Shown: piece by piece, positions 1 through 64,000 of the stretch
How positions within the stretch are numbered: the stretch's first letter is position 1
Layout: every line of letters starts with the position of its first letter
Source of the DNA: a virus
Taxonomy: Duplodnaviria > Caudoviricetes
Length of the DNA stretch: 64,000 nucleotides
Strand: one strand, 5' to 3'
Virus record (IMG/VR): IMGVR_UViG_3300032237_000764
Location: 1 to 64,000 of that record
Program-made: the position numbers and the translations under genes
The notes under the pieces: model-generated
What the model was told of the DNA's origin: nothing
Seen by the model: only the letters and a program-made list of their open reading frames with translations
Database searches by the model: none

Positions 1-1
1 A

Positions 2-949
2 ACATCCACAGTTGTTAGCAGTGGTAGTTTTTATGCAAATAATGGTCTCTGGGCAAGTGGAAGTATTACGCAAAGTGTAGGAAGCAGCAGCATAACACTA
101 ACAGCACCATGGCCGGGTCCTGTGTTGCCAGCAGGCACACCGGTGAGAAATTCATTGGATGCAGGTACATACAAATATCCATTTGCACTCAATCAATTTG
201 TAACAAGCAGCATTTGGACAAAATTCACAGGTGTTGTTAGTGGATTGGATGCAAACGGTATTGATAGTGGTAGTTCGTTCAATGTATTTAGACCAGCCAC
301 GGCATTCGTTAGAATGATGTGGTATCCAAATTATCTGTTACCAGCAGATGCAAACGTGCAGCGTTTTAGTGCCGTCACATTTGGTGCTGAAGCAGATCCA
401 AGTGGCAGTGCATATGTTGTTGGTGGAAATGCAGTGACGGCAAATGCTATTTTAGGTACATCTAATAATTATTCGTTACAATTGGGAACCAACAATGTTG
501 TACGAATGACAATTAGTAGCAGTGGTAACGTTGGTATTGGTGTTAATAATCCTGTAAATAAATTGGATGTTGTTGGCAATATTAGTGCAAGTGTTATCAC
601 AGCAAGCGGTGCTACTATAGGTGGTGTTAGCTCAAATAATACATTGAGCATAAATGGTAACACTGCAATTGGCAGTTCTTATTACAACACTATCGGCCCT
701 GCAAATGGTCTTATTGTGCAAGGCAATGTTGGATTTGGAGTCGCAAATCCATTTAACAAATTGGATGTTGCTGGAAATATTAGTGCAAGTTACATCACCG
801 CTAGTGGTGTTACCGGTATTGTAAGCACTGGATATGCTGCCACATCCAGTTTATCGAGCGGAAGTTTTATCATCATGGAAAGCGCAACTAATGCTATATT
901 ATATTACAGAACAACAAATGGTACACTAAGAAGTGCAAGTTTGAATTAA
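2..949 (+). CDS. Tail-fibre/adhesin-like protein, C-terminal part (runs off the left edge)
   Basis: Frame is open from position 2, upstream of the tracked start; G/S/T/N-rich; two GNVGxGxxNPxNKLDVxGNISAS repeats typical of phage fibre proteins. Confidence 0.65.
   Translation, partial: TSTVVSSGSFYANNGLWASGSITQSVGSSSITLTAPWPGPVLPAGTPVRNSLDAGTYKYPFALNQFVTSSIWTKFTGVVSGLDANGIDSGSSFNVFRPATAFVRMMWYPNYLLPADANVQRFSAVTFGAEADPSGSAYVVGGNAVTANAILGTSNNYSLQLGTNNVVRMTISSSGNVGIGVNNPVNKLDVVGNISASVITASGATIGGVSSNNTLSINGNTAIGSSYYNTIGPANGLIVQGNVGFGVANPFNKLDVAGNISASYITASGVTGIVSTGYAATSSLSSGSFIIMESATNAILYYRTTNGTLRSASLN
524..808 (+). repeat. Two imperfect 29-codon repeats in the fibre gene (524-610, 722-808)
   Basis: GNVGIGVNNPVNKLDVVGNISASVITASG vs GNVGFGVANPFNKLDVAGNISASYITASG. 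Confidence 0.85.
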
Positions 950-954
950 TTTAT

Positions 955-1260
955 ATGAAAACACTAACAATAGAAACAAATAGAACATCGGATATAAATA
1001 TTGCTTTTTTAATAATTGATTTGCAAGATTTTGATCCTCATACAGGAGTTGTATTTATTTGTACATTTTTAAATCCAAATTCAACAATAATTGATCGTAA
1101 ACAAGTGATCATGAGTGGGCCTGCTTGGCAAAATTGGGGGCCGAGTGACGATACATCCACGGATGATAATTATGTTATTGATTACTGTTTAGAACAGTTA
1201 GGATTTGAACGCAAATCTATTTCTGAACCTTTACCAGAACCAGAAGTTGTTCTAAACTAA
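955..1260 (+). CDS. Hypothetical protein (possible fibre-associated protein)
   Basis: 101 aa ORF starting 5 nt after the fibre gene. Confidence 0.6.
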   Translation: MKTLTIETNRTSDINIAFLIIDLQDFDPHTGVVFICTFLNPNSTIIDRKQVIMSGPAWQNWGPSDDTSTDDNYVIDYCLEQLGFERKSISEPLPEPEVVLN

Positions 1261-1414
1261 TAAATTAACACAGCTCATTAGAAATTGACGGATTTTTATC
1301 CGACAAATAGAATATCAATTTCATAAAATAAAATAAATAAAACCCGGTATATATGTATATATATTTAAACAACGAATAATTTTATTCGTTAAAAATAACG
1401 AGTTAATTAATTAT

Positions 1415-1690
1415 ATGTCAGAACCAATTAAATTACAAGAATCGGAAATGCAATCATTGCAGGCAATTCAATCACGTTATCAAGAAAAGGTGTTTCAATT
1501 CGGACAATTTTATTTGGAACGAATAGCATTTGATGAGAAGATTAAAAATCTTGCTGATTTAGAAAATAAAGCAAAGGAAGAATTCGCTGTAATTCAACAA
1601 GATGAACAAAAATGGATGAATGACATTGCTTCCAAATATGGAGATGGAAATCTTTCATTGAAAGATGGTACATTTACTCCAAAAACATAA
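1415..1690 (+). CDS. Hypothetical coiled-coil protein
   Basis: 91 aa ORF, Q/E/K-rich, ends KYGDGNLSLKDGTF; followed by a terminator. Confidence 0.7.
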   Translation: MSEPIKLQESEMQSLQAIQSRYQEKVFQFGQFYLERIAFDEKIKNLADLENKAKEEFAVIQQDEQKWMNDIASKYGDGNLSLKDGTFTPKT

Positions 1691-1717
1691 AACTGTAATA
1701 CAAAATATTTAAAGCAT

Positions 1718-1751
1718 AACCACATAATATATTATGTGGTTTTTATTTTTT
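1718..1751 (+). terminator. Rho-independent terminator
   Basis: AACCACATAAT-AT-ATTATGTGGTT plus T tract. Confidence 0.8.
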
Positions 1752-2041
1752 ATGAATATTATATTTATTAAATATATGAATTTTTATGAACAGTATGATG
1801 ATAATTATCTTCACCATGTTGAAAATGGTCAAAACATACACAGCCATAATTAACTATGTTAGCATGTAATATTAAAAATTCTTTTGAATTTGAATATCAT
1901 GATAACTTTAGTCATAATCAAATAATCATTGAACCAATTATTTCAATTGACTCAAATTAAATATTTATGTTATAGCAATGTACATATACTTATTATAGTG
2001 GGTATGTCAAGTTTATTTACACACGAATAGTTTTTTTATTT

Positions 2042-2626
2042 ATGATCTATCTACAGGATATTTTAAAAGAAGTTACAGACGCGAATTTATTGGAACAAGA
2101 TTTGAGCCGTATTATATATGTTGATTTGGATGGCGTTCTTGTAGACTTTGACCGTGGTTTCAAAGATATTTCAGGTGGTGTCGATAAATATGATTATGTC
2201 AAACAGAACGGAGTAGAAAAATTGTGGAAATTAATCAATTCACAAGGTCAAGAATGGTGGGAAAATCTAAATTGGATGCCCGATGGAACAAAATTATGGT
2301 CGGCAATTGAAAACAAAAACGTAAAAGTTCTGACAAGCGGAAGCACTCGCAATACAGGTACAATGGCTATCAATGGAAAAAAGAACTGGGTAGCAAACCA
2401 TTTGGGACCGATTGAAACTATCGTGGTAAACAGCAGTCATGAAAAACAAAAATATGCACGTCCCGGTGATATTTTAATAGATGATTTATACAGCAACATT
2501 AGTGAATGGACTGTAAAAAAAGGAATTGGTATTCTACATCGCAATGCAGAAGATACAATTAATAAATTAAATGACGTTATAAATACTCAAACAGAAACTT
2601 ACGGTTATAGCTGGTCAAACGTATGA
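2042..2626 (+). CDS. HAD-family 5'(3')-deoxyribonucleotidase (NT5C-like)
   Basis: IYVDLDGVLVDF (DxD), LTS, K, ILIDD motifs. Confidence 0.85.
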   Translation: MIYLQDILKEVTDANLLEQDLSRIIYVDLDGVLVDFDRGFKDISGGVDKYDYVKQNGVEKLWKLINSQGQEWWENLNWMPDGTKLWSAIENKNVKVLTSGSTRNTGTMAINGKKNWVANHLGPIETIVVNSSHEKQKYARPGDILIDDLYSNISEWTVKKGIGILHRNAEDTINKLNDVINTQTETYGYSWSNV

Positions 2627-3312
2627 AAATAAGAATTTATAACAACACTCTCAATCCTGATCTTTGGCAAGATAGCAACACATTAAAGCCAGAAGTCAGA
2701 GAAGCTTTATTAAAGATTGCCCAAGATTTTTATAAAGACACTGAATTAACTGCTCCGATTGAAGATATTTATATGCTGGGCAGCAGTGCTAATTATAATT
2801 GGAGTCCTACAAGCGACATTGATTTGCATGTTGTGGTTGATTTTAAAAAAATCAACAATGATGTTGATTTGACAAAACAATTGGTTGACGCTCTCAAATC
2901 CAATTGGAACAAAAATCACAATGTGACAATCAAGAATCACAGAGTCGAGGTATACATTCAGGATATTAATGAGAAAAATAGATCTACGGGTGTATATAGT
3001 GTGCTGAACAACAAATGGGTATTGATGCCTCAAAAAATACGAGTGGTATTAGATAACAAATTGATTCAACAAAAATACACTAATATGGTATTACAAATTA
3101 AATCGGCAATCAAAGAACAAAATTTAGACAAATTAAAAAATGTACTCAAATTGTTATATAATATGAGAGAGTCAGGATTGAGCAAAACCGGTGAATATAG
3201 TGTAGAAAATATTGTATTCAAAATACTACGAAGTAGAGGATTTATAGATCAATTAAAAAATACAGTAAATAAACTGTACGATTCACAATTTTCAATAAAA
3301 GAAATTAAATAA
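2623..3312 (+). CDS. Pol-beta superfamily nucleotidyltransferase
   Basis: LGSSANYNWSPTSDIDLHV (hGS...DxD) and VEVY third acid; ATGA overlap with the upstream gene. Confidence 0.8.
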   Translation: MKIRIYNNTLNPDLWQDSNTLKPEVREALLKIAQDFYKDTELTAPIEDIYMLGSSANYNWSPTSDIDLHVVVDFKKINNDVDLTKQLVDALKSNWNKNHNVTIKNHRVEVYIQDINEKNRSTGVYSVLNNKWVLMPQKIRVVLDNKLIQQKYTNMVLQIKSAIKEQNLDKLKNVLKLLYNMRESGLSKTGEYSVENIVFKILRSRGFIDQLKNTVNKLYDSQFSIKEIK

Positions 3313-4867
3313 CAGTAGAATTGGTATATATCCATTTGCTATGCCCACAGTCCCAGATTCTATCATAACCGTGATTTTTCATATTTTCCCACTCGCTTAA
3401 ATTAGAATCAAACTCGGGTAAAAGAGTTTTTAATTTATGTTTTTGAAATCCCATTCTACTTTTTAAAGTTTTATAATTATCTATTATGTAATAATATCCC
3501 GGAGCTGTATTTTTTATGAATTGAAACCCTATATTTAAGTATACGTTTCCATCAAAAATTTTTCTATCACTGTAGGTTATGATGTTTTTTGGTGCGTGTG
3601 TTTTTACAAAATGTTTGAATAGTTTGTTCGCGGCACCAATAATTGTATAATTTAATTTGTTACAGTATCTAGATAACTCCCACTCGCACTTTTTATCAAA
3701 TCTACTTTTACAAAATGTCATAACGCTAATCAATTCATTCTCATAGAAAAGTCCATATTTTATAGATGAATGATCGTTTCCCTGTAAATGATTTTCATCT
3801 AAAAATATTTTACATACATCTTTGTCAATTTCACTAACAATACATTTACGAGCACCCAATCGATTTACATTACAATTTAATGTATTTCTAATCACAGATT
3901 TAACAATTTCTTTTTTATTGTTCCATTCATTTTCATAGATATGAATAAGACGAATTCCTTTTTTAATGCAATTTAGTGTTTTGTTTATATGATATGTTTT
4001 GTTCTTTTTTCCTAATACTTCACTATGCCAATAAATTCCATTGCATTCTATTCCTATTTTTTTATTTGGTATGTAAATATCAATCTCTTTAGGAGAAATT
4101 AATTGTCTGTCATTGATAACACATTCGATATTCAATTCAATTTTTATAAAATTATATATTTCAGATTGAAATGTTGATATCTCACTAACGTCACATATAG
4201 AACAGCGCGGAGCTTTTCCATCATCTATAAAACATTCAGTCGATGTATTACACCGTTTGCATTTAAATGGATATTTTTTATTGAATTTGTTTGTTACACC
4301 ACAGTATTCTTCCATAGTAAATCCCGCCTCAAAATTAACAAATCTATCATTATTTAGAAACTTCACAAACATTGCCTGTTTATGAGCATCTTTATAATTT
4401 TTTGTCAACGAATAATGCGAAACTCCGTATTTTTTATTACATGTTTCTTTGTATTGTTTTTTATATTCTTCTGATTTACTATAGTTATCTACTCCATATT
4501 TTTCAACAGATGTAGATTTTCGCTTTTCTAAATTATTATAACTCACATCTCCGTATCGAGTAAATAATGTAGATTCTACCTTTTCTCGGAAATCTTCATG
4601 TTTACTATAATGCTCGACTCCGTATTTCAACATTAACGAATTTTTTAGATTATTTTTTGTCTCGTCCGTTTGCATCGGATGCATTCCGTATTTTTTAATA
4701 AAAGTAGATTTTTGTGAATTAGCAATTTTTGATTTTGTATCTGGGTCGGCATTGCTGCATTTTTTACTACAATATACTTTTGTCTTGCATCGCCGCATTT
4801 CAAATTCAATATTACAAATTTTGCAATTTGCTTTAAGCCACGCATTATTATCTTTTTTTCTAGGCAT
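3305..4867 (-). CDS. Free-standing homing-endonuclease-like protein (Zn fingers, KYG repeats, PD-(D/E)XK domain, GNAT-like C-terminus)
   Basis: CxxC motifs, five KYG/RYG repeats, EIDIY...IGIECNGIYWHS; antisense insertion; likely start MPRKK at 4867. Confidence 0.75.
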   Translation of the reverse strand: MPRKKDNNAWLKANCKICNIEFEMRRCKTKVYCSKKCSNADPDTKSKIANSQKSTFIKKYGMHPMQTDETKNNLKNSLMLKYGVEHYSKHEDFREKVESTLFTRYGDVSYNNLEKRKSTSVEKYGVDNYSKSEEYKKQYKETCNKKYGVSHYSLTKNYKDAHKQAMFVKFLNNDRFVNFEAGFTMEEYCGVTNKFNKKYPFKCKRCNTSTECFIDDGKAPRCSICDVSEISTFQSEIYNFIKIELNIECVINDRQLISPKEIDIYIPNKKIGIECNGIYWHSEVLGKKNKTYHINKTLNCIKKGIRLIHIYENEWNNKKEIVKSVIRNTLNCNVNRLGARKCIVSEIDKDVCKIFLDENHLQGNDHSSIKYGLFYENELISVMTFCKSRFDKKCEWELSRYCNKLNYTIIGAANKLFKHFVKTHAPKNIITYSDRKIFDGNVYLNIGFQFIKNTAPGYYYIIDNYKTLKSRMGFQKHKLKTLLPEFDSNLSEWENMKNHGYDRIWDCGHSKWIYTNSTVI

Positions 4868-4987
4868 ATTTAGATTCCTTCTGATTCTTAACTTGATTAT
4901 AATTATCATATTTTAAAATATAAGTCAATTTTTTTTTTAATTTATATTTATTGTTAACGGCTACAACAACATAACAAAATATAATAT

Positions 4988-5479
4988 ATGGCAGACCTAC
5001 TAAATTCTAATGAGATATTCTTTACTTCGTTTGAACCAAAAGTAAAAAATCGCTTTATCCTTTACATGGATGGCATTCCTAGCTTTTTAATTTACAAATT
5101 CAAACGCCCAACTGTAAAGAGCGAAAAGAAAGTATTAGATCACATCAACATTCAACGTTATTACAAAGGTAAAACCACTTGGGATAGTATTACAATGGAA
5201 TTGTATGATGCTATTGTACCAAGCGGTGCTCAAGCTGTAATGGAATGGGTACGTTTATCACATGAATCTGTAACCGGTCGTGATGGTTATGCAGATTTTT
5301 ATAAAAAAGATTTGACTGTTAACGTATTAGGCCCAGTTGGTGATAAAGTCGAAGAATGGAAATTAGTTGGTGCGTTCATCACAAGTGCTGACTTTGGTGA
5401 ATTGGATTGGAAAGATACCGGCGAGCACTTAAGCGTTAATTTGGAAATTAGCGTAGATTATTGTGTGTTACAGTATTGA
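4988..5479 (+). CDS. Tail tube protein (T4 gp19-like)
   Basis: EPKVKNRF, KGKTTWDSIT, YKKDLTVNVLGP, EEWKLVGAFIT, GELDW pattern; 163 aa. Confidence 0.85.
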   Translation: MADLLNSNEIFFTSFEPKVKNRFILYMDGIPSFLIYKFKRPTVKSEKKVLDHINIQRYYKGKTTWDSITMELYDAIVPSGAQAVMEWVRLSHESVTGRDGYADFYKKDLTVNVLGPVGDKVEEWKLVGAFITSADFGELDWKDTGEHLSVNLEISVDYCVLQY

Positions 5480-5535
5480 TATTACTATTCGATTACGCTG
5501 TATATAAATAAAATAAAGAAATCGATTGATAAAGT

Positions 5536-5570
5536 AAATCCTCTGATAATACATCGGAGGATTTTTTATT
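5536..5570 (+). terminator. Rho-independent terminator
   Basis: AAATCCTCTGAT...ATCGGAGGATTT plus T tract after the tube gene. Confidence 0.8.
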
Positions 5571-5643
5571 TATGAATGAATTTAAATGCAAATTGTGTGA
5601 TAAATAATATAATAGTTATAATTTTTAAGCTATTTATTATCAT

Positions 5644-5976
5644 ATGAAAACAACCCGCAATTATTTAAAATCTATAATTAAAGAATGTTTAGATGAAATT
5701 TTATCGGAGCAAGATATAACTAAAGATCCGAAAGTTGCTGCTGCTAATGCTATTGTTGCTGCTGCCAAAGTAAAAGTGGCTGATGAAAAAAATAAATATT
5801 ATAACGATCAAATTAAAGCGGCAAGTGACGAAGAACGTAATGCAGAACCAGATGAAAAAAATGATGTTCGTAAAAAAATTAAAGATTTGAAAGACAAACA
5901 AAACGCTGCTAAATCTGAAAAACGAACTGCAAATTTAGAAAAATCACAGGCATTTGCTGCAAAAAGCGGAAAATAA
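5644..5976 (+). CDS. Hypothetical coiled-coil protein
   Basis: 110 aa, K/A/E-rich, N-terminal LKSIIKECLDE. Confidence 0.65.
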   Translation: MKTTRNYLKSIIKECLDEILSEQDITKDPKVAAANAIVAAAKVKVADEKNKYYNDQIKAASDEERNAEPDEKNDVRKKIKDLKDKQNAAKSEKRTANLEKSQAFAAKSGK

Positions 5977-6023
5977 AATATCTAAAAATTTAAAGTATTG
6001 TATATGTATTGTTATAAAATGTT

Positions 6024-6860
6024 ATGAGTGACGAAATTATTCCAATTACAAGACCATCTAGTGCAGGACCAACTCCACAAGCACCAGTAGTTAAAAATGA
6101 AACCAAGTATCCTACTGAAATTGTAGAATTACCAAGTAAAGGGTATTTTTATGCTCCCGATGATCCATTGAGCAAAGGATCGGTTGAATTGAAAATGATG
6201 ACGGCAAAGGAAGAAGATATTCTGACCAATGAATCGTTTATCAAAAAAGGAATTGTATTGGACAGGCTATTGGAATCACTAATTGTCGATAAAAGCATCA
6301 AGATAGATAATTTACTTACAGGTGATAAAAATGCATTGTTTATTGCCGCTCGTCGTTTGGCATATGGTGATAGTTATGGTCCAGTAGAAGTAACATGCAA
6401 TTCTTGCAGAGAAAAATGCGATGTTACTATCGATTTGAGTGAAATCAAAACCAAAGAATATGATTTTAGTACAAAACAAAAAGGTTTAAATTTCTTTGAA
6501 TTTGTTCTTCCTTATTCAAAGCGTGTATTGAAAGTAAAAATTCTTAGCAACAAAGATGATGTTGAAATCGAGAACGAGTTAAAAGGACTTGCTAAAATTG
6601 GCAAAAGCAGCAGTGAAGTAACCACTCGTTTAAAACATTTGATTGTATCAGTGGATGGTAATAATGATAAAGCATACGTTCGTCAATTTGTTGATGGTGA
6701 ATTGTTATCGAGAGATAGCATAGAACTTCGTAAATTCATTCGATCAATGTCACCTGATATCGATTTGAATTTTAATTTTACGTGCGAACATTGTCAAGCT
6801 GAAGAAAGAGTAGGTGTACCAATGACGGTACAATTCTTTTGGCCTGAATCTGGAGTATAG
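6024..6860 (+). CDS. T4 gp26-like baseplate hub assembly / tail assembly chaperone
   Basis: VELPSKG, MTAKEEDIL, two CxxC, terminal FFWP; lies between tube and tape measure. Confidence 0.8.
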   Translation: MSDEIIPITRPSSAGPTPQAPVVKNETKYPTEIVELPSKGYFYAPDDPLSKGSVELKMMTAKEEDILTNESFIKKGIVLDRLLESLIVDKSIKIDNLLTGDKNALFIAARRLAYGDSYGPVEVTCNSCREKCDVTIDLSEIKTKEYDFSTKQKGLNFFEFVLPYSKRVLKVKILSNKDDVEIENELKGLAKIGKSSSEVTTRLKHLIVSVDGNNDKAYVRQFVDGELLSRDSIELRKFIRSMSPDIDLNFNFTCEHCQAEERVGVPMTVQFFWPESGV

Positions 6861-7062
6861 ACTTCAAATTCACAAACAACTGTTTGAATTAGCATATTAT
6901 GGTCATCTTTGTGATTTGACCACAGGCTATCATTTGCCTGTATATCTTCGTAATTTCTATTACAAATTGCTTGTAGATGCCAAAACCAAAGAGGCAGAGT
7001 CTTACGAAAACAAAGGCGAATCTCCAAAACAAATCGCCAAACCCAATATTAATAGTCGTTAA
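6838..7062 (+). CDS. ATG-less overlapping ORF (gp51/gpT-like), probable frameshift extension of the previous gene
   Basis: +1 frame open 6826-7062 (FGLNLEYRLQIHKQLFELAYYG...LPVYLRNFYYKLL...); fills the gap before the tape measure gene. Confidence 0.65.
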   Translation, partial: FGLNLEYRLQIHKQLFELAYYGHLCDLTTGYHLPVYLRNFYYKLLVDAKTKEAESYENKGESPKQIAKPNINSR

Positions 7063-7112
7063 TTTTGTAAAAACGAAGTTAATGCCATATTTATATCTAT
7101 AATCATTAATTT

Positions 7113-9584
7113 ATGGCAACATCAGATCCAACAAAGATTGCTGAAGCATTAGCAAGAGAACTTAGCAATATTGAAAGAATAAATGCGTCTACTGTTAAAG
7201 GATTACTTGATCAAGAAAATTTAATGAATAAAGTTGCCAAAGCAGCAGCCAATGCAAAGATTCCTTTTAATACTATTACCCAAAATATCGGTGAAAGTGT
7301 AAAAAGTTCTCGTTTATTTCAAACAACACAAGATGAAATCTCTGAATTAACATCCAATAAATTAATTGCTGAGAGAAATTTGTTGAAGGCAATGCAACAA
7401 CAAATTAAAGCAAACGAAAATTTACAAGAATTAAATAAAATATTAAATTCAACTGCTGCTGAAAAAAAAGCATTGAAGAAACAAGAATTAGCTGATTTAG
7501 AAGCTGAATATGCATTAGGTGCCATAACAACAGAAAAATATAAAGAAGCAAAGAGTGAAATAAATACAAAATTTAAAAGCACTCGAAAATTAAAAGAAGA
7601 AACCGAAAGAATTTTACAACAGTCTGAATATCAAAACGAATTATCTAAAGAATATCTAGCTAATTTATCGGCGCAAATTTCAAAACGAGTCACTTTAAAT
7701 AAGGTGCAAAGTATCGGCACCGAAGTTTTGGGTCAGATGGGAGATTTGGGTAAACATATATCTGAATTAAGTTTTCCTGATTGGACTGATGTATTAAAAA
7801 AAGGTGTAACTAATTTTTTAGAGTACGATAAAGCTGCATTTGGATTGCGTAAAAGTATGGGTTTGTTGCGCGGCGATTTCGATGTTCTACAAAATAATGT
7901 AAAAACAGTAGGAATTGAATTGCAAGATTTGGGTGTATCATTTGAACAAGTTGCTGCATCTACAAGTGCGATTGCAAACGAATTCAATATGTTCGTGGCA
8001 TCAAGTAAAGAATTAGTGTCTGATGTTAGTGTGATTTCCGCACAATTAGGAATTGCAGAAACCGATTCTGTAAAATTCCTAAAAACAATGTCTAGTGTTG
8101 GTAATACCACAGTTGCTTCACAAAAAGGAATGATGGGATTTGCCAAAGAAATGTCAAATGCGGCAGGTGTTCCATTGCCAGCAGTAATGAAAGATGTTGC
8201 TGAAGCCAGTGATGACGTTCGTATTTTTACAGGCAGAAGTGCAGACAATCTGGTAAAGAGTGCAATTCAAGCACGTCAAATGGGAACGACTTTGCAAAAT
8301 ATGGCAAATAGTGCAAAGAAAATGTTGGATTTTCAAACAAGTATTGCGGATGAAATGGAAGCAAGTGTATTGCTTGGACGCGATGTAAATTTCCAACAAG
8401 CACGTAATCTTGCTTATAGAAAAGATATTGTTGGTGCAAATCAAGAAATTTTGAACATTGCTAAGAAGATTGATTTTGATGCAATTGACCCATATCAAGC
8501 TGAAGCATTTGCAAAAGCAAGCGGAAAGAGTGTTCAAGAATTGCAAGAAATGTTGCAGGCCGATAAAGAAATGGAATATATTCGCAACAACGGAACTGTT
8601 GAACAAAAGGCTCAATTAGAAAAAATGGAGCAAATGAAACGCATGCGAGCAGAAGAAGCCAAAGATGTAGGAAAAATGGCAGAACAACGTTTGCGTGAAC
8701 AAGCAAATCAAGAACGTATCAATCAATTGCAAAATCAATTCAATAAATTGATGAGTGAATTGTCTGGACCTGTAATGGATTTTGTTGAACCGTTGATGTC
8801 TGTTGCAACAAAAATACTACCACTTATTGCAACATATGTAAAATTTTTACTTCCAATTATTGTTCCATTTAAAATGTTAGTTTCTATATTAACAGGATTA
8901 GGAGAGCTTGGTGAATTTTTATCTTCATTTGGTAAAGTTGCAAACATATTCGGAAAAATTTTTCAATTTGCAGGAGGTATAGGTCGTGTACTAGGAATCG
9001 TTGGTAAATTTGCGGGTGTATTTAGTAAATTTTTAGGACCAATTGGATTATTAATCAATGCATTTCAGTTTATTAGCAGTTTAATGAATCGTTGGGAAAA
9101 AACACCAAAAGGATTTTTAGGTGGATTGCAAGCTATTGGCGGTGCATTGTATGATGTATTTTTAAAACCATTCGTAGATGTATGGGATTGGATATCATCT
9201 AAGTTTGTTGGTAATTCTCCATCTCAATTGGGCTTGGGAATTTTAGATGGTATTAAATCTGTTGGTGGAATGTTATTGGACGCATTGACATTACCATTTA
9301 GAACAGCATTTAATTTTGTTAGTGGTTTGTTTGGTGGACCAAAATTACCAAAGATGTCGGATGTTGTATTTGGTAGCAAAGAAGAAACGGGAGGAGGCAC
9401 TGCTGCTAAAGGATCTGATCTTGGAACAATTATTGCCGAAGGAAACAAACAAGTTGTAGCAAAATTAGACGAATTAATTACATTAATGTCAAATGGTGGT
9501 ATTGCTGTAAACATTGATGGAACCAAAGCAAGTATGTTATTGGCTAGAGCACAAAAAGAACGTGGCGCATTTGGAGCAATCTAA
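7113..9584 (+). CDS. Tape measure protein
   Basis: 823 aa, helical A/E/Q-rich with G/F/L amphipathic C-terminal repeats; position in tail module. Confidence 0.85.
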   Translation: MATSDPTKIAEALARELSNIERINASTVKGLLDQENLMNKVAKAAANAKIPFNTITQNIGESVKSSRLFQTTQDEISELTSNKLIAERNLLKAMQQQIKANENLQELNKILNSTAAEKKALKKQELADLEAEYALGAITTEKYKEAKSEINTKFKSTRKLKEETERILQQSEYQNELSKEYLANLSAQISKRVTLNKVQSIGTEVLGQMGDLGKHISELSFPDWTDVLKKGVTNFLEYDKAAFGLRKSMGLLRGDFDVLQNNVKTVGIELQDLGVSFEQVAASTSAIANEFNMFVASSKELVSDVSVISAQLGIAETDSVKFLKTMSSVGNTTVASQKGMMGFAKEMSNAAGVPLPAVMKDVAEASDDVRIFTGRSADNLVKSAIQARQMGTTLQNMANSAKKMLDFQTSIADEMEASVLLGRDVNFQQARNLAYRKDIVGANQEILNIAKKIDFDAIDPYQAEAFAKASGKSVQELQEMLQADKEMEYIRNNGTVEQKAQLEKMEQMKRMRAEEAKDVGKMAEQRLREQANQERINQLQNQFNKLMSELSGPVMDFVEPLMSVATKILPLIATYVKFLLPIIVPFKMLVSILTGLGELGEFLSSFGKVANIFGKIFQFAGGIGRVLGIVGKFAGVFSKFLGPIGLLINAFQFISSLMNRWEKTPKGFLGGLQAIGGALYDVFLKPFVDVWDWISSKFVGNSPSQLGLGILDGIKSVGGMLLDALTLPFRTAFNFVSGLFGGPKLPKMSDVVFGSKEETGGGTAAKGSDLGTIIAEGNKQVVAKLDELITLMSNGGIAVNIDGTKASMLLARAQKERGAFGAI

Positions 9585-9596
9585 TATTTATTATAT

Positions 9597-11909
9597 ATGG
9601 CAAATAACAACAACATAGACGGAGTGATAACCACAACCAATACACAAATAATTGGTAATGGTTATACATTGCCTAGTGATTTCAACAATAGTCGTCAGCC
9701 GGGAGAATTAGCAAAACTGTTTAATGCAAATAGTAATGTTATTTATAACAAGTTTAGTGCAAAGACAGGACAAGTAGGATTGCTACGTTTTGGGCCAAAG
9801 CAACCATTTATTAGTTTCAATCCAAATACAGGAACAAAAGGTATCAATGCATTAAAAGGTGCTGTACCAAGTATTGGAGCACCATTGCAAGATGTAGAAC
9901 GCATTACCAAATGGCAATTGACAGGAACTGGTGTAATTTTCATTGCAAAGCAATTTTTATTGCAAGGTCAAAATGCTTTCAATGAAACTAAAATTTATAA
10001 TCCAGCAATGCCAATTTTGTCAGTTGCAAGTCGTGCATCATTTGGATTGATACCAACACCAACACGTCATCTTGATTTAAGCGGAGGATTTGCATCTATT
10101 TTAGGATTTGGTAGCTCACCTAGACCAATTAGTACAACAGTTGCTGCATCTAATGGAAATGCATTATCTAATCAATCAAAATTAGCTCCTAACGCTTATA
10201 AAGGTATGTTGCGTGGTGTAACAGCAACATCTGGATTTACATCACTGAGTCAAAAATGGGCAGAAGGTAGCAACAATGCCGGTGGAGGATTTTTAAAAGC
10301 TGTTGGTGGTTATTTAAAAAGTGCATTCAATATTATCAAAGGTACATTTATTCCTGTTGGACAACCGGGAAGTTTTCAATATCGTGCTGATGAACAAACA
10401 TATGGTAGAATGCTCGGTAATCAAATAAATTTTTATAATTTCAAAAGTGATGGTACTATACCAATTGGTGTATATCAGCGTTTTTGGAGTGGCAAAGAAA
10501 TTACCAATAAAAAAACTCCACTTTCATATGTTCGATATGCTTATTTTATTAAACCCGATGAAGGTATTGATATAAATTCCGGCAACACTGGTAAAATACA
10601 AAACAAGAGTTTTGGTATCACAGATTTTAATGCCAAAGATGAAAAGGGTTCATTATATACAAAATATGTAGGACATGATAAATGGGTATTAAAAGGAAGT
10701 CAAAAAGATTCATTAGAACATTCAGATCAAGTTGTTAATTATGCCTATTACACAGATAAGCTTACAAAAAACGTAAAAGAAAGCGGCAAGTATTTTACAA
10801 ACCGTTCTAAATTTAATGATCCAAATGATGCTAGAGTAAAAGACATCAAAGAAAATTTGGATAAAGTATTAAAAGGATTGCAAATTAAAGATATAAACGC
10901 AAGCGACATGCGATATGATTTGAATCCTGATAACGGATACACACATAGCCCAATTCCTCAATTTAGTGAAGCAATGGGAGGAACCAATGGATATGATTAT
11001 ATTAATAAAGTAACAAATAAAGATCAAGGATTTGATAAACAATTTAAGTATTTTACAGCAACTAGATTTGCAAATATTAGAACAATTGATCCTATACCAG
11101 ATGGTACTTCTGATAATGAACATTATGGATTTGCAGGCTCTGGTAGATCTGATAAAATTAACACTATTGGCGTCATTGGTAGAGAACAATTTGCTTTACA
11201 TGGTGAAGGATCTAAAACAGGTAAATTATACGATCCAACAACTGATGATGTAATTTCATTTTATTTTCATGATCTTGTCAATGATCGTTATCTTCCATTT
11301 CGATCTGTATTCAAAGGAATTAGTGAAAGCGCAACGGCAGAGTGGAATGATGTAAGTTATTTGGGTCGTGCTGATAAATTGTATACATACAAAGGATTTA
11401 CACGTTCATTGTCATTTAGTTTTACCGTCAATATTTCAAGTATCAAAGAGTTTGCTCCAACTTGGCAAAAAATTAATTATTTTATGGGATTGGTAAAACC
11501 TGCAAATTATACAGCAAAAAATGAAACTGATTTATTAACATTTTCCCGATTTATTGTGCCTCCTATGATTAAGTTTACTATTGGTGATTTGTATGTAGAT
11601 CAGCCCGGTTTAATTACCAGTATTGGTTTTAGCGTTCCAGATGATGCCGCATGGGAAACATTGGATGAAACTTATGCATCTAAAAAGCCTTGGGTATATT
11701 TAAATAACGTTATTCAATGGACTGGAAGTGAAAATAAATATGCTCAATTACCAAGAACTATAGATTTTAGTGTATCTATGAATTTACTAGAAAAAGAAAA
11801 ACCAATTGTTGGTGGATCGCAATTTGGATCTGCATATCACACAGATCCATATTATAAAACTTTATCAAAACCTCAAACTACATTTTCATCAAACTTACTT
11901 GTTAAATAA
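9597..11909 (+). CDS. Baseplate / tail-tube initiator-like protein
   Basis: C-terminal WNDVSYLGRADKLYTYKGFTRSLSFSF and PPMIKFTIGD tube-initiator-like pattern; follows tape measure. Confidence 0.65.
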   Translation: MANNNNIDGVITTTNTQIIGNGYTLPSDFNNSRQPGELAKLFNANSNVIYNKFSAKTGQVGLLRFGPKQPFISFNPNTGTKGINALKGAVPSIGAPLQDVERITKWQLTGTGVIFIAKQFLLQGQNAFNETKIYNPAMPILSVASRASFGLIPTPTRHLDLSGGFASILGFGSSPRPISTTVAASNGNALSNQSKLAPNAYKGMLRGVTATSGFTSLSQKWAEGSNNAGGGFLKAVGGYLKSAFNIIKGTFIPVGQPGSFQYRADEQTYGRMLGNQINFYNFKSDGTIPIGVYQRFWSGKEITNKKTPLSYVRYAYFIKPDEGIDINSGNTGKIQNKSFGITDFNAKDEKGSLYTKYVGHDKWVLKGSQKDSLEHSDQVVNYAYYTDKLTKNVKESGKYFTNRSKFNDPNDARVKDIKENLDKVLKGLQIKDINASDMRYDLNPDNGYTHSPIPQFSEAMGGTNGYDYINKVTNKDQGFDKQFKYFTATRFANIRTIDPIPDGTSDNEHYGFAGSGRSDKINTIGVIGREQFALHGEGSKTGKLYDPTTDDVISFYFHDLVNDRYLPFRSVFKGISESATAEWNDVSYLGRADKLYTYKGFTRSLSFSFTVNISSIKEFAPTWQKINYFMGLVKPANYTAKNETDLLTFSRFIVPPMIKFTIGDLYVDQPGLITSIGFSVPDDAAWETLDETYASKKPWVYLNNVIQWTGSENKYAQLPRTIDFSVSMNLLEKEKPIVGGSQFGSAYHTDPYYKTLSKPQTTFSSNLLVK

Positions 11910-11911
11910 TT

Positions 11912-12208
11912 ATGAATCGATATTCTGTAGCAAAAATTGATACTCGCTTTGATGGTAAACGTGTATATAAAAGTGTATTATATCCATCGATTGCGATTGA
12001 TAGCTCTGATTTTTATATTGTAACAAATGAAACAATGTACCTTGACACTCTTGCTTTTAAATACTATAATGATACAAGTTTATGGTGGATTATAGCATTA
12101 GCAAATAATATAGGAAAAGGTCGATTGAGTGTACCTTCTGGATTGCAATTAAGAATTCCGGGCAATGTATTAAAAATAATTAACGATTATAATCTCATCA
12201 ATTCATAA
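11912..12208 (+). CDS. LysM-like baseplate wedge protein (gp53/gpX-like)
   Basis: LDTLAFKYYNDTSLWWIIALANN...LRIP. Confidence 0.8.
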   Translation: MNRYSVAKIDTRFDGKRVYKSVLYPSIAIDSSDFYIVTNETMYLDTLAFKYYNDTSLWWIIALANNIGKGRLSVPSGLQLRIPGNVLKIINDYNLINS

Positions 12209-12211
12209 GTT

Positions 12212-15019
12212 ATGGCTCAAAATATTGAAAGTCTAGATAATAGACCGTGGGTTCCACATCATATACCTAATCCAATTCGACGTGAGTTGTATCGTAGAAT
12301 ATTGGATCAAGGATTCAATTATGTTGATACCGGTATCAAAGATGTTAATTGGACCAATTATAAAAATTATCGTGGACCATTGAGTGCATGGGTTCGCGTA
12401 ACAAGCAATGGAACCGGCATTAGCAAAACTTTAATTGGAGCTAACGGTATTACTGAAAAAGAATTTGAAAAGCAAAAACGTGAAGGATTTGTATTATATG
12501 GCGGTCAAGGATTTCACGATGCGTTTGGAAATATTACTTTTAAAGATACTACAACTCCATATTACAAACCAAATATATTGGGTTATGATACAACGGGAAA
12601 AGAACATGTATTAGATTTAGATATTAAAAATCCTAATATTGTTACTTTAAAAGGCAGTCCAACTCGTAATGTTCCAATTTTACTACCCCCACCCGGCATT
12701 GTTTCTGTTGAAGCAAGCATGCAAAAAGAACGTATTAGAAAAGTAACAATCAATTGGAAATGTTATAATTTTGCTCAATTGGAGTACATGACTCCTTATT
12801 TTCTTACACCGGGTATTAGTTTAATTGTAGAGTTTGGGTGGAATTTATTTAACCAAGATTGTTTATTAAATCTTAACGACACTGTATTGTTGACTAATTT
12901 ATGGAAAGACGGCACACCATTGTATCAAAAAACACTTGATTCAAATGGAATGTATGATGCTACATTTGGTATGATTGCCAATTTTGAATTCGGCACTCAA
13001 GATGGAACAACATATGATTGTAAAACCGAAATCTATTCAAAGCATAGAAATCATACAGGCGCATTAATGAATGAGTCTGCAACTGTATCAACCGTTGGTT
13101 CAAATACAGGTAATGGAAAAAAAGAAAAAGATAAGGTTATAAAATTTTCATTGTATGATTTTTGTAATCAACGTCTAAAAAACGTATCTAAATGTCTTGA
13201 AGGAAAAGGAAAAAATTTCTTCGATCCACTCACTCCAGACGAAGAGAAAAAACAAACCACAAAAGACGATAATGGTATTGGGTATAACAATGAAGAATTG
13301 AAAAAGAAATTTCGTAATGGCAACCCAGAAAATCGTATTTTTATTGGTCGTAATAAAAAAGAAATCAAGAATGATCCATTGTTAGTAGGAAGTGAAACTG
13401 AAACGTATGGCCAGCCAGCCGATATCGACTGGGATGATAATAATCCAAATGACACATGGGTAACAATGGGATTTGTTGTAGATCTCATTAATTTATTTAT
13501 TGGATCAAATATAAATACTTTTAAATCTTCAAATGATCCAAAATTTGAACTATTTACATTTGATATCAATGATGTAGTTATTGGAGCACATCCTAATTTG
13601 TTAAGTGTCGATGGATATAAGGTGTTGATTCCAAATCCAATGGCACCTAAATACAATTTAGGTGCGTCAATATGGAAAACTGATTCCGAACAAAGTGAAT
13701 GGATCAAAAACAAATTTCAGTCACAGACTTCATACAAAACGGCAGCTAGTTTTGAAAAACTTAGTGTAAATATGCAACCTTATAATAAAAAGTTATATGA
13801 TATATTTAAGACTGGATATGGTATAGATATTACATCGGAAACAAAAAAATTTGAGGAGGAGCAACAATCAATACTATCAAATTATGCGGAAACTTTGCTA
13901 GAAACTTTTGGAAATCAAGATGCAAATATTGAAATGTCAACGGCAGGAATGTTTAACGAAGCATCGTCATTAGGCGCATATCGTAACAATATTGATTCTA
14001 TAATTAATAGATTTCGTTATAATTTTTTCAATGATACGTTGGAACCATATGAAGCGGCATTTCCTCAAATAGTAGATTATACAGAAAAAGGAAACGAACG
14101 CAAAGCAGGATATTGGGGATATTTGAAAGATTTGTTTGTTCATGTAAATGTAGTAATTGATGCGGCAAAAAATGCCAAGACTGCTGAAGATTTTCTAACA
14201 TCTCTGTTGCAGACTGTTTCAGGTGCATCAGCAGGACTATGGGAATTGGCTGTTATTGAAGATGAAAACAAACTAAGAATCATCGATAAAAAGTTCATTT
14301 CTAAGAAAGTATTTCAAAACTTGTATCAATTTGATATTAGTTCCGATAGCTGTATCAAATCATTATCATTTACAGTAACTCCTAGCAATGCTCAAATGAC
14401 TCAAGTTATTGCAGGATCATCTAATAATCAAGGACAAGACGCTGGACAATCAACATCAACACAATTGCCTGATTTTAAATTCGGTGATCGATTGGGTGTA
14501 AATCAATTGTTACCTGAAAAGAAGAAGACATTTATTGATGAAGCGGCTGATTTAATCAAACGATATCAGAAATATGGAAAGATATCTGATACATTTGCAA
14601 TGAGTTTAAAATATGTAAGTGAAGATGATTATTATGAAGTAGTGAATCTGGCATTGCCAAATAAAAATTTGTTATTGGCTTTGTTGGACTGTGGTGATTA
14701 TGAAGATAATCTAAATGTTTATAGTGGACAGCAACCTAATTTTACATGCGAGTTGGTTTTACAAGGAATTTCTGGATTAAGAACATTTCAATGTTTTAGT
14801 ATTAAAAATTTACCAAAACCATATAGTCCAGACGATGTAATTTTTCAAATTATAGATTTGACTCATTCTATTCAAAACGGAGAATGGATCACAACAATAA
14901 AGGCAGGAATACGTCCCCGAGCCAAATTAAAAACAGGAAGTAGTGCAAATTATCAATATACCAATGGTAAAGAAGCGTTTGAATCTACAAATGATGTACC
15001 AATAATAAATTCAAAATAA
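12212..15019 (+). CDS. Large baseplate hub-like structural protein
   Basis: 935 aa; C-terminal LQGISGL...FQIIDLTHSIQNGEWITTI hub-type ending; synteny. Confidence 0.6.
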   Translation: MAQNIESLDNRPWVPHHIPNPIRRELYRRILDQGFNYVDTGIKDVNWTNYKNYRGPLSAWVRVTSNGTGISKTLIGANGITEKEFEKQKREGFVLYGGQGFHDAFGNITFKDTTTPYYKPNILGYDTTGKEHVLDLDIKNPNIVTLKGSPTRNVPILLPPPGIVSVEASMQKERIRKVTINWKCYNFAQLEYMTPYFLTPGISLIVEFGWNLFNQDCLLNLNDTVLLTNLWKDGTPLYQKTLDSNGMYDATFGMIANFEFGTQDGTTYDCKTEIYSKHRNHTGALMNESATVSTVGSNTGNGKKEKDKVIKFSLYDFCNQRLKNVSKCLEGKGKNFFDPLTPDEEKKQTTKDDNGIGYNNEELKKKFRNGNPENRIFIGRNKKEIKNDPLLVGSETETYGQPADIDWDDNNPNDTWVTMGFVVDLINLFIGSNINTFKSSNDPKFELFTFDINDVVIGAHPNLLSVDGYKVLIPNPMAPKYNLGASIWKTDSEQSEWIKNKFQSQTSYKTAASFEKLSVNMQPYNKKLYDIFKTGYGIDITSETKKFEEEQQSILSNYAETLLETFGNQDANIEMSTAGMFNEASSLGAYRNNIDSIINRFRYNFFNDTLEPYEAAFPQIVDYTEKGNERKAGYWGYLKDLFVHVNVVIDAAKNAKTAEDFLTSLLQTVSGASAGLWELAVIEDENKLRIIDKKFISKKVFQNLYQFDISSDSCIKSLSFTVTPSNAQMTQVIAGSSNNQGQDAGQSTSTQLPDFKFGDRLGVNQLLPEKKKTFIDEAADLIKRYQKYGKISDTFAMSLKYVSEDDYYEVVNLALPNKNLLLALLDCGDYEDNLNVYSGQQPNFTCELVLQGISGLRTFQCFSIKNLPKPYSPDDVIFQIIDLTHSIQNGEWITTIKAGIRPRAKLKTGSSANYQYTNGKEAFESTNDVPIINSK

Positions 15020-15020
15020 T

Positions 15021-15410
15021 ATGATCAGTATTAATAAATATAATTTACTTGGTACATCAACTGGTGTGCAAAATTATGTATATCCAAAATATTATACATT
15101 TGTTGTAAATGATTCAGATTATAAAAATGGATTTGCATATCGTTATTTTGTGAACAAAATAAATGAAACTTCAATAATTGAAATTTCTAGTAAAAATTAC
15201 AATAATATTCAAAAAAATTTGTTTAATAAAGTTGTAGTAACATGGCATTTAATTGGTCCTGAAAGAAATGTTTATGTCAATGGAAAGCTTTATGAACAAG
15301 GCATTTACGAAAAAAATTTAAAAGAAATTAATACGGCAGCACAAACCATGCCAAGTTTAAAAGATTTTATTACAAACTATACACTGTATAGCAAGCCTAG
15401 AAAAGATTGA
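15021..15410 (+). CDS. Hypothetical (probably structural) protein
   Basis: 129 aa ORF abutting the upstream gene. Confidence 0.6.
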   Translation: MISINKYNLLGTSTGVQNYVYPKYYTFVVNDSDYKNGFAYRYFVNKINETSIIEISSKNYNNIQKNLFNKVVVTWHLIGPERNVYVNGKLYEQGIYEKNLKEINTAAQTMPSLKDFITNYTLYSKPRKD

Positions 15411-15435
15411 CATGTGATCGACCCTGCTGTATGGT
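15407..15435 (+). promoter_or_regulatory. Sigma70-like promoter, probably leaderless transcript
   Basis: TTGACA-17-TATGGT, ATG 6 nt downstream. Confidence 0.7.
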
Positions 15436-15441
15436 CTATGA

Positions 15442-16797
15442 ATGATCATAGACAGTGAAAAAGAATATCTAACTTTTTTGGATAATTATAATCAGCATGA
15501 TCTGATTATTAATACATTGGGATGTGATGAAAGATATCATCCTGTTGTAGATGAATTGTGTGCAGTCTTCATTAAAAGTATCACCGATGGCCGCGATTTT
15601 ACATTAAGCGTTAATCATCCAGATGGTGTATGGAATATCGATAAGATTCGGATTGTAAATGATCTAAATAAATTTAGTACCAATATTTGGACATTTGATA
15701 AGAAAAAGACATTTCATTTTCTCCCTGTCAACAAACTAAAAGATATTCAGGTTTATGACTATATGGAAAATGGAGAAATTGTAGATGTAACACAATATCA
15801 ATCTAAGCCATATGCTTTCTACAAGCATATGTATGGTAAATATAGTGATTTAAATTGTGTTATTCCATTGACAATTCATACCGAAAGTTTTGAAAATCTT
15901 GCGGATAGCGCATTGGCACGTATTCGCGGATTAAACACCGATCACATTTTTAATCGCATTAACACTGAAATTGTTGAGAGCTTTCAATCGATTGAATTAA
16001 ACGGATTGAAAATTGATGAAGTTTTGTTTCAACAACATTTTGGACACAAAGAATGCAAAATCAAAAATGGATTTGTTCACACTGAGTATAATTTGTTTAC
16101 GTCTACCGGTCGTCCAAGTAATCGATTTGGTAGTATCAATTATGCTGCCCTAAAAAAGGATGATGGTTGTCGATCTGCATTTGTTAGTCGATATGGAACA
16201 GATGGATATTTGTTCATGATTGATTATAGTGCATATCATCCACGTTTGATTGCACAATTGGTCCGTTATAAGCTTCCAGATGATGTTTACAATTATCTTG
16301 GTAAGTATTATTTCGACAAAGAAACATTATCTGAAGAAGAATTAAAGGCGGCGAAAACAACTACTTTTCAATTGTTGTATGGAAATATTCCAGAAAAATA
16401 TGCTCACATTCCATTCTTTGTAAAAATCAAAGAGTATATTGAACATCGTTGGAATCATTTCACTACACATGGATATGTCGAGACACCAATATATAAGCGA
16501 CGTATTACGCCAAATAACATAAGCGAACCAAATCCAAACAAGCTATTTAATTATATTTTACAGGCAACAGAAACTGAATATAATACGGCTGTTTTGCGTG
16601 ATTTGGTAATGTATCTAAAAAATAGACTAACTAAGCCTGTTTTGTATACATATGATTCTGTATTGTTTGATGTTAGCAATCAAGATGGAGTTGATGTATT
16701 GAAACAAATCAAAAACATTATGTCGCCTAGTAATCTTCTTCCTGTAAAATGCTATAAAGGAAACAATTATAATGAAATGGAGCTAATAAGTATATAA
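15442..16797 (+). CDS. Compact family A DNA polymerase-like protein
   Basis: TSTGRPSN, motif A DYSAYHPR, motif B AKTTTFQLLYG, NYILQATE, motif C YTYDSVLFD. Confidence 0.8.
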   Translation: MIIDSEKEYLTFLDNYNQHDLIINTLGCDERYHPVVDELCAVFIKSITDGRDFTLSVNHPDGVWNIDKIRIVNDLNKFSTNIWTFDKKKTFHFLPVNKLKDIQVYDYMENGEIVDVTQYQSKPYAFYKHMYGKYSDLNCVIPLTIHTESFENLADSALARIRGLNTDHIFNRINTEIVESFQSIELNGLKIDEVLFQQHFGHKECKIKNGFVHTEYNLFTSTGRPSNRFGSINYAALKKDDGCRSAFVSRYGTDGYLFMIDYSAYHPRLIAQLVRYKLPDDVYNYLGKYYFDKETLSEEELKAAKTTTFQLLYGNIPEKYAHIPFFVKIKEYIEHRWNHFTTHGYVETPIYKRRITPNNISEPNPNKLFNYILQATETEYNTAVLRDLVMYLKNRLTKPVLYTYDSVLFDVSNQDGVDVLKQIKNIMSPSNLLPVKCYKGNNYNEMELISI

Positions 16798-16827
16798 TAA
16801 TGGATTTTTGAAATATATTTATTATGG

Positions 16828-17490
16828 ATGAAAGAAATCTATAATAAAGTTTTGGAAGCCGTTGCGATTGATCCTCGTTTAGACACAGGTATTTTTGATG
16901 TATTAAACAATGATCATTTGTCTATTTTTCGTGAATATCTAGTAAAAGAGGGTATTTCAGAAGATAAAGCCATTGCTGCGAGCAACAAATTGGCAGAAGC
17001 TGGTCGATTTCCAGAACGTCAATGTTATAACAAAGATGGATTATTGGTTACTTTTCCTTCACCTGAACATAAACAGCGAGCAATTGCTAGAGGAACGCAT
17101 TTTGAAAAAAATCCAAAAACAGCACAAGTAAATATTTTTGGTGCTGAAGCACAACCACAACAACCTGCACAACCACAACAACCTGTTGCAGCAACAACAG
17201 GTTCACAAGCTGCTGCTCCTACTCCTACCACTACTTCTGCTCCTGCTTCGACACAAGCTGTAGATGTCACTCCTGTAAATGCAGATAATCGTACTCCAGA
17301 AGAACGACAAGCAGATGCTAATGCAGTTGAAAAGATGTTGAAAGCAGAAAATAAATCTTATACTTTATCAGAAGCAATTTCATTTGGCTTCTACTCAAAA
17401 AACAATATTTGGTACACATCAGAGGGTGAAAAAGTTGGTCGCTTGTGGTATGTGGCAGATCATAAACAACAAATTATTTTGCCATGTTAA
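16828..17490 (+). CDS. Hypothetical protein with P/Q/A/T-rich linker
   Basis: 220 aa ORF; QPQQPAQPQQP low-complexity segment. Confidence 0.7.
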   Translation: MKEIYNKVLEAVAIDPRLDTGIFDVLNNDHLSIFREYLVKEGISEDKAIAASNKLAEAGRFPERQCYNKDGLLVTFPSPEHKQRAIARGTHFEKNPKTAQVNIFGAEAQPQQPAQPQQPVAATTGSQAAAPTPTTTSAPASTQAVDVTPVNADNRTPEERQADANAVEKMLKAENKSYTLSEAISFGFYSKNNIWYTSEGEKVGRLWYVADHKQQIILPC

Positions 17491-17882
17491 CGAGAGAAAA
17501 ACAACTTTTATGCACATTTACGAATAACACAGATTATTCGTTATTGATTTCTAAAATTTCTGTATTTTATACAATTTTAGAAAACAGAATTTTTATATTT
17601 GCAAATATAAAAAATTTGAAAGAATATTATCTTACATATAATGTAAATTGCACACAAACTCCCTTCGGCAAATTTCCCAATACCATTAGTATACATCGCA
17701 AAAAAATGTATAATACATTGTATACTTTAAATGGAATGAATAGACTTATTATAGACGAGAACAATGGAGAATTTGACAAATCATATCAACTCAATTGGGA
17801 ATTATATAGAAACTCGTTGATATTGACCACAGATATAGGTGCAAAAGTCGTCGGTTTGAAACTGGTTGATATTATTCAGTGA
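17484..17882 (+). CDS. Hypothetical protein
   Basis: 132 aa ORF overlapping the upstream stop. Confidence 0.7.
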   Translation: MLTREKQLLCTFTNNTDYSLLISKISVFYTILENRIFIFANIKNLKEYYLTYNVNCTQTPFGKFPNTISIHRKKMYNTLYTLNGMNRLIIDENNGEFDKSYQLNWELYRNSLILTTDIGAKVVGLKLVDIIQ

Positions 17883-18034
17883 TTATTTATATTCTTGATT
17901 AGTTTTTATACGAAAAAATTTCTTGTGGTTTTCAAAAATCACTCTATACTTATACGTGTATTAAATGATGTGCTGTCTCTTGTGAGTTGCAAATTATTTA
18001 AGTACACACTTAACAATTAATAAATTAAAAAATT

Positions 18035-18862
18035 ATGGCATTACCATCAAATAAAATTAAGAGTATTCTTAACTCTATTCAAAACGTTAACAACAAAACT
18101 TCTTCTGTTTGGAAGCCCGAACCCGGAATACACAACATTCGTATTGTTCCTTATAAGTTCAACCCCGATCAATTCAGCTTTATTGAGTTGAAGTTTCATT
18201 ATGGATTGAAGGTCAAGGACGCAAACGGTAAGATTGTCGAACGTACTTTCTTGTCTCCAGACTCCTTTAATCGACCTGATCCTATTGTCGAATTTGCAAA
18301 TAGATTGCAAAAGACTGGTGATAAAGAAGATTGGAAGCGTGGTCGTAACATGCTTCCAAAGCAACGTACCTATGCACCTATTTTGGTTCGTGGTAAAGAA
18401 AATGAAGGAATCAAGTTTTGGGGATTCGGCAAGACTGTTTATGAAACAATCTTGAAGGCATGTGACGAAGAAGTATTCGGTGATATTAGCGATCCAACAA
18501 CTGGACACGATATTATGGTTGAATACAAGGAAGCTGGACCTAGTGCTGGCGGAAAGAATTTTCCAACAACAACTATTACGGTGAAGGGCAAGGTAACTCC
18601 TGCAATCGATGATGCACGTAAGCACATTTTGGATTTCCAGAAGAATATTTTGGAATTGTTTCCAGAGCCTACCTACGATCAGTTGTATAACATTATGACT
18701 GAAATGTTGTCTGCTGGCACTACGGACGATGCTGCTGATGACATTGTAGTTGAACCAACTGAAGAAGCTATTGCAGCAAATACTTCTCCAAGTGCTGCTT
18801 CTGCACAAGGAAATGCTCCAAGCGTAAACGAGCAATTCGAAAAATTGTTTGGAAAGAAATAA
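18035..18862 (+). CDS. Single-stranded DNA-binding protein (gp32-like)
   Basis: WKP, IRIVP, FHYG, DPIVE, FWGFGKTVY, DPTTGHDI, acidic tail. Confidence 0.8.
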   Translation: MALPSNKIKSILNSIQNVNNKTSSVWKPEPGIHNIRIVPYKFNPDQFSFIELKFHYGLKVKDANGKIVERTFLSPDSFNRPDPIVEFANRLQKTGDKEDWKRGRNMLPKQRTYAPILVRGKENEGIKFWGFGKTVYETILKACDEEVFGDISDPTTGHDIMVEYKEAGPSAGGKNFPTTTITVKGKVTPAIDDARKHILDFQKNILELFPEPTYDQLYNIMTEMLSAGTTDDAADDIVVEPTEEAIAANTSPSAASAQGNAPSVNEQFEKLFGKK

Positions 18863-18879
18863 ATTAAATTGCTAAACAT

Positions 18880-18913
18880 AGGATGATGACATATAATGTC
18901 ATCATCCTTTTTT
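18880..18913 (+). terminator. Rho-independent terminator
   Basis: AGGATGATGACAT-ATA-ATGTCATCATCCT plus T tract. Confidence 0.85.
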
Positions 18914-18956
18914 AGTATGTACGTAATTAAGGAAATAATAAACATTTATAAATAAT

Positions 18957-20174
18957 ATGGCAAAATCAAGCAAAAATACAACAAATGAATCTGATGATTC
19001 AAAAAAGAAAAACGCAAAATCTGTTAGTAAAAATGATTCTTTACTAGCAAATTTAGCAGCGGAACTTAACAAAAACAACAAAGAAGGTGGTAAAATTGCA
19101 TACTTTCTCGATGAACACGACGATCCATCTACTATTAGCGATTGGATTAGTACCGGTTCAAGTTTATTGGATATTGCAATTAGTAATCGTCCAAATGGCG
19201 GACTACCAGTAGGAAGAATGGTAGAATTTAATGGATTGGAAGGAACCGGAAAAAGTTTGGTTAGCGCACACATTGTAGCGAACACACAAAAGAAAGGCGG
19301 CAAAGCAATCTTTATTGATACAGAAAATGCAGCGGCTCCTGACTTTTGGAAGAGTCTAGGTGTAGATTTATCAAATCTATTGTATATTCAACGTGAAACC
19401 GTAGAAGATATTTTTACCACAATGGAGCAAGCAATTGCATATATTCGTAAAGATCAACCCGATGCGTTATTAACAATTATTGTTGATAGTGTAGCGGCAG
19501 CATCTACAAAAGCTGAAATGGAAAGTGATCATGGTAAAGACGGATATGCCACTGGAAAAGCAATTATTATTAGTAAAGCACTTCGTAAAATTACTAGTAT
19601 GATTGGTCGTCAAAAAGTATTGATTGTATTCACAAATCAATTGCGTCAGAATTTAAATGCAAGTCCATTTGGTGATCCATATACAGTTAGTGGTGGTAAA
19701 GGATTGCCTTATCATTGCAGTGTTCGTGTACGACTAAACAACGCAGGTCAACTGAAGTTGCCAGACAAAACTGTTATTGGCAATGAATGTAAAGCTGTGG
19801 TTGTAAAGAATCGTATGGGACCACCACAACGTCATGTCTTTTTCAATATTTATTTTGATAGCGGTATTGCTGATTATGCAAGTTGGTTAGAAGTATTGAA
19901 AGAAAAAGCTTATGTTAAACCAGCAGGTAGTGCGGGATTAAAATATGTTGCATTGAACGGAGAAGAAGTTGTATTTAAATCTGAAAACTTCATCAAGCTT
20001 TTAGATGAACGTCCAGAGTTTAAGACCGAAATGTATAATCGTATTTGCGATGCAGTAATTATGCAATATAAAAACGCAAACAGTACTATCATTGAATCAT
20101 CCGCAAATGTTGACGAAGATGCAGAAATGATCGCTGACGAAATCGACATTGATCATTCAGAAGAAAACAATTAA
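18957..20174 (+). CDS. recA: RecA/UvsX recombinase
   Basis: ISTGS..LD, GLEGTGKS (Walker A), FIDTE, IIVDSVAA, NQLR, KNR. Confidence 0.92.
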   Translation: MAKSSKNTTNESDDSKKKNAKSVSKNDSLLANLAAELNKNNKEGGKIAYFLDEHDDPSTISDWISTGSSLLDIAISNRPNGGLPVGRMVEFNGLEGTGKSLVSAHIVANTQKKGGKAIFIDTENAAAPDFWKSLGVDLSNLLYIQRETVEDIFTTMEQAIAYIRKDQPDALLTIIVDSVAAASTKAEMESDHGKDGYATGKAIIISKALRKITSMIGRQKVLIVFTNQLRQNLNASPFGDPYTVSGGKGLPYHCSVRVRLNNAGQLKLPDKTVIGNECKAVVVKNRMGPPQRHVFFNIYFDSGIADYASWLEVLKEKAYVKPAGSAGLKYVALNGEEVVFKSENFIKLLDERPEFKTEMYNRICDAVIMQYKNANSTIIESSANVDEDAEMIADEIDIDHSEENN

Positions 20175-20178
20175 TTAT

Positions 20179-21237
20179 ATGGACCCAATCACATCAGAAG
20201 ATCGTAAAAAGTTATTTTCTATGTTTCAAAACATGGAATTAAACAACAAACCTGTTGAACGTGTTTCAAACAGTGAAGTTCTTTTGGTTGATGGGTTAAA
20301 TTGTTTTTTTAGATCATTTATGGCTGTACCAAGCCTTAATGACAATGGCTTACACGTTGGAGGCATAGCTGGTTTTTTACAAAGTATTGGCTATGCCTCC
20401 AAACTTTTAAATCCAACTCGTATTGTCATCGTTTTCGATGGCAGCGGCGGCAGCATGAAGCGCAGAAAAATATTTCCAGAATACAAAGAGCGCAGAAAAA
20501 CCAATATAAAATATAATAGAAGTTATGAGGAATTAACAACAGATGAACAAGAAGATAGAAATATTCAATCCCAGTTGTTGCGACTGATTGGATATCTTGA
20601 TGCATTGCCTGTGACTGTTATGAGTGTCGATCATGTAGAAGCAGACGACACAATTGCATACGCGGCAAATGAATATTTTAAAGATAGTAATAAAGTATAT
20701 ATAATGAGCACAGACAAGGATTATTTACAATTGGTCAATAATAAAATCAATGTATGGAGTCCAACAAAAAAGAAACTCTATGGATGTGCTGAAATTTTAT
20801 TGGAATATGGTATTAGTTGTGAAAACTTTTTAAATTACAGAATACTCAGTGGTGATGAAAGTGATAATATTGATGGAATACAAGGCAGTGGATTAAAAAC
20901 TGTATTAAAGTGTTTTCCACAATTTGCCGAACATACTACAATGTCCCTTGAACAGATATACACACATTGCGAACAGAACAAAAAAAAATATAAACTCTAC
21001 TCTACTATTTTGGAAAACAAGAGTATTGTTGAAAGAAATTATGCACTGATGCAATTGAAAGATACACAGTTGCAATCATTTACACAATTACGTGTTAATG
21101 AAATACTTAATAAACCTATTGGAATATTAAATCGAATGCGTTTTAGCAAATTGATTGCAGAAGACAGAATGTGGAATAATATAAAGAATCATCATACTTG
21201 GTTATCGGATACTTTTGGTCGATTGATCGCCTCTTAA
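20179..21237 (+). CDS. 5'-3' exonuclease / flap endonuclease (T4 RNase H-like)
   Basis: LLVDG, VFDG, YKERR, EADD, STDKD, GDESDNIDGIQGSGLKT. Confidence 0.9.
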   Translation: MDPITSEDRKKLFSMFQNMELNNKPVERVSNSEVLLVDGLNCFFRSFMAVPSLNDNGLHVGGIAGFLQSIGYASKLLNPTRIVIVFDGSGGSMKRRKIFPEYKERRKTNIKYNRSYEELTTDEQEDRNIQSQLLRLIGYLDALPVTVMSVDHVEADDTIAYAANEYFKDSNKVYIMSTDKDYLQLVNNKINVWSPTKKKLYGCAEILLEYGISCENFLNYRILSGDESDNIDGIQGSGLKTVLKCFPQFAEHTTMSLEQIYTHCEQNKKKYKLYSTILENKSIVERNYALMQLKDTQLQSFTQLRVNEILNKPIGILNRMRFSKLIAEDRMWNNIKNHHTWLSDTFGRLIAS

Positions 21238-21330
21238 ATTTCCGAATATAATAAGTTGCGGAATTGAAAAGTATCGTCTATAGTAGACGCTCGCTTAGAG
21301 AAAGTTTGTAGAAACTATAACACATATTAT

Positions 21331-22719
21331 ATGAACGTAATCGATAATCTAAAAAAGTTCGGACCCGAATTTCAACTTAAGTGTATCAGCGGCTTAATTA
21401 GTGATAAGCCATTCATGGAGCGTATCAATGACATTGTTGATCCTCTTAGTTTTGAAAGTGATGCAAATCAATGGATTGTTAAGACCGCTCTCAAATATTT
21501 TTTGAAATTTAAGGAGCTACCCACATTAACTGCTTTTCAGGTTGAAATTGATGCAGTTGAACAAGAGGAATTGAAAAATCAAGTTGTAACACAGTTGCGA
21601 TTGGTTTTTAATAAAATCACAGACAGTGATTTGATGTATGTCAAAGAGCAATTTTTGGAGTTCTGTCGAAATCAGACTTTGAAGAATGCAATCATGGAGA
21701 GTGTTGAGCATTTGCAACGTGGTCATTACGAAAAGATTAAAAGCGTTGTTGACCATGCCATGAAAGCTGGTATGGAGCGCAATATCGGCCATGATTATAT
21801 GGTAGACGTGGAAAAACGTATGAGCGTAATGTCTCGAAATACTATTTCCACCAAGTGGCCTGTTGTTGACCAAATCATGGATGGTGGTCTAGCTGCTGGT
21901 GAAATGGGAATTGTAACTGCATGCGCCGGATCTGGTAAGAGTTGGGTATTGGCTAAACTTGGTGCTGAAGCCATGAGACAGGGTAAAAATGTTCTTCATT
22001 TTACTCTTGAATTGAATGAAAATTATGTTGGTTTGCGTTATGACGCATGCTTTACCGGTATTGATTTCCAAAATATTCGAAATAATATTGGTTTTGTAAA
22101 GGATCGTATTGCTAATGTTCCCGGCAAATTGATCATTAAATATTTTCCAATTAAAACTGTTAGTGCTCACAACTTGAAGGCACATGCAGAGCGATTGGAG
22201 ATGTTGGGTACAAAGATTGATATGATGGTAGTGGATTATGCAGATATTCTACGTCCATTTCAATCTGATCGTAACGCAAATAGCTATAGCGAAGCAGGTG
22301 GTATTTACGAAGAACTACGTGCTGTTGCAGGCGAATTGCAAATTCCTATTTGGACCGCTTCACAAAGCAATCGCGCCGGTATGGAAGAAGACGTATTAAC
22401 TGCAATGAATATTAGCGATAGTTATCGTAAAATCATGACGGCAGATTTTGTATTATCTGTAAGTCGCAAGATGCAAGATAAACAAGCAAATACTGCTCGT
22501 TTTCATATCATTAAAAATCGATTCGGTCCTGACGGTTTGACATTTCCTGCCCTTATGAATGCTGGTTGTGGAGATATTCAGCTATTTGATGAAGGTAGCC
22601 GCGAAGGTGCTGCGCTGATTAATGAAATGAATCAAAGCGAAAATATTGTGAAAAAGATGTTGAAAAGTAAGTGGGACGAACACATGGGTCGTAATCGTGA
22701 AGACGATGTAGACAACTAA
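21331..22719 (+). CDS. DnaB-like replicative helicase (gp41-like)
   Basis: AGSGKS, FTLE, VVDYAD, TASQSNR, KNRFG. Confidence 0.9.
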   Translation: MNVIDNLKKFGPEFQLKCISGLISDKPFMERINDIVDPLSFESDANQWIVKTALKYFLKFKELPTLTAFQVEIDAVEQEELKNQVVTQLRLVFNKITDSDLMYVKEQFLEFCRNQTLKNAIMESVEHLQRGHYEKIKSVVDHAMKAGMERNIGHDYMVDVEKRMSVMSRNTISTKWPVVDQIMDGGLAAGEMGIVTACAGSGKSWVLAKLGAEAMRQGKNVLHFTLELNENYVGLRYDACFTGIDFQNIRNNIGFVKDRIANVPGKLIIKYFPIKTVSAHNLKAHAERLEMLGTKIDMMVVDYADILRPFQSDRNANSYSEAGGIYEELRAVAGELQIPIWTASQSNRAGMEEDVLTAMNISDSYRKIMTADFVLSVSRKMQDKQANTARFHIIKNRFGPDGLTFPALMNAGCGDIQLFDEGSREGAALINEMNQSENIVKKMLKSKWDEHMGRNREDDVDN

Positions 22720-22837
22720 ACCATAGCAAATACAAATATTAAAATGTAAAAAATAATTTTTTAATTGAAATTATTTTTTACAATAATACAACCGTAATCA
22801 ATAATTATTTTCACACAGATTAGTTTTATAAAAGTAT

Positions 22838-24802
22838 ATGAATTCAATAGATATTTTAGAAGAAATGGCCAATTTTACGTTCACAACTAAATATGCAAAA
22901 TATGACGAAAAGAAAAAACGACGTGAAACTTGGGAAGAAACAGTTCAGCGGGTGGAAAAAATGCACCTAAAAAAATATAGTTTTCTTAGTGATTCTGATA
23001 AAGCAGAGATTACCGAAGCATTTGATTTTGTTCGTGCTAAAAAAGTAACTCCGTCTATGAGATCGATGCAATTTGCTGGAAAGGCAATCGAGGCACACAA
23101 TTGTCGAATATACAATTGCGGTGTTCGTCATATTGACTCGGCACGAAGCATTGCCGAGTCATTCTACGCATTATTATGCGGAACTGGTGTAGGATTCGGT
23201 CTAACATATAGATTTTTGAACAGATTCCCAAATTTGGTTAATGCCGCCGATAAAACGGGCACTGTCATAACATACGTTGTACAAGACTCAATCGAGGGAT
23301 GGTCTGATTCGATTGAAGCGTTGCTAAATTGTTATTTGAAAAACACGGCATATAGTGGAAGAAAAATTGTTTTTGACTATAGTAAAATTCGTCCAAAGGG
23401 AGCAAAACTTAAAATTGGTGGCGGCAAAGCACCCGGATACAAGGGTTTGAAAAATTGTCATTCAAAAGTAAAAGGATTGCTTGACAATCTTATTGAAGAA
23501 AAAAATAGAATTTCTTTGAAAACAATTGATGTGTACGACATATTAATGCATTGCGCAGATGCGGTATTGAGCGGCGGCATCAGAAGAAGTGCATGTTCTG
23601 TTATTTTTGATGCAGATGACGAGGATATGATGAATGCAAAAACTGGAAATTGGTATGAACAAAATCCTCAACGCGCCCGCTCTAATAATTCCGCAATTAT
23701 TATACGAGAAAAAACATCATTTGATGAATTCAAAAATTTGATCGAAAAAACAAAAGAGTTTGGAGAACCCGGATTTTTGTATGTAGAAAATAAAAACCAA
23801 TTATTGAATCCTTGCTTTGAAATATCTTTCATTCCATTAACAGAGGATATGCAGTGTGGGTTTCAATTTTGCAATTTGACTAGTATCAATGGCGCAAAAG
23901 TAACTTCCTTGGATGAATTTAAAAAAGCTTCCCGTGCGGCCAGTTTGATCGGAACATTACAAGCTGGATACACATCGTTTCCTTATTTGAGCAACGCATC
24001 CGAAGTGCTTACCAAAGAAGAGGCGTTATTAGGCGTGAGCATCACGGGTATGATGGATAATCCAGATGTATTATTCGACCCGGAAAATCAAAAACAAGCT
24101 GCTGAAATTGCGGTCGAAACAAACAAAACTTGGGCATCCAAGTTGCATATAAATCCAGCAGCGAGAGTCACTTGCGTCAAACCCGAAGGAACAAATAGCA
24201 TAGTTCTTTCATCTGCTAGTGGAATTCATCCGCATCACAGTCGCAAATATTTTAGACGCATACAATGTAATAAATTAGATAATGTTTATAAGTATTTTAA
24301 TTTATCTAATTCACATGCATGCGAACCGTCGATGTGGAGTGCAAATAAAACAGATGACGTAATTACGTTTCCAATTGAAGTCGGTGAAAACGTAAAAATA
24401 AAAAGCGATTTTACGGCTATTCAACATCTTGAACTCATCAAGCTGACTCAAAAAAATTGGGTGGAGGCAGGCACAACGGACACAAACAAAAAACCACTGC
24501 ATCACTCGGTGAGTTGCACGGTCATCGTTAGGGACCACGAATGGAGTGATGTAGAAAAATATTTGTACCAAAATCAAAAATATTTTACAGCCGTGTCACT
24601 GCTCCCATTTACAGGCGATAAAATATACAAACAAGCTCCTATGGAAGCAGTGGTTACAGACGAAGATCAGAAAAAATTTGATGACTTGGTTAAAAATTGG
24701 ACACTTGTTAATTATAAAAAATTAGAAGAACTTGAAGACGAAACAACGCATACGTCAGAAGTTAGTTGTGTAAACGGTCAATGTGAACTGAAATCAATAT
24801 AA
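22838..24802 (+). CDS. nrdJ: Class II (adenosylcobalamin) ribonucleotide reductase, monomeric RTPR type
   Basis: PSMRSMQF, YNC, GGIRRSA, NPCFEI, CNLT, VKPEGT, C-terminal CVNGQC; no beta subunit nearby. Confidence 0.88.
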   Translation: MNSIDILEEMANFTFTTKYAKYDEKKKRRETWEETVQRVEKMHLKKYSFLSDSDKAEITEAFDFVRAKKVTPSMRSMQFAGKAIEAHNCRIYNCGVRHIDSARSIAESFYALLCGTGVGFGLTYRFLNRFPNLVNAADKTGTVITYVVQDSIEGWSDSIEALLNCYLKNTAYSGRKIVFDYSKIRPKGAKLKIGGGKAPGYKGLKNCHSKVKGLLDNLIEEKNRISLKTIDVYDILMHCADAVLSGGIRRSACSVIFDADDEDMMNAKTGNWYEQNPQRARSNNSAIIIREKTSFDEFKNLIEKTKEFGEPGFLYVENKNQLLNPCFEISFIPLTEDMQCGFQFCNLTSINGAKVTSLDEFKKASRAASLIGTLQAGYTSFPYLSNASEVLTKEEALLGVSITGMMDNPDVLFDPENQKQAAEIAVETNKTWASKLHINPAARVTCVKPEGTNSIVLSSASGIHPHHSRKYFRRIQCNKLDNVYKYFNLSNSHACEPSMWSANKTDDVITFPIEVGENVKIKSDFTAIQHLELIKLTQKNWVEAGTTDTNKKPLHHSVSCTVIVRDHEWSDVEKYLYQNQKYFTAVSLLPFTGDKIYKQAPMEAVVTDEDQKKFDDLVKNWTLVNYKKLEELEDETTHTSEVSCVNGQCELKSI

Positions 24803-24827
24803 AAAGATAGTATATCCGACACAGATC

Positions 24828-24860
24828 AAAAAATCCCGACAATTATGTTGGGATTTTTTT
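24828..24860 (+). terminator. Rho-independent terminator
   Basis: AAAAAATCCCGACA-ATTA-TGTTGGGATTTTTTT. Confidence 0.8.
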
Positions 24861-24929
24861 GTTTGTATAGTCAAAAATAATACGCTGTATCTTATATTTG
24901 TCTATATTTATATTAAGATTATCATATAT

Positions 24930-25589
24930 ATGAACAAAAAACAATTAGATACGCTTATTCTTGAATGCATTAAAGAACACCAGTTAAAAAATGCTTTGAA
25001 GCAATTAGTTGTTGAATCGATTCAAGAAATTAAGGCTGAAAAGAAACTAAGCTGCCAAGAAATGATGGACGAATTGGATAGTGAAGTTAAAAAAGAAAAT
25101 AAAGAATCGAGCGTTACAAAAGACGATGCTGGTTATTATAATGTATGTGGATGCCCGCCTCATATGATTAAATTAAAGCATATGTATGAAGATCGCTTTA
25201 ATATTACCTATTTCAAAGACGGAACAGATCGTACTCGTAAAGTTTCTTTGCCATTTGAAGACGTTAAAAAATTTGTAAAAGAAGTTCTTGGTAAAAAGAC
25301 AAATAATTATTTAGAGAAAGCATGCAATAAAATTGCTGGCAATAATAAAGACAAAGAGACCAAGAGCGGTGATGACGTAATTAAGCGTGTTGGTGAAAAA
25401 GCAAAAGATATGGTAGAAAAGAAAGATGATTTGCCAGATCAGCCATTTAAAACAGTAGATTCTATCAAAAAGCAAAGCGAACATAGTGTTAAAGGTAAAA
25501 AACAAGAATATAAGTATCCAAAACAAAAAAATAACAAATTGACTGTCAAATTGCCAGAAATGAAGTCAAGAAAATCAAAAAAGTCTTAA
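24930..25589 (+). CDS. Hypothetical K/E-rich protein
   Basis: 219 aa ORF. Confidence 0.7.
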   Translation: MNKKQLDTLILECIKEHQLKNALKQLVVESIQEIKAEKKLSCQEMMDELDSEVKKENKESSVTKDDAGYYNVCGCPPHMIKLKHMYEDRFNITYFKDGTDRTRKVSLPFEDVKKFVKEVLGKKTNNYLEKACNKIAGNNKDKETKSGDDVIKRVGEKAKDMVEKKDDLPDQPFKTVDSIKKQSEHSVKGKKQEYKYPKQKNNKLTVKLPEMKSRKSKKS

Positions 25590-25646
25590 GTTTATAAAAA
25601 TCAACAACTTAAAACAAAGCGCATTAAAAAAAGACGCGCTTTTTTA

Positions 25647-25675
25647 TTGACATCTTATGTTACTTCTTCTATAGT
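25647..25675 (+). promoter_or_regulatory. Sigma70-like promoter
   Basis: TTGACA-17-TATAGT. Confidence 0.7.
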
Positions 25676-25745
25676 TGTACTTGTAATCGCACTATCATAT
25701 ATCGGAATATCAAAATAGTGCAATTCATTAATCAAATAATTAAAT

Positions 25746-26129
25746 ATGAGTAATATAATTAAAAAAACAAACCGTAAAAACAAGACTAATCTAACTGTCA
25801 ACTGGCTCGATGGTTTTTTTACAATTGAAGAGTTGCATGCTGTAAATTCTACTTTTGTTGAAATTACACTTCGTTCACATGTGAATGCTGCAAAGAAAGA
25901 AAATAAAATTGCTGAGATTGGGTGCAAGCACAACGACAAGGGACGTCCAAAACTGGTGTTTGCTGTCGTTCCGGTTACAAATGAAGTATTGGAAGCGGCG
26001 CGGCAAGCTGGAGTTATTTTCAATGAGAATTATGACAGTATCCCGGTTATCAGTGTTGATGCTGTCAAAATTGCTATTGACGAGGAAGCAACATCAGTAG
26101 ATGTGATGACTGATAACATTAATGCCTGA
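25746..26129 (+). CDS. Hypothetical protein, possible winged-helix DNA-binding
   Basis: FTIEEL...ITLRSHV...GRPKLVF wing-like motif; own promoter and terminator. Confidence 0.6.
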   Translation: MSNIIKKTNRKNKTNLTVNWLDGFFTIEELHAVNSTFVEITLRSHVNAAKKENKIAEIGCKHNDKGRPKLVFAVVPVTNEVLEAARQAGVIFNENYDSIPVISVDAVKIAIDEEATSVDVMTDNINA

Positions 26130-26145
26130 GAAAAAATCAATTGTG

Positions 26146-26189
26146 AAAATACCGTATATGGTGACTTTATTATCATATACGGTATTTTT
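26146..26189. terminator. Bidirectional terminator between convergent genes
   Basis: AAAATACCGTATATG...CATATACGGTATTTT. Confidence 0.8.
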
Positions 26190-26286
26190 ATTTATCCGTT
26201 TCCAAGTTAACTGAGAAAATATATTTTTCGAATATGACATGTGTATGTATAATTACGAAGAATATTGTATTGGTAAATTACATGTA

Positions 26287-26592
26287 TTATTTTGATGGTA
26301 AAATTGAATAAAACGGTGATTGTGGAGTGTATTTAATACCATCTTCAGATAAAGTATATACTTTTAAAATTGTTTTTTCGTATTGTTTTTTGTCTGCTTC
26401 TTTTTTAATAAATTTCAAAATAGCTTCCATTTTGATTCTATCTTTTCCCATATACATTGGTTGTTCTTTTTCTAATTCTGTTTCTAATAACAAATAAACA
26501 TTATTTGGATATATAATTAAAGAAAATGGCTGGTCAATATTTTTTGGACAATACATTGTGTTCATATATAATAATAAATAGAGATTTTTCAT
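26287..26592 (-). CDS. Hypothetical protein (start uncertain)
   Basis: ORF on the minus strand converging on the terminator. Confidence 0.5.
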   Translation of the reverse strand: MKNLYLLLYMNTMYCPKNIDQPFSLIIYPNNVYLLLETELEKEQPMYMGKDRIKMEAILKFIKKEADKKQYEKTILKVYTLSEDGIKYTPQSPFYSILPSK

Positions 26593-26620
26593 GTAATTGT
26601 TATATTTATATGATAGCATA

Positions 26621-26998
26621 ATGATCAACTTTATCAAAGATAATCGATTTCCAACATTTTTGGATAAATTAACTAGCGTATCTCGTAATGAAACGAATGC
26701 ATCCTATGTTGATTTGAGTCCAGATGATATATTTGATGGAGATATTGGAACGATCTTGATAAAAAACGGCAGCGACATTCTGTATAAAAAAAATTCAGAC
26801 AGTGATTTTGTTAATTTATCTCAATTATTTCCATATATTGTTGCTCCCAGAAAATATTTATTGGAACAGGGACTCAATAAAAAAGTTACATGGGTCAAAA
26901 ATACTTCTTCGGCGTCCAAGATTTGGAAATTTTTAGGATATACGTGTCCGTTTAATACAGTATGTAATCCATGTCCGACTGTTTACTATTACGCTTGA
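26621..26998 (+). CDS. Hypothetical protein
   Basis: ATG at 26621 preceded by ATATTTAT motif; Cys-rich end. Confidence 0.6.
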   Translation: MINFIKDNRFPTFLDKLTSVSRNETNASYVDLSPDDIFDGDIGTILIKNGSDILYKKNSDSDFVNLSQLFPYIVAPRKYLLEQGLNKKVTWVKNTSSASKIWKFLGYTCPFNTVCNPCPTVYYYA

Positions 26999-27023
26999 CG
27001 TTGTTATAAAACTGTCCTATCGT
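26995..27023 (+). promoter_or_regulatory. Sigma70-like promoter, probably leaderless
   Basis: TTGACG-17-TATCGT, ATG 7 nt downstream. Confidence 0.6.
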
Positions 27024-27030
27024 GCGAGTC

Positions 27031-27954
27031 ATGAAACGCTATGGACTTTGTTGTATCAGCCTCGCTCTGCAAGATCGAGGATTCAAATCTTCCACTATGA
27101 CCAAAACTAGATTTTTGCAATTAAATCGCAAAGAAGCAGAAAAAATCGTGGCGGAACGTACTCTTAACAATGTTATGGTTGCACGCAAAACTATTGAGTT
27201 TTGTGCTCAAAAAAACTGGAATTATCGCATTAGCAGCGGCATGATGCCACTCGAAACATTGCCTGACGTTAATCTGCTTATTGAAAATACACACAATTTC
27301 AACGGCATTCAAAACGAATTCAATTTGGCTTCATCTGCAATTAAAAAGAACAATGTGCGTTGTAGTACGCATCCAGATCAATTTGTCGTACCTGCATCTG
27401 CTAATCCAATGGTTGCATCAAAAAGTGTAATTGAACTTAATATGCATGGTAAAATGATGGATATGTTTGGTTTAAGTAAAGATTACAATAGTCCAATCAA
27501 TATTCATATGAATTGTTTCAAAGGTGGCGATTTAAAAGACACAGCCAAGCGGTTTATTGATGTATATAATGAATTGCAACAGAATGTTAAGTCTCGGCTT
27601 GTATTGGAATTAGAAGATAAACCCAACAGTTGGGGATTATTTAATTTACTAAAATATATTCATGAACCAATTGGAATTCCAATTACATACGACTCGCTTC
27701 ATTTTCGTTTAAATAATCCCGAAAATATACAACCTTCAGAAGCAATTAAATTATGTATTAAAACATGGGGAAAATATCGTCCACTTTTTCATTATAGCAA
27801 TGGAAAATCTTCTTCCACCGATAGAGCACATTCAGATTATGTATACGAATTACATACAGAGCTTTTTGAACACGACATTGACATTGAATTTGAATTTAAA
27901 ATGAAAGATCATGCAATTGAAAAGTTTATATCAGATTATCCTGCTTTAAATTGA
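27031..27954 (+). CDS. uvsE: UV damage endonuclease (UvdE/UvsE)
   Basis: GLCC, YRISS, STHPDQF, INIH, LELED, YDSLH, HYS, AHSD, EFKMKD. Confidence 0.9.
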   Translation: MKRYGLCCISLALQDRGFKSSTMTKTRFLQLNRKEAEKIVAERTLNNVMVARKTIEFCAQKNWNYRISSGMMPLETLPDVNLLIENTHNFNGIQNEFNLASSAIKKNNVRCSTHPDQFVVPASANPMVASKSVIELNMHGKMMDMFGLSKDYNSPINIHMNCFKGGDLKDTAKRFIDVYNELQQNVKSRLVLELEDKPNSWGLFNLLKYIHEPIGIPITYDSLHFRLNNPENIQPSEAIKLCIKTWGKYRPLFHYSNGKSSSTDRAHSDYVYELHTELFEHDIDIEFEFKMKDHAIEKFISDYPALN

Positions 27955-27990
27955 TTTGCAAATCATAGACTATTATGACATACTACGCGG

Positions 27991-28233
27991 GTGATAAAAA
28001 ATATAAAACATATGAATACAAATCAAAATAATCGTAATTATTTAATTACAAATTCACATCGCGACTTTACTGTTGAGTTTTCAACTTCGTTTCCATCTGC
28101 GAAGCGAGCCAAGACCTTAACAATAAGAACAGCGAATCAAACACTTAAATTGAATGGTCATCAGATCAACATTCTCAAACGAGTTCTTGCAAAAGAAATT
28201 GCATTAAATGGTTTAAAGGCTACTATTTATTGA
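27991..28233 (+). CDS. Hypothetical protein
   Basis: 80 aa ORF; TTGCAA-17-CATACT lies 6 nt before the GTG (alternative ATG at 28012). Confidence 0.55.
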   Translation: MIKNIKHMNTNQNNRNYLITNSHRDFTVEFSTSFPSAKRAKTLTIRTANQTLKLNGHQINILKRVLAKEIALNGLKATIY

Positions 28234-28238
28234 TAGTT

Positions 28239-28391
28239 ATGGGGAAAACATATCGACGTGATTCAGATAGAAAATTTAAAAATTTTCAAAAAGGTAAATC
28301 TAAACCAAAGAAATTAAAACACGATCAAGATGAACCTAAATTTCAAAAGCATTTGAAAGTATCTGACGAAGACGTAGATAACGAATATTAA
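28239..28391 (+). CDS. Small basic protein (50 aa, not in ORF track)
   Basis: MGKTYRRDSDRKFKNFQKGKSKPKK...DNEY; fills the intergenic gap. Confidence 0.6.
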   Translation: MGKTYRRDSDRKFKNFQKGKSKPKKLKHDQDEPKFQKHLKVSDEDVDNEY

Positions 28392-28404
28392 AACATTATA
28401 CGTC

Positions 28405-28740
28405 ATGATAATCTCGATTGTCATGAAATTTCATTTTATGGAAATAATTGTTACATTAATTGTTGGTATATCTCTTTTTATTTATTTCAAGCAAGAGATA
28501 AAAAAAATCAACTCTCGTATTGACACGATGGAAAAGTTGATTCCTGATGAAATAGAATATAAAAAGCATAAAGAAGATGTAAAAACTTTATATCAGAACC
28601 AAACCATGTTATTGTCACTGATGAACGCTGTGAGAGTTAGAATCAATAATTTTTATGCCAAAAAGCTTAAAGAACCAAGACTCAAATCCGCAGGATTTGA
28701 GTCAACCAAAGAATTCGACGAAATCCAAGACAGTGTTTGA
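28405..28740 (+). CDS. Hypothetical membrane-anchored coiled-coil protein
   Basis: Hydrophobic N-terminal segment followed by charged helix. Confidence 0.5.
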   Translation: MIISIVMKFHFMEIIVTLIVGISLFIYFKQEIKKINSRIDTMEKLIPDEIEYKKHKEDVKTLYQNQTMLLSLMNAVRVRINNFYAKKLKEPRLKSAGFESTKEFDEIQDSV

Positions 28741-29173
28741 TCACATCAAACATATCCGCGAATCCAAGACGCCGGATTATTATAAATCCCTAAACGAAAT
28801 CGAGCAAAAAACATTTAACAAATATGTTATTTTGATGGGTTTGAGTATGGATCAAAGTGCAATCGAAGGCGTCAGCTATATATCAAAATATTTGGATATA
28901 TTGCCTCCAAATGCATTTTATAAAGCGTGCTGTGATGTCACTCCAAAATCTACAAGATTTTGCAAGTGGATAAAATCATCAAAACAAAAGTATAGCAAAA
29001 AGCTAATTGAAATCATTGCATCATACTATAGAATTAGTAAAAGCGATGCTTATGATTATTGTGTTTCATTCTTTCAAGATGAAACACAATTGACTAATTT
29101 AATCAATTTGTGTAGTAGTGTTGGTTTTAGCGAATCACAAATTGAAAAAATGTTAGAAGGAAAAGATGAATAA
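28655..29173 (+). CDS. Clamp loader small subunit (T4 gp62-like)
   Basis: VFDHIKHI, FNKYVILMGLSMD, PKSTRFCKWIK, IASYYRISK pattern. Confidence 0.65.
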   Translation: MPKSLKNQDSNPQDLSQPKNSTKSKTVFDHIKHIRESKTPDYYKSLNEIEQKTFNKYVILMGLSMDQSAIEGVSYISKYLDILPPNAFYKACCDVTPKSTRFCKWIKSSKQKYSKKLIEIIASYYRISKSDAYDYCVSFFQDETQLTNLINLCSSVGFSESQIEKMLEGKDE

Positions 29174-29867
29174 ACAACAAATAGTCATAGGCGTCGGCGG
29201 CGTTGCAAGAGCAGGCAAAAATCTGTTTTCCGATTTGTTGGTCAAACAACTCGGACAACAATTTCATTTACATGCACAGCACTTTGCACTGGCACATGAA
29301 TTGAAAATGGATTGTCGTAATTTTATTCGTGACAAATTCAATATAAATGTATTTACGGAGAACACTGACGAAAAAAAGATATTTCGCGACATGCTGGTTT
29401 GGTATGGTGATGCTAAACGCAAGCAAAGCAACGGTCGTTATTGGATTGATAAATTAAATACTAGAATTGGCTCAGAATTTGAATGTGGCACGCCGCCAAT
29501 CGATGTTGCCATTGTCAGTGATATTCGTTATGACTTTTATGAAAATGACGAAGTTGATTATATTCGTAAAGAAAAGAATGGGATTTTTATTCATATCAGT
29601 AAATATACTTATGGATTTCCCACTGATGGCCGTGTAGTAAAGGTCGGTGGACAAACGGTAGCCAATACCAAAATATTTACAGATCCGGCAAATAGTCATG
29701 AAGCTTTAAATGATCCTAAGTTACAAAAAAAAGCAGACTATTTATTACAGTGGGAAGATATTAGTTATGGCAAAACACTGTCCTATCAGGAGTTATTGAA
29801 TAATGAATATCTCAATAACACTGTTATAAAATGTCTCAAATCAATACAACACAAAATTATCCAATAA
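29166..29867 (+). CDS. Deoxynucleoside monophosphate kinase (gp1-like)
   Basis: IGVGGVARAGKN P-loop, FALAHELK, R..LVWYG, YWI, VSDIRY. Confidence 0.75.
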   Translation: MNKQQIVIGVGGVARAGKNLFSDLLVKQLGQQFHLHAQHFALAHELKMDCRNFIRDKFNINVFTENTDEKKIFRDMLVWYGDAKRKQSNGRYWIDKLNTRIGSEFECGTPPIDVAIVSDIRYDFYENDEVDYIRKEKNGIFIHISKYTYGFPTDGRVVKVGGQTVANTKIFTDPANSHEALNDPKLQKKADYLLQWEDISYGKTLSYQELLNNEYLNNTVIKCLKSIQHKIIQ

Positions 29868-30565
29868 AATTGGTTGAATGCAAACAATCTTCTGAATTTA
29901 AACTATTTAGAGACACGATTGATCAACATCACGGTTACGTAAAATATAAAGATAGTCCTACTCGCCGCTTGTCATTTCTCGTTTACGAGAGTGCAAGCGG
30001 CAATTTTATTGGTTCTATTGGTTTAACGAGTGGCACATTGGCACTGAAATGCAGAGAAGAATATATTGGATGGAACAATGAGATCAAAATGAAACATTTG
30101 CATCAAATTGCAAATAATAGTAGATTTTGTCTAATCAAAAACAATATAACAGTTGCTAATGCCGCCAGTATGACACTCAAGCAACTGAGAACAGTGGGTG
30201 TGGATGCATGGAAAGCTAAATATAACGATGCTTTGGTTCTTTTTGAGACATTCATACTACCAGCCAGAGAAATCCAATATATAGGGCATTCTAATCGAAA
30301 TGGTGCATGTTATAAAGCCGACAACTGGATCGAAATAGGTATTACCGAAGGCAATTCGATAAAAAAGATACCACTGGTTATGTGGAAGAAAGAACGCACT
30401 GAACGCGGGCGATTAGCCAGAGAAAATTCAGAAGAATGTATGCGACAATATGCATTTTATGTCAATAACAGTGAAAAGTACGGATACAGCGTACAAACCA
30501 CTCAAAAGAAGATTGTGTTTATAAAACCGCTTGTTAAAGACTGGAAATCAATATTATTGGCGTGA
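29831..30565 (+). CDS. DUF4338/DruA-like protein (possible Mom-like GNAT)
   Basis: REEYIGW, ANNSRF, W..Y...LVLFETFI, GACYKADNWIEIGITEG. Confidence 0.7.
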   Translation: MSQINTTQNYPIKLVECKQSSEFKLFRDTIDQHHGYVKYKDSPTRRLSFLVYESASGNFIGSIGLTSGTLALKCREEYIGWNNEIKMKHLHQIANNSRFCLIKNNITVANAASMTLKQLRTVGVDAWKAKYNDALVLFETFILPAREIQYIGHSNRNGACYKADNWIEIGITEGNSIKKIPLVMWKKERTERGRLARENSEECMRQYAFYVNNSEKYGYSVQTTQKKIVFIKPLVKDWKSILLA

Positions 30566-30847
30566 TATTGTTGCAATATGATAATTTTGGTTATAATAAA
30601 ATTCAATAGTATTATCCTGTATTTTTGAAAATATAATGTCTTTTTTTGTAGTTAATGTAGTTGATACCGCATGCATGTATTGTTGATTGCATATTTCATG
30701 CTTTTGTGATTTCTGTGCTTTTTTACAACTACAAAACAGATTATATTGAAGAACGCATGCAACAAACTCTACAACGGTAGAATCTAGATTATCTAATTGG
30801 TTATCTACCAAAAATGTTTTAAATTCTCCAATATTATTTATTCTCAT
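30554..30847 (-). CDS. Hypothetical protein
   Basis: 97 aa ORF with CSCKK. Confidence 0.55.
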   Translation of the reverse strand: MRINNIGEFKTFLVDNQLDNLDSTVVEFVACVLQYNLFCSCKKAQKSQKHEICNQQYMHAVSTTLTTKKDIIFSKIQDNTIEFYYNQNYHIATISRQ

Positions 30848-31181
30848 ATCCAGTCAATTTATTATATAGTTCGTATAAATACAAGCTACATATAAATAGC
30901 ATCGGATAATAAATAAATAATAATTGTGTAAAAATTCCCACAATAATTGATAACCATACGGATGTACAAATTGGACATGTGATCAGTCTAGTGAAAAAAT
31001 TATTATAGTTTATTAGCAAGAATGTATGATATGATAGCGTACAATCACGTTTTTTAGCAAATAAATATTCTTTTACTTTTACTAGCGGCAAATGCAACAA
31101 GCGCGAATATTCTACAAATGCTTCGGTATTAAACCATATAATTAAAATAGAGACAATTAAAAATAAGTTTTCGATAAACAT
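30834..31181 (-). CDS. Hypothetical membrane protein (DUF1360-like CxxC)
   Basis: Hydrophobic segments; LITCPICTSVW. Confidence 0.6.
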   Translation of the reverse strand: MFIENLFLIVSILIIWFNTEAFVEYSRLLHLPLVKVKEYLFAKKRDCTLSYHTFLLINYNNFFTRLITCPICTSVWLSIIVGIFTQLLFIYYPMLFICSLYLYELYNKLTGYENK

Positions 31182-31198
31182 GTATATACGTATATACA
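31181..31198. promoter_or_regulatory. Perfect 18-bp palindrome between divergent genes
   Basis: TGTATATACGTATATACA; related palindrome at 57317-57332. Confidence 0.55.
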
Positions 31199-31225
31199 GA
31201 AAAATTTTAAAAATATTTATAATTT

Positions 31226-32065
31226 ATGAAGGGAATAATTTTATCAGGCGGCACAGGTAGCAGATTGTATCCATTAACAAATGCAGTGAACAAACAATTA
31301 TTACCAGTATATGATAAGCCGATGATTTATTATCCAATATCTACAATGATTAGTTGTGGCGTTAAACAATTTTGTATTATATCGTGTCCTGAATATTTAC
31401 CAATCTATGAAAAGTTGTTTGGAAACGGACATCATTTGGGATTGGACATTGTTTATAAAATTCAATACACGCCAAATGGTATTGCCGAGTCGTTTATATT
31501 GGCTGAAGATTTTATAGGAAATGATTCAGTATCATTGATTTTGGGTGATAATATTTTTCATGGCATGGCTAATATGAAACGTGATTTACGCGGCGGCGTC
31601 GTATTTGCATACGAAGTGAACAATCCTAGTGATTATGCGGTGGTAACATTTGATGAAAATGGATTGGCGTTGAACATAGAAGAAAAACCTCAAAATCCAC
31701 GCAGCAAATATGCTGTTCCGGGTTTATATTTTTTTGACAATAAAGTGGTTGGATATGCAAAACAACTCAAGCCATCTAAACGAGGTGAATTGGAAATAAC
31801 AGATATCATGAATATTTATTTAAAAAATAAAGAATTGGATGTTGTAAAATTTCCAAGAGGCACTGTATGGTTGGATGCTGGATTGCCAGATAATTTATTT
31901 CAAAGTGCCGCTTATGTTAAAACTATTCAAGATCGCCAAGGAATCCGTATCGGATGTATTGAAGAAGAGTGTTATAAAAGAAATTTTATTGACAAGGTAC
32001 AATTACAAAAAATTATTGATAAATTACCAAACAGCGAGTATAAAAATTATTTAAAAAATATATGA
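31226..32065 (+). CDS. rmlA: Glucose-1-phosphate thymidylyltransferase
   Basis: GIILSGGTGSRLYPLT, KQLLPVYDKPMIYYP, LGDN, EEKP, RGELEITD, WLDAG. Confidence 0.95.
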   Translation: MKGIILSGGTGSRLYPLTNAVNKQLLPVYDKPMIYYPISTMISCGVKQFCIISCPEYLPIYEKLFGNGHHLGLDIVYKIQYTPNGIAESFILAEDFIGNDSVSLILGDNIFHGMANMKRDLRGGVVFAYEVNNPSDYAVVTFDENGLALNIEEKPQNPRSKYAVPGLYFFDNKVVGYAKQLKPSKRGELEITDIMNIYLKNKELDVVKFPRGTVWLDAGLPDNLFQSAAYVKTIQDRQGIRIGCIEEECYKRNFIDKVQLQKIIDKLPNSEYKNYLKNI

Positions 32066-32928
32066 TAATATTATTTGGATCGAATGGTTATATTGGAAGT
32101 GAATTTGCAACACAATTAAAACAATTAAATGTTAATGTTATTCATTGGAAGAACACAAAAAATACAACATTTAATGATTTACAATGCTGGTATCATTCAA
32201 ATGGATGTCCTAAAATTGAAGCCGTAATAAACGCCGCCGGGTATACTGGAAAACCTAACGTAGATTCGTGTGAAATTGAAAAAACAACAACTATACATGG
32301 AAATATTATATGGACTCAAATATTAACTAATTGGTGTATGTTAAATAATATTTTAATTACACATATATCAAGTGGATGTATTTATAATGGAAAAAAAGAC
32401 GACGGTAGTGGATTTTCGGAACAAGACGAGCCGAATTTTACATGGAAACAAAATAATTGTAGTTTTTATAGTGGATCCAAGGTTGTTGGTGAGAATATAA
32501 TTTCTCAATGGAGTAAACATTATATTTGTAGATTGAGAATTCCATTCGAAGAAAATCATAATAATAGAAACTATTTAAGTAAATTACTTAATTATAATCA
32601 ATTATTAAATGCTGAAAATTCAATATCAAATAAAAATGAATTTGTAAATGCGGTGATACAAATGATACGTAATCATGTTCCTTTCGGTATATATAATATC
32701 ACCAATACAGGCCATATCACAACTGAAGAAATAGTTAAAAAATTAAAAAAAACAATAGCAAAAAACAAACAATTTAACTTTATTACTGAAAAAGAATTTT
32801 ATTCTAACTTTGCAATAGCACCACGGTCAAATTGTATAATTAATAACAGCAAATTATTATCACTGGGTATTAAAATGAGACCTGTTGACGAAGCGATAGA
32901 TTATTGTTTGACAAACTGGAAATATTAA
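32062..32928 (+). CDS. NDP-4-keto-6-deoxyglucose 3,5-epimerase/4-reductase (NRS/ER- or RmlD-like)
   Basis: GSNGYIG, AAGYTGKPNVDSCE, SSGCIY, SFYSGSK, RLRIP, PRSN. Confidence 0.8.
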   Translation: MIILFGSNGYIGSEFATQLKQLNVNVIHWKNTKNTTFNDLQCWYHSNGCPKIEAVINAAGYTGKPNVDSCEIEKTTTIHGNIIWTQILTNWCMLNNILITHISSGCIYNGKKDDGSGFSEQDEPNFTWKQNNCSFYSGSKVVGENIISQWSKHYICRLRIPFEENHNNRNYLSKLLNYNQLLNAENSISNKNEFVNAVIQMIRNHVPFGIYNITNTGHITTEEIVKKLKKTIAKNKQFNFITEKEFYSNFAIAPRSNCIINNSKLLSLGIKMRPVDEAIDYCLTNWKY

Positions 32929-32950
32929 ACTTATTATACTAATAAAAATA

Positions 32951-32979
32951 TTGACAATTAAGATATCTAGCGTTAGAGT
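32951..32979 (+). promoter_or_regulatory. Sigma70-like promoter
   Basis: TTGACA-17-TAGAGT upstream of rfbH. Confidence 0.55.
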
Positions 32980-32991
32980 AAGAAATTTATT

Positions 32992-34293
32992 ATGAATAAT
33001 CGAAAAGAATTGATACAAACATTTATTAATCAAATTAAAGAACAACAATTTGTTCCAGAGTTCTGTCACAACCTAAAACAATCAAAAAATAAAGTTTATT
33101 ATTCAGGACCATCATTTACTGACGATGAGTTAATAGAAGCAATTGATTCATTGCTTTTTGGTAAATGGTTTAGTAGTGGAGAAAAGGTATATCGATTTGA
33201 AAGCGAATTTAGTAAGACTATTAATCAAAAATATTCTGTGATGGTAAACTCGGGAAGTTCTGCGAATTTAGTATTGATTGCCGCATTAAAAAAATACTTT
33301 AATTGGCAAGACAATGATGAAGTTTTAATTTCTGTCGTTGGATTTCCAACTACATTAAATCCATTAATCCAAAACAATCTAAAAGCAATATTTGTTGATA
33401 TTGAATTTGATACTTTAAATTTTAATTTGACTCAGTTGGAAAGCAAAATTACATCAAAAACCAAAGCAATTTTTATTTCTCCCGTATTAGGAAATCCTCC
33501 TGATCTGGATCGTATCATTGAAATTGCCAATAAATATAAGTTAAAAATTGTTTTAGATGGATGCGATAGTTATGGCAGTAGATGGAATAGTAAGCATTTG
33601 GCCGAATATGCAATTGCTTCCAGTTGCAGTTTTTATCCTGCGCATCACATCACCACTGGTGAAGGTGGTATGGTAAGTTCAAATATTGAAGAAATTGTCA
33701 AACTTGCTAGAACTTTTAGTTGGTGGGGACGTGATTGTTATTGTGTTGGCCCAGCAAATTTATTGAAAAATGGAAGTTGTAATTGTCGTTTCAGTAATTG
33801 GTTGAAAGATGTACCGTATGAAATTGATCATAAATATCTCTTTACCCAAATCGGATACAATTTAAAACCACTTGATTTGCAAGGTGGTATTGGACTGGCT
33901 CAATTAAAGAAGGCTGAATCATTTCATGAAGCACGGCGTGTTAATAAAGAAAAAATTCAGTCGATTCTATCGAATATAAAAACTTTAAAATTTCCAAGTC
34001 AAGATCAACGTGCCGAAGTTTCTTGGTTTGGTGTACCGATTATTTGCAGAACATATGTCGAAAAATCAAATTTTGTAAATTATTTGGAAATCAATGGAAT
34101 TCAAACTCGCAATTATTTTGCTGGTAACATTCTATTACATCCTGCATATCGTCATTTGGAAGATTGGAAAAACTATCCAAATGCAAATAGTGTGTTAGAA
34201 AAGGTTTTCTTTATTGGATGTGCTCCTACAATCACCGAAGATAATATTAAATATATTCAAGAAGTTATTGAAAAATACAAATATGAAAATTGA
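32992..34293 (+). CDS. rfbH: NDP-4-keto-6-deoxyglucose 3-dehydrase (RfbH/DdhC, DegT family)
   Basis: VNSGSSANL, SFYPAHHITTGEGG (His at the Lys position), WGRDCYC...C, DHKY, FAGNI. Confidence 0.88.
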   Translation: MNNRKELIQTFINQIKEQQFVPEFCHNLKQSKNKVYYSGPSFTDDELIEAIDSLLFGKWFSSGEKVYRFESEFSKTINQKYSVMVNSGSSANLVLIAALKKYFNWQDNDEVLISVVGFPTTLNPLIQNNLKAIFVDIEFDTLNFNLTQLESKITSKTKAIFISPVLGNPPDLDRIIEIANKYKLKIVLDGCDSYGSRWNSKHLAEYAIASSCSFYPAHHITTGEGGMVSSNIEEIVKLARTFSWWGRDCYCVGPANLLKNGSCNCRFSNWLKDVPYEIDHKYLFTQIGYNLKPLDLQGGIGLAQLKKAESFHEARRVNKEKIQSILSNIKTLKFPSQDQRAEVSWFGVPIICRTYVEKSNFVNYLEINGIQTRNYFAGNILLHPAYRHLEDWKNYPNANSVLEKVFFIGCAPTITEDNIKYIQEVIEKYKYEN

Positions 34294-35098
34294 TTTATTT
34301 GGTGGCACCGGGTTCATAGGCAGTAATTTTAAACGATTATATGATAGTGAATCTCATATTCATCATCGTGAAAATGACTATCCATTAGAAGAAAACGTGT
34401 TGTATATGATTAGCACAACACACAACTATAATGTATTTAGCGATTTACATAAAGACGTTGATACCAATTTAACCAAACTGTTAAAGGTATTAGCTAAATG
34501 TAAAGATAAAAATATCACATTTAACTTTGTAAGTAGTTGGTTTGTTTATGGAGAATGTGCATTACCTGCATCCGAATCGGATTGCTGTAAACCAAAAGGA
34601 TTTTATAGTATTACAAAAAAATGTGCTGAAGATTTATTAATTAGTTATTGTGAAACATTTAATATTAAATATAGAATCTTGCGTCTTTGTAATGTTTATG
34701 GAAAAACTGACGATGGCGTGTCCAAGCAAAAGAATGCGTTGCAATATTTAATAAATGAACTTAAATTAAATCGAGATATTAAATTATATTATAATGGTAA
34801 TTTTATTAGAGATTATATGCATGTTGATGATATTTGTCGTGCAATTCATCTATGTATCACTAAAGCTGATACAAATCAGATCATTAATATTGGCAGCGGT
34901 ATACCTCAGCGATTTAGAGACGTGATTGATTTTGTTATATGCGAAACAAAATCAACTAGCAATATTATTCCTGTTGATGCCGTAGAATTCCATAAACTTG
35001 TCCAAGTCAAAGATATGTATTTAAATACAGAAAAACTAACTCAATTAGGGTTTAAACAAGAAATTAATATTTATACCGGTATAAAACAATTGTTATGA
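34283..35098 (+). CDS. NAD-dependent epimerase/reductase
   Basis: GGTGFIG, SSWFVYG, YSITK, RLCNVYG, RDYMHVDD. Confidence 0.85.
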   Translation: MKIDLFGGTGFIGSNFKRLYDSESHIHHRENDYPLEENVLYMISTTHNYNVFSDLHKDVDTNLTKLLKVLAKCKDKNITFNFVSSWFVYGECALPASESDCCKPKGFYSITKKCAEDLLISYCETFNIKYRILRLCNVYGKTDDGVSKQKNALQYLINELKLNRDIKLYYNGNFIRDYMHVDDICRAIHLCITKADTNQIINIGSGIPQRFRDVIDFVICETKSTSNIIPVDAVEFHKLVQVKDMYLNTEKLTQLGFKQEINIYTGIKQLL

Positions 35099-36060
35099 TT
35101 AATATATTAGTTACAGGTGGATGTGGATTTATAGGTTCTCATTTTGTTGAAGAACTGTTAAAAAGTTCAAACATTGGATGTATTGTCAATATTGATAAAA
35201 TGACATATGCAGCAAATAAAACATTACCGTTTCAATCGAATGAACATTATTTTTATCATAAAATGAATATAAATTCTTCATGCATATTAGAAATTTTAAA
35301 AGAAAAAAACATCAATTATATTGTTCATTTTGCGGCTGAAAGTCATGTAGACAACAGTATTGCAGACAGTGATCCGTTTATTAAAACTAATATTAATGGA
35401 ACACACAGTTTGTTAAAAACTTCATTAAATTATATTAATAAAGGTGGCAATTTAATTAAATTTATACACGTATCCACTGATGAAGTGTATGGTAGTTTAA
35501 ATTTTGATGATATACCTTTTACAGTTAATAGTCCATATCGTCCTAACAGTCCTTATGCAGCGAGCAAGGCTGCAAGTGATTTGCTGGTTCGTAGTTATGT
35601 TCATACACATAAATTTCCAGCCATTATTACCAATTGTAGCAATAACTTTGGTCCTCGTCAATTTTCTGAAAAGCTAATACCACTCTGTATTAAAAAATTA
35701 AAAAATAAACAATCGATACCCTTATATGGTAATGGAAAAAACATTCGCGATTGGATATACGTAAAAGATCATGTAAATGCATTGATACAAGTATTATTGA
35801 ACGGTAAAGTCGGTAGTCAGTATTTAATCGGTGGCGATAAAGAAATTTCTAATTATGAGTTAGTTCATATTTTAGGATATGAATATACCAATCTTACCTT
35901 TACTAATATTGATTGGCCACTGTTTAACTTTGTAGAAGATCGTAAAGGACACGATTTGCGTTATGCAATTGATACAGTAGAATTTAAAAAAGAGTTTCCT
36001 GATTGGAAACTCTCTTGCTTTTATGATAGTATCAAAAACACAGTAAAAAGCTATATTTAA
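35095..36060 (+). CDS. rmlB: dTDP-glucose 4,6-dehydratase
   Basis: VTGGCGFIG, HFAAESHVD, STDEVYG, SPYAASK, NNFGP, RDWIYV, GHDLRY. Confidence 0.95.
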   Translation: MINILVTGGCGFIGSHFVEELLKSSNIGCIVNIDKMTYAANKTLPFQSNEHYFYHKMNINSSCILEILKEKNINYIVHFAAESHVDNSIADSDPFIKTNINGTHSLLKTSLNYINKGGNLIKFIHVSTDEVYGSLNFDDIPFTVNSPYRPNSPYAASKAASDLLVRSYVHTHKFPAIITNCSNNFGPRQFSEKLIPLCIKKLKNKQSIPLYGNGKNIRDWIYVKDHVNALIQVLLNGKVGSQYLIGGDKEISNYELVHILGYEYTNLTFTNIDWPLFNFVEDRKGHDLRYAIDTVEFKKEFPDWKLSCFYDSIKNTVKSYI

Positions 36061-37208
36061 TTTTTAACTATTATTAAATTTTTTTCGTATGTTTTTAAAG
36101 ATTTAATTGTAAATTTAAATATATCAAATTCCATATTTCCAATTTCTCCAGAATCTTTTAAAATTTTAGAAAGATTATAAATAATTTGTATATTATTATT
36201 ATTCAACATATTTCCGTCAAATTCAATTAATATATTATTTATCTTTTCATCATTTAAAGTTTTTACTCTGTTTTTTAAATTAAACGACGTGAGGTGTTGA
36301 TTATTATTAATATAATTTTTAATATCACAATCTACATATATATTTGAACACCAGTATTCTAATATATTCAATAGCTGCGGATTACAATTATTAATAATTA
36401 ATCCGATATCATACTTTGAATTTATGATAGGATAGCTGTATTCATCATTTTCTATCCAAGATCCCCATTTTCTAATATAATTTTTATAATTTTTATCACA
36501 ACATTTTTTATAAAAATCATCATCTTTTTGTATTTTTTCTGTCCATCGATGTCCTCTACATGTCAAGTGATATACAAATGAATCTCGACTTTGAATTATA
36601 TTATAATCATTTAAAATAAATCTTTGAAATATATCACTGTCTTCATATGGAAATGGCGCAAACATTAAATCATGACCGCCAATTTCAATAAAGTCTTTTT
36701 TATACATAACCCAAGGTGCAAAAATTCCTTTGGTTGTAGTGTCGCATGACGATTTTTGTTCTGATATACAAAAGTCTTCAAATTCTTGTATTTTTAAATC
36801 ATCATGCTCCAATCCAAAATTTTTAATAATTTTTTCTTTTCCGGCAGGATGTAAAGGGGGTTCTATACGAGTAGCAGAAACCACAGTTTTATCTTTTAGA
36901 TGTTTCAATAAATTTTCTACATAATATGGACCGCATATCATATCTGCATGAAATATTGAAAAAATATCATGCTTACACATTTCAACTCCAATGTTATATA
37001 AAACTGTGTGTCCCACCGAACCGTTTTTATTAAAATATTTTGTCAAATTATTGTCTGACAGGTTACTTAACCAATCTACAGTACCGTCGGTTGAACAGTC
37101 ATCTAAAACTATAATTTCATGACTTTTATAATATTTTCTGATACTAGTATATGCATTTTTTAAATATTTTATATTATTTTTAGATGGTATTATAAAACTG
37201 ATATTCAT
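36057..37208 (-). CDS. Glycosyltransferase family 2
   Basis: ISFIIP, IIVLDDCSTDGT, HAD, GGHD, EDSD. Confidence 0.85.
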   Translation of the reverse strand: MNISFIIPSKNNIKYLKNAYTSIRKYYKSHEIIVLDDCSTDGTVDWLSNLSDNNLTKYFNKNGSVGHTVLYNIGVEMCKHDIFSIFHADMICGPYYVENLLKHLKDKTVVSATRIEPPLHPAGKEKIIKNFGLEHDDLKIQEFEDFCISEQKSSCDTTTKGIFAPWVMYKKDFIEIGGHDLMFAPFPYEDSDIFQRFILNDYNIIQSRDSFVYHLTCRGHRWTEKIQKDDDFYKKCCDKNYKNYIRKWGSWIENDEYSYPIINSKYDIGLIINNCNPQLLNILEYWCSNIYVDCDIKNYINNNQHLTSFNLKNRVKTLNDEKINNILIEFDGNMLNNNNIQIIYNLSKILKDSGEIGNMEFDIFKFTIKSLKTYEKNLIIVKN

Positions 37209-37212
37209 AATT

Positions 37213-38067
37213 TTATTTTGGCAAACATAATAAATTTACAAGTTCTCCCGAAATAGTGTCATTTATACTATTTATTTTTTTCATTTTATTTGGATTTCCA
37301 AAACCAGAATTGTCGCGCCCTATGTCATAGATATCATAATTGATCGAATGTATCGTATGCAGGAGATCATTTACTTCTGAGGGTGTAGAGCCTGAATAAA
37401 GTTCCGCCATTAAAATTGGTTTAACTGTGTTAATAATTGAATATATAGTTTTAATTATTTCTTTATCATGACCTTCCGCATCAATTTTAATTAATTTAAT
37501 ATTTGAAATATCATCTTTATGATTTTCATTTAAGAAATTATTTAAATTAACAGCGTATACATCTATTGGTTTGACATGTCCGGTTACACCCACTCCTTTT
37601 TCACATCCTAATGCAAACCCACCATTACAAAGACCATCATCGGAATAATGAAATTCTAAAACTTCATTATTATGTGAACATGCTAAGTTATACGGTACAA
37701 TATTTTTGTAAATTTCACCATTTTTATTTAAAATTTCAAATGCTGCTGGATTTGGTTCAAATGATATAACTTTTCCTGCAAATTTTGCAAATGCCACTGA
37801 TAATATCCCCGCTTGCGCACCTATATCTAATACTACACTATTTTTTAATAGTGTTTGATTTAAATAATCTAAAATGTTATTGGTAAACATTTCGGTATAT
37901 TCCCAATCTCCTTGATATGGATGCGTCCATTTATAATAATCAATATTATATTTATTGTTTGGTGTAGAATATGTTACTAGTTTCGGCTCATAACGATTTT
38001 TATTTTTAGATAAAATATCTAAAAATTCTTTTCTATATTCATCTGTATGTTCTATTATTTTATTCAT
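37213..38067 (-). CDS. FkbM-family methyltransferase
   Basis: VLDIGAQAG, SFEPNP, LIKIDAEG. Confidence 0.88.
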   Translation of the reverse strand: MNKIIEHTDEYRKEFLDILSKNKNRYEPKLVTYSTPNNKYNIDYYKWTHPYQGDWEYTEMFTNNILDYLNQTLLKNSVVLDIGAQAGILSVAFAKFAGKVISFEPNPAAFEILNKNGEIYKNIVPYNLACSHNNEVLEFHYSDDGLCNGGFALGCEKGVGVTGHVKPIDVYAVNLNNFLNENHKDDISNIKLIKIDAEGHDKEIIKTIYSIINTVKPILMAELYSGSTPSEVNDLLHTIHSINYDIYDIGRDNSGFGNPNKMKKINSINDTISGELVNLLCLPK

Positions 38068-38942
38068 ATTCTATTATTAAATTTTAAAATTTCTTCGTCG
38101 AAATATTTCTCTGCGTTTGTTCTAAACTCTTTTTGTCGGTTTATTAAACTCAAATAATTTTTATAAATATTATTTCTGTATTTATTATTTTCAGTAACTA
38201 TTATATTTTCTAAAACATATTGACTAATATCATATTTTTTATTTTTCATTAATTGACAACAGATCATTACAAAATAGTCATCTAGACCATATGGTCCAAA
38301 TGAGTCTGGTATATCAATCAATTTTATTAATTTTGATGATAATAGATTAAACCATCCGCCTCCAAATTTAAATTCATTTATTTTTTTTAATTGAATTGAA
38401 TCTTCATTATGTTTACTCATCAATTGATATGGATCGGTTGAATTATAATCTGATAGACTAGGATGTTTATTTACATAATTTTTATTCGTAATCACATCCC
38501 ATGTATTATCCCACAACTTTATTATTTCTGGTGAAATAATATAATATTCGGAATCTACAAAACTTGCGCCTGAAATAATGTATTTAAGAGTCTCATGTTT
38601 AAAGATTAAATCTGAATCTAAATAAAGAATATTGTCTGCGGTTGTATTTCTGACACAATCTCGTCGACTGTCATTACAACCAACAAAAATATTTTTATCA
38701 TCTATCTTTACTATTTTTTCACACCAATCCCATAATAATAATATATTATTAAATTTTTCTATAAAAAATTCTTTTGGTATTATTGATTTTTCCCAAACTA
38801 CTAAATTTAAATTTAGTGTTACATCAAGTATTATTTTATCTGATTTTTCTAAAAAATTACTACCTATCTTAATTTGTTTGGATTGCCAATCAAACCAATC
38901 TAATTCATAAGGCATTAGGTGTACAACTATTTGAGTATTCAT
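38064..38942 (-). CDS. Putative GT-A fold glycosyltransferase
   Basis: YLDSD (DxD), PYGLDD; island context. Confidence 0.55.
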   Translation of the reverse strand: MNTQIVVHLMPYELDWFDWQSKQIKIGSNFLEKSDKIILDVTLNLNLVVWEKSIIPKEFFIEKFNNILLLWDWCEKIVKIDDKNIFVGCNDSRRDCVRNTTADNILYLDSDLIFKHETLKYIISGASFVDSEYYIISPEIIKLWDNTWDVITNKNYVNKHPSLSDYNSTDPYQLMSKHNEDSIQLKKINEFKFGGGWFNLLSSKLIKLIDIPDSFGPYGLDDYFVMICCQLMKNKKYDISQYVLENIIVTENNKYRNNIYKNYLSLINRQKEFRTNAEKYFDEEILKFNNRI

Positions 38943-39895
38943 TTTGGTATTATAGTAGCAACATCAGGCCATTTTCCATATTTTTGGACGACTTTACTTT
39001 TATAGAAATCGTTTTTTCTATCATATTCTTGAAATTCTTTAATACATTCTTCGTATGAAAAGAAATTGCCTTCTCTATCCATATAAGTATATGTTGGATA
39101 TATGTTATATCCCATATTCCAATAACCATCGCTTACGTTATGTCTGAGCATGTATTTTGGAGCAATAATAGTCTTTAGAGTTTCACTTGTCAATGATGGA
39201 ATTAAAGAAAAACTAGAATTTGATGCAATCAAATACTTTGCATTTTTGATAATGGCATAATCTTCGCCTATACCAAAATGATAAATATTCTCACTTAATT
39301 CTGGTAATAATTGTCGAGTTGAATTTACATCTTCGGTAATGACTAAAAAATTCATGTTCGGATTTATTTTTAACATATAATTTATAGCATTTAACCAATA
39401 TGTTCTTGGTAAATAAATCCAAGGATCAAAATTAGCTCTTACATTTATTATACAAATATCATCTTTACTAAAATTTTTATTATCATATTCTGGTTTTAAT
39501 TTCAGCCACTGTTTAATTTTATCTATGTGATGATAAAAGTAATCCGGACCCTGCATATATCCTAATATATGACTGTTATCAGGTATATTTTTTAAAATAG
39601 GATCTGTTATCCAAACACCACATCCTTCGTTATAATCTTGATAATTATTTTGAGTAAAGTATCTATATTCCTTTTCCATATAGTAATTTTGTATTTTACT
39701 TTCATCGACTTTTCCTCCCATGTCTAAATCGATAAAATACATTCCTTTAGTATTATATCTTTTATCTCCTAAACAATTGTTTGGATCATGAATACCAAAT
39801 TCACAACCTCTATCCAAAGCAATCGCTCTGGTTGAAATATAACAAAATAATTGGTTTCCCAATCCTTGACCATATAGCATTTCTGTTGATATCAT
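38939..39895 (-). CDS. GT11-like glycosyltransferase
   Basis: GQGLGNQLF, GYMQ, INVR, IASNSSFS, IIAPK. Confidence 0.75.
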   Translation of the reverse strand: MISTEMLYGQGLGNQLFCYISTRAIALDRGCEFGIHDPNNCLGDKRYNTKGMYFIDLDMGGKVDESKIQNYYMEKEYRYFTQNNYQDYNEGCGVWITDPILKNIPDNSHILGYMQGPDYFYHHIDKIKQWLKLKPEYDNKNFSKDDICIINVRANFDPWIYLPRTYWLNAINYMLKINPNMNFLVITEDVNSTRQLLPELSENIYHFGIGEDYAIIKNAKYLIASNSSFSLIPSLTSETLKTIIAPKYMLRHNVSDGYWNMGYNIYPTYTYMDREGNFFSYEECIKEFQEYDRKNDFYKSKVVQKYGKWPDVATIIPK

Positions 39896-39936
39896 AAATT
39901 TAATTTTTTATTAAAAATACTATTCCGAATGACAAA

Positions 39937-40860
39937 TTATTTAATCATATGTTTATATTTATCTAAATTATTAATTAAATACGATGGATACGTATCATCA
40001 ATTTTTACTTTTGTCAATCTATCTCCATTAAAAATTACATCTTTTAAATTATTAAAATTATATTCTATTTTTGATAGCAATTTTTCATTGTCAAATGATT
40101 GACAATCTCCAGATGATAATTTTGTTTTTATTGAGTCTACACCACCCATATAACTAAAATGCCATCCTCCATTCAGTATATCATTATTTGGCTGTGCTCT
40201 TAATTCATTATAAGAATAATTTTTTAATTTTTTATAACTTCCCATTCTAGAACCTTTCCAATTAGAGGATTTAATACCAGTATAGGGTTCTGCGCCGGGA
40301 TAATCATGAATAACATTATTAATATGCGATTCTCTTAATACATTTAAATAATAATAATAACAGGTTTGATTGAACGAATAAAATTCATTTTCATCATAAA
40401 ACTCCGAAAGTCTTGTTAATATTTTCGGATTAGGAATTTCATCACAGTCAGATGATATTATCACGTCATCGTCTTCACAATTTTCCATACATCTTCTTAT
40501 AGATTCCTTGATAAAAAAACTTCTACCAAATCTTGGTTCTGTGAATCTATTAAAACGTTCTGACGACTTAATAAATGAAAATATTTGATTCAAACAAATA
40601 TTATCAAAAGAAGTTTCTTCATAATGTGGTAAATTAATAAATTCATCTGGAAGATCATTTATAACTTTATGAATTATTTTGGGCAAAAATTTAGAAAATC
40701 TATCTTTATTTTTTAGAAATAAAGATTCTTTCTTTTCTCCTGACATTGTTTTTGTCCCCTCAATTAATATAAAATGGTCAACAACTGAATTTAAAATATT
40801 AAGTCTGATTTCTAAAACATCTAATTCGTTAAAAAATGTAAAGCAGTCATAAATTTTCAT
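39937..40860 (-). CDS. GT17-like glycosyltransferase
   Basis: YDCFTFFNELDVLEIRL, SDCDEIP, GGWHFSY. Confidence 0.85.
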   Translation of the reverse strand: MKIYDCFTFFNELDVLEIRLNILNSVVDHFILIEGTKTMSGEKKESLFLKNKDRFSKFLPKIIHKVINDLPDEFINLPHYEETSFDNICLNQIFSFIKSSERFNRFTEPRFGRSFFIKESIRRCMENCEDDDVIISSDCDEIPNPKILTRLSEFYDENEFYSFNQTCYYYYLNVLRESHINNVIHDYPGAEPYTGIKSSNWKGSRMGSYKKLKNYSYNELRAQPNNDILNGGWHFSYMGGVDSIKTKLSSGDCQSFDNEKLLSKIEYNFNNLKDVIFNGDRLTKVKIDDTYPSYLINNLDKYKHMIK

Positions 40861-40958
40861 CTAGATTACATATAGTCTTTAGGACGAATTAAATTTTTAT
40901 ATTTTACAATGTATTTATTATATTCGACTCGCTTATATGTATATGATATCATAGTATT

Positions 40959-41921
40959 ATGAAAAAAATTTTTGTAACAGGAGCGGCCGGATTTATAGGA
41001 AGTAATTTAATTGATAGACTTTTATTATTAGGATATCGCGTTATAGGATGGGATAATTTCTCAACTGGTAAATTAAAATTTCTAGAAAAATCATTAAAAA
41101 ATACCAATTTTGAATTGATTGAAGGTGATAATCTCAATTTGAATCACTTAACATCCTCCATGAAAGCATGCGAGGTAGTATTTCATCTTGCAGCAAATGC
41201 AGATGTTCGATTTGGATTGAATCATCCATCCAAAGATTTGAATCAAAATACAATAGCAACATTCAATGTATTACAAGCCATGAATGCTAATGGTATCAAG
41301 CGTATTATATTCAGTTCAACTGGAAGTGTTTATGGAGAAACAACTGTAATTCCTACACCAGAAAATGTAGGATTTCCCATTCAAACGTCTTTATATGGAG
41401 CATCTAAAGTAGCATGTGAAACCTTGATTCAAGCTTATTCAGAGGGTTACGGATTTGAATCTTATATCTTTAGATTTGTATCTATTCTTGGTGAACGATA
41501 TACACACGGTCATATTTTTGATTTTTATAAACAATTAATTGATCATCCCGATTATTTGAATGTACTTGGCGATGGTACACAGCGAAAGAGTTATTTATAT
41601 GTTCAAGATTGCATTGATGCGATGCTGCATGTTTTGTCGGTACCTAAACAAAATAACGTAAATATTTATAATCTCGGCACCGATGAATATGTCCAAGTAA
41701 ATGATTCTATAAAATTTATTATAGATCATTTAGGAGTTTCTCCATTAATACAATATTCTGGCGGCAAAAAAGGATGGATCGGTGATAATCCATGTATCTT
41801 TTTAGATACAACGAAAGTTCGAAATACAGGATGGCAACCAAAATTAACAATTGAACAAGGTGTGATTTCTACAGTTAAATGGTTACAACAAAATCAATGG
41901 GTATATGAAAACAATAAATAA
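40959..41921 (+). CDS. NAD-dependent NDP-sugar epimerase (LmbM-like candidate)
   Basis: VTGAAGFIG, FHLAAN, SSTGSVYG, YGASK. Confidence 0.88.
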   Translation: MKKIFVTGAAGFIGSNLIDRLLLLGYRVIGWDNFSTGKLKFLEKSLKNTNFELIEGDNLNLNHLTSSMKACEVVFHLAANADVRFGLNHPSKDLNQNTIATFNVLQAMNANGIKRIIFSSTGSVYGETTVIPTPENVGFPIQTSLYGASKVACETLIQAYSEGYGFESYIFRFVSILGERYTHGHIFDFYKQLIDHPDYLNVLGDGTQRKSYLYVQDCIDAMLHVLSVPKQNNVNIYNLGTDEYVQVNDSIKFIIDHLGVSPLIQYSGGKKGWIGDNPCIFLDTTKVRNTGWQPKLTIEQGVISTVKWLQQNQWVYENNK

Positions 41922-43173
41922 ACTAGCAATATTTGGATTATGGCATTTGGGAAGTGTTATATCGACGTGTTGTGCCAAGCATTTTAATGTGATGGCATAC
42001 GATCCATCATCTGAAGTAGTAGATAATTTAAATCTTGGAAACGCTCCTGTTTATGAGCCAGAATTAAACAATCAACTCAAAGCAGAAATCACACGAAATC
42101 GGGTACAGTTCACAAATAATTTGTCGATTGCATGTAATCATGCAGATGTGTTTTGGATCACATATGATACACCAGTTGACGAAAATGATTTGGCAGACAA
42201 TACGTTTATCTATGAACGAATAGCTGAGATATGCAAGTTAAAACAATCAGCGGCAACAATCATTATTTCTTCTCAAATTGTTGCAACCACATGTGCAAAA
42301 TTAGAAAGAGATTTTTCGCAACATACATTTGTATATATTCCTGAAAATTTAAGATTGGGAAAAGGTATTGAAACCTTTGAAAATGCGGAGCGTTTTATTG
42401 TTGGATGTAGAAATAAAGATATAAACAAGTTAAAAGAATTGCTTGCACCATTTAACATTGAATTGGTTTTTATGAAATCGGAATCTGCTGAAATGGTTAA
42501 ACATACAATCAATTCATTTTTGGCATTGTCTGTTACTTTTATTAATGAAATCGCAACAATATGTGAGCAAATTGACGCTGACGCACATGAAGTTTCTATT
42601 GGTGTTAAAAGTGATAAAAGAATTGGTAAAAGCGCATATTTGAAGCCGGGCGAACCATTTGCAGGAGGCACATTAGCTAGAGATGTAGTTTCACTGGACA
42701 CGCTTCATAAATATTTTCAAGTCAAATCACCGATACTATCTTCAATAATAGAAAGCAATGAAAATCATAAAAATTGGTATTTAAATCAATTAAATGCAAT
42801 TCCATATAATAAATGTAAGAGTATATTATTTCTGGGACTTACCTATACGGAAAATACAAACACATTGCGTAGAAGCAATACATTAACATTATATAAAAAG
42901 TTAAATCGTCAAAATATTAAATTTTATGCATATGATAGTTTGGTAAAAACGCTACCAATTGAATTTGTTAATATTGAATTAATAAATAATATTGATGATC
43001 TTAATGTTGATATAGTTATTGTTTTTGGACATCAGAGTAGTTTTAAGTTATTGAATTATAATAAGTTACAACACAAAGATACTCTATATTTTATAGATGC
43101 AAATCGTTATCTGTATGAACAAGTAAAACAACTATCAAACGTTAAATATATAACGGTTGGATCTATTATTTAG
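41905..43173 (+). CDS. UDP-glucose/GDP-mannose dehydrogenase-family protein lacking the catalytic Cys (LmbL-like candidate)
   Basis: GLWHLG, DTP, PENLR, AEMVK..N.FLA..V.F.NE, DKRIG, GGTLARD. Confidence 0.8.
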   Translation: MKTINKLAIFGLWHLGSVISTCCAKHFNVMAYDPSSEVVDNLNLGNAPVYEPELNNQLKAEITRNRVQFTNNLSIACNHADVFWITYDTPVDENDLADNTFIYERIAEICKLKQSAATIIISSQIVATTCAKLERDFSQHTFVYIPENLRLGKGIETFENAERFIVGCRNKDINKLKELLAPFNIELVFMKSESAEMVKHTINSFLALSVTFINEIATICEQIDADAHEVSIGVKSDKRIGKSAYLKPGEPFAGGTLARDVVSLDTLHKYFQVKSPILSSIIESNENHKNWYLNQLNAIPYNKCKSILFLGLTYTENTNTLRRSNTLTLYKKLNRQNIKFYAYDSLVKTLPIEFVNIELINNIDDLNVDIVIVFGHQSSFKLLNYNKLQHKDTLYFIDANRYLYEQVKQLSNVKYITVGSII

Positions 43174-43175
43174 TT

Positions 43176-44018
43176 ATGAATGTTATTATAACAGGTGCAA
43201 GTCAAGGATTTGGTAGTAGTATAGCCGAGAAGTTCTTGAAAGAGGGAGCAAATATATCCATTTGTGGACGAGATGAACAGCAATTGGCAGAACGACTGGC
43301 TTCATTAAAACAAACATACAAATCCAAAATTATTGGATATTCATGTGATGTTTCTAAAGAATACCAAGTTAAAACATTCATCGATAAATCTATTGAAGAA
43401 TTACAAACAATAGATGCTATTGTTTTAAATGCGGGAATTTATGGTCCTATGGGGCCAATTGAATCTGTTGATTTTGATGCGTTTAAATATGCATTAGAAG
43501 TTAATTTATATGGTGTAGTATTGCCGTGTAAATATATCGTGCCTCATTTTAAACAAAACAATTGTGGCAAGATTATAATGATTAGTGGTGGTGGAGCAAC
43601 AACACCAATGCCATATATTACAGGATATGCAGCAAGCAAAGCTGCTAGTATTCGATTCATGGAAAGTATTTCATTGGAGTTAAAATCCTTTAATATTGAT
43701 GTTAATGCAGTAGCACCGGGTGCATTGGCAACTCGTTTGGTTGATTCTGTATTGAATGCTGGACCTGAGTTAATAGGAAAAGAATTCTACGAAAAAAATC
43801 TAAAGTGGAAAAATGAAGGAGCAACTTCACCCGAATTGGGTGCAAATTTAGTTTGGTTTTTAGCTAATTATCATAGCGATAAAATCACTGGTAAATTAAT
43901 TAGTGCTCAATGGGATGATTGGAAAAATTTACCGTTACATTTAAAAGAATTGAACTCAAGTGATATATACTGTTTGAGAAGAATTGTACCCGAAGATAGA
44001 AATAAAAATTGGAATTGA
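43176..44018 (+). CDS. Short-chain dehydrogenase/reductase
   Basis: ITGASQGFG, LNAG, YAASK, VAPG. Confidence 0.88.
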   Translation: MNVIITGASQGFGSSIAEKFLKEGANISICGRDEQQLAERLASLKQTYKSKIIGYSCDVSKEYQVKTFIDKSIEELQTIDAIVLNAGIYGPMGPIESVDFDAFKYALEVNLYGVVLPCKYIVPHFKQNNCGKIIMISGGGATTPMPYITGYAASKAASIRFMESISLELKSFNIDVNAVAPGALATRLVDSVLNAGPELIGKEFYEKNLKWKNEGATSPELGANLVWFLANYHSDKITGKLISAQWDDWKNLPLHLKELNSSDIYCLRRIVPEDRNKNWN

Positions 44019-44019
44019 T

Positions 44020-44985
44020 ATGAAAATAGCAATTATAGGATGTGGATTAATTGGTCAAAAACGTGCAAAGTTACTTCAAAATGTTGATATTGCATGCGAT
44101 ATAAATTTAGAAAATGCCAAGAAAGTTGCTGGTTTGTTTTCGAATAGTATTGTAACAACTAATGTTGAAGACGTTGTTGCATCTGATGTGGATGTAGTAT
44201 TTATTTCCGTTGCCAATTCATCATTGGCTCCAATTGCGACACGACTGGCCAGAACTGGAAAACATGTATTATTGGAAAAACCGGGAGGTATTACTGCTGA
44301 TGAATTGATAAAACTAAAAGATATTAGTTTGAAGAATAATGCTTTGATTCGTATTGGTTATAATCATCGTTATCATCCTGCATGTTTAAAGGCATTAGAA
44401 TTGATAAAACAACCAGAGTTTGGTAATATTATGTTTGTACGTGGTCGTTATGGTCATGGTGGAAGAATTGGGTATGAAAAAGAATGGCGAGCAAATGTAT
44501 CTATATCAGGTGGAGGTGAATTAATAGATCAAGGAGTACATTTGATAGATTTGGCGAGTATTTTTATTGGAAAATTTAACACAATCGAAGGACATATACA
44601 TACATATTATTGGAACATGAATGTTGATGACAACGCATTTATAAGTCTACAAAATAAAAACAAAAACACAGCATGGTTACATGTCAGTTGTACCGAATGG
44701 AAAAATACATTCAGTTTTGAAATATATGGCACAAATGCAAAGTTACATTGGGAAGGTTTGGGTGGTAGTTATGGTGTTGAACGTTTAACACACTATCAAA
44801 TGTTACCACAAATGGGTCCACCACAAACTATAACATATGAATATCCAATGGGCGACAATTCATGGAAAATAGAAATGGATGAATTTTTTGAAGATATTCG
44901 ATTGCAACGTCAACCTATTCCCGGTTTGAATGAAGGAATTGAAACATTAAAAGTCGTCGATACATTATACAAACAAAAAATATGA
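44020..44985 (+). CDS. Gfo/Idh/MocA oxidoreductase (LmbZ-like candidate)
   Basis: IIGCGLIG, HVLLEKP, GYNHRY, GGGELIDQGVHLID. Confidence 0.88.
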   Translation: MKIAIIGCGLIGQKRAKLLQNVDIACDINLENAKKVAGLFSNSIVTTNVEDVVASDVDVVFISVANSSLAPIATRLARTGKHVLLEKPGGITADELIKLKDISLKNNALIRIGYNHRYHPACLKALELIKQPEFGNIMFVRGRYGHGGRIGYEKEWRANVSISGGGELIDQGVHLIDLASIFIGKFNTIEGHIHTYYWNMNVDDNAFISLQNKNKNTAWLHVSCTEWKNTFSFEIYGTNAKLHWEGLGGSYGVERLTHYQMLPQMGPPQTITYEYPMGDNSWKIEMDEFFEDIRLQRQPIPGLNEGIETLKVVDTLYKQKI

Positions 44986-45962
44986 TTATTGTAAGATCAC
45001 CATTACGTATTAGTTTAGGAGGAGGCGGAACTGATTTACCATCTTATTATGCAAAATTTGGTGGATACTTTATTTCGGCGGCAATCAACAAATATATTTA
45101 CATTACATTGAATGATAATTTTTCAGATCAATTAATTGTAAAATATTCAAAGATGGAAAAGGTAGACGATTCAAATAAAATTGAACATCCTATTTTACGT
45201 GAAGCATTTGCATTGACGCGAACCAAAGGAGTTGGATTAGAGTTGTGTTCAATGGCAGATATTCCGTCGGGCACAGGTTTAGGATCATCTAGTAGTTTTA
45301 CAGTTGCTGTATTAAAAGCTTTACATGTTTATAATCATAATATCATTAGTACACACACTTTGGCAGAACAAGCATGTGATATTGAAATCAATAGACTAAA
45401 AGAACCTATTGGAAAACAAGATCAATTTATATCAGCATATGGTGGTATTACAGAGTTTGATATTGATACCAATGGTAATATAAATGTAAACCCCATTCCA
45501 TTATCGAACGATACGGTAAATGATCTTAGTGAAAATTTACTATTGTTTTTTACTGGATATTCGCGTTCTGCATCTCATATTCTAAAAGAACAAGATCAAA
45601 AATCAAAAAATTCAGATGAGGAAATGTTCAAAAATTTACATTACGTAAAACAAATTGGTGTTCAAAGTTACAAAGCATTTACAAGTGGAAATTTAATTGA
45701 ATTTGCCAATTTAATGAATGAGCATTGGGAATATAAGAAAAGTCGTAGCAAAAACATGAGCAATGCGCATATTAATGCATGGTATGATTTGGCGTTAAAA
45801 AATGGCGCATTGGGTGGTAAACTTATAGGTGCTGGTGGTGGAGGATTTTTAATGTTTTATGCAGAAAACAAAAAAAATCTTCGTAGAGTTATGCGTGAAG
45901 CAGGATTAACGGAAGTTCATTTTACATTCGATTTTGAAGGAACAAAACAAATCTTAGCATGA
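44982..45962 (+). CDS. GHMP-family sugar-phosphate 1-kinase (HddA/LmbP-like)
   Basis: PLRISLGGGGTD, PSGTGLGSSS, GKQDQ, GGKLIGAGGGG. Confidence 0.9.
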   Translation: MIIVRSPLRISLGGGGTDLPSYYAKFGGYFISAAINKYIYITLNDNFSDQLIVKYSKMEKVDDSNKIEHPILREAFALTRTKGVGLELCSMADIPSGTGLGSSSSFTVAVLKALHVYNHNIISTHTLAEQACDIEINRLKEPIGKQDQFISAYGGITEFDIDTNGNINVNPIPLSNDTVNDLSENLLLFFTGYSRSASHILKEQDQKSKNSDEEMFKNLHYVKQIGVQSYKAFTSGNLIEFANLMNEHWEYKKSRSKNMSNAHINAWYDLALKNGALGGKLIGAGGGGFLMFYAENKKNLRRVMREAGLTEVHFTFDFEGTKQILA

Positions 45963-46651
45963 GTAATATACCATTTATTATATTAGCTGGCGGATTAGCT
46001 ACTAGATTAAAACCTATTACTAATACAATTCCAAAGGCATTGGTGCCTGTGGCTGGTAAACCGTTTATCTATCATCAGTTGGAATTACTAAATGAAAACG
46101 ATATCAATCATGTGGTGTTGTGTCTTGGTCATTTGGGAGAAATGGTAGAAAAAGAAGTTGGAAACAGTTATAAAAACATAAAAATTGATTATTCTTACGA
46201 CGGCGAAAAATTGCTTGGAACAGGTGGCGCAGTTAAAAAAGCAATCGAAAACGTTGATGATGTGTTTGGCGTTTTATATGGTGATTCTTATTTACCAATT
46301 ATTTATAAGCACGTAATTGATTATTATAATGTTTGTAAAAAACTAGGATTGATGACTGTCTATGCCAATGATAACAAATATGATACTAGTAATACTGTGT
46401 TTCAGCATAAACAAATATTAAAGTATAGTAAAACTGAAATTCTACCTGAAATGAATTATATTGATTATGGGTTTAGTATTTTGCATAAATCTGCATTTGA
46501 TTCATTCACTGATGCTTTTGATCTATCAAAAGCAATAATCCAGCTAATTGAACAAAATCAACTAGCTGGATATGAGGTTTATAACCGATTTTATGAAATT
46601 GGATCTTTTAAAGGTCTTTATGAATTGGAATCAAAGTTGCAATCCAGATGA
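45959..46651 (+). CDS. Sugar-1-phosphate nucleotidyltransferase (HddC/LmbO-like)
   Basis: ILAGGLATRL, PKAL, LGTGGA, YGDSY, FYEIG. Confidence 0.88.
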   Translation: MSNIPFIILAGGLATRLKPITNTIPKALVPVAGKPFIYHQLELLNENDINHVVLCLGHLGEMVEKEVGNSYKNIKIDYSYDGEKLLGTGGAVKKAIENVDDVFGVLYGDSYLPIIYKHVIDYYNVCKKLGLMTVYANDNKYDTSNTVFQHKQILKYSKTEILPEMNYIDYGFSILHKSAFDSFTDAFDLSKAIIQLIEQNQLAGYEVYNRFYEIGSFKGLYELESKLQSR

Positions 46652-47332
46652 TTTGGCATCAGTATAAAACATTTGAACTGTCTCAATTGTATACTCGGTT
46701 AGATTTTTATTCTGTAATGATAGTTTTTTGATTTGATCTGGCGTAACTGTAATAATATCACAACCTATACGATCAGCTTCATAAATATTATATACTTCTC
46801 TGGTACTTGCCCATAATATTTCACATTGATCTTTTAATAAAGCTTGCGCTAAGTTAATCGTACAAATAGGATTTCTACCCGTGTCTGCAATGCGTCCGGC
46901 AAAAATAGATACTATGTTTGTTTTATTCGGTGCAGATGGTAAATGATCTTTTAATAATAATAGTTGATCAAGTGTAAACACCGCAGTTACGTTGACTTTG
47001 ACATTGTTTTCATTCAGTTTGTATATCAGATCATGTGTACTTTCTCCCAATGTATTAACAATAGGAATTTTAACATGAATGTTTTCACCAAAAGAAGCAA
47101 TTTTTTGTGCTTGATATAACATTCCGTGATAATCGTCTGCAAAAACCTCAAATGAGATTGATAAATCTTTAATTTTTGAAGTTACTTCTTTAATAAATTT
47201 TTCATAATTAGTAACACCGGCTTTTTTCATCAAACTAGGATTTGTTGTAAATCCTTTTACTAATTTGTTGTTTTCATATAAATCAAATATTTCATTGATA
47301 TTTGATCCGTCTGCAAATATTTTAATATTCAT
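46631..47332 (-). CDS. tal: Transaldolase (small TalC/FSA type; LmbR-like candidate)
   Basis: FADG, TTNPSL, VKIP (Schiff-base Lys), NVTAVF, SIFAGRIAD, LWASTR. Confidence 0.88.
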   Translation of the reverse strand: MNIKIFADGSNINEIFDLYENNKLVKGFTTNPSLMKKAGVTNYEKFIKEVTSKIKDLSISFEVFADDYHGMLYQAQKIASFGENIHVKIPIVNTLGESTHDLIYKLNENNVKVNVTAVFTLDQLLLLKDHLPSAPNKTNIVSIFAGRIADTGRNPICTINLAQALLKDQCEILWASTREVYNIYEADRIGCDIITVTPDQIKKLSLQNKNLTEYTIETVQMFYTDAKSSGLQL

Positions 47333-48224
47333 AAGACAATCCATTAACTATTAAGTGCAATACAATTCCTTGCCATTCTTCTGCATGTGGTGTAACTCTA
47401 CTATTATCCACAACAGGTATTAGTAAGCATACATCCGACAATTCTTTAGCTTTGCCACCCCCACGACTAACAACAGATAATATGGTTCCTTTACAAGATT
47501 TTGTATATTCCATCGCTTTAACTAAATTTTGTGAAGTTGTATTGCTACCTCCACCCACACTAAACACCAATAAAATATCATTTGCGTTTAATTTTGATGT
47601 TTTAAGCCATTCTGAATAGCAAGTGTCCCAGCCAACATCATTGATTCTGGCAGTTAGCTCAGCAACATTTTCAGAAATAGAATATGTTTCAATGTTACAG
47701 ATTTTTCTAAAATCGTTCACAGCATGCGCTGCATTAGCAGCACTGCCACCTACACCGGCCATAAAAATTCTACCATTTTGTTGCTGGCATTTTTTAATAG
47801 TAGATAACAACAAATTTAAATCTTTTTGATTGATAAGATCTGCGATTTGTTTTACTTCGGATAAATATTGTTGAATATAAGCAGCGGCATTCATAATTGG
47901 TATTTTTATATTATTTTGTTCTCTCCATGTTTGTGCGTTTATGGCTTTATCATCGATAAATAGATCAAAATGTGGTTTATTTTTATCAATCAATTCATGA
48001 TATTTGACTCCCCAGTTATTGAGTTGGGAAAGATTCAATTCGTGATAGTCAATTTTAGAAGTTCCGCCTCTTGCTGTATATATGATAATTTTATTACCAG
48101 TATCATACAATTCGTTTATTTTATTCACTACTTCTTGATAAGGATACGCATCCTTATAATTTTTACCGATGGTATGGCAGATTGTATTATCTAAATCAAA
48201 ACAATAAGTAATAATATTTTTCAT
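47322..48224 (-). CDS. Fusion of HAD phosphatase and SIS/GmhA-like phosphosugar isomerase
   Basis: N-terminal FDLDNTIC, YTAR, KP, FIDDKA; C-terminal GVGGSAANAAHAVND, TARIND, SVGGG, HAEEWQ. Confidence 0.85.
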   Translation of the reverse strand: MKNIITYCFDLDNTICHTIGKNYKDAYPYQEVVNKINELYDTGNKIIIYTARGGTSKIDYHELNLSQLNNWGVKYHELIDKNKPHFDLFIDDKAINAQTWREQNNIKIPIMNAAAYIQQYLSEVKQIADLINQKDLNLLLSTIKKCQQQNGRIFMAGVGGSAANAAHAVNDFRKICNIETYSISENVAELTARINDVGWDTCYSEWLKTSKLNANDILLVFSVGGGSNTTSQNLVKAMEYTKSCKGTILSVVSRGGGKAKELSDVCLLIPVVDNSRVTPHAEEWQGIVLHLIVNGLSYEY

Positions 48225-48225
48225 A

Positions 48226-48924
48226 TTAACTAATTTTATAATCTTTTGCCGCCGTATATTTTTTTTCTTTTTCTTCTATTTCTTTTGTAATAGAAGAACT
48301 TGTTTGATCTTCATGAATTCTATTGACCACTGTTATATAATTACATATACTTGGCAAACCGAATCTATCATATAATCTTTTATAATAATCAACATCCATT
48401 AACCAACATAAATTTTCATCAAATTCAATGACATTTTCATTTTTAAACATTAATACACTCGGCGAACTTATTGTATTTTCTCCATGTTGAATATTATCAT
48501 GATATTTTGGATAGTGTTCATTAAAAAAATGAACCGAATTCTTAGTATGACAACAAGCTGTGACTAACCAATGATTTGAATTGCTTAATATATGAAATAG
48601 TTGCAGTTCTAAACTTTGCGTTCCAAATAAAAAATCATCTTGATACAATATTTTTATAAAATCTCCGTTTGCTTTTTTTATTGCAAAATTAGTATTTTGC
48701 GACATTCCATATTTTTCTCGATTTCTAAAATATTTTATATTCAATCTATCATTCCATTTTTTACATAAATTTTCTATTTCATCATTTTTACTATTATCTG
48801 ATATAATAATATTAAAATTTTTATATGTTTGTGAATGTAGTATGTTAAATGAATAATTTAAATATCCTACCCCACTTCCATTCATTTCATATGTTGGGAT
48901 ACATATACTAATTAGAGAATTCAT
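48226..48924 (-). CDS. Glycosyltransferase family 2
   Basis: ISICIPTY, IIISDNS, YQDD, MDVDYY. Confidence 0.85.
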   Translation of the reverse strand: MNSLISICIPTYEMNGSGVGYLNYSFNILHSQTYKNFNIIISDNSKNDEIENLCKKWNDRLNIKYFRNREKYGMSQNTNFAIKKANGDFIKILYQDDFLFGTQSLELQLFHILSNSNHWLVTACCHTKNSVHFFNEHYPKYHDNIQHGENTISSPSVLMFKNENVIEFDENLCWLMDVDYYKRLYDRFGLPSICNYITVVNRIHEDQTSSSITKEIEEKEKKYTAAKDYKIS

Positions 48925-49573
48925 AAGTTATAAATCTTTTATCAAAAATATACGGTTCTAATCTTTCTACAATCCACGGCATTCTTTCGTGGGTTTCTAA
49001 TAATTCTACTAGTTTACAATAAAATTGTTTGCTTCTAATATGTACCGTTTCTTTGGAAACACAAAAATGTCCACCGGGAATAAATTCATATTCATTTGGA
49101 GTTTTTGACTTAAATAAAACATTCCAAATCTCATTGATATTTAAATTTTTTTCATGGGGATAACCATTACTACTACAGGCTAACACATTTCCAGAAAAAA
49201 ATTGTTGTGATTTATGTAAATTCCACATAGTTCCTATCGAATTCCAATGATATCCTTTATAACCATCAAATTTTAAACTTGCATAATTGTTTCTATATTC
49301 TTCGTTGCCATTAATTAATTCGATGTAATTTTCAACATGGTCAAAAGGATAATCTTGAGAGAAAAATATTGTATCGGACAATTCATCATAATTTTTATAT
49401 AAATGATTGAAAAAAGTATGAACGTCTCTACCAACATTGTTTTCTAATAAAATTTCTTTAGGATGTGTTGTTAAATTACCTTTTCTATAAATTATAATTT
49501 TAACATCTGAATTTATTTTTGAAATCCAAGAAATGTTTTTATCATAAAGCGATATTATTAATTCTGTGTTCAT
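48908..49573 (-). CDS. DUF3431-like protein
   Basis: NVGRDVHTF..H..KNYDEL....FSQDYPFDH, ERL. Confidence 0.7.
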   Translation of the reverse strand: MNTELIISLYDKNISWISKINSDVKIIIYRKGNLTTHPKEILLENNVGRDVHTFFNHLYKNYDELSDTIFFSQDYPFDHVENYIELINGNEEYRNNYASLKFDGYKGYHWNSIGTMWNLHKSQQFFSGNVLACSSNGYPHEKNLNINEIWNVLFKSKTPNEYEFIPGGHFCVSKETVHIRSKQFYCKLVELLETHERMPWIVERLEPYIFDKRFITYEFSN

Positions 49574-50403
49574 ATTTGAATCCATTCTGTTGGAATTAAA
49601 TCTATGGTATTTAAATTATTAAATGATGGACCAAACCATTTTTTTGGTGCAATTACTATTTTCTCTGGATTTGGATTTAACCACGCCCCCCACCATCCAA
49701 ATGTACTATTTCCTATTATATTGTGTGTGCATAACGACATTATACACAAATCAACATAATGAGAATTTCCCTCTACATAATAAATTGATTTATTTTCTCC
49801 AAAAACATTTTTACACCAATCAATGTCATCCGAAAATATAAAATATTGATACTCTTTATTATCATAAACTTTATTTATGGCATTTTGATAGTAATCTACT
49901 TCCATTATAGGAAATTTATCTTGAATTCCGAGATAATCTCCTATTCTTACATGAATTGAAACAATATCTGTTTTTTTATTTTTATTTATTATTTCTAATG
50001 CTTTATTTTGAATTTCTTTTTTAAATTGTAATTTTTCTCTTACAATATTTGTAGCGTGTTTAAAATATTTCTCGCTTTGAAAGTATCCTTCCAAATTTGT
50101 ATTGTCTTTAATATTAAAGACATTTTTATCAAAATGAAAATGGGATTCTTTATAGGTATTTTCTAATGTCGCACCGTTATTATCTTTAATATCAATATCA
50201 AAACAATCAAATAAATCAAGTTTATAACTTATCCATTTGTTTGTAGACATATCTAAACAACCGTTTGGTTTAATATGTTTATTTTTTTCAATCGGTATTG
50301 ATGGAATAAAATTATTTTTATGGGCAACTCCAAATAAAGTAGCTATTTGAAATAATTGATTTCCTAATCTGCCGTCATATCCGATATTATTGATACTTAT
50401 CAT
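49570..50403 (-). CDS. GT11 alpha-1,2-fucosyltransferase-like
   Basis: GRLGNQLFQ, GYFQSEKYF, HVRIGDY, FSDD, NSTFGWWGAWL. Confidence 0.9.
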   Translation of the reverse strand: MISINNIGYDGRLGNQLFQIATLFGVAHKNNFIPSIPIEKNKHIKPNGCLDMSTNKWISYKLDLFDCFDIDIKDNNGATLENTYKESHFHFDKNVFNIKDNTNLEGYFQSEKYFKHATNIVREKLQFKKEIQNKALEIINKNKKTDIVSIHVRIGDYLGIQDKFPIMEVDYYQNAINKVYDNKEYQYFIFSDDIDWCKNVFGENKSIYYVEGNSHYVDLCIMSLCTHNIIGNSTFGWWGAWLNPNPEKIVIAPKKWFGPSFNNLNTIDLIPTEWIQI

Positions 50404-50442
50404 TTATTTTATATTATTTTTTAATCTAATTTATAATTTTTA

Positions 50443-51111
50443 TTATAAGCTAAATCCTAAATTTTCTTCGATTGTAAAAAGTTTATTATACTTTAAATTT
50501 GTTTCAACTTGTTTTTCAATAGTTTTATTGTGATGTAATGCAAAGTCAAAAGAAGCTGGTAAATATGTAAATGATTTAGCACCTTCAATTTTTTCATGCA
50601 ATCGTCGTCCCCATCTAAGATGGGGTAGATTTTTAAACAATCTACCCTGTGGATCTGGCCAATTTACGATTGATCGATTTTCATAATTTGTTAATCGCCA
50701 ACCCCATCGATTTGCAATTTCGGGTGTAACGCCTTTAAAATCATTTATACGAGGAATCCAAAACAATTCTATGGATTCATTTGCTATGATGATTTCATAT
50801 AAATTACTTAATAATATTTCAGATGGTAATTCATCTGAATCTATTTGAAATATATATTTTCCTTTACATAACGCTTTACCATAGTTTTTGTGTGCGCTGT
50901 AGTTATTATCTAATTTATGTTGATGAATAGATACACCATCTGTTGTTTTATAACTGTTTAAATAATTTATTGTAACATCATCAGTGGAAAAATCATCAAT
51001 TACTACGATTTCATTATTTTTATTGTATTTCAACAATAGATCGATTAATTGTTTAAATTGATCGCCCTCGTTTTTACACGTTACTAAATAACTAACAAAT
51101 GAGGTTTCCAT
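50443..51111 (-). CDS. Glycosyltransferase family 2
   Basis: KNE, IDDFSTD, QIDSDE, WPD, LHE. Confidence 0.85.
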   Translation of the reverse strand: METSFVSYLVTCKNEGDQFKQLIDLLLKYNKNNEIVVIDDFSTDDVTINYLNSYKTTDGVSIHQHKLDNNYSAHKNYGKALCKGKYIFQIDSDELPSEILLSNLYEIIIANESIELFWIPRINDFKGVTPEIANRWGWRLTNYENRSIVNWPDPQGRLFKNLPHLRWGRRLHEKIEGAKSFTYLPASFDFALHHNKTIEKQVETNLKYNKLFTIEENLGFSL

Positions 51112-51113
51112 AA

Positions 51114-52427
51114 TTATATTTTATTCAAATTGGGTAATTCAATCTTTTTGAGTTTTGGCAATACAATTTTCTTTTCAATTGCAAATTCTGGAACATATCT
51201 GTCTAAATAGTTATGCAGAATTTTATCAGTGGCTTCCATGCTGAATTTTTCCATATTTTCGATACGCAATTTTTCAGCATTGTCTTTGATAGATTGTGTT
51301 AAATTATAAAACATGGTTTTAAACTTATCTTCAGCTAGACCGTATGAAACAGTGAACCAACTGCTTTCTTTAATAATCCATTCATTTGCAGATGCAGGAT
51401 CAACTTGTTTTACATTTCCTTGCAATAATTGAGCATATTTTGGATTCAAGAAATCCAAATGTCCACTCCAATTACTTGCTAAAATTGGCTTGCCGCTCAA
51501 ACTTGCAAGCAACAATGGATGTCCATAACCTTCGCCGTGTGTGAAACTAACGTGTGCTTTAATCTTTTCATGATTAAAAAGAGCATTCATTTCTACATCA
51601 CTAAGTTCTCCGTGTAACAGATATACACTTGGCAAATCACCACCAACTTCTTTTTTAATTGCGGCAATACGCGCCAAACATGCATCTCTATCTGTAATAG
51701 AGAAATTCACTCCGCTTGTTTTCAAAATCAAGCAAGGGCGTTCGCCCTTACGATCTTTGAATGTATTACAGAATGTTTTGATCAAGTTACCAATATCTTT
51801 ACGATCATTATATAATCCGTTGAAATTTGTCCATTGACCAACAAACAAAAATGCAAAGTTTTCAGAAATATTACTTAATGCAGCTTCTACAGTAGCAATC
51901 TTTTCATCAGTCTTTTTAAATATTTTTGTATCTGCTCCCCACGGAGTAACTTCCATTGGTTTGCTCATTAATAGTGGCTCAGTACGTCCATCTGGAAAAT
52001 TCTTAACAAAATTAGTTTTTTCAAAAATTTCTTTTGAAAATGTGCTAGTTACAAAATTTACATTCATCCGATTCAAACCTTCAAGCCAATCCCCACGTGC
52101 AATAGTAGTTTCAATACCAGCAGTCATGCCAATATTATATTTTGCAGGTGCTTGAAATTCATTCGGAATTGTCATTTGAATGAATATTTCTGGTTGTTTT
52201 TGTAATGGTGATCGTAAAATGCGATTTCCCAATTCAATCGCTTCATGATCATTCGGATCAATATCAGCAACATTGAGTTTGCGAGGCGTACCACCCCAAG
52301 GAGTAGGAATGATAAATAGTTCAAATTTGTTATATCTTAACAAGCTTTTTCCCACTGCCATTGCCCATTCACCATATCCACTGCGAGTAAAAATAGGACT
52401 TTGAAATATACAAATTGGTTTGCTCAT
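51114..52427 (-). CDS. GT-B (GT4-like) glycosyltransferase
   Basis: TRSGYG, FLFVG, RKDI, GEGYGHPLLLA, SGHLDF. Confidence 0.85.
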   Translation of the reverse strand: MSKPICIFQSPIFTRSGYGEWAMAVGKSLLRYNKFELFIIPTPWGGTPRKLNVADIDPNDHEAIELGNRILRSPLQKQPEIFIQMTIPNEFQAPAKYNIGMTAGIETTIARGDWLEGLNRMNVNFVTSTFSKEIFEKTNFVKNFPDGRTEPLLMSKPMEVTPWGADTKIFKKTDEKIATVEAALSNISENFAFLFVGQWTNFNGLYNDRKDIGNLIKTFCNTFKDRKGERPCLILKTSGVNFSITDRDACLARIAAIKKEVGGDLPSVYLLHGELSDVEMNALFNHEKIKAHVSFTHGEGYGHPLLLASLSGKPILASNWSGHLDFLNPKYAQLLQGNVKQVDPASANEWIIKESSWFTVSYGLAEDKFKTMFYNLTQSIKDNAEKLRIENMEKFSMEATDKILHNYLDRYVPEFAIEKKIVLPKLKKIELPNLNKI

Positions 52428-52750
52428 AGGTTATTTTCCTTTTCTTTCATTAAATCACTATATTTCTTTTCTGAAGTATACACAGGATTTTTCTTATAAT
52501 TTTTAATCATATCAACCAATGTTTCTTCTGGAACAATTGGAGTATTGCCTGACTCATCATTGACATTAAAATTTAAATTTGTAAATTTTAATTTTGCTTC
52601 CAATATTTTTTCTTTATTTTTAATAGTTTCATATATTATTATTTTACTATCATTTAATATACCAGAATTTAATATACTATTAACTGTGAGAAATTCCCAC
52701 AGTTCAATTATTAAATTATAATTTCCAGAAACATATATTTTATTTTTCAT
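52424..52750 (-). CDS. Hypothetical protein
   Basis: 108 aa ORF overlapping both neighbours. Confidence 0.5.
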   Translation of the reverse strand: MKNKIYVSGNYNLIIELWEFLTVNSILNSGILNDSKIIIYETIKNKEKILEAKLKFTNLNFNVNDESGNTPIVPEETLVDMIKNYKKNPVYTSEKKYSDLMKEKENNL

Positions 52751-53432
52751 ACCACCATTTAATATTTTTTATTTTTTCTTCAAATTGATTTATATCTAAT
52801 GCATTTTTAAATGAATTTACACCAAAACAACACCATACAACATTTTTTATAATATAACCCTTTTTAGGATTTAATCTATCAATTGATGGCGCATCCCATC
52901 GTTGGAATCCCATATATTTTCCAGATGATACCATTTTAATTTTAGTATAAAAACAATCCCCGTTTTGTGCATTCCATAAATTTATTAAATATTTTGGAGT
53001 CAGATTAAAGTTGACGTTTTTTATTTTTGCTTGTTTTTTAATTGCATAACATCTTTTGGTAATATATTTTTCAATATTAGTGTAAAATAAAGTTTTATAG
53101 GCTTTTAATCTTTTTTTTTCACACTTAATTACGGACGGATGTGAATTGAAACAGTTTTTACATAATTTTCCTACATTTCCAGATGTATTTTTATTTTTTG
53201 GAAATTCTTCTAATTTTTTCCAAATTTTACATTTAAAACAGTGTTTTGTATTTCCTATTACACTTTTACATTGATGTAATTTTTGAATATATCTATATTC
53301 CCGTAAAAATATTTCGTTACATCCGAAACATTTTACAACTACTTTATGATGTGAACCGGGACTCAATAAAGAACTATCATAACCAAACTTTTCCAGTGTT
53401 AGTTTTTCTACTAATTGTATTTTATTTCTCAT
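52740..53432 (-). CDS. HNH-like homing endonuclease
   Basis: CxxC motifs; Q.GDCFYT, PSIDRLNPKKGY..NVVWCC..VN..K. Confidence 0.75.
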   Translation of the reverse strand: MRNKIQLVEKLTLEKFGYDSSLLSPGSHHKVVVKCFGCNEIFLREYRYIQKLHQCKSVIGNTKHCFKCKIWKKLEEFPKNKNTSGNVGKLCKNCFNSHPSVIKCEKKRLKAYKTLFYTNIEKYITKRCYAIKKQAKIKNVNFNLTPKYLINLWNAQNGDCFYTKIKMVSSGKYMGFQRWDAPSIDRLNPKKGYIIKNVVWCCFGVNSFKNALDINQFEEKIKNIKWWYEK

Positions 53433-53472
53433 CCTAAATAAATATCATTGTAATCGATAAAATACTTTTATT

Positions 53473-54060
53473 TTACGATGTGCTACCAAATCCACCTTCA
53501 CCACGCTGTGTTGTATCCAATGCATCAACCAAATAAAACTCAGCATGTTCAACTTTGGTAATTTTCAATTGACAAATTTTGTCACCTTTCTTATAAATCT
53601 TATCAAGATTAGGTTTTCCTACAATTTTAGAACTGATACCAGATTGATTACCATCTGATGTTGGAACATAAATAAAATCTTCGGGTTGCCAAATATATTT
53701 GAATCTTACAAGAATTTCGCCACGATAATCGGCATCAATCAATCCAATACTATTTGCAAGTACAAGATTATATTTGCTGACGCTACTGCGTGGCATAGCC
53801 AATACATCATAATCAATATCTAATGGACTTGATGTACCACCAGTCCATACTTTATCTTTTTGAACAGCAATTCGAAGATTAGTTTTATATTGAATATAAT
53901 CTATACTCTCATATACATTTTTTGATTCTCCGTGTAGTTTACCTACTATTTCAGGGTCACTAGTTGCGATAATATCGTAACCAGTGGATCTTTCGGTTGC
54001 CGCTTTTGGCAGTGCTGCAACATTATTATATGTTTCATTTTTTAATACTTTAATTTTCAT
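53473..54060 (-). CDS. dut: Trimeric dUTPase
   Basis: GYDI, PRSS, GLIDADYRGEI, ICQ, RGEGGFGSTS. Confidence 0.93.
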   Translation of the reverse strand: MKIKVLKNETYNNVAALPKAATERSTGYDIIATSDPEIVGKLHGESKNVYESIDYIQYKTNLRIAVQKDKVWTGGTSSPLDIDYDVLAMPRSSVSKYNLVLANSIGLIDADYRGEILVRFKYIWQPEDFIYVPTSDGNQSGISSKIVGKPNLDKIYKKGDKICQLKITKVEHAEFYLVDALDTTQRGEGGFGSTS

Positions 54061-54068
54061 AGATTGAT

Positions 54069-54097
54069 ATACTATTGTATAAAAAATTCAGTGTCAA
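54069..54097 (-). promoter_or_regulatory. Sigma70-like promoter for dut
   Basis: TTGACA-17-TAGTAT, ATG 8 nt downstream. Confidence 0.6.
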
Positions 54098-54101
54098 TTT
54101 T

Positions 54102-55106
54102 TTATTGTGCTGAATTAAATGCATCTGCAAGTTCTGATTGAATTTTTAATTTATCAATCGTTGGAATAGGAACACCGATTTTATTGAATGGTTGTTCTTG
54201 ACCAATCAATTGTTCGGGTTTGAATACACCAAAAGATGGTGATGGTACAAAGTGTTCAATAGTATAATCCATTGCTTTGATGAATTGAGCGCACATATTC
54301 TTACTATTCAATCCACCTTCTTCACATGCCCATCGACGACCTTCTAATCCTGCGGTTTTACGCTTCTCTGGACCAGCAAGATACCAATACATAATTGCTT
54401 CAGCGGCATCTTCCCAAGTGCAAATATCATCAAAAATATAAGGAGTTGGTGGACTACCTTGAATTGAACGAGCAGTAGGATGTACAGGTTTTGCCCAAAT
54501 ACCATGTTTTTTATACTTGCCTGTATTATTGGTTCCAAACTCAGCAGTAAATTCGATGGGATTACCATTGTCATTCAATTGACCTATTTGATCTTGTAAT
54601 CCACCAGTGACATTTACAATAACAGGTGTGCCGCACATAATGCTTTCACAAATACTCAAACCAAAACCTTCGTTGCTGCTGATTAGAATGGTTACATTTG
54701 CAATATTATACATTGCACACATGTCTTCTGGAGTCATACGACTTTCATCAATAACAACTTTATAATTTGGACACAATGCTTGAATAACTGCGGGCAAATC
54801 AGTACCTGCATCTTGTACTGCTTCAGTATGCAATACCAATACACATTTATCTGCTTGCTCTGGTGTTAAATTATCACAAAATGCTCGAAATGCCAAAATA
54901 GTATTGCTGGTCTTCTTGCGCTGAACATTTCGACTATTGTGAAACAATACAAAGTCAAATTGTTTATCTCCAAACAATTGCTTTTTCTTTTCACGTATGC
55001 GTTTATCATTGGTGTCCAATGGCTTGAACATTACACTATCAATACCATGTGGTACATAATGTAACAAATGTTTATTTACAAATTGATTATTAATTTTAAA
55101 TGGCAT
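54102..55106 (-). CDS. GT-B (GT4-like) glycosyltransferase, C-terminal half
   Basis: YVPHG, SRNVQRK, NEGFGLSICES, TGGLQDQ. Confidence 0.85.
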   Translation of the reverse strand: MPFKINNQFVNKHLLHYVPHGIDSVMFKPLDTNDKRIREKKKQLFGDKQFDFVLFHNSRNVQRKKTSNTILAFRAFCDNLTPEQADKCVLVLHTEAVQDAGTDLPAVIQALCPNYKVVIDESRMTPEDMCAMYNIANVTILISSNEGFGLSICESIMCGTPVIVNVTGGLQDQIGQLNDNGNPIEFTAEFGTNNTGKYKKHGIWAKPVHPTARSIQGSPPTPYIFDDICTWEDAAEAIMYWYLAGPEKRKTAGLEGRRWACEEGGLNSKNMCAQFIKAMDYTIEHFVPSPSFGVFKPEQLIGQEQPFNKIGVPIPTIDKLKIQSELADAFNSAQ

Positions 55107-55113
55107 AAATTCC

Positions 55114-55707
55114 TTAATATTTTACTAAATTACCGTTTTTATCATAATATCCGTCCACGGCAATACAATTTTCTGGCCGTAGAACCCATTTATTAATGTT
55201 GTCTGTTTGTTTGCTAATAGCAAATAAAGCATCACAACTTTCATATGCTTGCTTGTTCCACATTGGATATGGCAAATCGTCCCAAATATCCAAATAAGTC
55301 AATGGAATTTTTTTGCGTATCTGATTTTCAATTGCATACAACCAACCCCAATAACGCGGATCGGTAAAATGCATAATTGCATCAGGCTTTTCAGCTTCCA
55401 TCACAGCAAATAGCATATTTTCATTGCCATATCCATCAGTTGGATATAATCGAACATATGCATCTTTAATTTTTACTTGTTCATTGGTTGCTTGTGACAA
55501 ATCGACAACTTTACCACTTTCAGGATGTTTGACTGCACCTGCAATTTGTACCCAATCATAATGATGTACTGTTCCCAATACCAATTCACGACTCATGGTA
55601 GCAATACCCGAATGCATTCTCAATTACAAATCGTCACTCAGAAGAAGAATTTTCTTCTTGTGACGATTTGCCGCCTCCTTAACAGCTATGTTTTGTATAT
55701 TATTCAT
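55114..55707 (-). CDS. GT-B glycosyltransferase, N-terminal half, with in-frame TAA at 55624-55626
   Basis: MNNIQ...KKKILLLSDDL*LRMHSGIAT...FTDPR...IWDDLP...ISKQT; ATG overlaps the stop of the upstream endonuclease frame. Confidence 0.75.
55627..55670 (-). other. 44-nt RNA hairpin ending at the codon before the in-frame stop
   Basis: CAAATCGTCAC/GTGACGATTTG (11 bp) plus AAGAAG/CTTCTT inner stem, 4-nt bulge. Confidence 0.8.
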
Positions 55708-56703
55708 AATATGTTGTTTAGTATTCCGTTGTCATTGAAAATATGAATTTGATATTCATATCCTGCTGCAATGGCAGCGTGTTGTTTCAATAACATTTGT
55801 TTTTTATGTAAATTGTATGTAAAAATAGATTTTACATCAATTAGTAAATTCTTTGAAGGAATAAAAAAATCAGGGCAATGCGTCTTAGATTTTCCATTCT
55901 CTATATATTTTATTTTTTGGTAATAATTGTCTATCGTTTACAATTTCAAGCTCATTATATGTTTGTAGTAAACGGTCAAGTTCAAATGGTTCGTATCCCT
56001 GACATTTAACAATTTTACCAGATGGTAAAGTATATAACTTCCATCTATATTTTATCGTATTGGAAAACTGTGGATTCTCTGCTCCATATTTTTCCATCAT
56101 GGTTTTTTTGGTTTTTTCTTTTACTTCATCTAGTTGAAATGCATTTTCAACACCATATTTGGTAGACATGGTATTTTTATATGAATTACTTCTTTGTTTG
56201 ATGTTTTCGGGATTCCATGAATTTTTTATTGACGATGCATTTTTCTTGACTCTTACATCGGTTTGCTTTGTCAAACCGACATTCCACGCATCAAATGATT
56301 TTCTCTTTTCATGGAGAGTGTTATTTTTTACAAATGGACTGGTATGGTTATGTATATAATCATGAAATCCCGTTTCTAGATTATTAAATGATGTTTGCAT
56401 GTTACATCCACATTTGCATAATTGTGGAATATTGTGTAAATAATATTTTAAATAATACACATCTAAATATATAGAATGGGTATTTTTCAAATGTCTAGAC
56501 ATGCTATTCGATCCATTTACATTTTTTTGACATATTAAACACACATAACTTTTAATTTGTGGTGTCCGTTTTCCAATGACAGCGGTAGGAAATAATTTAA
56601 TATATTCAGTCAATGAAATGTTATGTGCTCGTTTAAGATGAGAACCATTGATTCTGGTTTTCATTTCTAATTGACACAATTCACATGTAACAACCTTATT
56701 CAT
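55704..56703 (-). pseudogene. Homing-endonuclease-like gene (Zn fingers, KYG repeats, PD-(D/E)XK) broken by a +1 frameshift in an A6 run near 55915
   Basis: The alternative frame supplies HCPDFFIPSKNLLIDVKS...AGY and ends in TGA overlapping the GT ATG. Confidence 0.75.
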
Positions 56704-56858
56704 TTTTTTACTTCGATGCTGCCCGTGATTTGTGCCAATATTGATTTTTCAACAAACTTATTCATTTTATATCCGTTTTTATCACAAAAAGATTTAAGAA
56801 TATCTCGTATTTCTTTTGAAATTTGTATTGACCATTTGTTATCAGTATTTCTATTCAC
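56700..56858 (-). CDS. Small ribbon-helix-helix-like protein (52 aa, not in ORF track)
   Basis: WSIQISKEIRDILKSFCDKNGYKMNKFVEKSI; ATGA overlap with the endonuclease gene. Confidence 0.6.
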   Translation of the reverse strand: MNRNTDNKWSIQISKEIRDILKSFCDKNGYKMNKFVEKSILAQITGSIEVKK

Positions 56859-57052
56859 ACCAATATATATCATCAAATCTTAGAAAAGTATGAAAAATCT
56901 TATTTATTTTTACGATACGCATTTAAGGTATCCTCAAATTTCGTAATGTCGGTTTTTATATTAGTGTCTAATAATGACATTTCTATTATTCTAATTTTTT
57001 TTTAACACCGGATAATTGTAACTTTAATGAGTTTATTGTGTCTTTTGCAATA

Positions 57053-57292
57053 TTAAACAACCTCCTTATTGGTTGATCCGGTGATGTTTAATACGGCAGT
57101 TTGAGCCGCTTCACTAAGCTGTGGAATGTTAAAATTGTATATTTGACTACGAAATGTATCGTCATTCAAATACAAATACATGCATCTATTAACTAAATCT
57201 TGTAAGTAAAATTTGTTTTTTACATTCTTGATTTTAAAGGAGTCATATAACTGTTTGTCTACCTTAACGGTAGTAATACTATTGTTCTTCAT
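57053..57292 (-). CDS. Ribbon-helix-helix-like DNA-binding protein
   Basis: ITTVKVDKQLYDSFK...LQDLVNRCMYLY. Confidence 0.6.
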   Translation of the reverse strand: MKNNSITTVKVDKQLYDSFKIKNVKNKFYLQDLVNRCMYLYLNDDTFRSQIYNFNIPQLSEAAQTAVLNITGSTNKEVV

Positions 57293-57354
57293 AAACGTAA
57301 TACTGTATATCTACATATACGTATATACGTATTTATGATTCTATTTATTTTATT

Positions 57355-58284
57355 TTAGAGAATTTCTTGTTCAATTTTATCTACTTTACCATCGCAGGTT
57401 GACTTATAATGAGCACAATATTTACAATTTTTCTTTGCTTTGCCGGGAATTTTTGGATACTTGACATCCATGTTATAGGCTCCTTCCGGTGTAAAACACT
57501 CTTGCACAAATTTAATAAATCCACTTAGAGCATCTGAAATAGCAGATTGTGTATGTGTTGGAGTAAAAGTCTGAATTCGGCTTTGTGGAAACGAAACATT
57601 TTCGTAGAGTTTACGCTTTAAAATAAAAAATTCAACTTCAATATCATTGAGATTAACATTGAACTTTTTGCTGTAAAATGCTTTGTATAGAAGAATTTGA
57701 CTATATTTTGCTTCATCTTCTTTCATGTAACTGTTCCAACCAACGGCGGCAGTTTTAAAATCGTAAATTTTATATTTGCCTGTTTCTTTATCTTTTAATA
57801 CAAGATCGATGAATGCGATGAAATTTACATTATGTAATATTTCCATATCGAGTGGAACTTCTACACCAATAAATTCGTATTTTTTGCTTGGAAAGTATTT
57901 CATACGATTGGCTGTATTTAGAATGGTTCTAATAATATTGGCACCGTCGTCAATAAACTCCGCTAGTTCTTCTTCAGTGGGAACATATTTGTCTTTTTCT
58001 TTTTCCAATTCTTGGTGTAATTTATCTTTGAAAAGTTGAAATACATTTAATTCTCCAGCCTCGGCAAGACCTTTGGTATACAAAGCTTCGATATAAGATT
58101 GAATTGCATGATGCATTGCGGTTCCAAAGAAGATACTAAGATTAAAATCAGTTTTTCGCATTCCACACAAGTAGTTTAGCTTCCATTGAAAAGGACATTT
58201 CATCCACATCGAATATTGAGAAAAACTAACCTTTTTCTTTTTGAATTCAGTAATTTCTTGAGTTTGTTTTATTTCTTCGGCCAT
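57355..58284 (-). CDS. PD-(D/E)XK exonuclease (Cas4/AddB-like)
   Basis: SFSQ..CP, GTAMH, FIDLV, IYDFKT, Q..LY, CKYC......C. Confidence 0.85.
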   Translation of the reverse strand: MAEEIKQTQEITEFKKKKVSFSQYSMWMKCPFQWKLNYLCGMRKTDFNLSIFFGTAMHHAIQSYIEALYTKGLAEAGELNVFQLFKDKLHQELEKEKDKYVPTEEELAEFIDDGANIIRTILNTANRMKYFPSKKYEFIGVEVPLDMEILHNVNFIAFIDLVLKDKETGKYKIYDFKTAAVGWNSYMKEDEAKYSQILLYKAFYSKKFNVNLNDIEVEFFILKRKLYENVSFPQSRIQTFTPTHTQSAISDALSGFIKFVQECFTPEGAYNMDVKYPKIPGKAKKNCKYCAHYKSTCDGKVDKIEQEIL

Positions 58285-58293
58285 ATGTCAATG

Positions 58294-58446
58294 ACCATAC
58301 AGTAGAAAATGCAGCGTGTCGATTTATTATGAAACAAAAACTTTTTTTATTTGCCGATTCGTGTTTGCAAATGATAAAATTATTGTTTTTAACAAAAATA
58401 ATTGGGTGTAAAATATGTTGACCACGGTATTGTTCTGTGGTAGTTT
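58294..58446. promoter_or_regulatory. Divergent sigma70-like promoters
   Basis: Minus strand: TCGACA-17-TATGGT, 9 nt before ATG 58284; plus strand: TTGACC-17-TAGTTT, 6 nt before ATG 58453. Confidence 0.6.
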
Positions 58447-58452
58447 CGACGC

Positions 58453-58743
58453 ATGAGATTGGAAGAATTCAAGTCACTGACAGAAGATGAACTTGCCATG
58501 CTATGGTATGTTATTAATAAAACTACTCCTCCTGTATTGAGTGGAGTAGAATTAGAACCCTCTGTGTTTTGTGCTATTCATCCGCAAGCAATTTGGAATA
58601 GAGTGGATCAGATAGAATTGGCAGTCAAAGACGAATATAAATCGATTTATGATTCGTTGCGGCAAAAATTAAATATGACTCCGTTAGAAGTTGTTGCACC
58701 GACGATAGTTCCAACTCAAATTTCTGGCTCGGAATCGACATAA
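58453..58743 (+). CDS. Hypothetical protein
   Basis: 96 aa ORF behind the promoter. Confidence 0.6.
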   Translation: MRLEEFKSLTEDELAMLWYVINKTTPPVLSGVELEPSVFCAIHPQAIWNRVDQIELAVKDEYKSIYDSLRQKLNMTPLEVVAPTIVPTQISGSEST

Positions 58744-58787
58744 CAAATTATTCCGTCGTTTTATGTTTCGACGTAATATATATTAAC

Positions 58788-59579
58788 ATGGAAGAAATAT
58801 GGGACGAAAAAAACTTAATAAGACAGAAGAACAACTCCGAGAACAAAAACGCATTCGGGATAAGCGATACTATGAACGACACGGTGAAAGAATTAAACAA
58901 AAAAGAATGCTTAAATATTGGAAAACAGTGGAAGAAAAATTGTCCTAATTGCAATAAAATGCAGATATATAAAAGTAGAAGATCTCATTGGAACGCAAAG
59001 AAAAAAAATTCAGTTTGTTTATCTTGTAAAAATTCAGGTACAAATAATCCATTTTATGGAAAGTCACATTCCGATGAATATAAAAATAAACTATCATCGA
59101 TACAAAAAAGTAAAGGATCGTATAGATATAAAAACACAGGAGGAAATCCTCCTAAAATAAAAAAATGGTGCATCGTGTGCAACAAACAATATTTTGTTGT
59201 AGCTTGTCGAGAAAAATCAAAATATTGCACATATAAATGTGCAACCGTTGACAATTTTGGATTGGGAAATGGTCGGATGACTTCTCCAGAAATTGAAATA
59301 GAACAATATTTAAAAAATAATAATATACAATATAAATACGGCTACGTGTTATGTGGAAAAATATATGATTTTTATTTAGTTAAAACAAACATACTTATCG
59401 AGGTTGATGGAATTTATTGGCACGGAAAAAATAAATCTGATAATGAGTTGAATGAAGTACAATTAAAAAATAGAAAAAACGACGCGTTAAAAAACAAAAT
59501 AGCGGTTGACAATGGTTATAAACTTGTTAGAATTTGGGAAGATGAGGTAAAACATGTATCAAAATATTTATATAAATAA
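58788..59579 (+). CDS. Homing-endonuclease-like protein (NUMOD3 plus Vsr/DUF559-like domain)
   Basis: NPFYGKSHSDE, YDFY...ILIEVDGIYWH, D..KN..A..NGY.LVRIWE. Confidence 0.8.
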   Translation: MEEIWDEKNLIRQKNNSENKNAFGISDTMNDTVKELNKKECLNIGKQWKKNCPNCNKMQIYKSRRSHWNAKKKNSVCLSCKNSGTNNPFYGKSHSDEYKNKLSSIQKSKGSYRYKNTGGNPPKIKKWCIVCNKQYFVVACREKSKYCTYKCATVDNFGLGNGRMTSPEIEIEQYLKNNNIQYKYGYVLCGKIYDFYLVKTNILIEVDGIYWHGKNKSDNELNEVQLKNRKNDALKNKIAVDNGYKLVRIWEDEVKHVSKYLYK

Positions 59580-62091
59580 GAAAGATGGGATTATTCATAT
59601 CTGGGACGATAAACTTGGAAAAATTAACATGCCTCTGAGTGCTGCTAATTATGCATTTCGTAAGCGTCCCGGTGGACGTTATCGTAGCATTTATGGTGAT
59701 GAACTAGAAAGAGTTACATTTTTTAATCCTAGAGACCCATCATTGTTTGGTTCAGACATTCCACTTGAAACCAAAATCTTAATTGATTTGTATGAATCCA
59801 GTGATGATGTATCCAAGGGACATCGTATTGGTTGCATCGATATTGAAACAGACAGTGAAGGCGGATTTCCAACTGTCGAAAAAGGTGATAAGGAAATCAC
59901 TGCAATTGCATTGTATGATTATGTAAGCGGCAAGTATATTGCATTTCTACTTGATAAAGATCGCCGGGTAAAAACAGATTTCATTGATGATATTGAAATT
60001 ATTTCAAGTGACAACGAATATAATCTTTTAAGTAAGTTCCTGAATAAGTGGAATGAACTTGGATTTACCATTGTTACAGGATGGAATTGTGATAAATTCG
60101 ATATGCCATATTTGTATAATCGTATTACAAATGTAATGGGCAAAGAGCATTCAAAACGATTGAGTCCAATTGATATTTGTTATATTAACGATTGGAGCAA
60201 GAGATTGGTGATAGCTGGTATCAGTTGTTTGGATTATCTTGAATTGTTCAAGAAATATTCGGACAAGCGCGAGCCTTCATATGCACTTGATCCAATTGGT
60301 CGTAAATTTGTAGGTATTGGTAAGGTGGAATTTGAAGGAAGTCTCGATCATCTGTATAAGACTGATTTGGAAAAGTATATTCGTTACAATATCAATGACG
60401 TAAAAATTGTTGTTGAATTGGATAAACTAAAACAATATATTGAATTGGCTCGTAAAATTTGTCATACTGGACATGTTCCGTATGAGAATTTTGCATGGAG
60501 TAGTCGTTACCTAGAAGGTGCAATATTGACATATCTTCGTCGTAACGGTGGTCTTATTGCTCCAAATAAACCAATGGAGGGAAAAGAAGAATATGAGCAA
60601 CGTTTGGAAGCAAACGAAGAAGGATTTGAAGGTGCATACGTAAAAGATCCAATTCCCGGTCGATATGAATATGTATTTGACTTGGATTTGACCAGTATGT
60701 ATCCAAAAATCATGATTAGTCTCAATATTAGTCCAGAAACTAAGGTTGGTAAGATTGATAATTGGGATGTAGAAGCATATCTATCTGGTACACTTGAAAA
60801 GGTGTTTATCGCTGGAAATCCATATACGATTGATGAATTTCATAAATTGCTGGCTCAACAAAATTTGAGTGTAGCAAGTAACGGTGTACTTTATAAATTG
60901 GATAAGAAAGGTGTCATTCCTTCTATATTGAGTCGGTGGTTTGACGAACGTGTTGAGATGCGTAAATTGGAAAAGAAGTACGCCAAAGAAAATAACAAAG
61001 AAATGTATCAATTTTATAATCAACGTCAATTGGTACAAAAGATCATGTTGAATAGTGCTTATGGTGTACTTGGATTGCCAATTTTTAGATTCTATGATAA
61101 AGACAATGCAGAAGCTGTTACCAAGAGTGGTGTAACTATTATTCAAACGGCAGGTAAAGCAATCAATCAATATTATCAAGATATTCTTAAAGATGATGGA
61201 GATTATGTCATTTATACTGATACAGATAGTTGCTTTGCAAGCGCACTTCCTATCATTCAGCGAACAATGCCAGAAGTTGATATTAACAATGAAGAGTTAA
61301 TGATTAAAACCACATTGAAAATTTGTTCAGAGGTACAAACCTTTGTAAATCAAATTTTTGATGTGATGGCACTACGAGCATTTAATTTGTCACGTCATGA
61401 ATTTGAAGCAAAACAAGAAGTCATTGCCAAGAGTTCATTCTGGCTGGCAAAGAAGCGTTATACACAATTCATTATTAACAAGAACGGCGTTGAGTGTGAT
61501 GAACTGGAAATCAAAGGTATCGACGTAGTTCGTACAAGCTTTCCAATTCGATTCAGAAAATTTATGAATGACTTTTTGATTGACATTCTTAAAAAGACTG
61601 ACATGAAGATCATCAATCAGAAAATTTATGATTTTGAATTGACATTGAACGATGTACCGATCATTGAACTTGCAAAAAACACAAGTATCAAGTTTGTGAG
61701 TATGGATAAAGGTAAAAATTACGATCCAAACAATCGTGTACCATTTAATTTTATATTAGGAACTCCTGCCCAAGTAAAAGCGGGGCTTGCTTACAATGAT
61801 TTGCTTGAGTTTTGGAAACTTGACAATAAATATCCAAAACTTATGCATGGTCAGAAAATCAAGTGGGTGTATCTAATTGAGAATGATTGTGGTATTGATG
61901 CATTGGCTATGAAAGCCGACGGCACTGATCCTAAAGAAATTTTAGATTTTATTGAGAAATACATTGATCGTAAATTGATGTATACAAAAGAACTCAAAAG
62001 CAAATTAGAAGACTTTTACAACGTGTTAAAGTGGAATTATCCAGATCAATACAGTATGAACACAATGAATATTGTATTTGATTGTGAATAA
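59554..62091 (+). CDS. Family B DNA polymerase (gp43-like)
   Basis: DIET, GWNCDKFD, YNIND exonuclease motifs; DLTSMYP, KIMLNSAYG, YTDTDS, KKRY, KG. Confidence 0.95.
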   Translation: MYQNIYINKKDGIIHIWDDKLGKINMPLSAANYAFRKRPGGRYRSIYGDELERVTFFNPRDPSLFGSDIPLETKILIDLYESSDDVSKGHRIGCIDIETDSEGGFPTVEKGDKEITAIALYDYVSGKYIAFLLDKDRRVKTDFIDDIEIISSDNEYNLLSKFLNKWNELGFTIVTGWNCDKFDMPYLYNRITNVMGKEHSKRLSPIDICYINDWSKRLVIAGISCLDYLELFKKYSDKREPSYALDPIGRKFVGIGKVEFEGSLDHLYKTDLEKYIRYNINDVKIVVELDKLKQYIELARKICHTGHVPYENFAWSSRYLEGAILTYLRRNGGLIAPNKPMEGKEEYEQRLEANEEGFEGAYVKDPIPGRYEYVFDLDLTSMYPKIMISLNISPETKVGKIDNWDVEAYLSGTLEKVFIAGNPYTIDEFHKLLAQQNLSVASNGVLYKLDKKGVIPSILSRWFDERVEMRKLEKKYAKENNKEMYQFYNQRQLVQKIMLNSAYGVLGLPIFRFYDKDNAEAVTKSGVTIIQTAGKAINQYYQDILKDDGDYVIYTDTDSCFASALPIIQRTMPEVDINNEELMIKTTLKICSEVQTFVNQIFDVMALRAFNLSRHEFEAKQEVIAKSSFWLAKKRYTQFIINKNGVECDELEIKGIDVVRTSFPIRFRKFMNDFLIDILKKTDMKIINQKIYDFELTLNDVPIIELAKNTSIKFVSMDKGKNYDPNNRVPFNFILGTPAQVKAGLAYNDLLEFWKLDNKYPKLMHGQKIKWVYLIENDCGIDALAMKADGTDPKEILDFIEKYIDRKLMYTKELKSKLEDFYNVLKWNYPDQYSMNTMNIVFDCE

Positions 62092-62109
62092 ATAAACTGG
62101 ACAACCTAC

Positions 62110-62160
62110 AACTGCTCGGTTATAGTGTGACGTAACTTATAACCGAGCAGTTTTTCTTTT
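62110..62160 (+). terminator. Terminator hairpin overlapping a sigma70-like promoter
   Basis: AACTGCTCGGTTATA...TATAACCGAGCAGTT plus T tract; TGGACA-17-TATAGT at 62098-62126. Confidence 0.75.
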
Positions 62161-62931
62161 ATGATTAAATCTACATTAGAATCAATGATTAAGAAGTATT
62201 ATCTTGCAAATTTTATGGAAACTTCAATTTGGAAGGTATTAAATGACAAAAAGCAACTACGAATGGCAGCATGTACTCCAAATTATGTACTGAGTGTAGT
62301 AGTTGAACTGAATAACTTTGAAGAAATTCCAACAACCGAGTTTGCGGTAAATGATACCACCAAGTTATTGAAGATGTTGAATGCATTGGATGCGGACATC
62401 AAATTGTCCGTCAAACAAGACAACAACGGCAAAATTTACAATATTGTAGTAAATTCTGGTAATATTGAGATGGAATATGTAACCGCTGATATTAATGTAT
62501 TGCGAGCAAATGAAGTGGTAAAGACCATCAAGAAGGTTAATGAACCTCCGTTTGAAGTAGAAATCGTGCTTGATAGAGACTTTATTGACACTTATATTGC
62601 TAGTACAACTGCATTGTCCGATAGCGAGAATGTAGTGTTTCAAATGAACAAGGATAATAAACTTGAAATGGTATTCGGTCATATTCAAGGTGCAAACAAG
62701 TCATTAAACACTTCAAAAATCAAATATTTGCCTAAAACCACAAATGATAAAGATACACTTCCATCATCACTTGGTTTTAGTTCTGAATATTTGAAGCAAA
62801 TTTTGGTAGCAAATAAAGATGCTGCCGATACAATTCTCAAATTGGGTGTTACTAAGCCTATGGCAACTATTCAATTTACAAGCGGCGACATTGTTGCAAC
62901 CTATCACGTAACCGGTCTAGCTGTTAAATAA
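62161..62931 (+). CDS. Sliding clamp (gp45/PCNA-like)
   Basis: 256 aa, between polymerase and clamp loader; FSSEYLKQIL...ATYHV clamp-like ending. Confidence 0.7.
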   Translation: MIKSTLESMIKKYYLANFMETSIWKVLNDKKQLRMAACTPNYVLSVVVELNNFEEIPTTEFAVNDTTKLLKMLNALDADIKLSVKQDNNGKIYNIVVNSGNIEMEYVTADINVLRANEVVKTIKKVNEPPFEVEIVLDRDFIDTYIASTTALSDSENVVFQMNKDNKLEMVFGHIQGANKSLNTSKIKYLPKTTNDKDTLPSSLGFSSEYLKQILVANKDAADTILKLGVTKPMATIQFTSGDIVATYHVTGLAVK

Positions 62932-62934
62932 TAT

Positions 62935-63567
62935 ATGACTACACAAGAACATCATACTATCTGGCCCGAGAAATATCGTCCTTCATCTTTGGATGAATAT
63001 GTAAGTAATCCAAATTTGATTGCTACAATTCGTAAATTCATTGATTCAAAAAATATTCCGCATCTATTGTTTTATGGAACTGCGGGAACTGGCAAGACAA
63101 CCTTGGCTAAGTTAATTATTAAGAATGTTGATTGTGATGCAATGTATATCAATGCGTCTGACGAAAATAACGTTGATAATGTTCGTACAAAAATCAAAGA
63201 TTTTGCATCAAATGTCGGTTTTTCTGAATTGAAGATCGTGATTTTGGATGAATGTCTTGATGAAAATACACTTATTTACGTTCTCAGGAATGGAGAAGAA
63301 ATCATGATTTCTATAAAAGAAGCAGACGAAAAAAACGATTTGGTCAAATCATATAACACCCAACACAGTAAAATTGAATGGCGTCCTTTTTATTTATGGG
63401 ATAAAGGAGAGCAAGAATGTCTGAGAATTGAATTGGAAAATGGAGAGGTGGTTGTTTGTACGCATGATCATAAATGGTATGTATACGATGAAAATAATAA
63501 ACCCTTTAAAGTAAAGGCGTCTGAACTGCTCTCTGGAAAATATGATTATATTCTTTCACCAGAATAA
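62935..63567 (+). CDS. Clamp loader large subunit (gp44/RFC), N-terminal part fused to an N-intein
   Basis: WPEKYRP, PHLLFYGTAGTGKTT, INASDE, IVILDE, then intein sequence and TAA. Confidence 0.9.
   Translation: MTTQEHHTIWPEKYRPSSLDEYVSNPNLIATIRKFIDSKNIPHLLFYGTAGTGKTTLAKLIIKNVDCDAMYINASDENNVDNVRTKIKDFASNVGFSELKIVILDECLDENTLIYVLRNGEEIMISIKEADEKNDLVKSYNTQHSKIEWRPFYLWDKGEQECLRIELENGEVVVCTHDHKWYVYDENNKPFKVKASELLSGKYDYILSPE
63253..63567 (+). mobile_element. Intein N-fragment (104 aa), probable split intein
   Basis: Block A CLDENTLI, block B CTHDHKWYV (TxxH); stop before any C-terminal HN motif. Confidence 0.85.
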
Positions 63568-64000
63568 AAATATTTGTAACATTAAAAAATGCTGCAATTA
63601 AAAATAAATTGGGAAGTTATAAAATATATGATAGAAAATCATTTTCTTGTGAGGAAATTGATCAACTATTTAAAAAATATAACACCCTGCCAAAATTTTC
63701 CGACATATTCGATATGAATAATATTCATTCAGATTTAAGAAAATAGAAAAATTCAATTGTCAGAAAAATGGATGATAATTCATGTAATTATTTTTTCTTT
63801 CTGATGGAAGACAATATTCCAAAATGAAAATATTGTAATATAAAATTAAAAATAGATGAATACAAATATAATAGGAAGCCCAGATTTCTTTTGTATTGTA
63901 AACCATGTGTAGAAGAAGGAAATTATAGACGATATAAACATTCTATTGAAAGTATAAAAAAATTTAAAATTTCCAAGAAAAAATGGAATAATACAAAAAA
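63564..64000 (+). pseudogene. Decayed homing-endonuclease-like ORF (runs off the right edge)
   Basis: One reading frame with TAG at 63744 and TGA at 63825; IPK*KYC...YCKPC, KHSIESIKK (NUMOD3-like). Confidence 0.55.

Follow-up and report, generated by a model that had tools for sequence, protein, structure and literature searches.

Eight intact, closely spaced genes were found at positions 40959-48224 of the window, which is the whole 64,000-nt stretch analysed of a 96-kb IMG/VR virus record (27% complete according to CheckV). In searches with Pfam and NCBIfam, all eight ORFs matched the families that the initial annotation had named (Table 1). Inspection of motifs and alignments indicated that the cofactor and catalytic motifs were unbroken in the SDRs, the Gfo/Idh/MocA (Gfo) enzyme, the kinase, the transferase, the HAD and SIS domains, and the transaldolase. 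According to the ORF coordinates, neighbouring cassette genes overlap by 4-23 nt and the 3' ends of the convergent genes by 21 nt; hence, the cassette genes are translationally packed. Genes for T4-like PolB, clamp loader, RecA, DnaB, and RNR lie on both flanks within one contig, the source of which is a T4-like jumbo phage from a lake.

Table 1. Genes of the cassette and of the surrounding glycan island (positions in the window).
Feature	Position	Strand	Basis
Extended-SDR NDP-sugar epimerase	40959..41921	+	PF01370
UDP-glucose/GDP-mannose-dehydrogenase-like (UGDH-like), cysteine-less	41905..43173	+	three UDPG_MGDP_dh domains (Pfam)
Classical SDR	43176..44018	+	adh_short (Pfam)
Gfo/Idh/MocA NAD(P) oxidoreductase	43984..44985	+	PF01408, PF02894, PF22725
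GHMP sugar-phosphate 1-kinase	44982..45962	+	Pfam, NCBIfam
Sugar-1-phosphate nucleotidyltransferase	45959..46651	+	PF00483 (NTP_transferase)
Short transaldolase	46631..47344	-	TAL_FSA, TIGR02134
HAD-SIS fusion	47322..48224	-	SIS_2 (Pfam), PDB matches
Four transferase-type genes downstream: GT2, DUF3431, GT11 (fucosyltransferase-like), GT2	48226..51111	-	Pfam
Divergent upstream block: GT2, FkbM methyltransferase, unknown ORF, PHROG glycosyltransferase, GT17-like	36057..40860	-	Pfam, PHROGs
Second nucleotide-sugar pathway: RmlA, RmlD-like reductase, RfbH-like 3-dehydrase, SDR, RmlB	31226..36060	+	NCBIfam, Pfam

The transaldolase passed the cut-off of the NCBIfam model TIGR02134 (287.2 bits versus 281.95), whereas its score against the TalC/Fsa model was 93.7 bits versus a cut-off of 245.95. 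When aligned with the T. acidophilum transaldolase, it was found to keep the Schiff-base Lys, Asp, Glu, and Thr, the phosphate-binding Arg residues, and the Phe that distinguishes transaldolases from aldolases. This catalytic set is ordinary, and the NCBI equivalog family also contains the presumed housekeeping transaldolase of Staphylococcus. The talC gene is common in T4-like cyanophages; TalC is likewise a short TAL_FSA-family enzyme carried by a T4-like phage, and the present gene matches PHROG 440 'transaldolase'. Nevertheless, it is very improbable that this is a general pentose-phosphate auxiliary gene like talC, placed beside the sugar genes by accident. The identity to cyanophage TalC was just 32-37%, and TalC formed a far outgroup in the transaldolase tree, in which the phage transaldolases were a clade of their own; together with the HMM scores, these results ruled out a TalC identity. 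Furthermore, TalC stands alone, whereas the phage gene lies within a sugar-nucleotide operon and overlaps the HAD-SIS gene by 23 nt. The SIS and GHMP kinase genes adjoined or lay near the transaldolase gene in every phage context examined (L001, L005, L009, L012, L139, and L141), as in the bacterial contexts examined.

Contigs of related phages, assembled independently from other samples and sources, showed the same gene set and order. In these phages, the cassette is kept beside PolB, a PD-(D/E)XK nuclease, GT4, and dUTPase, and the identity of the transaldolase ranges from 91% down to 69%. Because this set and order recur in both related phages and bacterial loci, the arrangement is not due to chance. 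The nearest non-phage homologues belong to bacterial surface-glycan loci, as might be expected if mis-assembly or binning of host sequence had attached bacterial DNA to a phage contig. We regard such an artefact as extremely improbable: phage replication genes flank both sides of the cassette on one contig, identical junctions occur in assemblies made independently from several samples and sources, the phage transaldolases form a separate clade, and the GC content of the cassette (0.316) is phage-like (0.325 in the remainder of the window), as opposed to 0.55-0.58 in the bacterial homologues.

Bacterial surface-polysaccharide loci share the cassette with its transaldolase and with an unchanged gene order; the carriers include many Verrucomicrobiota, Rhizobium jaguaris (pRCCGE525c), and Lawsonia intracellularis (plasmid 3). 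An O-antigen-type locus (L016), for example, has the same genes and order, transaldolase included. At least 577 species genomes contained the gene for the cysteine-less UGDH-like protein. The 80 best loci had a colinear cassette with protein identities of 41-72%, and the individual cassette genes recurred in 29-77 of the 80, a range that varies with the gene and with the flank length available. In a phylum sample of 151 genomes, 13 carried the short transaldolase; the UGDH-like gene was found in eight, each time 2-7 kb from the short transaldolase gene, and in none of the others. In all eight bacterial loci examined, the SIS, kinase, and transferase genes lay no more than about 3 kb from the transaldolase gene. 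The linkage between the transaldolase and sugar activation that the initial annotation had pointed out is thus supported by a neighbourhood conserved in phages and bacteria. A long housekeeping transaldolase was encoded elsewhere in the genome in five of five carriers; because these bacteria own such an enzyme as well, the cassette transaldolase is dedicated to the cassette and not a stray metabolic gene.

The phage cassette is consequently a complete, intact copy of a cassette of bacterial origin that is widespread yet uncharacterised, and this widespread counterpart rules out a phage invention. The two share genes, order, and the motifs of the cysteine-less UGDH-like subfamily. On the other hand, the phage copy is virus-borne and recoded to low GC, and its transaldolase-SIS pair is inverted and converges on the other genes. 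The bacterial cassette has a GmhB-like HAD-IIIA protein, in place of which the phage has an EcbF/BcbF-like HAD fused to SIS, and neither a Wzx/Wzy/ABC export protein nor any other membrane protein was found near the phage copy.

Subsequently, the activation enzymes were compared with named models and structures. The GHMP kinase, which has the motif PSGTGLGSSSS, showed 60-68% identity to the bacterial cassette kinase; it scored 180.7 bits against the HddA model (NCBIfam cut-off 600), and its nearest solved structures (E 1e-43 to 1e-46) were those of heptose kinases (3k85, 4usk, and 4n3o). The nucleotidyltransferase, with the motif LAGGLATRL, scored 94.6 bits against MurU and 90.2 bits against HddC (cut-off 300), each far under the respective NCBIfam cut-off. 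These two proteins are class-level matches to HddA/LmbP and HddC/LmbO, respectively. In the HAD-SIS fusion, residues 1-105 form a small EcbF/BcbF-like HAD phosphatase with the DxDxT motif FDLDNT (best PDB match 9iqw, E 2e-13), and residues 106-300 form a GmhA-like SIS ketose-aldose isomerase domain (GmhA structures, E 1e-10). The NCBIfam scores of the fusion were 53.9 bits for gmhA (cut-off 209) and 28.5 bits for TIGR01689. Alignment to GmhA structures showed that the SIS site keeps His, Asp in place of Glu, Glu in place of Gln, and a second His. HAD and SIS are separate, unfused genes in one related phage (L009).

The epimerase belongs to the extended SDR epimerase/dehydratase family (PF01370, E 1e-47) and has the motifs GAAGFIGS and YGASK, whereas a TDE dehydratase triad was absent from the catalytic position on motif inspection. 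Its best NCBIfam match was GalE (150 bits, under the cut-off), its identity to the first gene product of the bacterial cassette was 64-72%, and it matches LmbM at class level, the class being compared by description. The UGDH-like protein has GLWHLG where GxGxxG is expected and GGTLARD where GGxCxPKD is expected; alignment with the UGDH 4a7p showed replacement of Cys by Leu and of Lys by Arg. Both motifs were common to all 150 best cluster representatives, which places the protein in a distinct cysteine-less subfamily. Fusions of UGDH-like proteins with a classical SDR were found in either order (P0129, P0132, P0170, P0261, and P0269), and these Rosetta-stone fusions point to the classical SDR (adh_short E 8e-48; motifs TGxxxGxG, NAG, and YxxxK), not the Gfo enzyme, as the partner of the UGDH-like protein. 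The Gfo enzyme has an EKP motif and 50-63% identity to its bacterial counterpart, and is a class-level match to LmbZ, again compared by description; the true start of its gene is probably the ATG at 44020 (MKIAIIGCGLIG).

To our knowledge, the sole characterised pathway with the enzyme set of the cassette is the octose pathway of the lincosamides. LmbL of that pathway is UGDH-like, and LmbZ is a Gfo/Idh/MocA protein. As for the order of the genes, oxidoreductase-kinase-transferase corresponds to lmbZ-P-O (PMC7014725), and the genes overlap tightly in both clusters. In Streptomyces lincolnensis and S. caelestis, LmbR, N, P, K, and O form GDP-octose, which LmbM, LmbL, LmbZ/CcbZ, and LmbS/CcbS convert to GDP-lincosamide; LmbL is described as a 'dehydrogenase' and LmbZ as an 'NAD(P)-dependent oxidoreductase' (PMC4351081, PMC12945683). 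By these class descriptions, the transaldolase, SIS isomerase, kinase, phosphatase, nucleotidyltransferase, epimerase, 'dehydrogenase', and 'NAD(P) oxidoreductase' correspond one for one to LmbR/N/P/K/O/M/L/Z, as the initial annotation had proposed. The LmbL/LmbZ-type pair that it had included is, however, not obligatory, since the UGDH-like gene is missing from sister phages whose transaldolase is 77% identical. The phage cassette also differs in having a classical SDR in place of an aminotransferase; across the 96-kb record, the RfbH-like gene was the only DegT-family member. The initial annotation had suggested that this SDR takes over from the aminotransferase, whereby a neutral 8-deoxy-octose would arise; this chemistry is hypothetical. 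The phosphatase, fused to the isomerase, comes from a different HAD subfamily, and the setting is a glycan island with many glycosyltransferases as opposed to an antibiotic cluster.

Taken together, these findings suggest, with a probability of roughly 85%, a transaldolase-primed cassette for an NDP-higher-sugar, whatever its chain length. We infer the reactions, nucleotide, acceptor, and chain length as follows. The short transaldolase would transfer a C3 unit from fructose-6-phosphate (or sedoheptulose-7-phosphate) to an aldose phosphate, and the SIS domain would convert the resulting higher ketose phosphate to the aldose phosphate. The kinase would then phosphorylate C1, the HAD domain would remove the terminal phosphate, and the nucleotidyltransferase would give the NDP-sugar; redox tailoring (epimerisation and probably deoxygenation) would follow by the epimerase, the UGDH-like/SDR pair, and the Gfo enzyme. 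By analogy with LmbR, for which ribose-5-phosphate is the acceptor, there is an even chance that the product is an octose.

A heptose is a serious candidate at somewhat below even odds. [quoted passage not shown] The GDP-D-glycero-alpha-D-manno-heptose pathway (GmhA, HddA, GmhB, HddC) is known in glycans of Campylobacter, Burkholderia, Yersinia, and Aneurinibacillus. It has the same four reaction types and folds, and the core enzymes find their best named matches there, including the structures closest to the isomerase and kinase. In addition, a short variant of the phage module, which couples the transaldolase with a transferase resembling RfaE domain II and an HldD-like epimerase, leans towards heptose. 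However, the phage enzymes missed all curated equivalog cut-offs, three- to four-fold in bits for GmhA, HddA, and HddC, and the phage HAD is not of the GmhB type. Carrier bacteria retain a second, cassette-locked transaldolase besides the housekeeping one, no transaldolase was found in the studied heptose glycan loci that we looked up, and the characterised pathway with the same enzyme set yields an octose. We know of no studied GDP-heptose locus with such a transaldolase or with the UGDH-like/SDR/Gfo tailoring set, both of which the phage cassette adds. The initial annotation had named grouping with heptose or TalC clades as evidence against an octose; because the transaldolase did not group with TalC and the heptose cut-offs were missed, these two results left the octose standing, whereas the nearest structures of the kinase were on the heptose side. 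A product that is neither octose nor heptose is improbable.

The product of this higher-sugar cassette would be used during infection by the soluble glycosyltransferases and methyltransferases of the surrounding island, which spans about 24 kb and codes for soluble proteins only. No viral case of such a cassette was found described in the literature; new here are the viral copy, its different phosphatase, and its location within an island of this kind. The four transferase-type genes downstream of the cassette are the variable part of the island and are missing at this place in the sister phages L001, L003, and L005. The second pathway in the island, judged by its scores for rmlA (356 bits), RfbH (374 bits), and dTDP-glucose 4,6-dehydratase (348 bits; NCBIfam), is a dTDP-deoxyhexose branch.

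An ORF listing with Pfam and NCBIfam scans confirmed the initial annotation of the cassette as eight intact genes of the families named there. On the plus strand, the genes encode an extended-SDR epimerase, a UDP-glucose/GDP-mannose dehydrogenase-type (UGDH-like) protein with all three domains, a classical SDR, a Gfo/Idh/MocA oxidoreductase, a GHMP kinase and a nucleotidyltransferase, and they converge with a HAD-SIS fusion and a short transaldolase on the minus strand. Adjacent genes overlap by 4-23 nt and the convergent units share 21 nt at their 3′ ends; the real start of the Gfo/Idh/MocA gene is probably the ATG at 44020. The cofactor and catalytic motifs of the cassette enzymes were intact.

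Location of the features, with tblastn matches of window proteins in the best 80 bacterial loci
Feature	Location	Strand	Loci with match	Identity
Second sugar pathway (RmlA, RmlD-like, RfbH-like 3-dehydrase, SDR, RmlB)	31226-36060			
GT17-like gene	39937-40860			
Cassette	40959-48224			
Epimerase		+	77/80	64-72% (59-72% over all loci)
UGDH-like protein	41905-43173	+		
SDR		+	74/80	about 55%
Gfo/Idh/MocA		+	60/80	50-63%
GHMP kinase		+	48/80	60-68%
Nucleotidyltransferase		+	43/80	about 50-55%
Transaldolase		-	29/80	41-47% (33-52% over all loci)
SIS		-	38/80	about 44%
GT11 fucosyltransferase-like and DUF3431 genes	48908-50403			
437-aa protein	51114-52427			
Endonuclease VII/HNH-like gene	52740-53432			
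NUMOD3 homing-endonuclease-like gene	58788-59579			
Short module, other aquatic phages	L012:6698-11312, L139:8433-12311, L141:6163-10670			
Cassette stretch, Lawsonia intracellularis plasmid 3 (L137)	NC_008014.1 14573-22924			
Transaldolase, 'Staphylococcus phage' record L100	OR844993.1 1798-2496			

In the UGDH-like protein, 'GGTLARD' replaces GGxCxPKD, so that the catalytic Cys is absent, and 'GLWHLG' replaces the GxGxxG NAD loop. A true UDP-glucose dehydrogenase was rejected on these two features, which also argue against ordinary uronic-acid synthesis. The sole model whose cut-off it exceeded was the broad, subfamily-level TIGR03026 (226 bits vs 190), and when 1.8 billion cluster representatives were searched with HMMER, all 150 best matches had both aberrant motifs. 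The subfamily that shares these motifs is very large; among the homologs P0121-P0270, 'G[LM]WHLG', which places a Trp in the glycine-rich NAD loop, and 'GGTLARD' are invariant. The public name 'UDPglucose 6-dehydrogenase' is probably wrong for its members. That name was the only one obtained for the ten most high-GC representatives, and a walk outward from the most high-GC member reached no named LmbL. Fusions of the UGDH-like protein with a classical SDR were found in both domain orders, indicating that the two work together. A profile scan of IMG/VR gave 26 relatives, all of them distant or partial (42% identity at most over the best segment), a count that is not a measure of spread, and the Cys-less gene occurred in none of 50,697 GenBank phage records, where the best match showed 30% identity, to ordinary UGDHs.

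The same subfamily was detected in at least 577 of 185,579 species genomes scanned. Among the matches listed were Verrucomicrobiota and similar taxa but no Streptomyces; the best 80 genomes were mostly Verrucomicrobiota. Comparison of the window proteins with the best 80 bacterial loci revealed colinear cassettes, in line with a bacterial origin of the phage copy; many of the missing matches are explained by short flanks. The bacterial cassettes share with the phage a colinear set of epimerase, Cys-less UGDH-like protein, SDR, Gfo, GHMP kinase, transferase, SIS, HAD and short transaldolase, whereas the phage cassette has another HAD type, the HAD fused to the SIS domain and the transaldolase-SIS pair in a different orientation. 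In one O-antigen-type locus, which also carries Wzy, a flippase and a WecA-like protein, the succession of epimerase, UGDH-like::SDR fusion, Gfo, GHMP kinase, transferase, SIS, HAD and transaldolase equals the set and order of the window. A complete cassette was found on the Rhizobium jaguaris chromid pRCCGE525c (L138, NZ_CP032695.1). The cassette on Lawsonia plasmid 3 bears generic RefSeq names (transaldolase, nucleotide sugar dehydrogenase, galactokinase etc.), and no epimerase was found in that stretch. There, an annotated lysylphosphatidylglycerol-synthase-domain membrane protein sits after the transaldolase.

A residue alignment showed that the phage transaldolase, encoded at 46631-47344, retains the Schiff-base Lys, the Asp/Glu/Thr set and the phosphate-binding Arg residues, and that it has the Phe typical of transaldolases as opposed to Fsa aldolases. 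It passed TIGR02134 ('transald_staph') with 287.2 bits for a cut-off of 281.95 (bacterial cassette enzymes, 305-337 bits) and failed the TalC/Fsa model TIGR00875 with 93.7 bits for 245.95. In the ESM Atlas it matched only generic 'Transaldolase' clusters, mostly from Actinomycetota. Cyanophage TalC, at 32-37% identity, was a remote outgroup in a maximum-likelihood tree, in which the phage transaldolases formed their own clade beside that of the Staphylococcus enzyme and the Verrucomicrobiota cassette enzymes. The TalC grouping that the initial annotation had counted as evidence against its octose pathway was thus not observed, and a TalC-type metabolic gene was rejected on the tree, the missed cut-off and the linkage to sugar genes. 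The cassette transaldolases of several 'uncultured Bifidobacterium/Bifidobacteriaceae' MAGs (L028, L036, L037, L040 and similar; genome sizes 4-7.5 Mb) nest in the Verrucomicrobiota clade, and their titles look like mislabels.

Each of five carrier genomes examined encoded a single short transaldolase, located at or close to the cassette, in addition to a long housekeeping transaldolase at another place. Among 151 genomes sampled from the phylum, 13 carried the short type; eight of these 13 also had the Cys-less UGDH-like gene (at least 370 bits), each 2-7 kb away, and it was not found in any of the 151 that lacked a short transaldolase. In all eight loci inspected, five of which lack the UGDH-like gene, the genes for SIS, kinase and transferase lay within about 3 kb of the transaldolase. 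Since the linkage persists without the UGDH-like gene, the functional unit is considered to be transaldolase, isomerase, kinase, phosphatase and transferase, with a variable tailoring set. Judging from gene content and arrangement, the transaldolase is dedicated to the cassette, in phages and bacteria alike. Near matches among the 50,697 GenBank phage records were confined to two 'Staphylococcus phage' entries (L100 and MG543995.1), in which a Staphylococcus-type transaldolase is unannotated. One is flagged UNVERIFIED_ORG, and in both the gene probably stems from host chromosome sequence that entered the assembly.

Genes for a T4-like PolB (44% identity to that of Microcystis phage Mel-JY01), a clamp loader subunit, RecA, a DnaB-like helicase, a class II RNR, a 5′-3′ exonuclease, UvdE and homing endonucleases flank the glycan island on both sides. 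The source is a 96 kb IMG/VR virus record of 27% CheckV completeness; since contigs with close relatives reach 336 kb, this is a jumbo phage. Host contamination was rejected, because phage genes stand on both sides, GC content is alike in the cassette (0.316) and the remainder of the window (0.325), and the neighbourhood recurs in related phages. More than 120 cluster representatives had at least 56% identity to the transaldolase; all contexts looked up were phage-like, and in every one SIS and kinase adjoin or lie near it. In the related phage loci L001-L004 (77% transaldolase identity), L005-L006 (85%) and L009-L011 (69%), the cassette keeps a PolB/PD-(D/E)XK/GT4/dUTPase neighbourhood. The glycosyltransferases flanking it vary, the UGDH-like gene is absent from L001-L004, and HAD and SIS are separate genes in L009. 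The 437-aa protein, a weak PHROG glycosyltransferase match, is encoded next to the cassette in every sister phage, with a length of 434-439 aa in L001, L005 and L009. Distant phages (L012, L139 and L141; 58-64%) have a shorter module of SIS, transaldolase, GHMP kinase, phosphatase/RfaE-domain-II-like transferase and epimerase. The EcbF/BcbF-like phosphatase in this module is fused to the RfaE-domain-II-like nucleotidyltransferase, an unusual combination with a GHMP kinase. In a DNA-level search of GenBank phages, the sole matches were three sequences of 140-160 nt.

The cassette resembles the lincosamide sub-pathway to GDP-octose and GDP-lincosamide, in which octulose-8-P arises from ribose-5-P by transaldolase action, in that a transaldolase is adjacent to an isomerase, a kinase, a phosphatase and a nucleotidyltransferase, a linkage kept in both phages and bacteria. 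LmbL is a UGDH-like protein and LmbZ a Gfo/Idh/MocA protein. For the tailoring set M, L and Z, the corresponding classes are present in the phage and are matched by class only. The lincosamide classes comprise R transaldolase, N isomerase, P kinase, K phosphatase, O nucleotidyltransferase, M epimerase, L dehydrogenase and Z NAD(P) oxidoreductase (PMC4351081, PMC12945683). In favour of an octose product, this is the only characterised pathway with such an enzyme set, and the Gfo-kinase-transferase order equals lmbZ-P-O (PMC7014725). Furthermore, a second, operon-locked transaldolase would be needless if ordinary sedoheptulose-7-P fed the pathway in cells already having one.

The alternative is a heptose, as in the GDP-D-glycero-alpha-D-manno-heptose pathway, whose seven-carbon product derives from sedoheptulose-7-P. 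The curated heptose equivalog cut-offs were missed three- to fourfold, which speaks for the octose: the SIS isomerase scored 53.9 bits against GmhA (TIGR00441, cut-off 209.45), the GHMP kinase 180.7 against HddA (NF049969, 600) and the nucleotidyltransferase 90.2 against HddC (NF049965, 300), slightly below its MurU score of 94.6. The HAD phosphatase was not of the GmhB type (HAD-IIIA domain model, 24.5 bits for a cut-off of 44.6), and the best relatives of this domain were the EcbF/BcbF capsule phosphatase family and PDB 9iqw. The SIS domain largely retains a GmhA-type metal/catalytic site (His, Asp for Glu, Glu for Gln, His), and among solved structures both the kinase and the isomerase are nearest to heptose enzymes, heptose kinases in the case of the GHMP kinase; the short phage module likewise has heptose-like transferase and epimerase types. 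The transaldolase active site is generic, its family includes the presumed housekeeping Staphylococcus enzyme, and we know of no transaldolase residue that determines acceptor specificity. Against a heptose stand the missed cut-offs, the dedicated transaldolase and the lincosamide-like enzyme set. On balance, an octose has about even odds, a heptose somewhat lower ones, and any other product is improbable. A bolder possibility, with a probability of roughly 0.4, is that a neutral octose or deoxy-octose would be made in nucleotide-activated form by LmbR-type chemistry and attached to a phage or host target by the phage's own soluble transferases.

The lincosamide pathway differs in its PLP aminotransferase (LmbS/CcbS, forming a 6-amino sugar), which has no counterpart in the cassette. 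No aminotransferase for the cassette was found in the 96-kb record, whose sole DegT-family gene is the RfbH-like one in the dTDP branch at 31-36 kb. The SDR, linked to the UGDH-like protein by the fusions, could possibly stand in for LmbS to give an 8-deoxy-octose, as initially suggested. The accompanying idea of an obligatory L/Z pair was contradicted, since sister phages keep the Gfo enzyme and an SDR without the UGDH-like gene.

In the literature searched, the cassette was described neither for viruses nor for bacteria, and no transaldolase in heptose loci or GDP-octose outside lincosamides turned up. A pelagimyophage paper lists rfaE, UGDH and glycosyltransferases as auxiliary genes and does not mention the cassette. 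The novelty lies in the viral carrier, in a SIS-fused phosphatase from a different HAD subfamily, which takes the place of the bacterial type, and in a glycan island without membrane proteins. If a neutral octose is indeed made, the phage would provide the first viral example of an octose pathway, and also the first that does not serve antibiotic biosynthesis; higher-carbon sugar chemistry known only from lincosamides would then be a common bacterial surface building block borrowed by viruses. Whatever the chain length, a transaldolase can serve as the dedicated first enzyme of a glycan pathway; under current genome annotation the cassette genes go by names such as pentose-phosphate transaldolase, galactokinase and UDP-glucose dehydrogenase. 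Being short and intact, and forming a compact, low-GC set without membrane proteins, the phage genes are convenient for reconstituting what the widespread bacterial cassette makes.

The island at 31226-55623 comprises two pathways for nucleotide sugars, about ten genes of transferase type (GT2, GT4, GT11, GT17-like, DUF3431 and PHROG glycosyltransferases) and one FkbM methyltransferase. The second pathway, whose RfbH-like 3-dehydrase scored 374 bits for a cut-off of 423, suggests synthesis of a dTDP-linked 3,6-dideoxy- or related deoxyhexose; no E3-type reductase for it was seen in the window. In a simple Kyte-Doolittle scan, none of the 28 island proteins had a hydrophobic or transmembrane-like segment, and a flippase, a polymerase, an ABC exporter and a lipid-priming transferase are all absent from the island, unlike in the bacterial loci. 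These absences may point to a soluble cytoplasmic target (virion proteins, conceivably DNA) or to the use of host export machinery; the island has the look of a glycosylation system that is self-contained and works in the cytoplasm. A jumbo phage in which some 24 kb encode only soluble glycan proteins recalls the self-contained glycosylation machinery of giant viruses and raises the question of whether virion, host envelope or DNA is glycosylated. The GT17-like, GT11 fucosyltransferase-like and DUF3431 genes belong to mostly eukaryote-associated families, here in a phage. The endonuclease VII/HNH-like gene lies within the island and the NUMOD3 homing-endonuclease-like gene directly ahead of PolB; a NUMOD3/Vsr gene occupies the matching island site in the sister phage L005.
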